Positions 1-63,487 of a stretch of DNA of 63,487 bases are shown one piece after another. Location of the stretch: contig NGBS01000313.1 in the NCBI GenBank assembly GCA_002245135.1, positions 62,001 through 125,487 on the forward strand, in the 5' to 3' direction. The position numbers and the translations under genes are program-made. A model generated the notes under the pieces. The model did no database searches. It saw nothing but the letters and a program-made list of their open reading frames with translations, and was not told where the DNA came from. Each line of letters opens with the position of its first letter. Position 1 is the first letter of the stretch. This DNA is from Proteromonas lacertae. Lineage: Eukaryota.

Positions 1-12618: not shown

Positions 12619-13391
12619 ATGTCAGAAAATTCAAAGCCTTATAAAAATAATGAAGAATTTGTTACTCATATTTCTAAGAAAGGTGAAGAGTGTTATAGAC
12701 AACTATTACCAAAACAAATTACTACTCTACATGATCTATGTAAAGTATTGTTTATTATATGTAAAATTAATAGAATTCTCCATTATTTACACTTCCAGCG
12801 TATTCTAGTGATGGATCTTCAGCAAAGAAGTTTTTTGATGATGCATCACTAGAAATAACTGCATCTATTCAAAGAATAGAAGAATATGCGAAATGTATGA
12901 AAGAAGAATCATCAGAAGTAATTAAAAACAACACAAAACCATTTATAGATTCTAACAAAACAATAATGGAGATGGGAACACTGATTAAAAATGAAATTCT
13001 TCAAACAATAGATATTGTAAACTCTATAAAGATGTGGATTCAGTTAAATATTCCAAAAATAGGTGGTACAGGAGAACAGAATGTATTTGTACAGAAAAGT
13101 TTAGTTGCTGAGTTTACTAACACTGGTGATATGTGTAGTAATCTTTTAGACACAATAATGCAGTATTTTACTTTAAGAGGTGATATTGTAAGAAAAATAA
13201 TAAAATATCCTAAAATCGAAGATTTTAAACTGTCACTCAAAGAAATGGATGAAAATAGAATTATACAACTCAAATTACAGGTTTTAGATTTGAGAAATGT
13301 ATTTACTACCTTGCTAGATATTATGAATAAGAATATAGATATTATTATACCTAAAAAGAAGATATCTGATAGTTCTACTGTGTGGTGTTAG
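12619..13391 (+). CDS. Proteasome activator PA28 (11S/REG)-like protein
   Basis: Two exons (intron ~12745-12773). IDSNKTI..IKNEI..IKMWIQLNIPKI, YFTLRGDIVRKIIKYPKIEDF, LDLRN..LLDIMNKN..IIIPK. Confidence 0.85.
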
Positions 13392-13512
13392 TTATTTTTT
13401 GTTTAATAGTCTAATTTAATGCATTTTTATTGTTTGTTCTTCCCATTAAATAGAATTTATGAAAATCAATAATTATTTATGTACAACTTAATCTAATATA
13501 CTTCTATCTAAC

Positions 13513-13659
13513 TCAATCTTGATCGTCTGTACAATTATCAAATCTAAGTTGTTTGCCTTTCGTTCCTTTCGTCATACAACGACTTCTCTTGATTATTGGA
13601 GCAGCAGGAGTCTTTATTTCTCTTCTTCTATTAATTCGTCGCTCTGGTGGTGTATTCAT
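13513..13659 (-). CDS. Small basic 48-aa protein with TP and KxLxF motifs
   Basis: MNTPPERRINRRREIKTPAAPIIKRSRCMTKGTKGKQLRFDNCTDDQD*. GC is higher than the flanks, and the ATG follows TTTAG (possible upstream intron). Confidence 0.45.
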   Translation of the reverse strand: MNTPPERRINRRREIKTPAAPIIKRSRCMTKGTKGKQLRFDNCTDDQD

Positions 13660-13829
13660 CTAAATATTAAATAATATAAAAAATTAATTCTCATTTATAC
13701 ATAAAATAGCCAACAAATAACTAGATCACTCAATTAAAAAAAAAGATTGAAAATAAAACTAGAGAATCAAGCCTATTATTCCTAAAGTTGAATAAATCCA
13801 TAAACTCTATAAAAACTATCAATGAAAAA

Positions 13830-14600
13830 TTACTTATTTTGTTTAACTAACTTAACTACTTCATACATTGAAGGTATTTTAAATTCGTCTTGATAATTAA
13901 ACACTTCCACACCTATTTAATTGAATAATAAAACAAAATATTATACCATTCACGCTTATCGTAAATATAGGTTCTTCGAAACTAAATAATAAAGGCAAAA
14001 TTCCTATAAAAAATGTAAACGCTGCAAAATATTTAATCCACTTGTTAACCTTTTCGTAAGTTTCAACACTTAATCTGCAACAAAAAAAAAGAAACTATTT
14101 ACATATTATAACAATCAATTCATACATTTCCACAACAAAAATACATCATAAATGCTGAAACTACAAAAAATTTAGATATAAATCCCATAATCTATTTAGT
14201 TCACGATAATAAATCTATATACATGTTCTAAAATTCTAAATGTTTGAACACAATGGTGTTTAATAACATATTCTGGGTGACTTTTTTTCAAATTCTTTAT
14301 TAACTCCAGTGATTCCACTAAAAATTGATTACTGTATAATATTTTCAGTTTTATTGTTGCAGTTTTCTTATGAGCAGCATATCCACCAGAAATATCATAA
14401 ACTGGAAGATCATTACCATCTTCATCTTTCTCATAAGTCGGTTGGATGTGAACATCTTCTACTTGCTTTTCATCTTCATCTTCTTCTATAAAAGAGATAT
14501 CCTCATCATCAAATCCAAAAAAATTATCTCCAAACTGTGCATTAATATTAATAAATATTGAAATTATGATTAGCAATATAAATAGGTATTTTGACTTCAT
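13830..14600 (-). CDS. Selenoprotein T-like thioredoxin-fold ER protein lacking CxxU
   Basis: Signal peptide; IKLKILYS..KKSHPEYVIKH; two hydrophobic segments in later exons; C-terminal FTISVN|GVEVFNYQDEFKIPSMYEVVKLV resembles SelT FEITLN..VWSK..HLPSMQQLV. Confidence 0.55.
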
Positions 14601-14684
14601 AAAAAAAAGAAAATTATTTTTGTGGTGTTCAAAAAAATAGGGTAAGTTTTCAGTAAGACATTTTTTGTTTCATCAATATCTTTG

Positions 14685-15740
14685 ATGGTATTGCTTCTTA
14701 TTATTCTATATATATGTAGGCAATTATTTTACAAAAATTAAAAGCGGCTGTCAATGGAGTTACTGAGTTTCTTGATAACAGTGTAGTATTAGAGATAAAA
14801 TTCGAAGATGAAAAGAAAAGAAAGTTTAGAAGAATGGATACCACAGAAGCTTGGGCTACAGAAGATCCTGATGCATATACTAAACAACCGTTTGTATTTC
14901 ACGTATACAATTATATTTCACATATAAATTACAGGGAGATGAACCAATTAAAGGTAAAATCACATTATACAATAGATCTGGTTCTCCTAAATATCACATT
15001 GGAATTATGGCTTCTCTTATTGCAGAAATCGTTGATACAAATGATATGACCGTTACATACAATTTATTCAAAGAAATGAAAGAAATATCAGGACCAGATG
15101 CAATTCCTACAAAGAAACAAGTATTAATCAAAATCACTCTATATTATATATATATATAGCATTTTAAATTTGAATTTAAAGAGCCAAGAATCTATGAATC
15201 TTATCATGGTCGTAATGTTTCAGTATCTTATTATATCAAAGTGGTAATGAGTCGTGAAGATTCAAGAAATAATGTAGTTACAAAGGGATTATGGAATTAT
15301 GTGACTACTCCTGTATATTATATTAATATCATATATATATATATATATATATTGTATAGCCACCAGAAAAAATAGTACCAATCCAATTAGAAGTTGGTAT
15401 TGAAGATTGTATGCATGTAGTATTTGTTTATGATAGAGATTCGTATTTATAATTTATTGTTATTATTATTATTAGATATGATGTAAATGGTGTAGTAACA
15501 GGCAAAGTAACATTCAAACAAGTTCGTATCAATGTAAAAGTAATGGAATTAGCTGTAATACGTAAAGAATATTCTGGAACAGAAGAGAATCCTGTATTAG
15601 AGACAGATACATTAGCACATTATGAAATTATGGATGGTTTACCTACTGAAGGAACAATTATTCCAATTAGATTGTATTTACAACCATTGAATTTAACACC
15701 TACATTGAATAAAATTGATGATCGTTTTAGTGTTTGTGTA

Positions 15741-15773
<33 letters not shown>

Positions 15774-15858
15774 GTATTATTTAAGTTTGATAATTATTGA
15801 TCATCAAGATAGAAGATATTTCAAACAACAGGAAATTAAGTTGTATAGATCTAACTAA
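14685..15858 (+). CDS. VPS26: Retromer subunit VPS26
   Basis: YESYHGRNVSVSYYIKV, IQLEVGIEDCMHV, YEIMDGLP..IPIRLYL..LTPT, DRRYFKQQEIKLYR. Multiple short introns. Confidence 0.93.
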
Positions 15859-15937
15859 TTTTTTTTATGTATTATTATAATTATAAATATTAATTTTTAT
15901 AAAAGAATGTTTATTAAAATAATAACAATTAAATATA

Positions 15938-17607
15938 TTAAAGAACACCAATTTTAACCACAAAGTGAGCATCATCAACAATTCCATGTTGCTCTTTTAT
16001 ATCAACATCTATCAATCCATTATCATTTACACACATTGTAATTTCAAAATTATAATCTTCTCTAGGTCTTGAAGGTAAATCATCCATGAATATATTTATA
16101 TAAGAATGTACAATTTTTAACTCTATCTGCATCTCCTTGATAAACTTGCCATGCTAATGAAGTTTGATAATCATCTAAAGGACGATAAGTCATCTCTAAT
16201 CTTTTAGGAGTATTATATGGAGTTCCTTTTGGAACTATAATACTCATTTCAACATAATTCACTTCTATTCCAATTGATTGAGATAAAATATCTTTTACCA
16301 ATATCTTTCTTCCTCTTCCTTGAATTGGTACTTTAAAGCCATTATTAGTTCTAGCTGTTGAAGATCCTTCAACTAATACTTTTCTTCCATGATTATTATT
16401 ATCAATAACATTACCACTAGCAACATCAACTAACACTTTTTTACCTCTTACATTCTTCTCTTTAATACCTCTGCTTACATCTTCAGCCAAAATAGCAGCT
16501 CCAATTGCTACAGCTTCATCTGGATTTATATCTAAGTTTAACTCATTTCTCTTAAAGAATGTTTTTATTCTTTCTCTTACTTCTAATATTTTACTACTTC
16601 CACCAACTAATACAATATCTTCTATGTCATTTTTTGATAAACCACTATCACTTAACACTTTCTGAACAATTTTCAATGTTTTATCATATATATCTGAGTT
16701 TAGACGAGTTAATAATGCTCTAGATAAATTATCATCAATGTCATTATCATCTAATAAATCATAATCAACATCTGCTTCATTCATATCACTAAGTAAGCAC
16801 TTAGCCTTTTCACATGCAATACGTAATCTCCATAATTTCTTTGGATCTCTACTAATATCAACACCAGCTTCTTCTTTCAATTTGTTTAAGTAATAATTTA
16901 CTAAATTATTATCAATATCTTCTCCACCTAAATGAGTATCTCCACCTGTCGCTTTTACTGTGATTTCATTGTTCTTCACTTCGATTATACTTACATCAAA
17001 TGTTCCACCTCCAAAATCATATACTAAAATTGTTCTATTTGCTTTCTCTTTCACATATTTATATCCATAAGCAATAGCAGCTGCTGTTGGTTCATTAATT
17101 ATTTGTAATACATTCAAGCCTGCTAATTCACCAGCTTCAATTGTTGCTCTTCTTTGTATATCATTAAAATAAGCAGGTACGGTTATGACAACATGCTTAT
17201 TAGCATTTTGAGGCACTCCTGCCTTGACACAAGCAAATTGTCCCAATATCTTCAATACTTCAGCTGAAACTTCTTGTGGTTTTAATCGTCTATATCCCAC
17301 TACTATAACAGGATTACCACCTTCAGATTCTACTTCAAATCCGAAATGTTTTAAATCACTCTGTACTTCTGATATCTTATGACCAATTAATCTTTTAGCA
17401 TCTCTTACTGTGTTTTTAATATTACTAGCTAAATTATATTTTGCTGCAGAACCTACAACAACACCATCACTTAAATATGACACTACAGATGGAATAGTCC
17501 TATTACCACCATCTGCAACTGCAACATCTGGTACTCCATTTTTAGAAATAGCAGCACAGGAGTTAGTAGTGCCTAAATCAATTCCAAAAGGCAAATAAAT
17601 ATGACAT
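15938..17607 (-). CDS. Atypical Hsp70 (NBD + SBD-beta only), copy 1, two 1-nt frameshifts
   Basis: GIDLGTTNS, TVPAYFND, EPTAAA, DFGGGTFD, LVGGSS. True start is probably MSYLFAFGIDLG (ATG 17607, extra T near 17588). The C-terminus continues in ORF 15938-16132 after a shift near 16092. Confidence 0.85.
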
Positions 17608-17706
17608 AATTTACAGTAGTTTTTTACATTGATTATTACACAAGAGAATAAATATAGAAATGAATTAATGCAACAACTGTTACAACTAATAATATTTGTT
17701 AGAATA

Positions 17707-19394
17707 TTAAATTACTCCAATTTTAACCACAAAGTGAGCATCATCAACAATTCCACTTTTTTCTTTTATATCAACATCTGTTAAACCGTTACTATTAATA
17801 CACATTGTAACTTTAAAATTATAATCACTAGATGGTCTTGGAGGCAAATCAACCATGCTATAAACACCTAAAAATGGATTATCTTTAGCAACTTTTTTTT
17901 CTCCTATAAATACACTCCATCCCAATGAAGAACAATTGTCATTCGGAGGACGATAACCATTCTCTAACTTTAGGAGTATTATATGGTGTTCCCCTAGGAA
18001 CTACAATACTCATCTCACCAGTACACAACTCTATTCCAATTGGTTGAGCTATAATATCAGTAACAATTATCTTTCTACCTCCTCCTTTAATTGGCACTTT
18101 AAAACCTGTATTTGTAGTAGCATGTCGATGAACCTTTTACAATTACTTTTTTACCATGATTATTATTATCAATTATACTACCACTAGCAACATCAACTAA
18201 CACTTTTTTACCTCCTTCACTCTTCTCTTTTATACCTCTACTCAAATCTTCAGCTAATAATCCAGCTCCAATTGCTACAGCTTCATCTGGATTTATATCT
18301 TTGTTGATTGTTTTTCCTGGGAATAAATTACTTAACAATCTCTGTACTTCAGGTATTCTACTACTTCCACCTATTAAAACAACATCATCTATTATTTCTT
18401 TTGATAATTTACTATCACTTAACACTTTCTGAACTATTGTTATTGTTCTTTCAAATAGTTTTTGATTTAATTGATTGAAAAGTGCTGTTGTTAGGGTTGT
18501 ATCAATATCATTATCTTCTAATAAATCATAAGATATATCAACTTCACTCATTTCACTTAACATAATTTTAGCTTCTTCACAACTACTTCGCAATTTCCAT
18601 AACTTTTTCTGATCTTTACTTACATCCACTCCAGCATCTTCTTTCAATTTGTTTAAGTAATAGCTCATAATATTATTGTCAATATCTTCTCCACCTAAAT
18701 GAGTATCTCCACCTGTCGCTTTTACTGTGATTTCATTATTCTTCACTTCGATTATACTTACATCAAATGTTCCACCTCCAAAATCATATACTAAAATAAT
18801 TCGATCTTTCTTTTGATTTACATATTTATATCCATAAGCAATAGCAGCAGCTGTTGGTTCGTTTATTACCTGCAAAACATCCAAACCAGCCATTTGTCCA
18901 GCTTCAATTGTAGCTCTTCTTTGTATATCATTAAAATAAGCAGGTACAGTGATAACTGCGTGTTTACCAACATTATTATTTTTGTCACAGTATACAGAGA
19001 TCATTTCACCGAGTTCTTTTAGAACATTACTTGAAATCTCTTGTGGTTTAAACTTTCTTTCAGTTCCATTTGAATTTATTACTATTAATGGGTTGTCATC
19101 ACCATTAGCTTCAACTTGAAATCCCCAGAGCCTCACATCATTCCTAACACCTTCTTCTGAAAATTTATGACCTATAAGTCTTTTTACACCATATACAGTA
19201 TTTTTAATATTTGTTCCAATTTGATTTTTTGCTGTTTCACCTACTATAACCTCATTCCCTTTAAAAGCCACAAATGAAGGTATTGTTCTTTTCCCAGTTT
19301 TAGAAGGTATAACAGTCTGTGTTCCATCCTTTGAAAATGAAATACAGCTGTTAGTTGTTCCTAAATCAATACCAAAAGTGAATAAATCTGACAT
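17707..19394 (-). CDS. Atypical Hsp70 copy 2 (frameshifts near 18124 and 17970)
   Basis: Hsp70 NBD motifs in ORF 18099-19394. The C-terminal SBD-beta is collinear with copy 1 once two shifts are corrected and ends VDDAHFVVKIGVI. Confidence 0.85.
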
Positions 19395-19481
19395 TATTTA
19401 CAGTAGAATTACAAGTGAACTTTTTACATTATGAACAACATATAAATCATATATAATATTATAAGATATATTAACTATTAA

Positions 19482-21395
19482 TTACAAATTTTTAACAGAA
19501 ATCTGTAGATTCTTATCATCAACTAAATTATTCTTCTCTTTCACAACTACATTCAAAGTTCCATTAATATCAATATTCATTGAAACCATAAAACATATTT
19601 CTCCTTTCTTTTTCAATGGCAAATTAACCATTGAATATTTATATAAGAATGAATTCTTTGATGCAATTGGATTTTCACCTTGATAAAATCCCCATGATAA
19701 ATCCTTAGTATCATCATGTGGTGTATAATATTTACGTTCATTTGTACAAGGAATTGATGAATTCTTTTCTAATATAATAGACATTTTATCATGTATAACT
19801 CTAATTCCGATTGGTTGAGATAATATATCATGAATAATAATCTTACTTCCATCCACTTCCTCTTCCTCTTTCCTTTCTTCCTCTTCTTCCTCCTCTTTCT
19901 TTTCTTCTTCATTCTCTTCTTTCTTTTCTTCCTCTTTCTTTTCTTCCTCCCCATCCTCTTTCCTTTCTTCTTCATTCTTTTCTTCTTCTTCTTCCTCCTC
20001 TTTCTTTTCTCCCTCTTCTTCCACTTTGATAGAATGATGAGTTTCTTCATTTTCAATTTTTGGTGAAGTTGGTTTAGTTTCATTTTCATCTCTTCTTCCC
20101 ACATTTATTTCTGGAATAATCAAATCATCTTTTGAATAAGTAAAATCATCATCACCTCCTCCTCCTCTAAATGATTTAACAGTTCGACTCTTATTAATAA
20201 ATGATGTAGTTGTATTTGTTGATGAAATTTCTCTATTACCTTTTGCAACATCTTCAGCTAAAATACCAGCTCCAATTGCTACAGCTTCATCTGGATTTAT
20301 ATCTTTGTTAATTGGTTTACCTACAAATAATTCACTCAATAATCTTTGAACTTCAGGTATTCTACTACTTCCACCTATTAATACTACATCATCTATTGAT
20401 TCTTTTGATAATTTACTTTCAGCTATTACATGTTTTACAATATCTATTGTTTTCTCAAATAAATTTTTATTCAATTGATTGAAAAGTGCTGTTGTTAAGG
20501 TTGTATCAATATCATTATCTTCTAAAACTGCTGATCCAACTGTTGCTTCATTTGTCTCACTTAATATAATTTTAGCTTCTTCACAATTGCTTCGCAATTT
20601 CCATAATTTCTTTGGATCTCTACTAATATCAACACCAGCTTCTTCTTTCAATTTGTTTAAGTAATAATTTACTAAATTATTATCAATATCTTCTCCACCT
20701 AAATGAGTATCTCCACCTGTCGCTTTTACTGTGATTTCATTGTTCTTCACTTCGATTATACTTACATCAAATGTTCCACCTCCAAAATCATATACTAAAA
20801 TTGTTCTATTTGCTTTCTCTTTCACATATTTATATCCATAAGCAATAGCAGCTGCTGTTGGTTCATTAATTATTTGTAATACATTCAAGCCTGCTAATTC
20901 ACCAGCTTCAATTGTTGCTCTTCTTTGTATATCATTAAAATAAGCAGGTACGGTTATTACAGCGTTCTTTTCAACATCCAAATCCTTTTCACACATCTCA
21001 CAAACCATAACAGACAACTCTTTTAAAACATTACTTGAAATCTCTTGCGGTTGTAATAATTTTTCACTTCCATTTGGATTAATACTTATAAGTGGATCAT
21101 CATTATCATCAGCTATTACTCTATATCCCCATAGCTTCACATCTTGTTGAACTGCTTCTTCTGAAAATTTATGACCTATAAGCCGTTTGACTCCATACAC
21201 TGTATTTTTTACATTTGATGATACTTGATTTTTTGCTGTTTCGCCTACTATTACCTCATCTCCTTTATAAGCCACAAATGAAGGTAAAGTTCTTTTTCCA
21301 GTCTTAGTGGGAACTACGTTATCTGTTCCATCCTTTCTATATGACAAACAACTGTTAGTTGTCCCTAAATCAATTCCAAAAGTGAATTTACTCAT
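19482..21395 (-). CDS. Atypical Hsp70 copy 3 with Glu/Lys-rich insert
   Basis: Intact ORF from MSKFTFGIDLG (ATG 21395): NBD motifs, E/K tract, SBD-beta, no lid or EEVD. Confidence 0.9.
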   Translation of the reverse strand: MSKFTFGIDLGTTNSCLSYRKDGTDNVVPTKTGKRTLPSFVAYKGDEVIVGETAKNQVSSNVKNTVYGVKRLIGHKFSEEAVQQDVKLWGYRVIADDNDDPLISINPNGSEKLLQPQEISSNVLKELSVMVCEMCEKDLDVEKNAVITVPAYFNDIQRRATIEAGELAGLNVLQIINEPTAAAIAYGYKYVKEKANRTILVYDFGGGTFDVSIIEVKNNEITVKATGGDTHLGGEDIDNNLVNYYLNKLKEEAGVDISRDPKKLWKLRSNCEEAKIILSETNEATVGSAVLEDNDIDTTLTTALFNQLNKNLFEKTIDIVKHVIAESKLSKESIDDVVLIGGSSRIPEVQRLLSELFVGKPINKDINPDEAVAIGAGILAEDVAKGNREISSTNTTTSFINKSRTVKSFRGGGGDDDFTYSKDDLIIPEINVGRRDENETKPTSPKIENEETHHSIKVEEEGEKKEEEEEEEKNEEERKEDGEEEKKEEEKKEENEEEKKEEEEEEERKEEEEVDGSKIIIHDILSQPIGIRVIHDKMSIILEKNSSIPCTNERKYYTPHDDTKDLSWGFYQGENPIASKNSFLYKYSMVNLPLKKKGEICFMVSMNIDINGTLNVVVKEKNNLVDDKNLQISVKNL

Positions 21396-21548
21396 TTTAC
21401 AGTAACAACATCTTTTTTTACACAATTTTGTATTGATTGTTAATATATCACAATACACACATAATATTAACAAAATAAACAATATAATAAGTTATATAAC
21501 CAAATTAGTTCTTTCTAAAGTTAAATTCTTTTTATTTTTTTATTTTTT

Positions 21549-23619
21549 TTATAAGTGACAAACTTTTTTACTTGGAGCTACACCTTTGTAATACTCCATC
21601 ATTTTAATAGCTTTGTCTTTTAAATTTTCAGCATTAATACCATAATAATTATATACATCTTTAGCAGGTCCTGAAACACCAAATGTTTCAATTCCAACAT
21701 GATAATGAGAATATTTTACCCATGTAGCACCAGGATAAGGTTCAAAACTAAGTACTGGAACAGTATCAGTCAATACAGAATCTCTATAGCCTTCTTCTTG
21801 AGAATCAAATAATTGATTACAAGGCATTGAAACTACTCTAATTTTCTTTTCTTTTAATTCTTTAGCAACTGATATTGCAGTTGCAACTTCACTACCAGAG
21901 GATATAATAATTAATTCTGGTTTAGTGTATGAATAATTTTCATATATAATATAAGCACCTTTACTCACTAATTCATAGGAACTACCTTCACAAGGACTAA
22001 CATTTTGTCTTGTCAATATTAAGAATGTTGGTTTATCCATTGTCTTCATGGCGACAGCATAACTACCAGCTACTTCATTACCATCACATGGTCTTATTAC
22101 TAAAGTATTTGGTATAACTCTGATTTGTACCAATTGTTCAATAGGTTGATGAGTAGGACCATCTTCACCTACACCGATTGAATCATGTGTCATGATATAT
22201 AATGCGGGAATTTTACATAATGAAGCTAATCTTACAGCACCAATTGCATAGTTAATAAATGAGAAAAATGTTGAACAATAAGGTCTAAATCCACCATGAA
22301 CAAATAAACCGTTACAAATAGCAGTCATTGCATGTTCTCTTATACCAAAATAGATGAAATTACCTTTTGGATTTTGTTGTGAAAAGACGGTATTCTCTTT
22401 TAAATATACATTGGTTGATCCGGTTAAATCAGCAGATCCTCCTACTATTTCTGGCATTATTGTTGCCAATTTATTTAACATCATTCCTGAAAATACTCTT
22501 GTTGCTTTTGAATCATTAATTGGTAACATTTCCATTAATGATTTCTCCCAGTCTTTTGGTAATTCTCCATTTATTCTTCTTAATAATTCTTTACTTTTTT
22601 CTGGGTATTTATTAGTATAGTTTTGGAATAATACATCCCATTGTTTGACTGACTTATTTCCTTTATTAACTTGAGTTTTATAAAAATCATATACTTCTTT
22701 ATCAACATGGAAGAATTCTTCAGGATTTAATCCTAACTTTATTTTAGCATCTTTTACACAATCTTTACCTAATGGAGCACCATGTGATGATTCACTTCCT
22801 TCTTTACTACTTCCATAACCAATGGTTGTGTTAATTTTAATAAGAGATGGTTTATTTGTACATTGTTGAGATGATAATATTGCTTTCTTAATACTTTCTA
22901 AATCATTATCTCCATCTTTTACTTCATGTATATCCCAGTTTAATGCTTCGAATTTCTTTAATATATCTTCGGTAAAACATAAATCAGTTGATCCATCTAT
23001 TGTTATTCCATTACTATCGTATAAAACTATTAATTTTCCTAAACCAAGGTGTCCAGCTAAGGATGCAGCTTCTGTGGACATACCTTCTTCTAAACAACCA
23101 TCACCACATATTACATATGTGTAGTGATCGATTAATTTGTAATCTGGTTCATTATAATTGGCAGCTAAGTTTGCTTCAGCAATTGCCATACCTACACCAC
23201 TTGCTAAGCCTTGACCTAATGGCCCTGTAGTGATTTCAACACCATCTGTTGTTCCTAACTCTGGATGACCTGGTGTTTTAGAACCAAGTTGTCTGAATTG
23301 TTTCAAATCATCAATGGAGAGATTGTAACCTGTTAAATGTAACATTGTGTATTGAAGAGTACTGGCATGTCCATTTGATAAAATAAAACGATCGCGGTTG
23401 AACTATAATTACATATCAATTTTATAAGAGATACCCATTTAGGATTGGCACTTGAGTAGTTCATTATAGAACCCCATAATAAATGAGCCATTGGAGCGCA
23501 TCCCATTGGCGCACCTGGGTGACCTGAGTTTGCTTTTTCAATCATATCCATAGCAACACCTCTGATTGTATTAATACACTATAAAATAAAATGTATAGAT
23601 TTGATACTTTTGAATCCAT
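21549..23619 (-). CDS. TKT: Transketolase
   Basis: ANSGHPGAPMG, RDRFILSNGH, TPGHPE, TTGPLGQG, GDGCLEEG, FGIREHAM, THDSIGVGEDGPTHQPIEQ. Two 5' introns; start approximate. Confidence 0.96.
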
Positions 23620-24007
23620 GTCTGATATTTATCTAGACGATTGAATATGTCTATATAAATAAAAATTTGAAATAAAATATGGTTTTATATGTATATAGAA
23701 TGAAATATACAACGAATGAGGAAATGAAATGCAAGCTTGGCTTGGAGATGAAATGCAAGATGGGTTAAATCAACACAAACTTTGGGAATAATGCGTTGAA
23801 AAATATTGTTAGTAATGTTTGTATTTGCATCAGTTGATTTTGATATAAAAATGGTGGAAATCAAACTGATTTGATTTTGATGGGATTAGTGTTTTTGTAT
23901 GTTTTAATCATAAAACAACCATAAAAAAATTAACAAAATCTATTTTCATTTTTATTTCTTTACAAATAAACAGATGTATCAAAAAAATGTGTCTAATCAA
24001 ATTAAAA

Positions 24008-25990
24008 CTATAAATTTCCAACAGTAATTGTAAGATGTGTTTCATTCACTAAATTGTTTTGTTCAGTAATTTTCACATCTAACAAACCATTCTCATTAAT
24101 CAGCATTTTAACATCAAATTTCAACACACCATTCCTTTTAAGCGGTAAATTATTAATCTTATATGAATACAACTTCGGATTTTTAGAGGCAATTTCATTC
24201 TCACCTTGATAAAACTCCCATACTAAATTTGTAGCATTATCTCTCCCAGTTTTAAATCCTTTTTTCTCTTTCTCACACGGAATAACAGAGTTCTTAGGTA
24301 AAATGACATTCAATAAATCATTGTTAGTATCAATACCAATATTATGTGTTAAAACATCATGAATGAGTAACATTCTGTTATTACCTCTTATTGGATTCTT
24401 ATAACCTGGTTTCTGCTCATTTCTATTGATTGCCATTAATGCAGCAACAGAGGGAGAATCTTGTAAACTAGTAGGAGGTATAAATTCAGGATCAACAGGA
24501 GGTGCAAATTCATTATCATGAGGAGAGGATGGTGGTGGTGGTTGGAATTTAATCACATTTCCATTATTATCAGAAGATGGTGGTTGAGATGGTGAAGGTA
24601 ATGGTGGTTGAGAAAATGTAGGTGGAGAAAAAATAGGATTTGGATTATTTAATTCTTTTTTAATTGTATTAATAGATGGAGTACTTGGATCTTCAACATT
24701 ATCACTTACAGGGTTAAACTGTTGTTGTTGTTGTTGTTGTTGTTGTTCAGTTTGCTGTGTTTGAATAATTTCACCACTTGCAGCATCAATTATCACTCTC
24801 GTACCTGTATTATCTATCACTTCTAACAAACCTTTACTCAAATCTTCAGCTAATAATCCAGCTCCAATTGCTACAGCTTCATCTGGATTTATATCTTGAT
24901 TCAATGCATTATCAGGGAAAAACTGTAATAATAATCTTTGAACTTCAGGTATTCTACTACTTCCACCTATTAATACTACATCATCAATAGCATCTTTACT
25001 TAAACCACTATCACTCAGAGTTTGTTTCACTATATCTATTGTAGATTGGAATATCTTTTCATTTAGTTTATTAAATAAAGGCCTTGTTAATATGTTATTT
25101 ATATCATTATCTTCTAGAATGGTGGATGAAACATCTGTTTCATTTAATTCACTTAATTGAATTTTAGCTTCTTCACATGCATTTCGTAATTTCCATAATT
25201 TCTTTGGATCTTTATGCAAGTCAATATCGACTTCTTGCTTCAGCTTTTCTACATAATAATTTACTAAATTTGAATTTATATCTTCTCCACCTAAATGAGT
25301 ATCTCCACCTGTCGCTTTTACTGTGATTTCATTGTTCTTCACTTCGATTATACTTACATCAAATGTTCCACCTCCAAAATCATATACTAAAATAATTCGA
25401 TCTTTCTTTTGATTTACATATTTATATCCATAAGCAATAGCAGCTGCTGTTGGTTCATTAATGATTTGTAATACATTCAAGCCTGCTAATTCACCAGCTT
25501 CAATTGTTGCTCTTCTTTGTATATCATTAAAATAAGCAGGTACAGTAATAACTGCGTGTTTACCAGAATTTTGACTAATACCACAATAATCACATGCTTG
25601 TCTTGCCATATCTTTCAATAAATGAGCAGAAATTTCTTGTGGCTTTTTAATAATGCTCTTTCCTTCAAACTCCACTACTATCTCTGGATTACCATTATTA
25701 TCAGATTGTACTTTAAATCCCCAATGGTTTAAATCCTCCTTCACTCCTTCTTCATAATATTTATGACCTATTAACCTCTTTGCATCATATACAGTATTAG
25801 CTATATTGGCAGCTACTTGATTTTTCGCTGCTTCACCAACCAATAGTTTATCTCTTTGAAAAGCAACATAAGAAGGAAAAGTTCTTTTACCGGATGCAGA
25901 TGGAATCACAGTGCACATTCCATCCTTGCTAAAAGCAATACAGGAGTTGGTTGTGCCTAAATCAATTCCAAAAGTGAATAATTGTGTCAT
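24008..25990 (-). CDS. Atypical Hsp70 copy 4 with Gln/Pro-rich insert
   Basis: Intact ORF from MTQLFTFGIDLGTTNS: NBD motifs, polyQ and Pro-rich linker, SBD-beta, no lid. Confidence 0.9.
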   Translation of the reverse strand: MTQLFTFGIDLGTTNSCIAFSKDGMCTVIPSASGKRTFPSYVAFQRDKLLVGEAAKNQVAANIANTVYDAKRLIGHKYYEEGVKEDLNHWGFKVQSDNNGNPEIVVEFEGKSIIKKPQEISAHLLKDMARQACDYCGISQNSGKHAVITVPAYFNDIQRRATIEAGELAGLNVLQIINEPTAAAIAYGYKYVNQKKDRIILVYDFGGGTFDVSIIEVKNNEITVKATGGDTHLGGEDINSNLVNYYVEKLKQEVDIDLHKDPKKLWKLRNACEEAKIQLSELNETDVSSTILEDNDINNILTRPLFNKLNEKIFQSTIDIVKQTLSDSGLSKDAIDDVVLIGGSSRIPEVQRLLLQFFPDNALNQDINPDEAVAIGAGLLAEDLSKGLLEVIDNTGTRVIIDAASGEIIQTQQTEQQQQQQQQQFNPVSDNVEDPSTPSINTIKKELNNPNPIFSPPTFSQPPLPSPSQPPSSDNNGNVIKFQPPPPSSPHDNEFAPPVDPEFIPPTSLQDSPSVAALMAINRNEQKPGYKNPIRGNNRMLLIHDVLTHNIGIDTNNDLLNVILPKNSVIPCEKEKKGFKTGRDNATNLVWEFYQGENEIASKNPKLYSYKINNLPLKRNGVLKFDVKMLINENGLLDVKITEQNNLVNETHLTITVGNL

Positions 25991-26063
25991 TTTCAAACCC
26001 CAAATTCAAATGTTTTCATACACCTCTTTACACTTAAAAACATGAATAACGATATAATTTAAG

Positions 26064-27375
26064 TTAATTATCAACATCTACCAATTTATTATAACCTCCT
26101 TTCTTCTTATTCTTATCACTCTTTTCTATAACAACACCAATCTCATTATTTGAAGGTGATTCTGGAGATTTTTGAACCATTTCTATGCTAGGAACATCTA
26201 CAATCTCTTCAAATAGTTCACAATGGTATTTTTTATCATAAGTTGTCCAAAATGGAGCAAATTAAAGTATCAATTATTAATTGAGTAAAATGAGTAACTA
26301 ATAATGGTAAAACGATCACACCTTTATCACCAATTTCATCAGGAAATGCAGCAAGCACCGTCAATGCATTGGGTAGTGTTTTTTCACATCCAATTATTGT
26401 CAATGATTTTCTTTCTTTATACGATGTTTTGAATATAATAGTAATTAAGAAAATCGTTATAAATAATAATCGAATGGATTATTATGGCAGCAACTACTAA
26501 GAATAATATGTTACTGAGTGTTATATGTAACAATTTATCAGATGATTCACTTAGATTCATCCAAGGAGTTAACATCATTATAAAACTTGAACAACATTTT
26601 GAAACTGTTTTATATTTCTCAATAAACCTTTTAAAACATGGAGATATTACAGTCATTAGTTTAGCCAAATAATAATGGTAAAAGGAATTGTACAAAATAA
26701 TTTGATTAATAAAGAAACAACATCAAATTTCACTTTGAAATTACTCAATTTGAAAATCAATTTTATCATCAATGGTTCTGTTATGATTGATAATAACACA
26801 ACTAGATACAACTAAAACTAAAGCTAAAGTAACATTTCCATGTATTTGACCTACTAATATTATCCCTGCCATTAAACAAGTTGGTCCAGAAAGGAAAATA
26901 CAAAAACCAATTAAAAAATCATGAGGTTGATATGGTAATTTCATTACAATTAAACAGATGAGTGGTGATAGGATAAGTATATAAAATACACCTATAAATG
27001 TATTCTAATTAGATGATAATTATATATATATATATACCATTTTGTGATGAATCAAATTCTTCACTTCTTCTGTTTTCAATCTAGTTCCTGATAAAAAGAA
27101 CAAAAAACCAATAATAATTGGTTGGGCTGGTGTTTTTGCTAAAAAGTGCACCTAAATTATAGAATAGCTAAAATACCTGGCGTTGGATATATTAAAGCAA
27201 TAATTAGAAAAATTAATAATCCAATAGGTATGTGGAAACTAATAAAAAACTCTAACAGTTTTGATTTTGGTTTGATTTGTGATCTAGGTGATGTATTGAT
27301 ATCATTTGGTATTTCTATCTTCTCTTCTTGTAGTTTTTTATCTGTTTTCACTTCTTTTTCATCATTTTCTTCCAT
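26064..27375 (-). CDS. Bile acid:Na+ symporter (BASS/SLC10A7-like) copy 1, frameshifted
   Basis: FHIPIGL..ALIYPTPG, PTCLMAGIILVGQIHGNVTLALVL, KSLTIIGCEKTLP. Collinear with copy 2, but the 3' half shifts frame repeatedly. Confidence 0.7.
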
Positions 27376-27510
27376 TTTTAATGAAATATCGAAACTTCAA
27401 GAGCAACAATAAATTATCTTCTATTAATTATCTTAATGGTATTTATACTATTTTCACAATGACATTAACAAAATCAAAACAATAGAAAACAAAAAAATAA
27501 ATCAATTTCA

Positions 27511-29003
27511 TTAATCAGAGTCACTATCATATACTTCATCCAATTGAGAATATCCTTTCTTTTTCTTTTTACTACTATTCTTCTCTTCCACATTTTCAAC
27601 TATTATCTTCTTACCACCTTCTTTTAATGGAATAGATTCTTCAGCATCTTCATCTTTATTTCTCATCTTATTTTTAGACTTCTTTTTATCTCTCTTGTCA
27701 GAAATAGGTAATGATGACGATGAACTAGCATCAATAGCCTCTTCTCCTTTCTCTATAAACAACTCAGGATGATGTTTCTTATCAAATGATAACCAAATCG
27801 AACAGAGAAACGCGTCTATAATTAATTGTGAAAAATGACCAAATATCATTGGTAACATAATTAATCCTTTATCACCAACTGTATCTGGAAATACATTCAA
27901 TACAGTCAATGCGACAGGGAGTGTCTTTTCTGATCCTAATATTGTTATTGATTTACGTTCAGCATAAGAAGTTCGAAGTATACAAGTTGTGATAAATATA
28001 AATATAAACATACTAATTAATAATAATAATAATAAATATATATTATACACGAAATGTACAATAACAACACTAGAAAGTAAGAAAATAATATCTTTCAAAT
28101 TAATACCTAATAATTTATCATGTGAATCACTTAATTTCATCCAAGGTACTAAAATCAAACATAAGCTTGATGTTAATTTTAAAGGTGTTTTTATCTTGCT
28201 ACATAAGTTTCTGAAACATGTAATAAATGATGTCATACTTTTACCTACTACTAATGGTAACAAAATAGTCAAACACAATTGTTCTAACATTGAAACAACA
28301 TCAAATTTTATATGAAAGTTACTGGCATGAAAAACTAATTTAATTACTAGTGGTTCTGTCACAATTGAGATTGTACAAGTTAATACAACCAACACTAAAG
28401 CTAATGTGACGTTTCCTTTAGCCTATATATAAAAATATAAATATAAATATATATATATATCTTATACTTCTCCTACTAATACTACACCTGAGGATAATGT
28501 GGTTGGAGAACATAAAAACAATGCAATTCCAGTTAAGAAATCTTTATTGGCAAAACTTAATTTCATTACTGGAATTGCCATTAATGGTGTGATAAATAAA
28601 ATCATTGCTAGACCAACAAAAGTATTCTAATATTTTAATAGCTACAAGTATAAATATACGAATTTATGATGGATTAAATTCTTCACTTCATTAGTCTTTA
28701 ATTGAGTTCCTGATATGAAGAAAATAATGCAAACTAAAATTGTTTGAGCAGGTCCTTTTGAAAAGAAAGCACCTAATCATTTATAATCCTACATAAAAAA
28801 ATACCAGGTGCTGGCCAAATAATAGCCCATATGATAAGAAACGTTAATCCAATTGGAATGTGATAACTTAGAAAGCAATCACACATCTTTTTACCTAGTG
28901 TCGCTTCATTAGTAGCTAGTGGTTTTATTTGGGTTGGTAATCCATTAATACCAGCACTATTACTTAATCTGATCATCCTAGATGAATCACTCTCTTCTTT
29001 CAT
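27511..29003 (-). CDS. Bile acid:Na+ symporter (BASS/SLC10A7-like) copy 2
   Basis: IFFISGTQLKTNEV, CSPTTLSSGVVLVGE|AKGNVTLAL, LTILLPLVVGK, GSEKTLPVAL, GLIMLPMIFGHFSQLIIDA. Multi-intron. Confidence 0.85.
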
Positions 29004-29169
29004 TTTTTTCAAATCTCTGAAAATAGAGTCGTTTAAAAGAATTTTTAAAAGCAACAAACACATTTCATAAATAAATAAATAAATAAACAATTAATAATTA
29101 TTACAAAATGACAAATTAAATATCTATTCTAATTTTTATATTTATACATGTAACTACAGATTATAAATT

Positions 29170-31633
29170 TTAGCTTACTGCCATTAAACTAGATTGACAA
29201 TTATCATTCACTCTATAGTTTTTAACCGCTTCATTCCACCATTTCTCCACATTTGTATTAATCTCATTAAAATCAACAACATAATTCTTTGGGATGTATC
29301 CCTGTTTACCATCCATCTTATAACAATACCAGTAAGTATCTAATCTCTTCCCATTTGCTTGTTTTATAACCAACACCAATTCATTTGCTGTTAATCCAAC
29401 ATCTCCTTTGTTGATTGATTTATAATCATATAAAACTCTACATATACATTTATCATGGTATTCTTCAGTTGCACATGTATGAAAATCAGCTGTATTAGCA
29501 TTAGTACCACTTGAAGACTGAAATGAGTTATAAAATGTTGATCCATCATCTGAAAGTTCATCATCTTCATCTTTTCTTCTTTTATCTCTCTCTTTTTCTT
29601 TTTCCTTTAAATATTGTATATTTCTTCTTATTTCTTCTGATTGCTTTATTACATCTCTTTGTTGTTCTGCATTTAAAGCAGGTAATTCTCTCCCTAACCT
29701 TATTCTATCAGCAGGAAGTAATATATCTTTCTTTTGACTTGTTAATACTCTATTCAATTGTGGGAAAAATGATGAAGGTTGTTTTTTGGTTGTTTTTATG
29801 GGTGATATTTGTATTTTTTCTACTATATCAGTTTGTTTTTGTTTCTCTTTATCTATTTTTCTTTTGGATCTTAAACACTTTGGTAATAACGATTTCTTCT
29901 TTTTATTGTTATTCTCATTATCTGGTTTGGATGGAGTTGTGGTGTTGGTAGTTGATTGTTTTAATAATGGTTTTGGTTGTATTGGTGGTGAAGAAGGTAA
30001 GATTTCTGCAGGAATAATTTTTGATTTACTATGATGATGAATATGTTGTGTTTGTTGTTTATTAAGTTGTTGTTGTGTTTGTAATGGTTTAGTTTCTGGC
30101 GGGGGTGGTGATTGTTGTTGTTGCAATTTACTATTAATCTGCGATTCAGCAGAGTGAGGTAATTTTTTACTATTTTTCTCTTTACTATTTATATTATTAT
30201 TATTTAGAGATATATCAATAGATGTTGATCTTTTCCTACTTAAACGTTTACTTGGAGATTCATTACAATTATCTATTTCTACTTTTTTATTTGCATAAAT
30301 AAACTGCATTTGCTCTTTTGTTAAACCCACATTTCTTGTAGAAACAGAATTACTTGAAGGAGATTGTAAATTAGATAATTTCAACATATCTACATCCGGA
30401 TGCTTATATTTATTGTTAGAAAGTACATTCGAATTAATTGAATCTAAATCCAAACTGTTCAGTGAGTACAAATTACTCTTAATTATCAAATTATTTTCAG
30501 ATTTTTTATCAGATCCATCATTATTACAACTTTCATCATCATCATCATCATGTAATAAAGGAACAGGCAAATCGTCAGTATAAAGAGTTTCATTTGCCTT
30601 TGTATTTTCTGGTGGATTTAATCTAAATCTATTATAATTCGTATTTGGTAAAAGATGAGGATGTTTATTTAATAAATTATTGGAAGTATGTACAAATGGA
30701 TGTTTTAAAAGATCTTTCATTTCTATTCTCTTATATGGATCAATACAACAACATTTTGATATTAAATCCAATGCTAAATTAGATATTCCACTATGGTTAA
30801 ATTCTACTTCTTTACTATGGGTTATATACACTCCTAACATTTCTTTAGTCTTAATATTGTAATATGGAGGATTCATTGTCAACATTTCTATTAATACACA
30901 ACCTATACTCCAGATATCAGCTAAATCATATCTTATATCAATTTTACACTTGATTACTTCAGGTGCTGCCCAGAATAAACTACCTTGAAATTTGTCACAA
31001 GTTACTGGTTTCATTTCATTAATTGAACTTCCAAAATCTGATATTTTTACTGTTCCATCTACTGTCAGTAGTAGATTACTGCATTTAAGGTCACGATGTA
31101 CTATATGTTTATTGTGTAAATAATTAAGACCATTTATAGTTTGATATAGATAATTGGAACAGAGCTCTTCACTCATTTTCTCATTTACTTTCATATAACT
31201 ATCCAATACTCTATATGTACATTATAATAGTGATTTTATATAGTATTATACGATCTGATTGAACCTTCTGATGCATATTCCATGAATAATTGATAGGAAT
31301 GATCACTTTTGTTACAACCTATGAAACCTATTATATTTGGATGTGATAAACTCTTCATCAGTTGCACCTCTTTTTTAAAATTCTAAAATAACATATATAC
31401 ATAATTCTATACCTCATATATGCTTTGATCAAACTCCTCATATCTTATTTCTTTAACAGCACAGAAATCACCTCTAATAAAATAAATATGAGCTAAAAAA
31501 CAAATATAATACTTTCCGTTGTAACATTGATAAATGTCTCCAAATGACCCGCTACCTAACAAATTACCCTTTTTCCAAATATCTCTATTCCATAAGTATT
31601 ATAAAAATAACTATTATACTTCTTATCACTCAT
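29170..31633 (-). CDS. STE11/MAP3K-like Ser/Thr kinase with C-terminal SH3 domain
   Basis: WKKGNLLGSGSFG, CAVKEI, HRDLKCSNLL, DFG, GSLFWAAPE, DIWSIGC. SH3 motif CRVLYDY..YWY..GYIPKNYV. 5' exons inferred. Confidence 0.9.
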
Positions 31634-31953
31634 GATTTCAGTGTATATCAGTAATAAACGATATTTGATATATTTTTTATTCAAAAAAACTAGCGAGTTT
31701 AGATGAAATTGAATATTTTAATGATAAGCAACTATATTATACTATTGTAGATAATATATTATGCAAATTAAGGTGATTTTAAGATAAATGAAGAAAGGAT
31801 TATACCGATATATGAGTTTAGTGGTTAATCTTTTCTTGGTTTAATATCGTTAATTATATACACATTTTACCTTATTAATCCTACATAAGAAAAAGTAATT
31901 TATAAAAGTAATATCATATATTACTGTTAATTATTATCTTTAAATATAAATGA

Positions 31954-33602
31954 CTAGAGTTCACCTAAAATTTTCTATGTACATTATATATATAAAACAT
32001 CTATAAATGATACCTTTCTCATTTGATAGCCTGGATGACTTGCTTTCATTTGATCAATAATTCTTGTAGGTAATATATACTCAGTAGAACTTGCTAAATC
32101 TTTTAATCCAATACTTTGAATATCACACAACGCTACACCCACGTCATCATCAACTACATTATAGATTCCTACAAAATTAATAATATCGTTATTCTATATA
32201 TCATTATATAAAGCTAAATTTAAATATATATATATATATACCATATTAGTAATAGGTACAAGATATAAATGATTCCAAAATGAAGTTTTACTTTTGGTGT
32301 AATTCTTATAACAAACACACATCTCTCTTCTATATTTAAGAGAATTAACAACAACAGTAGCTACTTGAATATCAGTATCATTACTATGAAATAGAGTAAT
32401 ATGTTGCATATATAATTCATTTTCTTTATAACCAGTTATTTCCAATAGCTTTTGTGAACTGTATATAATAGGACTTGTAGTATCTGAACAATCTAACACT
32501 ACAAAAGCAAGACTGGTTAATTTTATTTCATGTATAAATTTATTATCCAATTCACTAAATACATTATGACTAAATAATTGCAGTTGTTGATTCTTCTTTA
32601 TCGGTGAAGGTAGAATTTGTTGTATTAAAGTAGGAGTTGTTGATGTACTTTCACCTACAGCTGTAGTTAATGTTGATGGAGTTTGTATTTTATTCTGCAT
32701 TATATCTGGAGTAATTACAGTTGATTTGTACATAGTTAATCGCTGTATTGTTGAACTAGGAGTTTCTGTTTTATGAAGACTTGGAACTGGAATTGGTAAA
32801 ACTTGTTGTTGTTGTTGTTGTTGGATTTTATCCTTTTGCATTTGAATTGAAGGAGAAATTGATGATGATGATGATGAAGTTGATATAGATGTAGATGGCA
32901 TTAATGATAACAACTGTTGTTCTTGTTGTTGTAACGAAGGAGGTGGTTCAGGTTGTTGTTGCTGTTGTGGTTGTGGTTGTGGTTGTGGTTGTGGTTGTAT
33001 AACTTGATTCAATTGGTTAATATAATCATTCATTACAGATAGTTGAGTTATTTCATTAATACTACCATTATTATCATTACTACTACTAATTGTATTTGAA
33101 TTTACATTGTTACTACTATTTAGCATAAATTGGTTCATCCCATTGTACTGTAATGCAGTGGATGGATTAAAAATATTATTAATGTTGTTAAACTGATCAT
33201 ATAACTGCTTTTGTTGATATAATAAACTACGCAAATTTCGATTCTCTTCTTCTAATTCTGCATTTTTCTTTGCTAGTGATTCTATGTAGAACTTTTTTCT
33301 TTGTCTTGATTTCTTTGCAGATATTCTATTTCTTTCTCTTCTAATATGAATATAAATATTATTAAATACGAGTGTTTTATCCTGTCTTCCACTTCTTCAT
33401 CATTTGTTGGAGAAATATCCACTAAATAAATAAAATATGGAAAATTAATACTTTTATCAACTTTTCTTTTAAGTGGTTCAGTTGTTTCATTGTTTGAAAG
33501 TTGGATATTGGTAGAAGATTTGTCAAACTAATTAAAAACTATCTAAATAATTGATACCTCCTTTTTGTAATTGTTTTCATCACAATTTTTGGGGTTAATC
33601 AT
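31954..33602 (-). CDS. Aureochrome-like bZIP-LOV/PAS transcription factor lacking the photoactive cysteine
   Basis: bZIP RERNRISAKKSRQRKKFYIESLAKKNAELEEENRNL (~33340-33230). LOV-like FVVLD..SPIIYSSQKLLEITGY..TD..CVCYKNYTK..FWNHLYLVPI|NNDIINFVGI. Five GT-AG introns traced in frame. Confidence 0.85.
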
Positions 33603-34608
33603 TTCAATGTGAAATAACAAAATACATAATGTATTATCTAAACAAGCTTTAACCAAGCTTCAATTATAAAACGACTCATTTTTAGAAGAAAAACAAAAAT
33701 ATAATATAATGCTTTAATATTCTTCTTTTTAACTTTATATTCTTCAGTAATATTACTGTTTGTTGATAAATAAAATGCATTCGAATTATTCTTATTGTTA
33801 CTAATTTAAATGACTTACATTCATTTCAAAATTAATGTTATTATCGTTGTAGTTATTATATAAACGAAATATTCAACAATTGTACTGTGATAACGTGAAT
33901 ACTGTAATATGAAGTGTTGATCATATATCTCTAGTATTTAACAGTTTTAATGGCTAAAAAAGGTTCTAATAATATTTGGTTGACAATATTTGTTAATATT
34001 GCCTATTTTTTTGTTACATATTTTATACTTGTTGTTTTTTAATATAAAATATTATTAGTGAATCAAACTCTTATATCAGATGTTTTCAATGCGGTATTTG
34101 TAAAAAAGGACGAAAAGAACAAATTGACACTATTTTACTATTTTCATATAGAAATAACATCAAATTACTTTTATAGTAATATGTTTTAATTGATGTATTG
34201 TATTTGTGAATAATAATATTAATTTATCTTACAGATAATTTACTTTGAATTATAGTAAATCATTTTTATTTACAATAAAACTTTCATTACATTGAATTAT
34301 AGTTAATATTTATATTTATGTTATTCTATATATTCAAAACATTTATTAACACTTTAACAAACATATTCATGATCTATTACATTATTATATGCTCACATTA
34401 ATATACTCAAACTGGATTGCAACAACAGTATTGTATTTACCATCATATATCAACAATAAAATCACATTTCAATTTTTGGGTTATTCAAAATTTTGATAAA
34501 AATCGAATTTCGTTATTTTTGTTATATATTTACATAAAGATGATAATAAAAGTGAATAAAAGCATAAGAGAAGAGGGGTATATTTTATATTTATTTTTAT
34601 GATAGATT

Positions 34609-36660
34609 ATGTCGAAAATTGGTAGAAAGTGGTTTTGGTGATATAGAAGTGAAGATTGGAGATAATCGAATAATGTCAATCAAGTCAATTTTACTAAATG
34701 GAAATGAAACTGTAAAGAAACTGTTGTTAGATCGTGAGTTTGTTGGAGTTTTGGAGTTATATGAAGAAATCGAAGAAATTGGCTATTATGAGATGGAGAA
34801 ATACTACAGTGGTGGTGAATTGATAATGTGTAAAGAGAATGTGTGTGAAGTGTTGATGTTTTGTTTATGTTATTGTGAAAAAGAGATAATAAATGATTGT
34901 TATGAATTTGTGAAGAATAATATAGATGAAGATGTGTTAATGAAATTAATTCATATATGTAATGTATTTCCAGGATGTTTGAGAGAGATAGAAGAATTGA
35001 AAAATATGGAAATAGAAAAGCGAGGATATAAATATTTATATAAGAATGAATATTTGTTGAGATTAGAAATGAATAATTTGATAGAGATATTAAATATGAG
35101 AGATGTGATAATAGTGAATGAGTTATGGTTATTAAATCGGTTATTGGAATGGTATAAATTCCAAAAGAATAAATATGATAATAAAGAGATAGAAGATGAT
35201 TTTAAACAATTGATAGAAGAAGATATCGATTGTGAAAAGATAAAAGAGAAAGAGATAGAAAAAGAGAATAAAGAAATGTTGAAAGAAATGAAAATAGAAT
35301 TAAAGAAAAATGAATGTAAAAATCATATAGAAATATATTTAATAAAAGATGAGAGAATTCAAAATGTAATAATCAACAATTACAATGAAGATAAAGAAGA
35401 AGACTTTAATGAAGAAGAAAGAAGAATATTGGATAAGATGAAAGAAGAAGAATTGAATGATGAAATAATGTGTATATTAGAAATGAATAATATAAAAATG
35501 ATGGAAATAGTATTGATGATAATGAAATATAAAAATGTGAAAAAGGAAAGTATAAATACTAAAAATATATTTAAATAGAATATATCTCAAATACAGAAAG
35601 GAGAACTATGTTGGACAGATTATGTATAGAATATAATGAGAATAAAAGAAATCGAACAATGAAATGTTTATGTTTATTCATTGATGATAAAAAGAATATT
35701 TCAATAATAGAAGAAGTATGTGGAAAAGAGATTCTTTTTAAAATATTGAATGAAGATAATTATCTAAATTCCAAATCTAAAGAGATGTTAATAGAATATA
35801 TAAAAGAGAATAAATTGAGTTTCGAAGAAGAAGAAGAAATGATAAAAATAATGAAAGATAAAGAATTATTGAGTGAATTAAAAACAAAAGAAATCACATC
35901 ATTTTCATATCCTCAATCAGAATATTCATTTGCTATTTATGAAGAAATATCAATAATCCCTTCATTTGATGGAAATCGATGTGAATTTTCAGTCAATCCT
36001 TCATTGCCAGATGGAATAATGATAAATAAAGAGAGTGGAATAATTAATGGAAAAATGAATAGAGTAATCGAAAATAGAGAATATGAAATAAGTTGTAAGA
36101 ATATTCTAAATGAAAAGAAATTTAAAATATCAATAGAATTTGTTGATGTAAAATTTACAGAATTAAACAAAAGTAGAGGAATATCAATATCAAGTGAAGG
36201 AAAGAAAATAATAAATACAATTTATGGTTGTTATCGTCATTGTTATTTAAATTTGAAAATGGAAAATGGAGTTTATCATTTCAAATATCAATTTCATCAA
36301 AATGGAAGTTATTATGATATGATATTAGGATTATCAACAAATAATACATATTCTGGTTATAGTATTTACGATGAATCAGCAACATGTAATTATTTTGCAT
36401 GGAATGGTGAAAGTTTAGATATTACATCATTATGTCATATTGGAAGAGTTGTTAATAAAAATCCTAATTTCAATGATTGTGGAGATGGTTCAATTTATGA
36501 AATGATTGTTGATATGAATAAAAGAGAATTTTGGATTAGTCATAATAATTCATCTCCTGTTTTACTTGTTAAAGATTTACCTTCTCCATTATATACATAT
36601 GTTGCATTATACCGAGAAAACACTTCAGTTGAATTATTATCAGTTTCTCATCAAAATTAA
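34609..36660 (+). CDS. BTB/BACK + putative Ig + SPRY/B30.2-like protein
   Basis: N-terminal GDIEVKI..YYSGGELIMCKENVCEVL (BTB/BACK-like); PSLPDGIMINKESGIING (putative Ig); C-terminal VDMNKREFWIS..DLPSPLYTYVAL (SPRY-like). ORFs are joined by an intron near 35550-35578. Confidence 0.65.
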
Positions 36661-37110
36661 GTAACTATTATTCTATTGTTAAAGGCATCTGATATCGGTT
36701 TTATTTTTAGTATATACATAATCAAATATAATTGATTGGTTAAATATATTAAGTAATGTTTCTATATCAACCAATTTTGTGTAATAATTTTAATTCCTTA
36801 TATGTTTTTTAAAAATTTCTAATTTTCTATTGCTTTTAAATAGAATTTCTTTACCTCAGATGTTGAATAGGTTTTATACTTGTTTTATTAAACTTAAATA
36901 AATATAATATAAAAACTGATTATGCTTTTATTTATAAAATGAATATAGTCAGTCTAATTTTCTATTAATATAATCATTTTGTTTAAAACATAACCAAACG
37001 ATAGCCTCACTCTAGTCTTCTAGTCTTGATAAATGCCTTAATTTGTCTCATGTTATAACCCAGAGAAATAGAAGAAATAATAAATTTCAAAACGACTATT
37101 TTTACGAAAA

Positions 37111-40100
37111 ATGTTGATAAAATCATTCCTGTTATTAAGCATCCTTTTGTTAGTTAGATATAGTTTTTCATATACAGTAGATATTTACTGTCCTAATAGT
37201 ACAGGCTTTAGTGTGTCATGTGAAAAGATCTTTACTAATGATAGTGTATCATTTACAACAATGGTACCAAGAGTTGTGAAAATGATAGAAGATGTTAGAA
37301 GTAGAATTGTGTTTGATCTAAGTGAGTGTGACTCTAATTTGTCTGTAGAGAGTAGTGTAATATTTAATGCAAGAATTTGCTATTCACATGAGTGTAATAA
37401 TAAAAGATACTATTCCTTATCCCCAATAAGATCATTTAAGAATCGTATTAATTTCATTTCCATATAACTGAATAGTAATGAGTATAATGAATATAGAGAA
37501 TCGATTTAGATACATAATACTCGGTGAAGAATCTGCGGAGATAATGCAAAACTCATTAGTTGAATATTTACATCGATTAAAAAGAGAAATAATTCTGAAT
37601 AAAACCACCAATACTCCTAATGAAGAATCAATTATTTTAGAATTAGAAAATGTGTATAGTGGTGATAGTAATGTAACTGTGATGATATTATTATACAGAA
37701 AAGTGAGTGTAATAGAAGATTTTATAAAAGAAAAGACAATCCAATCATTAATAAAAGATAATATAAAACTCATTACATTCAATACAATAAATGAAGAGAC
37801 AGCCAAGTTAAATCCATCAATTTATAAGAACACATATGTAGTGAATGGTTATTACAATAATTTATACCTTGGAAATGATGATATAATAAAAATGATTGAA
37901 GATGATTCAATATTCATTTCTTATTTGATGTTACACTATTTAGAAAAGAAAAGTAAATCATTTGAAAATGTTCCATTATTTTATATTCGTTCAATATTAA
38001 GTGAATTTAAATATGTTGTGAATGATTATGAGATGAGAATGAGTGAATCAAATGTGATAGAAAGAAGAATGTATTATGGTCGAGTGAATGAAGAAGGAAG
38101 AATAGTGGAAGTAATAGATTTAGAATCTAACAGTTTTGAAAGTCCTTATACTCTATTTAATGATATAAACTATAATACATGTATAAATTCTGACATAGTT
38201 GAAAGTAGAGATATATTAAGAATTGGTTTTATAAGTGAGAAGAGTTTTGATGATGATTATTATAATGAGATATATCAAGGATTTGAATATGAATTGAATA
38301 GTTATAATCAACATGTATAAATTATATATATATATATATTTATATCATAACAATTATAATTGAATAGTTAAATAAATATGACAAGCGATTTATACTGATA
38401 ATTCCACCTGCTGATTTATTATCGAATCAAATAGAATATCTAAAATCGAAAGAAGTAGAAATATATATTTATTACATGTATACTGATATGTATGAAGATA
38501 TAATTGAATGTATATAATAATATAATATAATATAATGATAAAATAGTGTTGAAAGAAGATGTATTTGTATTTACTTTTGGTTATAATTCTGGTCAAAACT
38601 GTATAAAGAATACAGCTCATATATCTTTTTTTGTTTATTTAAATGTTTTATTGTTTGTTTCTTTGATTTATTCTTTAAGTTGGTTTAACAGTTCCTACAG
38701 TATTTTCTTATTTTGTGATGTTAAATTTGGCAAAGACAGTATATATAATCTATTCTGATAGTCGGTATACTTTTAATGATTAATGTGCTTTATTGCTATA
38801 TAGATATGGATTAAATAGTTATAATTATTTAAAAATTGGCTGTAAGAATGCGAATATAATAATAAAAGATAGTTGTAAAGCGAATATGAATAATATAATA
38901 GAATGTATGAACAAAGTTGAATCAATAAATGATGATGATGATGTGAAAATAATAACCGTATTAGGAAGTGAATATAATAAAGAATTAATTATGAAGCATA
39001 ATCATGCGAAGAAAGATGTAATAATGTTTGATTTAATAATCGAAGATTATATCGATATAGATAAAGAAATAGATGGTTATTACAGTATAAGTCAATTAAA
39101 TCCATACAAATCATCATTAAAACTGTTTTCCAAATATGATGTAAAATTTTATGAATATTATGGAATATTGACTGGAAGAATAATTAAGATAGTATTAAAT
39201 ACATCTGATAGTGTAAAGGCAAGGTCATTTTATACCTATTTATCATTACCAATTGTAGAAGATAATTATTCATTTCAATTTTCTGATCAACACTTAATAA
39301 GTGATTCATTAATGTTGATAAAAATATTGAGAAAAGGCCAATATGAAGAAAAGTGTTTGAATTTGTTTAATGTTTATCAAGAAGAATTTGGTTATTTTTA
39401 TGAATCAAATGATGCAGTTTATTTATATTGTGATTGGAAATCTGAGAATAAGATAGGTAAAATGGAGGTAAAGTATATAATCATATTGAATAATCAATTT
39501 GATGAAGTTATGATGTTTCTTAACACAGTGATTGACAAATTACCATATATTGATGAAATGAGATTCAAAGTAGTAGTATTTGGCTATGATATAAAATATT
39601 CAATTGGTAGTAAAGAATATAATAAGACAATAGAATATTTGATTGATAAATATAATCCATTATTTATAGGAGGTAAAACATATGAAGAAAGAAAAGTAAT
39701 AAACAGTTTATTATCGAATTATGATATTTATTTATTTGATATATTTCCTTATATTAATGATGAATGTTTAAATAAAGTGTATCATTTAAATACCAATTCC
39801 TTCAAGAAGTTGTATGACACATTATATTATTTCATGTATAAAGGAAGAAAATATTTTTATCTAATTCTAGAAAGAACAGATATTAATGACGAAATATTCT
39901 TGGAAAAGCAGTTTAATAAGTTAAACGAATCTTATAATTCGATTGAAATATATTTTCATATATTATACAAAGATGATATAATCAATATAAATGAAAAAGA
40001 AAATAGTGTAGTGTATATGTTATTAAAATATAATAATACAAATGAAATGTTGAATAAATTAAAACAAAATGGTATAAACAACACAAATTGTGATATAATC

Positions 40101-43100
40101 CTGATGAATGATTATCCATTACATTTTTACAATTCTGAAGAAAATTCAAATTATTATTTCATTGATTCACTCTTATCTTATACAAATGGTTTAAGTTATT
40201 ATAGCCAATATTCTTTGAATTTATTACAATCAATTGATTTAAACATATTAAATGCTGATGTATTTGTAAGTGGTTATTTAAGTGTGTTAATATATGTAAA
40301 GGCATTAATATCTCAATCATTTTATCATGACAAACAGATAGGTGAATTATTACATGAAATAACAATTCCATTAAAAATGTCTTATAAAACATATTTCTCA
40401 AAAAATAATCAATTGAATTTAGTGACTAAGTTATTTAAACCATATCCATATCGAGAATATTTAATAAATTCCCATATTCATTTTGTTCCATTAGTTGATT
40501 ATGATTCGAAGATATGTGATTGTGGAAAAATGTCTTTAATATGTGTTGATCGAAAAGTAGTGAATATTGGATTTTTATATGATTCAATAAACTATCCAAT
40601 GGAATCAAAATTGTTAATAGTAACATCTAATTTGATATTAGATAATTACAATAGAAAGAGAGATAATATAAATAAAGTATATTACAAACCAATATATTTT
40701 GATATTGATAATCCCAAAGAAATCGAAAATGTGATTAAATCAATCGAATATAATAATATTAATCATATATTTGGTGGAATAAATCAAACTTATGTTGATA
40801 ATATAATTGCTTATTCCTCTAAAAAGAAAGTTCAAATTTGGTACACCAATAACAATTATGTAAGAAATGAATGTAATAAAAATGTGTTTAACTTTGGTCA
40901 ATCATTAAATGAATTATTTGAAATATTTTATGAATCACTAACCATCAATTCTATTGATTATTGTATAATAACGGATAATGAAGAAATTTATCAATCCAAA
41001 TCTTTCAACGGATATAATAATAATAATAACAATAATAAAATAATATTTATAAAAGAAGGAATATCAAATGAGATATTATTTAACAATATAATTTCCATAT
41101 TACCAAAAGGAGGTTATTTAATGATATATGTAAAACAGAGTGATTTGAAATTCTTATTAATGTTAGAAAATTATATGAACAGTTCATTTTTCAAATACAA
41201 ATATAATTATTATTTTATGAATGTCGAATATATATTTAATAAAGAATCAGAAATAATGAATAGATTATCCAATATATTTACATATTCCTTTGTAAGTGAG
41301 AATTGTTCAAGTGAATTTGTTGATTTGTTCAAATCATTTTATGGTGATAATAGCAATAAGAATAGATTTATTTACCCTTATGAGATATATGTAACAAATG
41401 CAATAATAACCTTTCTAGATTTATCCGAATCAATTGATTATAATACATCCAATATAGTCGAATATCATAAATCAATATTTGAAAGAAGATTTGTATTACC
41501 ATCAGGAGAACTTAAAATTTCTGCAGATTATTCATTTGTTTATCCTATATCTCAAGTAAAATATAAGAATAATCAATTTGTATATGGTAAAACTATCTAT
41601 ATTGATCCTGAAGTAACAATGAGTTATAATTCTAAATGTGATTTTCGAGATTCTGTTAATGTTGATAAAGAAATAATCAATATGTATTTATTATCCAACA
41701 AAGAAGAAGAATATTTTGAAATTTCATCCATTATTAATTCCTATTTGAAAGAGAGTAATAATAATACAAAATTCAAATTTTCATTGAAATTAGTACCATT
41801 TTATGATTTTGATCAGTTTAATAATTCCATTCAAAATCAACCATCGAATTCTATATATATAGGAATTCCATCAATGAAATATAAAAAAGAAATTCAGTTA
41901 ATATTGAAGAAGAAAGAAAGTGTGTTATTCTATGTAGGATATTCAGAGCCAAACAATTGTTATTCCAATATAATAAGTATAAATAATTACTTAAGTACAT
42001 ATATATTGCCAATAATACTACACATAAAAGAAAAATGTTCAAACCTAATAATTCTATACAATAAAAAGTCAAGTCTAAGTATAAGATCAGCAGAATTATT
42101 CAGAGATGAAGTAAAATATATGAATTTATCACCTTTATTATTTATAAATATAATCAACAGCGAAAGTCTAAAACAATTTATTTATGTGAATCAAAAATTG
42201 TTATTCGAACCAAATTGTATAATGAATTTTCTAGATAATAATTTCACATCCACATTAATTAATATATCTGAGAATATAGTATCTTATCCAATTAGATTAT
42301 TCAGTTTCAATGTTTATGATTATAGTTTTCCATATTCATCCTTAATACATCATTTTATAGTAACTAACTATAATCCGTTTGATAAATCAAGTGAATTGAT
42401 AGAAGAGATGAGTAGAAGAAGTGTGAGTGAATCAATAAAAACATATCCAATTGAAATATATTCCTATATGTCAGCCAAATACATATGTGATTATGTATTA
42501 AATCTAAAATCATCTGAATTTTTAGTGAATGAATTACTGAAGAAAATAAATGATATAGAAATATTACACCCTAATAATTTGAAAGTGAGAATAAACAATG
42601 CTAATTATTTAAATCAACCATTATTTATTCTATATCAGAAATCTGCTGGATTTGATTTTATTGAATCCTTCAGTATAAATGAAGAGACGGAAACATCTCC
42701 ATATCCTCTAAGAAGAAGATTGGTTTGTTCATTTAATGATGATAATGATGATGAAATAATAATTGAACCAATCAGATTTGGTTATATATACAGTCTAAGT
42801 AAAAATGAAATAACATCTGAAAGTTACAAGATATTATTAAATCAAATATTATCTTTATCTCACTTATCATTATTATATCCATTTATTAAAAGAGTAGGAA
42901 TAGAATATCATTTATATAATATTGAGAATGATGATAAGAAATGTGAAGATGGATTATTATATATGTCAAATCGAAATGTAGAATATTTGTTTAGTTCAAA
43001 TGATAATGAATGTTATAACGCCATATCCAAATTAATATCCAATTATCCTCAGATGATATATTTCTATTCTGGTTATACTTATTATAATGAATGTGGAAAA

Positions 43101-46100
43101 CAAATATTCTATACTGAATTATTGCCAAGTCAAATATTTCCTAGTTTATTAAGTGTTGTGGATTTTATGAAAATAGATGGTTCATTTGTTATTTATGATA
43201 ATGATAATATTCCATCTATTCAATATAAAACAATATTGGAGAATATAATATCAGAATATCATTTTAAAGTGAATGATTATATAGATAGAAATGATATTGA
43301 TAAATATAAATCCTATAATTAATAAATATAAGAATAATGCCTATATTTATGTAGGGAGTTTTGAATGTTTTAGTGAAGTTGTAGCTGATTTTAGATTAAT
43401 TGTTGGTGATGATGTATACTATTTACTATTTGCATCAACCAATCAATATTCTCTACCAGATTCATTTGTACATGATAAAAATTTGTATTTCTTCTCTTCA
43501 CCAATTTATGGAGATGAATATTTCGATGAATTTTTATATAAATATTCAATGAATAAAAGTGAACATATATTCAATTTAGAAACAACGTATATAAGTCATC
43601 GAATAATATTTGATATACTAAATGAAACAAATGTGAAAGATATTCACAACCGAAGTATATTCTTTAATAATATTTATTCAAAGAAGATAAAAGCGAATGG
43701 AAAAGAAATCTATTTCAATGGTAATAATAACATAAATCGACCATTACTAGTGAAATGTAACAATAATATATATAAAGAATTTACATATTTTATTGAATCA
43801 AGAATAAACAACACATTAATCTGTAAATTTGATGAAGATTTAAAAGTGGTGAATATGTTAATCTTAATAGATGAATATGAAGAGAAACTATATTTATATG
43901 AATTTATAAATATTCTGCTAAGTAATATGAACAGTGTGAAAGAACATATCTATTTCAATCAATCTTATGGATTATTCAATGAAAGTACATGTGATGAAAG
44001 TCTGAATAATTATTATGATAATCTAAACTATGATTTATTATTATACATATCTCCAAGAGTATTATATTGTAAAGACAATTTTATAAATCAAAATTCAAAT
44101 AAACCAATATTCATAATAACTAACAATGAAACTGAAACCTGTAAAGATAATATCTATATAAATGGAATGATAATTGAAGAATACATCAGTCCTTATTTGA
44201 CATATTCAATAAATGAAATAGTAAAAGTTAATTCTACAAAACTAAATAAATACCATGAAAAGTCTTTCTATTTAGTATTTTGGATTAGTGAAGAATATAA
44301 AAAGTATTTTGAAAATTTTATAAAAGAATTGAAGATACATTATGAATTAATGTATATCATATTTAGTAATGATTTTGATGAATTTATAGAGTATATCAAC
44401 ACATTAAGTGATTATTATATTCTTGCTTTTGCTGAACAGAGTGAAGAATTGATAGTTCAATTTTATAATTATCGTTTTGCATCACAAATAATAGTTTATA
44501 AATTGACATTTATGACTCCTACAATAACTAGTCATTCTGTTTCTGTTAATTCAATAAAGAGTTATGAAAATGAAAAGGATGATAATGATATATCATCTGC
44601 AACATTTTATAGAATGATGGATGATGCAAAAGGTTATTATGGCTTTTCATATGGTATTCAAGATTTTAGTAATTATATACCATCGATATATTCTACATTA
44701 TTATTTATAAAAGAAATAATGAGAATTAGTGATAGTGTAAAATATGATAAATATAAACAGTATTTATATGAAACAGAAATCGATTCTGTAGAAGGAAAAG
44801 TGAGATTAGATAAGAATAATATATTTAAGAAAAAATACTACTACGTAGATTTAAAATTAGTTATATATAGAAATGATTTCATATATTACAAAACTGAGAA
44901 TTATGAATGTAATATAAAGGAAAATAATGGTTTAATCCAAGTATTTCCATTATATGTTGGTTTATTTTTCTCTTATAATAATAAAACATCTTTTTTATCA
45001 ATTAATACAATATTGGATAGAATGTATATGTTAAGGAAAACAGTTCATATTCTAAAGAGATATTATATTTATCCTATTTATGGATCCTATAAACCTAATA
45101 GTAATTACACTGATGTATTTTTATCATTTTTGAATAATACAAAAGAAGATATATCAGTAATCTTTTTGACAATTCCTAGTAATGTTGATCCAAAAATAAT
45201 GGAAAAGATTTGTGATGAAAAGAAATTATTAATATTCAATATTGATTATTCAGTAAATGTGAATAGTAGATACTTTATAAATTCTGGTTTATCAATCAAT
45301 GTATATTCCAATTTTTTGTTTAAAAACACAATAAAGAAATCAACATTTATTTATATATTGGGAGATGAAAGTAGTTTCAAATCTTACAGACAATTATTTG
45401 ATTTATATGACAGTGCAAATATCAATTACACATTAATAGATATTGATTATCTTAATTCCGTAGGATTGGATTATCTTTCAGATTTAGTTATAAGATGTGA
45501 TGAATATTCAAAAGGACATTATTGTTCATTTGTAGTGTTAGTTACATATCGAGAAGCTTATTTCATTCCATCATTTTTTAATAGCAATCCTATGTATAAA
45601 GAGAATATGACATTTTTTATAGGAGAAATGGATCATTGGGATCCAGATTTTAGATTTTTAGATGGTTGGAATTATATTACAACATATTTTCATACATTTG
45701 ATGAAAGTAATTTAGATATAGTTGGAAAAGATGCAGCTGAATATAATGAATATATATTAAATACTCCATCTGGTCAATATGTTGATTTTTCTTATTCATA
45801 TCAAGAAATTGTTTATTCAACAACAGATATTTATATTCAAACTCTAAATAAAAGTATATCAATAAAACCTGATGTAGTAATTAATAATTTATATTACAGT
45901 GAATTTCATTCAGCTTCAGGAAGATTATATATAAGTGATAAGAATAGTGTAGAAAGAAGATTGTTCACAGGAGTATTTAATTATTCTACTAATTCATTTG
46001 ATATAAAATCCTACACATCAATCCTTTCTGCTTCATTATATGATAATTCATATTATACAAATATCACATATATTGGCATTTTATTAGATTATGATGAAGA

Positions 46101-48359
46101 TCATGAATTATTATCTAGAATCTTGTTATTATCAATAAATGAATTAATACTTGATGAAAATGCAAATGGAAAACAATATAAATCCAAATTATACATATTA
46201 TATCATAATGAAAATGACACAAGAATAATGACTGAATTGATAAATGATGATAAAGTGAATTTTGTGATGGGTTGTATTTCATTATACTGCAATGATTTAG
46301 TAATAAAATCAATGAAAAATAGAAACAACAAACTATTCTTTAGTTCAGTTGAAACTGAAAATCCAATTTGTGAAAAACATGTAATTAGTTCATCGTTATC
46401 ATTAAATGACAAAGTGAATATAACATTGAAATATTTGAAGATAGCTAAAACATCTAAAATAATATATTTATATGAAAAGCCATACCAATTAGAATTTATA
46501 AATGAAATGAATAGAGAAATGGACAGTGAAACAGAATCAATAATAATAGATGTTAATGAAAAGAGATTTGATAATTCAAGTTATATAGATTCATTATTGA
46601 ATAAAATTATAATGTAGTAATTCTGAATCTGTTGAAAGAATCGAGATTGAAGTCTTTTTTAGAGATGTATATTAAATCAAAATATACTGAAAATGTATTT
46701 AATCATATATTATACTATTATGATTATTATTATATTGGAAAAGAATTGAAAGAGAAATTGAATAACTTTATCATATTATCATCTTATAGTGGAGATACTC
46801 GTGATATGTCAGTGTTTCTATTTGAACAATATTTCCATGATCGTTTAGGTTCAGAATTAGTAATATCTCCAGAAATAGCTTCAGCTGATTGTTTATTTAA
46901 ATTGTTAGTATCATCTTATAGTGAAGCAATGAAAGTGTTAATCAATAATAATATTGATTTTAGTGGAGAAAATATAGTTGAATATACTCAAATATTGTCT
47001 CAAAGTATGTCAATGAATTGTGGACTTGGAAGGATCAAAGGAACAATGTCAAACACATTAAGTCATCAATTATATTTGAGTGAGATAAGTCAAACCAATA
47101 ACTTTATCAAAATGTATCCTGATTGGAGTATAATGATTGAACCATATAGTGATTTGAATAAAGAAAGATGTTATAATGGTCCAAGAATAGTAAATTATGA
47201 ATATAGTGAGAATACATTGATAATTGTATTAAGTGTATTTATAATCTTCACATTATTCTATATAATGTTATTGATACTGATAATTCGAAACAAACAACAA
47301 CATATAATAAAAAGATCAAGTTTAATTATTCTGATATATGCCATAATATCCAATTATCTAATTCTGATAATGTCAGTTGTAAAGAATTTCAATATGAATA
47401 ATGATTGGTTATGTAAAATTTATGATACATTTACAATTGCATGTGTGATTAATGCTATGTTGACAATTGTATTAAAATCTTGGAGAATTCATCTTATATA
47501 TAATAATAGCAAGATGCAAAGAGTAAGAATAACTAGTAAATCAATAATAATATTGTGTTTATCCTTAACATTGATGTGGATATTATATAGTTTATTAAGT
47601 GGTTTGATATATGATTTTGGTGTAGTAAAAATGAGTTTTTCTTCTGAATATAGTAATGAAGTGAAAGAAGTATATATAACTACCTGTTCATATAATGAAG
47701 TATATGATGTGATTGAAATGTTAATAATTTATACAATAGCAGGAGTTGGTATTTACTTTTCATGGTCAACAAGAAAAGTAGGTGATAGTTACAGTGAATC
47801 ACATGCTTTAATAACTTCAATATTCTTCATTTGTGTATTTATATTAGCTTATTTCAGTATATCTACAATGATAATGAATAATCCAGATGATCGATTGTTG
47901 TTTGATATTATTAGTTTAGGATTTGCAGGAATATTCTGTATTTGTTTAATGGTAATTCCAAAAATATATAATATCTACTTTCATACTGAAAAAATATCAA
48001 AGAATTTATGTTGTTTTAGTATAACGAAAGTATTTCCAGCTTCTGATACAACAACAACATCTTCTCCTCCAACCTCTTCAGAGCAACATCAACCTAATGT
48101 AGAAGTGAATAAAGAAAAAGAAGAAAATGTGAAAGAAGAGAATAGAAATAATGACAATAAAGAATCAGAAATGAAAGTAAGTCATATAAAAATCAACACA
48201 TTATGTGAGAATGGAAGTAATAATATCAAAATCACAATAAGAAATAATATAATTGATTTGAATAAGTATTTAGATAAGAATAATTCCAATTCATTTAATT
48301 CATCGACAAATAATGAAATTCCTGAGGAAACTAAAGAAAAGAAGATGATTATTGAATAA
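37111..48359 (+). CDS. Giant class C (GABA-B-like) GPCR with ~9 tandem periplasmic-binding-protein-like domains
   Basis: Signal peptide, then consecutive + strand ORFs (37111, 37478, 38546, 38793, 43291, 46632) separated by introns or 1-nt shifts. C-terminal 7TM with LKSWRIHLIY, WSTRKV..YSES and VIPKIY (7tm_3 motifs). Repeating F-Y-x4-E-x2-C-x2-N-I motif. Confidence 0.7.
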
Positions 48360-48414
48360 TGTTATATTCTTTCAATGATTATATTGTGTTTTTCTTTTCT
48401 TTTAAATAAAAAAT

Positions 48415-49935
48415 TTAACATGAATTGTGTAAAGAATTATAATAATTATTTAACTGCTCAACAAATCCATTATTTGGATTTATAATTGATCTGTTCTTAT
48501 GAACAAAAGAAAAAGATGTTTCATAATCCCAATTATACTCTTTCATACAATAAGCAATTACAATTGATGCAGATCTACTTACTCCGTACTATTAAATAAC
48601 AAATTGAGATTTACTATTATACTTGGCAATGAACTAATATATTATATCCACTCTTTCTGGCTGTTTCAATATACTCTAAACATTCATTAAGTGATGGTAA
48701 AATATCTTGTTTTGGATCATCATATAACTCCACTGATTTATATTTAATAAAATCAGTAAATGTTGTAGTTTTGGCTTCTTTAGCTACATTTAAAATAAAC
48801 CCAATATTATTGTTAATTAATTCTACTCTATTATTAGCATTCCATTGACTTCCTAAATACAAAAATGACAAAATCTAATAACAAGAAACAGAAATAAAAT
48901 ACTTTAGATGGTGGTTCTAGCTGACAAACACAATTCACAACTTGTTCATTGATAAACTGTCTAAAACTCTTTAAATTTCTTTTTAGTTTCTTTTCTAACT
49001 CATTTCTTATCTATTATAATAATAATATTATTAAAAATATACAGCAAATGATGTTACTTTTTCTATTTCTGTATCATTCATTTTTCTAATTATTAAATTA
49101 ATATAATCTATCAATTCATCTTCAAATGTACGTTCATATGTAGGTATGACTCTTTTAATTGGTTTTCTACTTTCCAAATCACTAATCCATTGAGAATAAT
49201 TAAAAGTTGGTGAAGTTATTGGATCAGAATTATGAATCAATTTCAGTAGTATTGTATGTAATTCCCATGTGTCTGATAGTGATTTTAATTTGATGATTAT
49301 TTTATCATTACATGAATCATCAACTGCTGATGATTGTATGAGACTTATTTTTGTTCCTGACATTTCGATTGAAAAATCATTACACAGAGTAATATAATGT
49401 AAAATATTCATTTTTACTATTATACATTAAACTATTATAATAAATATACAATGATCTACAGTTACAAATAAGAGAAAATTGTATGGCTGTGACTTTTTTG
49501 ATATTATCATTATTTCACAAGGTGAATATAATTCATTTGAAGTGTTTTCAGTAATATCAGCACTATTAATTGAACAAATATATTTACATATTTCATCTTG
49601 ATTTAAAAAACGATTAATCCAATCAGCTACTTCATATACTTCTTCACAATATGTTGTAAGATTAACAAATTTTATATTATCTTCTAATATTGTTGTAGAT
49701 ATATACTATTATCACAATAATTTTAACAAAATACTGTTGGAGTACCTGGAGTTACTAATTTAGCTTCTTCTTTAGCTTTATGACCAAGAAATTTCAAAAA
49801 TTGAATTACTGGACTATTCTGATTTGTTTTTGATTTTTCTTTGAGTTTTTCTGCTAAATTACCAGCAACAAAGGAATGATCAAATGCAAAATCTAAAGAA
49901 CCTACTCTATCATGAAACTTTGATCCAAAACTCAT
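48415..49935 (-). CDS. Dual-specificity protein phosphatase (multi-exon)
   Basis: LYLGSQWNA..FILNVA, ILVHCQ|YGVSRSASIVIAY, RSIINPNNGFVEQL. Linkage of the 5' exons is inferred. Confidence 0.8.
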
Positions 49936-50067
49936 TTTTTAGATTTTTAAATTCATAAAACAATTGAGGATTAGTTAAAAAAATAATTTTGAAAATCAAG
50001 CTGAAGTTTGAGAAAATTATGTCATTCCCTATACAAAACAAAAACAATAATATATCATTATTCTTGA

Positions 50068-50663
50068 TTAATATATTGGATAACCTTGAGGTGGAGAAAC
50101 ATAATACTGTTGCTGTTGAGGAGGAAGGAGGAGGTTGAGTTCCATAATACTGAGGTTGTTGTTGTTGTTGTTGGTTTGGATCAGCATAATAAGGTTGTTG
50201 AGGAGGAGGTTGAGAAGGAACATAATAGACTATCGGTGTATTAGCAGAATTGCCTTGTTGATAAACAGGTTGATCTGTTTGAGGTATTGGATATCCTTGT
50301 GGTGGATATGCTTGTGGTTGTGGATAACTTTGAGGATATTGACCTTCCATTTCCACTTCAACATTCTCTTCTCCATTATTGCTATTAATTCTACTTGGTT
50401 TTCTATACACTACGAAATAAACAACTGTGCAAGAACAAATACAACAGCAAATTATAATTATTAGTACTACAATAACAACAATCACTCCTAAAGCCAATGC
50501 TGAACTATCATCAATATCAGTTGAGTTATATGGAGGACTATATGATTGAACAAGTGGATTTGTAATATATTCAGCAGTTAAAACATTATAACTTTTAGAT
50601 GTTTCATCTATTCTATCATAATAATCACCTGTTATTACAAGATTAAACAACTATTCACATTAT

Positions 50664-50711
<48 letters not shown>

Positions 50712-53179
50712 TATATATACTTGTTCTTTTGATAATTCATAACATGTTACTTCAATTGTCAATTCTACTCTGATCACCCTTTATAAAGTCTTGGAGGAAT
50801 TGTTATTACTTCAACGTTATTGTAACGATCTGGATACACTAAACCATTTGGATATATTATTGTGTCGTTTATTTCCACTGTTAAATCCAAGTCATTCAAT
50901 ACAAAGCTTCTTGAAGTCTTCTTCACTGGTGGATCATTCCACACTAATGTCACTTTGAACTTTTGCTTTGGATTATAATATACAGTTTTAGTGTATTTAT
51001 CTCTTTTAGTATAGAATCTATTATTATCTTTTATCAATTCTAATCGAAAGTGAGGATTATCTGCAAAATACAAAACCTTATCTAAAGAAGCAATTCCAAA
51101 TCCTTGTTTATGATTTGGCCATTCTTTGAATGTAACTTTTGCTCCTTGTTTTGTATAATATCCTTTTGCATTTTCACCACTATGAATTAACATTGCTTTT
51201 ACTAATGAAGAGGTTGGAGTAAACCCATTTCCTGATACTTTTGTTCCTGTTGGATAATATCCTTCCTGTAAATACTGTTCAATAATTGCAACAGCAGAAG
51301 CACCTAATGGAGTAGCCATTGATGTACCAGATTTAGTAACTACACAACAACTATTATAATCAACTGGATTATTTTGTGAAGCAGCAGAAGACCAAATTTC
51401 ATCTCCCATGAATGAAATATCTGGTTTTATTCTATCATCATTAGTAGGTCCTTGAGATGAAAAATATGTTATATAATATTTTGTACTACATTATAAATGA
51501 TAAAACATAAATATACTCTCTTGTGGTTGCATAGTATTGATGACTTGCTCCAACAGTAATTATATTTTTTCCTTGTGCTTGAGAGTCTATAGATATACCT
51601 CTAGGAAGAAATTAGATTAAAAAAATACGATAATTCACCTTCATTACCTGCAGCAAACAAAATGACCATATGCGGATTATTATATGCATATTCATCTATA
51701 CTATATGTTTCCATGCTATATTTGTAATATTCAGCTCCCCAACTGTTACTAGATATAATACTGCCATAATCCTTCATTCTATCAAAGTATTTTGATAAAT
51801 CTTCTGGAACTGTCAATCCATCATCTTTCACTTGTATATCAATAAATGCAATTTTACTATCTTTAGCTAAAGAGTAAATAATGTAATAAAAGAAAATATG
51901 ATTGAATTAATATATTGAAAAATGATATATTCGCTTCACTATCTTCATTTTGTAATGCACCAGCAGCTATTCCACAAACATGTGTTCCATGTCCGTCTCT
52001 ACAAATATAAACAATATATATATGAATTTATTATTATACTTTATATCACTTTTATCACCCCATGTACTTTCATATCCTTGTACTTTTCTATGATTTGACA
52101 GTTTAGTGTTATATTGTATTGATGCTGTTGTATCTCTAAATAAACAGTGAGACGTATCTAAACCAGTATCACCTATTCCAATTACTATATTCTTTCCAGT
52201 TAACTTATTTCCTAAATACTTTACACCAGTACTAAAGCTCTCTGTATATCTGAAATGATTATAGGCTTGATTAGCTATACAAAACAATAAAATAAAAAAT
52301 ATATTAATAGATACATTTCACTCCACATATTTTACTATTATTGTGTGAAGATCTTAGTGTATTATGTTTTATCTTCAATTTTGGATCTATTGATTCAATC
52401 ATTGGTTCTAATAGTATGTAACTTAATACTTCATCTTCATTTTCATCGTTTATTGATAACCTAATATAAGTATCAGAAGTATAATATTCAGAGAGAGATG
52501 AGTGCAATATTCGATAGTTAACAGAGTTAAGATTTCTCTTTAATAATTTATTTTCTCTTACCTTTTTGAAAGTATTTCTGTTGTTTTTCATCAATTTTAG
52601 TATGTTTTCATAATTAATAACTGATTTGTCTTTTTCACTTTTGACCTTTTTTGTCTTATAAAGCTTGGATGATTGTAGCTCATCAACATAGAAATCTACT
52701 CCATTCATTATCATATTCTTTTCTTCCTTGTTAGAATTATCTCGAAATTTAATAACATATTCATCAGATATTTTATCTAATGTCAATAGCTTTATAAGTA
52801 AGCTCAACTCTTCATACTCGAAACTACAACTTGGATGATTTGTAAAATAGTCTTTTATCTTATTTTCATATGTATAAAAAATCATAGCACTTCCTTTATC
52901 ACCTTTTATAAATTCTCTTCTTCCCAGTTCCTTTTCAAGATCTTCATTCAACACACAATCTGTTTTTACAACATACTCTTTGGGATCACTTGTAATATTG
53001 TAAAATGATTCATAATACTATATCAGAATAAATAAATAGTAAATGATTGAATGTAATACTCTATAAAATAATTTAGTATTCTCCTCATTTATATTGATAT
53101 AATCAATGTAGAATGGTTTTGCATCTGAAAAATGCACTAAAGCGATAGAGCAAATGAATAACAGAAATAGTTTTTTCAT
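50068..53179 (-). CDS. Membrane-anchored subtilisin-like S8 protease (KP-43/TagC type), copy 1
   Basis: Signal peptide MKKLFLLFICSIALV; IGDTGLD, GHGTHVCG, SNSWG, FAAGN, SGTSMATP; TLVWNDPP..NDLDL; TM helix, Cys cluster and P/Q/Y-rich tail. A 1-nt shift near 50126 gives the end YVSPPQGYPIY*. Confidence 0.88.
50671..50719. repeat. (TA)n microsatellite inside a subtilase intron
   Basis: About 20 TA units between the splice sites. Confidence 0.9.
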
Positions 53180-53244
53180 AATTGTTTTCATACACCTAAA
53201 ACGATCAAAAGATGTTAATTAAATAAATATGAATTTTGATATAT

Positions 53245-55989
53245 TTAAGGAGTAGGAACATTTATTTCTTCTGGAGATATTCTGTGATGATGTATTTCTT
53301 TCATTCTACAACGACATATACAATAACAACAAGCTAGTATCAAAAATAGAACAGCTACGCAAGCAGCTGATATTAATACTATATAAACAGGCTTCATTGT
53401 AGTTGATTCTGTAATACCACCATTCTCACTATCTGACTTCTTTGATGTTGGATTTACAATATATTGAGGGTTTTGACAAACAAGATCTACCTTCTTACCT
53501 GTAAAAGGATCAACAGAAATAATAGGTAATGGAAGAAGATTATATTCTTTAATTGGATCATTTTCATTATCATAGAATATACCAGTAATAACAAGTGAAT
53601 AATTCTGTGAAGAGGTTGAAATACTATCAGCACTAATGATTATTTCAGCAGCAAAATTTGATATAGTGTCATTACTATAATAGCATGGAGGAATAGTAAC
53701 AACTTGAACATTATTAGTATTATCTTCTTGTGATAGACTATTTGGATGGATTATTGTGTTATTCACTTTTACTTTTAAGTGTAAATGATTTAATAAATAG
53801 GATGTTGCTCTATAATCAACTGGTGGATCATTCCATACTAAAGTAACTTTGAATTGCTGTGTAACTTAAAAAAACATTAAGAAATACAATGACATTTATA
53901 AAAATATAAAAGAAAAGATATGTTAAAGTAATATTTGTATGAATGAATCTCATTTGAAGAAATACTTTCTTCTTCTAATAATGATAATCGAAAGTGAGGA
54001 TTATCTGCAAAATATAAGATTCTATCTAAGGAAGCAATTCCAAACCCTTGACGATTGTTTGGCCATTTATCAAACAAATTCTTAGATTCTTGTCTTGAAT
54101 AATATCCTTTTGCATTTTCACCACTATGAATTAACATTGCCTTTACTAATGAAGAGGTTGGAGTAAACCCATTTCCTGATACTTTTGTTCCTGTTGGATA
54201 ATATCCTTCCTGTAAATACTGTTCAATAATTGCAACAGCAGAAGCACCTAATGGAGTAGCCATTGATGTACCAGAGAGTTGAAAGTAAGAGCAATGCTCA
54301 TAATTATCATTCTCTATTGCTTGTGATGAATATATACTTCTTCCCATTACAACTATATCAGGTTTGATTCGATTATCATTAGTTGGACCTAGTGAAGAGA
54401 AATATGAAATATAATATCTCGAACTATTCAGTATATACATAATAGTAATAATAGAATATATATACTCATCTGTTTCATCTTCATTAAAATCAGGTCTATT
54501 ATTTGAACCAACAGAAATCCCATTTTTGAATTGAGCTTCTGAAGTTATTGTTGGATATCTAAATAATAATAACAATTATATTATACGGATAATAACCATA
54601 GTTATTAGCAGCTATAAGTGCAACATGAGTAGGATTTGCATATAAGAATCTATCAAGATTATAAGATTCTATTGTATATTTATATTCATCAGTTCCCCAA
54701 CTCATACTTGAAACAATACATCCATCATCCATTAATAATTTTAAATATTCTTCGCCAATGTCAATTGGTGTATATATATTTACACCACCTTCTCCTAAAT
54801 CCCAAAATAATATTTTACTATCATATGCTAAAGATTAAAATAAATGTTAAAAATGAACTAAATAACAAACAATAACTATAGGAGGGAAAAATGATATTTT
54901 TGAACTATCGTCAGTTATACTATATCCTGAAGCAATACCACAAACATGTGTACCATGTCCATTACTATATACAATACAATACAAATACATACTTTGTATC
55001 TGTACTATCAACATAAATGAAATACTCAACTACTTTCCTATGATTCATGTTTATATTATTATAAACAATATTATTGTTTTTATCATAAAACATACAATGA
55101 TATATATCTAAGCCACTATCTCCAATTCCTAATAGTATATTTTTACCTGATAATTGGTGTTTCCAAGCTATTTCTTCACCTGTACTTAGACTTTGTAAAT
55201 ATTTTATATGACTAAAATCATCACTCTTTAATTGTCTACAGGAACTTGTGTGATTATTGCATGAATATTCTTCTTGAATAATTGGAATAATTCTCTTTTT
55301 ATGATTAATATAAACACTATCAATTTCATTTCGAGTGAGTAAATAACTTAAGATTTCATTCACTGATTCTGGCTCTATATACACTCTAAAACAAATTAAA
55401 TAAATAAACAATAATACAGAATATGTTTCAATGAAGATGATTTTGGCTTTAAAATACGAAATGAATTGAATTTTAATCGTCTCTTTAATGATTGTTTATG
55501 TGATTTGTCTTTTATCTTTTTTCTTATACTCTTTGTGTCTTTCATAAGCTTAATTATCCTTTCATTGTCAATTACGTCGTCTAATACTTTTGTTTCCTTC
55601 ATCTTTGTTTTATATGGTGATATTATGCTATTTACTTCATTCAAGTAATCTTCAACTTCATTCAATAGATGTATTAACTGATCTTCACTTTTGAGGTGGT
55701 TTTCTCTAAATTTTATTATATATTCATTATTTGTTGAATTTTTATTCTTAATAAAAATCAATTTCATAATTACACTCATTTCTTCATATTCTAGAGTGCA
55801 ATCTTTATATTCAGAAAAACAATTCTTTATTTCACTTTCATTAGCATATATAATCATAGCTGTCTCATTAACACCTGATATAAACACACTTTTACCAAAC
55901 CATCCTTCAAAATCTACTCCTGAACTACAATTTGTCTTAATAACATATTCTTTTGGATCATTTTCAAATCTTCTAAATGATTGGTGGTA
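53245..55989 (-). CDS. Subtilisin-like S8 protease copy 2, first exon missing or displaced
   Basis: IGDSGLD, GHGTHVCG, RIKPDIV, SGTSMATP, TM helix and Cys tail. Homology to copy 1 extends to the intron-1 acceptor (TAG at 55990-55992) and then stops. Confidence 0.8.
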
Positions 55990-56629
55990 CTATAAAATAT
56001 ATGTATAACCGTAAGAATATCACTGTATGTGGGTAAACCGTACCAGACTATTCTTAGGTGCCTTCTACAGATAAGAATAAGCGATTTGAGTGTGAATTAG
56101 TTTTTGGTACGGGTTATACTGGAGCAAGCGGTGAATTTTAAATTGTGTATATATTTTAGTGTGTGAATAAATTTATGGGTCAAATTCTATTTTTATATTT
56201 TTAATAGTTTTTAGCGTAGGATAATAGAGAAATAGATAAGTAGCTACCTGTTCTACCCCGGCAGGGTAGCTACTTTATAGAATAAGAAATGTATTTCTAT
56301 GTAAGTAAGTAGCGTGTCCTGTGTAGCCTGACTAGGACTTAGTGATTAAATAGTGTGATGGCCAAGCTACAGAATGCGTTCTTACTTTTTTTTTGGTTAT
56401 TTTTTTCATTTATCAATTTATTCATGGATTTATATACTGTAGTTAAAAACATTCAAAAGAATTTAAATAGTATCAAAAATATATATTTAAAGAATTATCT
56501 GCAGTATTCTATATTTTTTACTAAATCGAAATTCTGACGAGAAACTGTTGTTATAAACAGAAAAAAGAAACAGTTTTGATTTTCCTGAAATTTTAGAAAA
56601 AACCGTTTTTTATCAAAAAAATATAAAAT

Positions 56630-57109
56630 ATGTGTGCTTCAGTAAACTTTGCTTTCTTTTGTTCATTTAGAAATAATGAAGATTATTTAGATAAGTGTAT
56701 ATGTGGAACATGTAAGTTTTACTTATATTTTAACCATAATATAAGTGCAGTTTTAGATAGCCCATTACCTAAGGAAGAGATAAAGTCTTATAATGAATTC
56801 TGTGCTATTTGCCATCAAAAGATGTGGACAAAGTATAGTGATAAGAGATATTATATGATGCTTTTCGATATTAAACCATCAGTAAAACCAAGAGGATTAA
56901 ATAGACATTATTTTGCAGTGTTTGATAAGTATATTGAATGGTTAACACTACCTGAAGGAATGGGAAGTGTTCATTTGAAGAAGAATCCTATGTTGAAACA
57001 TTATGTAAAGAAGAATTATATATTTGATGATAGTGATGATGATGAGGAAGAAGAAGCACAAGAAGAAGTTAAAGGAAACAATGATCAAACTACGATAAAC
57101 ATAGTCTAA
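56630..57109 (+). CDS. Viral hypothetical protein, Cys-rich (CxCxxC...CxxC) with acidic tail
   Basis: 159-aa intron-less ORF with CICGTC and CAICH, a possible Zn ribbon. Confidence 0.55.
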   Translation: MCASVNFAFFCSFRNNEDYLDKCICGTCKFYLYFNHNISAVLDSPLPKEEIKSYNEFCAICHQKMWTKYSDKRYYMMLFDIKPSVKPRGLNRHYFAVFDKYIEWLTLPEGMGSVHLKKNPMLKHYVKKNYIFDDSDDDEEEEAQEEVKGNNDQTTINIV

Positions 57110-57245
57110 ATTTTAAAAACGAATCTTTATCTTAAAATGATTTGGGACAGGGTTTAAAAATATGCGTAATTTAATAAAAATCATATAATATAATAAAAAT
57201 ATAATAAATTTTATAATAAACATAATAAAATAATCATAATAAAGA

Positions 57246-58031
57246 TTAAAATGGTTCTGTAACACCTGTATCCATCCACTCTGTTATAATAACTTGAGGT
57301 GGGAATGCTTGATATGAATATGCATCAAGACCTTTTCGTTCTATATAAAGATTACATTTATTATTATTATTTCTTAATATAGGCCAAAAACATCCATAAT
57401 CATTAATTGCAGGTTGTGAAGTTTCATTTATTACACCTTGTATAGGGAAGTATATTCCATTACTACCATCTACAAAGTATGTTTCTAATAATTTGTTATA
57501 ATATTGTTGCAATAAATCTTCTTTACCTGGTTCAGCTTTAATAACATGATTGTCATCTAGATATAATATAAATCCATAACCATCATCATGATTTTTTAAA
57601 ACAAGGCCATTATATATTTTGATTCTCATAAAATGTTCAAACATTTGAATTTTTATAGGTACTTTTACAGTAGATTCATATTGATTGATGGAACCATCTT
57701 GAAATATATAGAAATTAACTGACCAATATGTATATTCAGTATGCAATAATTTAGGTGATACAGAATTATTAACTATTGTAGTGCTACCTCCAGAGCTATT
57801 ATTTACAACATTATATATTTCTTGACATTTACCATATATAGTATTTGTAGTAGTTTTGATATCATTAACAGGTGTAACTATATTATTTATTTGAGAGTCA
57901 GTATGATTATTAATAGGTTTAACAATAGTATCAGGATCAGTAGGTTGTATATTTATTTTGTCAGCTATATCTTTAGCAAGCTTATCTGTATCAATATTTA
58001 TATCTGAAGTATTTCGTTCCCCAATAAACAT
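57246..58031 (-). CDS. Viral hypothetical protein, possible fibre/spike
   Basis: Probable ATG at 58031 (MFIGER...). N-terminal helical/repetitive part, NNSSGGSTT linker, aromatic beta-rich C-terminus. Last gene of the structural block. Function is a guess. Confidence 0.5.
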   Translation of the reverse strand: MFIGERNTSDINIDTDKLAKDIADKINIQPTDPDTIVKPINNHTDSQINNIVTPVNDIKTTTNTIYGKCQEIYNVVNNSSGGSTTIVNNSVSPKLLHTEYTYWSVNFYIFQDGSINQYESTVKVPIKIQMFEHFMRIKIYNGLVLKNHDDGYGFILYLDDNHVIKAEPGKEDLLQQYYNKLLETYFVDGSNGIYFPIQGVINETSQPAINDYGCFWPILRNNNNKCNLYIERKGLDAYSYQAFPPQVIITEWMDTGVTEPF

Positions 58032-58075
58032 TTTTTGAATTAATAAACAATAAAATAATAAAATTAATAAAAACA

Positions 58076-58837
58076 TCAAGAAACTTCAGAATGATCTTCA
58101 ATCAAAATATTAAAGTTAGCTCTAAACACTTTTTTAACATTATCAATATATAAGAAGTTATATTGTGGCTTAGTAACAGCTAAATATAACTCTTTAAATG
58201 TTTCATATTCAGGTATCCATATATTCAATGAGTTATATAAGTCAAACAAATTTCTGTTACTCAATCCATAAAATGTTAAACAATAATCTACTTGTGATCT
58301 TGCTGAAGGTACTATATCAGTAATATATTGACTACTAATTATAATTTTTGATTTTAAATGTCTATTTTCTTTCATTAATACTGGTATGATATTAGCTGTT
58401 TTCAACTCTAAACTAAGATCATCAAATATTATAATATGTTCTGCATACTCATAATTATCTTTGTTTGTATCATCAATTGATTTCATTAACTTCTCTACTA
58501 AATTATCTCCTGAGTAAGGATCATATAAAGAATCGTTTTCATCATAACTAATTTCATTATAATCTAACAACTCTTTAATTGAATCATATATTCTATCTTG
58601 TTTGATTGTACCTACGAAAAAATGTACATGTTGTTTTTTCTTATATTTTGGATCTATAATATGTCTTAATATATTGTATATCAAAGTGGTTTTCCCACTG
58701 TTCTTACGTGCCACAATAAAAATATTACAGAAAGGCTCGTTAAAGTAATCATAACCCAGAATTTTCTTAGGATCAAATGACTCACCACCATCAACAGGTT
58801 CAATTTGTATGTTATTTATTTTTTCAAATTTAAACAT
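58076..58837 (-). CDS. A32-like (FtsK/HerA) DNA packaging ATPase
   Basis: Walker A IFIVARKNSGKTT, Walker B HIIIFDD, ENRH arginine motif and IIISSQ sensor, as in Polinton/virophage/NCLDV ATPases. ATG at 58837. Confidence 0.92.
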   Translation of the reverse strand: MFKFEKINNIQIEPVDGGESFDPKKILGYDYFNEPFCNIFIVARKNSGKTTLIYNILRHIIDPKYKKKQHVHFFVGTIKQDRIYDSIKELLDYNEISYDENDSLYDPYSGDNLVEKLMKSIDDTNKDNYEYAEHIIIFDDLSLELKTANIIPVLMKENRHLKSKIIISSQYITDIVPSARSQVDYCLTFYGLSNRNLFDLYNSLNIWIPEYETFKELYLAVTKPQYNFLYIDNVKKVFRANFNILIEDHSEVS

Positions 58838-58907
58838 AGTACGTGTATTTATTATGTAGTGAGAAATCAAAAAATAAAAATAGAAGTCAATAATAAAGTA
58901 TTATTAC

Positions 58908-60325
58908 TTATACTACTTTTTCAACACCCCTTGGTCCAATAATCAATTGTTTACCAGTAATTATGTAGAACTTATGATGAATTGTACTTAGATTATTATT
59001 AGCATCAAATCGTTGATTTGAGCAATCCAAAGTAATTTTTAAATCACTTGCTAAGTCTTTACCAGCTCTTAATTTTAATTCAGTTAATCGATCACTACTG
59101 AAATTTAGAACATCAAAAAATGTATTGGGAAATGATAATGTACTACATTTATCATATATTGTATTTTGAATAATATTTCTCATATATTCCCATGTCTGAT
59201 ATTTTGCTGGATATAAATAATCAGGTGTATAAACGAAATCATTAATTTGCCATCTTATTCTATCTTGATTTTGATCAAAAGGAATAGTATCTCTATTATA
59301 TGCATCATTATAATATGCTCTGTACAATATAAATTTAACATAACTTCCTATGCTACTATTAATACTGAAGTTATAGTTAAAAGTATTACAACCAGATATT
59401 GGATCTTTAGTGATTTGAACTATATTAAAATCAGTAAAGTCAATAGGATGATGAGTTGAATAATTAATGGTATTAGCATTACATGTTGGATCTTTATTAT
59501 AACAAATGTAAAGTCTAGGGTTAATAATTCTCATTCCAACATGTTGTTGCCATGAATTAATCCAAACAGAACCATTACTATGATGCATCCAATTCATTAT
59601 AGGAGCAAATGTGAATTGAATATAAATGACTTCACCAAAATAAATATCATTCTTCAAAGCTAATATGGTATTATAGAAATCTGCAAAATGAAATCTACAG
59701 TATAGTTTTCCATGTAATATATCTTCTGTTGTTCCCATTTCTTCCCAATAATTCCAAACACCTCCATTTGCATTTAAAGTAGAATTAGAATTACATAAAG
59801 TTGTTTCAGCTATTTTATTATTTCTAATGCGTAAGCCATCAAATAAATATTCATAATAATGATAATCTTTTATATCATAAGGATACTGATTAGCAATTTG
59901 ATGAGCTAAATCTCGATATTCATTATAACTACTATCTAAATCACATAGAAGTGTTCCAGTTTTATTGTATACTTTGATAGTTCCAAAATTCATTGAATTC
60001 TTTAAATTTATATGATCTAACATTTTACCAGAAGTAGAATCAGTTACAGGTGAAATAGGTAATTTCCAATTTCCTGAACCTGAAGCTGCATGATCTCTTT
60101 TTGACCTGTAGTATAATCTAATTCAAATTCAAAGTAACTTTTAGATAGATTAACACAATTATCACCAGATATTTCAAATGTAATAGCATCACTGTTTGAA
60201 TTTAAAGATAAAACAGTCTCATTTCTGCTTTGGTTAGGTGTAACTAAAATATGATTGTAGACTGGTATATAAGCTGGCACAATGCTTTCATGTTTTTGTG
60301 AATTAGGTACAGCAGTGATTGACAT
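58908..60325 (-). CDS. Putative double jelly-roll major capsid protein (~472 aa after one frameshift correction)
   Basis: N-terminal ITFEISGDNCVNLSKSYFEFEL is a typical Polinton/PLV MCP start. Adding one A to the A5 run (60098-60102) fuses ORFs 60044-60325 and 58908-60023. Beta-rich, and located between penton and ATPase. Confidence 0.75.
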
Positions 60326-60378
60326 ATTTTATGTTATTTTAAAAAATCAAAAAATGCTTAAAAATAGCAAGAAATTTA

Positions 60379-61351
60379 TTAATACAAAATAATCTCAAAA
60401 TAAATAGGTAAGTTATTTAAATCAATTGCATAACCATCTTGTTGAGAGACTGATATATTCATTCGTTGATATTCGTGATATTGCATCTTTTTAGTTGTCC
60501 ATTCAATTTGTGGATTAGTGAATGTAGTATAATCTGCATTTATATCAGTTACAGGTATATTTGCTAAAACCATTGAATTCTCACCACTATTAACCCAGTC
60601 ACATCTAATTTGTATGAATGACACCCATAGTAAAGAAGGCTGATTTGGTAACAAATTAGAATAATAATTAAAATCTTTACTGAAATATGCATCACTTAAA
60701 TGATTTGCATGATAAATTGATATACTTTTATTTATTTCATCTAAACCAAATAACTTATATGCTAAGTTAGGGAATTCCATACTAAAATCTGTAAAGTAAT
60801 ATTTTCCGAAATGAGTAATATAATTAAATTGTAACTTTAATCTATTTTCTGAAGTTTTTTCAAATTGAAGTACATCTGTTTGATCATTTACTTTACGAAA
60901 TGGAAATCTATTTGCAAAATCTTCATCTGGTAATGGTGCTATTACATTATCAAATGCATAAAAAGTAAAATCTAAGAGATTTCTAGCAAAATAATCTAAT
61001 AATTCTTTTCCTGTATATTTTCTTTGAGGTATTTTAATATCAATAGTTTTATTTATAAGGTCCATTTTGGTTTTCAGGGGATGCCCATTTTATTGGATTT
61101 GTTTCATCTGGATTAATGCAGCTATAATAAGTAAAATTAAAGAGTATATGATCATTTACTTCGTCTTGTATTGTATAGAAGTTATTTGGTATAACTGCAG
61201 TAATTAAACTCATATATTGATATTTTTCAGTTATAGTTGGAGTATTAATACATCTTGTCCATCTATTTGAAAATTTTGAATCATAGTCTGATGTAGTTAA
61301 GAACAATGATCTTCTATTATTTATAACATTATTACCATCTTTAGGTTGCAT
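60379..61351 (-). CDS. Putative minor capsid (penton) protein (~323 aa after one frameshift correction)
   Basis: SLITAVIPNNFYTI..ND, IKIPQRKYT..EL, IQIRCD..VLANIPV and MNISVSQQDGYAIDLNNLPIYFEI match Polinton/PLV penton motifs. An extra base near 61053 splits the ORF. Confidence 0.8.
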
Positions 61352-61428
61352 TATGTTTTATAATTGTTGAGAAATATTAAAATATAATTTTATTTGAATT
61401 ATTCTTTAATTTATATATTGTTATATAT

Positions 61429-63487
61429 ATGCAACCACAACCTCAAGATAACAATTCAAATGATGAAGAAGATGAACCAACAGATGATGATTATGAATAT
61501 GAAGAAGATGAAGATAATGTACCTATTGATATGAACAGAATAAGACATAGAAGAAGACATAGAAGGAATCAAGTCATACCATTTCAAGATATAAGCGAAG
61601 ATGATTTGAATAACTATGTGAATCAAGAAGTGAAAAGATTTAACAAAGCATTGATTATGCAATATAGACTAATTCCTATAGGATGGCCAAATCATGAATT
61701 TAATAGAATATATAATTTATATGATGAACATATGAAAATGTTTAATTGGTGTAAGAATTTATTTGTAACAGGTCCTTTTGCACATGGTAAACCATTAGAA
61801 GCTTATAATCCCAAAATTAGCAGGAAATGAAAATTCTGCTAATGCAAGAGAATGTGGAATTTTTAAAACCCGTATAGCAGATGGTATTGATAAATTGTGT
61901 ATGGCATCTGATTTTATATTACAAAGAAATCCATTTGTTGTTTTACACCCAAAAGAGAGAATAGGTGTTACACAACTAGAAAATAGAAGAATTAAAAAAA
62001 CTCATTATGAAATTGATGAAAGACATCCAGAACCAGAAAATGATTTTAACATAATGAATAATGAACATTATAATAGTGCAGCTGAAATAAGAGCAGAAAA
62101 TGTTATGCAAAATAGACATGATAATATGGTAAGAGGAGTATTAGTAAACGCAGACAATGGAAGTAATGATAATAACAATAATAACAACAATGGAAATAAT
62201 AACAACGATAATAATGAAAATAATAACAACAATGCAAATTATGATTTAATTAGCTTTTGTGATTCTCTGAAAGATAAATTAAAGTTTTATATAGGTCGTT
62301 TAATGAGAACTAAATTTTGGTATTTAACAAATCAAAAAGAAGAAACAGCTTATTCAATTGCGTTAATCATATACAATGCGTAACTGATTTGTATATATTA
62401 GCTTTATATTATATACCAATATTAAAAGATAAGTTAAGTGGTAATTATCAAAATGATAATGAATATACTTTACCATATCATCCTGATAGAAGAAATTTTA
62501 TGGGATTACCAGATGGTGATAATAGAACAGGATATAGATATAACTATTTAGCAACTATACAAAAAATATTAACAGAAGCTCATGTACCACAAGGTCAAAT
62601 CAATACAAATATATTTGCTAATCCTATAACTTTTAGAATGAATAGAGCTTTAGATACACAACTTAACCGTCAAATTAAACATAGAAGATCAGTTCCAGCT
62701 TATGTTGGAATGAATGTTGCAGATCATAGAAATTGGAGATATGTTGCACCAGCTAATTATCCTCCTGCTCATCCATCAATTACTGCAGATTTGATTGATA
62801 GAAATGTTAATGCATTTTATAATGCATCACCTGCAAATAGTGATAGTGAAGATAATTATAATAATCCTATCAAGTAGTGGATACTGAAGAAGATTCAGAC
62901 ACTTATGATCTTGGTGATATGAATAATCAAATACCACCTCCTCCTTTACCACCAAGACCTATACCAGCAAGAACTGATCAACAACAACAACCACCTCCAC
63001 CTCCTCCTGTATCAAATGTATCTAGATCTAATGTAATTAGTTTAAGTAATCAATTTAATCCTCATCATCTTATACCATCTGATAGATTTTCATTTTTAGT
63101 ACCAGATGATTTGCTTAATGCTATACCAAATCCAAATAGAGACTTTAATAAATCTCATAGATTTTTAGCTAATAGAGAAAATGGTGCAAAAATAGGTGTA
63201 ACTAGGATAATACAAGAGTTTTATACACAATTGTTAACAAATAATGGTAAAATCTATTCAATTGATGCATTTATACATAACCATAATCCACCTTGTACAA
63301 TTGTAGATGAAAATTCAAGCAAGAGTTATATGTTCTTTACTGATTGGGTTAGAGAAGAAAACATCAATTTACCTTTATTACCTAGATCTAAATATAATGC
63401 AACTGAAGTAAATGATATACCTCAAAATTACAGTAGTATCAATATGATGTTTTGGATATGATTACAATAGAAATATATATTCATATA
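61429..63487 (+). CDS. Large viral ORF, N-terminal part (3' partial, ~4 frameshifts), function unassigned
   Basis: ORFs 61429, 61895, 62317 and 62877 can be fused by single-base corrections near 61811, 62357, 62866 and 63435, and the frame stays open to the window end. Acidic, Arg-, Asn- and Pro-rich tracts; no catalytic motif visible. Confidence 0.55.

Follow-up and report, generated by a model that had tools for sequence, protein, structure and literature searches.

Probable left end of a Polinton-like virus, likely inserted in a subtilase gene of Proteromonas lacertae

Gene content of the locus

The window was a 63,487-nt stretch of contig NGBS01000313.1 from the Proteromonas lacertae assembly GCA_002245135.1, and the element described here spanned positions 56003–63487. 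Its core set comprised three minus-strand genes, encoding a genome-packaging ATPase (58076–58837), a major capsid protein (MCP; 58908–60325) and a likely penton (60379–61351). An ORF without assigned function came directly after the ATPase on the same strand. These four genes had been named in an earlier sequence-only reading of this DNA, and all of them were found at these positions.

The ATPase gene was intact and encoded 253 aa. Its product matched the Pfam family Pox_A32 (E = 1e-4; 22.3 bits, slightly below the cut-off of 22.8), STIV B204 (E = 4.6e-4) and, additionally, a phage terminase PHROG (E = 2.5e-5). The cellular HerA and FtsK families, a grouping with which would have counted against the earlier reading, were absent from its matches at E ≤ 1. 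A precomputed PF04665 assignment was present in 52 of the 107 homologs and any other family in none, and one database homolog shared 93% identity. Judged by these sequence matches, the product is an A32-like packaging ATPase, which is a feature of the Polisuviricotina.

The MCP gene (~450 aa) was interrupted by one frameshift at an A-run near position 60100, which left two minus-strand pieces in the assembly (60044–60325 and 58908–60023/60122); tblastn recovered the region in two frames with no stops. Its homologs were 294–495 aa long, five of them 406–495 aa, and shared 41–75% identity. The homologs had no match to the Pfam NCLDV or virophage capsid families at E ≤ 0.05, and searches with the MCP alignment returned no relative from viral, metagenome and prokaryote genome contigs and no match among PDB sequences. 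An intact homolog (P0005), which shared 47% identity with the window piece, was modelled in place of the window protein (pLDDT 61). With Foldseek, this model matched 157 PDB chains at E ≤ 1e-3 (best E = 7e-11), led by PRD1-like, mavirus and Sputnik MCPs, and the matches to mavirus and Sputnik were no better than those to other double jelly-roll (DJR) MCPs. With VIA, viral DJR proteins filled the top 14 rows, of which the first 13 had Z scores of 9.8–15.3, and the best non-viral row reached 6.8. Going by the model of this intact homolog, and both window pieces being homologous, the MCP is predicted to be a DJR protein as the earlier reading had expected, again a feature of the Polisuviricotina. 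The A32-type ATPase and the DJR fold of the MCP homolog together supported the claim of an endogenous element of the Preplasmiviricota type.

The likely penton, or minor capsid protein (~320 aa), also contained one frameshift, near 61045, and was present as two pieces (61049–61351 and 60379–61065). Four intact homologs measured 315–322 aa. The model of a homolog (pLDDT 61) retrieved the mavirus penton first in Foldseek at E = 2e-3, with adenovirus pentons also at the top, and no match had E ≤ 1e-3. In a wide VIA search the Z scores did not exceed 5.7, which was level with unrelated beta-sandwiches; in a second look, the top 24 rows were pentons or penton-derived (Z 4.7–5.7). HHalign between the window penton and the penton-like genes of aquatic relatives (see below) gave only 6% and 54%, and in a search with the profile of those genes the two window pieces ranked first of 81 (E = 0.003 and 0.004). 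These matches are suggestive of the single jelly-roll proposed earlier. The gene is likely a penton, with weak fold support that comes from the homolog model.

The ORF after the ATPase (57246–58076, minus strand) encoded 258–276 aa, depending on the choice of start, with a T/N-rich N-terminal part. It had no Pfam match, and its PHROG matches reached only E = 0.012 and 0.028. The best ESM Atlas score was 0.82, which is below the reliable range and serves as a lead only. From its position, one might guess at a fibre or receptor-binding protein. A second ORF (56630–57109, plus strand; 159 aa), which was missing from the earlier description, was Cys/His-rich and without assigned function. The codon model scored it as coding (+18.9 in frame vs. 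−98 and −137), and it probably belongs to the element. The sub-threshold Pfam matches were to zinc fingers, and the product is possibly zinc-binding.

A large gene without assigned function diverged from the likely penton on the plus strand (61429–63487) and possibly runs past the window end. Its ATG (61429) and that of the penton (61351) were 77 nt apart, as the earlier reading had described, but the single large ORF of that description consisted of four overlapping frames (61429–61827, 61799–62380, 62314–62874, and 62865–63458). Since the codon model changed frame at the three overlaps, we infer one gene, which would have at least 680 codons with acidic/Asn-rich and Pro-rich stretches. It had no significant Pfam or PHROG match, and its last piece matched nothing in phages or IMG/VR. 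The Ulp1-type protease of the aquatic relatives was considered for this gene because it has the same divergent position there; the relatives' protease profile gave E = 0.1 at best, and this identity was unsupported.

State of the copy and its junction with the host gene

Stop-free frames of at least 90 codons covered 98% of positions 57246–63487, compared with 61–85% in four host blocks, and the flanking subtilase genes were intron-rich. This agreed with the switch from intron-rich host genes to packed, intron-less ORFs noted earlier. However, many host genes in the window had exons of 1.3–4.5 kb, and therefore the intron-less state alone is not diagnostic of the element. The GC content was 26.5% in the host part (1–56000) and likewise 26.5% in 57246–63487, so that a GC step was absent. 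Rfam gave no matches within 55500–63487. The Blastocystis 3′ motif was not enriched (10 matches vs. 6.3 expected, and 10 of 100 shuffles had as many). In the visible 7.5 kb of the element, a Pfam search detected no protease, polymerase or integrase, as the sequence-only reading had reported.

Five to six frameshifts were counted in 6,469 nt of the element, compared with six in 27,487 nt of checked host genes, a density ~3.5–4 times higher (p = 0.04 and 0.015). The breaks resembled single-base slips, and similar ones were observed in host genes. The ATPase, MCP and penton genes contained no in-frame stop in ~1,045 codons, although 6% of all point changes would create one. In multicopy EVEs, frameshifts have been described as often being assembly artefacts (PMC10120064). 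Since comparable breaks occur in host genes and nonsense codons are absent from the three core genes, most of the frameshifts are probably assembly errors; the higher density leaves room for some real decay. The integrated copy is probably a young one that is still close to intact. The frameshift excess over the host rate would also suit a decayed, inactive relic with real frameshifts and a lost replication or integration module, as would the missing GC contrast and the absence of protease, polymerase and integrase from the 7.5 kb. Such a relic is unlikely given core genes free of nonsense codons, an ATPase that is intact and so close to a database homolog, and slips of a kind also found in the host.

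An intron-rich subtilase (S8) gene occupied the minus strand to the left of the element, from exon 2 onward (53200–55989, the low coordinate being approximate), and was delimited by homology to a tandem paralog. This paralog had a Peptidase_S8 match; its exon 1 (at 53191) comprised 44 codons and its intron, as read from the sequence, 42 nt, and its exon 2 was homologous. A remnant of the 3′ end of host intron 1 was located at 55990–56002 (minus strand), with the acceptor AG at 55990–55991. A tblastn search with the exon 1 of the paralog found no counterpart in 56000–63487, and the signal-peptide exon 1 was absent from the window. This suggests that the element splits the host subtilase gene by insertion. 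The insertion point would lie at about 56003–56008; neither the right terminus nor a target-site duplication was visible in the window.

The non-coding segment at 56003–56400 is the likely left terminus and a candidate terminal inverted repeat, according to its composition, hairpin and repeats. Its GC content was 34% and its CpG o/e 0.85, compared with 26.5% and 0.36 in the host. A short motif at 56007 recurred at 56036 and, in inverted orientation, at 56108; it also occurred at four places in the host part and at one further place in the element (61867). A perfect 11-bp hairpin was formed by arms at 56238–56248 and 56265–56275, and the fold of the left end had a z score of −2.17, with one of 100 shuffles equally stable. 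Within the window, where one end only is visible, there was no second copy of this candidate terminus. That the element extends to the window end with a higher error rate would fit an assembly chimera, made by fusing a host contig end with a free (extrachromosomal) virus or with a copy that belongs to a different locus. However, the break lay ~12–18 nt upstream of a splice acceptor that was intact, the non-coding end after it was structured, which would be expected of a terminus, and related MCPs have been reported as hundreds of genomic copies (PMC10120064), which makes a chimera still less probable than a relic.

Relatives and interpretation

The MCP profile of the window family aligned with a wider, distantly related MCP family over 409 columns (HHalign 99.8%, E = 1.5e-28). 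The MCPs of this wider family adjoined an ATPase homolog in environmental contigs of 15–21 kb, together with a D5 helicase, an Ulp1-type protease and a weak tyrosine-recombinase match; one locus, L020, was 20.2 kb long and had a direct terminal repeat. In a quick tree, a long branch separated the clade of the window from these environmental viruses, which resemble Polinton-like viruses (PLVs), the trees being built without reference MCPs of the Aquintoviricetes (PgVV/TsV) or the GKS/Trimcap groups. The clade was diverse, with 12 MCP and 13 ATPase rows in well-supported groups, and all close homologs found derived from Logan assemblies only. For six MCP/ATPase homolog pairs the longest contig was identical in size, which suggested that the two genes are linked elsewhere. 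The clade is now connected with free environmental viruses that have a known replication module. That the region derives from a giant virus (Nucleocytoviricota) or a virophage instead of a PLV is highly improbable, for although the best VIA rows of the MCP model were the faustovirus, PBCV-1, ASFV and mavirus MCPs and the ESM Atlas neighbours included NCLDV and virophage capsid clusters (recognition value below the reliable range), the VIA matches had 6–11% identity, the Pfam capsid families of both groups were not matched, and the sequence-level relatives have small genomes of 15–21 kb.

The region 56003–63487 is likely the left end of a PLV (Polisuviricotina) that appears to have inserted itself into the first intron of a subtilase gene in its protist host, likely an opalinatan stramenopile. 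Following established Preplasmiviricota biology, MCP trimers and penton pentamers would form an icosahedral shell, into which the A32 ATPase would pump a genome of ~15–25 kb; between rounds the genome would reside in a chromosome of the host, into which it would be inserted by an integrase whose gene would lie past the window end. The replication and integration module beyond the window may well consist of a tyrosine recombinase and a D5-type primase-helicase, as guessed from the closest relatives whose gene context is known, and a combination of rve and pPolB is a less favoured alternative.

Hundreds of protist genomes are known to contain endogenous PLVs, and thus one further copy is unsurprising. 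Little is known about the DNA viruses of gut stramenopiles, and a complete element would therefore be worth describing. More tentatively, and at present doubtfully, the element could represent an active, unclassified PLV lineage specific to anaerobic gut opalinatans. This lineage would derive from protease-encoding aquatic PLVs, make up about one-tenth of the host genome, still insert into and disrupt host genes for secreted proteases, and have a gene set of its own, with a large Pro/Asn-rich and a fibre-like protein without recognized relatives. If so, it would offer a cultivable gut protist for testing if PLVs can replicate on their own or depend on a giant virus.

Comparison with known systems

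Polintons (Polintoviricetes) and virophages (Virophaviricetes) have a module of MCP, penton and A32 ATPase and integrate into chromosomes, as the element, with its likely penton, appears to do. Unlike Polintons, the element had no pPolB, rve integrase or protease in its visible 7.5 kb; unlike virophages, it had no protease there, and its MCP homologs did not match the Pfam virophage MCP. The Blastocystis MELD virus, defined by pPolB and integrase, is likewise a midsize DJR-type virus from a gut stramenopile dataset with unrecognizable virion proteins (Starrett et al., 2021; PMC8502044). The genes that would bear on the MELD-type label of the earlier reading, those for polymerase and integrase, would lie outside the window. 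The second BFVD match to the MCP homolog model was a 420-aa "MELD virus sp." protein with unstated host (TM 0.52, 12% identity).

In the PLV-like loci L001, L003, L004, L015, L020, L022, and L025 of the aquatic relatives, a homologous ATPase (~30%), an MCP and a penton-like gene were clustered and without introns. The MCP profile of these relatives matched the window MCP piece at E = 1.6e-22, with an MCP identity of 12–18%. In contrast to the window, where none was visible, they encode a D5 primase-helicase and an Ulp1-type protease, and L020 has a weak tyrosine-recombinase match.

Among the closest known systems is an MCP cluster of Proteromonas lacertae itself, listed in Tables S3/S4 of Bellas et al. 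(2023; PMC10120064) with 285 hits and a DJR fold by ColabFold/Foldseek. It is given there as a "new" cluster, number 25 by column count, with an estimated 5.7 of 52.2 Mbp of the genome. The name Proteromonas does not occur in the main text of that paper, where the genomes are not described. The cluster representative has 450 aa, similar to the window MCP (~450 aa), and 54 of 80 residues were identical by eye in five picked blocks; several gene calls of the cluster were short (304–371 aa) and resembled broken calls. The window MCP very likely belongs to this cluster, as judged from blocks compared by eye beside a cluster criterion of at least 25% identity over 30% of the length. Since a homologous cluster had already been catalogued in those tables, the earlier suggestion of an undescribed viral lineage is weakened, and the element is a new example of a PLV group that was already known but barely described. 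Those tables catalogue the cluster by its MCP alone, and to what was otherwise a table entry the window adds the genes for a likely penton and an ATPase, their order and a candidate terminus, which is a modest gain.

Gene content and capsid proteins of the viral segment

The view of the element was limited to the 7.5 kb that lie within the window (56003–63487), and all ORFs named in the sequence-only reading were found there. On the minus strand, these were an unknown ORF (57246–58076), an A32-type packaging ATPase (58076–58837), the major capsid protein (MCP) in two frames (58908–60325) and a penton candidate, also in two frames (60379–61351). The diverging large plus-strand ORF does start at 61429, 77 nt from the penton candidate, but it consists of four overlapping frames rather than one. 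A codon model trained on the element's other viral ORFs switched frame at every overlap, and we therefore infer a single gene, which would have at least 680 codons. The model also marked an additional coding ORF of 159 aa (56630–57109). The GC content was 26.5% on either side of the junction, with no change.

A profile search with the MCP against 1.84 billion representatives gave 241 matches at E ≤ 1e-3, including 12 at E ≤ 1e-30. Seven homologs, every one from the Logan assemblies, shared 41–75% identity; five of them were 406–495 aa long, and since their alignment spanned both MCP pieces of the window, a single frameshift was fixed near 60100. The intact homolog P0005 was folded from an 8-sequence alignment (pLDDT 61, pTM 0.58), and its model matched viral double jelly-roll MCPs, as had been proposed, in both Foldseek and the wide structure search VIA. 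With Foldseek, 157 PDB chains reached E ≤ 1e-3, the best of them being the MCPs of PR772/PRD1, mavirus, Sputnik, iridovirus and PBCV-1. In VIA, ranks 1–14 were viral double jelly-roll proteins, the top 13 with Z 9.8–15.3 (for example, faustovirus, Z 15.3, rmsd 5.6, 323 aligned), and the highest non-viral row was at 6.8. BFVD agreed, with all matches at 8–13% identity, and its second match (TM 0.52, 12%) was an uncharacterised protein of "MELD virus sp.". A quick tree with 56 rows included 11 close homologs of near-full length, the first 35 distant matches of 420–510 aa and nine MCPs from environmental loci, without named reference MCPs; in it, a long branch (SH-aLRT 100) set the close group (12 rows) apart from the rest. 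By HHalign, this group was homologous to the distant one over 409 columns (99.8%).

The 60379–61351 product is likely a penton. Four intact homologs (315–322 aa) spanned both window pieces, and the model of one homolog, poor in its jelly-roll part, placed the mavirus penton at the top of Foldseek, followed by adenovirus penton bases. However, that top match had E 2e-3, nothing in Foldseek reached E ≤ 1e-3, and pentons were tied with unrelated beta-sandwiches in the wide VIA search. In a further VIA listing, the top 24 rows were pentons or penton derivatives (Z 4.7–5.7, high rmsd). With a profile of penton-like genes from environmental relatives, the two window pieces ranked first of 81 fragments (E 0.003 and 0.004); HHalign of the penton candidate against these genes gave low probabilities of 6% and 54%.

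Packaging ATPase and environmental relatives

The top Pfam match of the ATPase was Pox_A32 (E 1e-4; 22.3 bits against a cut-off of 22.8), and HerA/FtsK families were absent among the six matches listed at E ≤ 1. Its PDB sequence matches were exclusively STIV-type B204 packaging ATPases, and a phage terminase PHROG also matched (E 2.5e-5). A precomputed PF04665 assignment was carried by 52 of 107 ATPase homologs, and another family by none. A quick tree without an outgroup had 107 rows, fragments and matches outside 235–310 aa having been dropped and eight locus ATPases added; the window ATPase fell inside a 13-row clade (SH-aLRT 98). Three homologs from Lithocolla globosa in EukProt (P0023, P0032, and P0033) formed a clade of their own, a hint that this protist may harbour related elements.

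An alignment search with the ATPase found 34 metagenome loci and one IMG/VR locus at 26–39% identity. The distant MCP profile was matched by an ORF in 18 of the 34 metagenome loci and the penton-like profile in 15, both profiles having been built partly from these loci. The larger contigs among these relatives (15–21 kb) encoded a D5-type primase-helicase and an Ulp1-type protease. One environmental contig locus, L020 (1–20167), appeared to be a complete genome resembling those of Polinton-like viruses (PLVs). It carried the MCP, the ATPase, a penton-like gene, a D5 helicase, a protease homolog and a weak tyrosine-recombinase match (E 0.007), and its 79-nt direct terminal repeat would fit a circular assembly that is complete at about 20 kb. 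Loci L001, L003, L004, and L015 belonged to the same group, for which no match among named PLV groups was found. In the close clade, the two members of six MCP/ATPase homolog pairs had longest contigs of the same size, which is circumstantial evidence that the two genes are linked.

Host genes, proposed insertion site and frame breaks

Intron-rich genes were present in the host part of the window, together with Hsp70-like paralogs, a bZIP-PAS protein and a class C GPCR-like gene, which indicated a eukaryote. The bZIP-PAS protein (32194–33396, minus strand) has an aureochrome-like architecture, here in what is probably a gut protist, and presumably resembles the stramenopile factors of that kind. 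The match of the MCP to a catalogued P. lacertae cluster, described below, suggests that the host is likely an opalinatan such as Proteromonas. A near-continuous frame of about 9.6 kb (38784–48359, plus strand) carries a 7tm_3 (class C GPCR) domain at its end and periplasmic-binding-like sequence upstream; judged from the sequence, it likely encodes a giant receptor, some 3,200 aa long, and its two breaks, near 43300 and 46600, are likely indel errors. Between 15940 and 26005, on the minus strand, lie four divergent Hsp70-like paralogs whose low-complexity inserts vary; an intron-less gene (21549–23402) that we take to be transketolase-like interrupts them. Two SAP-domain paralogs (334–5571, plus strand; 61% identical) flank or are fused with a P-loop NTPase ORF with a weak nSTAND3 match, an arrangement which we regard as reminiscent of Crinkler/RHS-type families.

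Next to the element, the minus strand carries a head-to-tail pair of subtilase paralogs. The left paralog, as read from the sequence, has a 44-codon signal-peptide exon followed by a 42-nt intron. The right one retains the acceptor (55990–55991) and a homologous exon 2, and its exon 1 was not found in 56000–63487. We infer that the element inserted in intron 1 of the right gene; exon 1 would then lie past the far end of the element. The 400 nt beyond 56003 showed higher GC and CpG, mild structure (z −2.2) and short inverted motifs. In these tandem secreted subtilase genes (50400–55989), a 300-nt stretch of the catalytic region was 89% identical, above the rest, suggesting possible gene conversion or strong constraint.

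Five frame breaks were found in the element, two confirmed by homologs and three by the codon model, with a possible sixth at 63460. Breaks occurred in host genes as well: an Hsp70-like gene had one near 18120 and another near 17965 (by paralog tblastn), a further one lay near 16090 (frames judged by eye), and frames that overlap with no intron visible marked two in the 9.6-kb receptor gene and one near 35575. The rate was 5–6 per 6,469 nt in the element vs. 6 per 27,487 nt in 11 long host stretches picked by hand (p 0.04 and 0.015). Homolog-aligned frames contained no stop codons, which occurred only where one alignment overran a frame break. Such frameshifts in multicopy viral regions are described by Bellas et al. 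(PMC10120064) as frequent artefacts. Assembly error is the better reading for most of the breaks, and some real decay of the element may have accompanied it.

Comparison with described elements

The element had been read as a possible undescribed lineage. This reading is weakened, as a homologous P. lacertae MCP cluster is already catalogued in the supplement of PMC10120064. An MCP of 450 aa from P. lacertae, with ColabFold/Foldseek confirmation, is listed in Table S3, and 285 P. lacertae matches fall into one unnamed "new" cluster of Table S4 (cluster number 25 by column count), whose elements are estimated at 10.9% of that genome. Five blocks of the window MCP were identical to the P. lacertae MCP, by eye, at 13/18, 9/15, 14/20, 9/15, and 9/12 positions; these are picked conserved blocks, and they overstate the overall identity. 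Proteromonas is never named in the main text of that paper, and the ten Blastocystis assemblies shown in its Table S1 have no MCP count. No description of a whole Proteromonas PLV genome was found in the open-access papers and preprint main texts consulted; the parts examined of PMC12129017 and bioRxiv 10.1101/2024.03.23.586382 contained no such element.

In PMC7805220, the PLV core is given as MCP, mCP, and ATPase. MELD is defined operationally in PMC8502044, and the Blastocystis element described there carries pPolB and an integrase. According to bioRxiv 10.64898/2026.10.13.758929, replicases reassort against MCP type; thus, the replicase of the relatives is a weak guide to that of the element.

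We consider it quite likely that 56003–63487 is the end of a real endogenous PLV in the full sense of that reading, and we hold the viral origin of the ATPase, MCP, and likely penton genes with greater confidence still. P. lacertae PLVs are treated as known in bioRxiv 10.64898/2026.07.28.741278, and the element adds one more case to an already known kind of virus.
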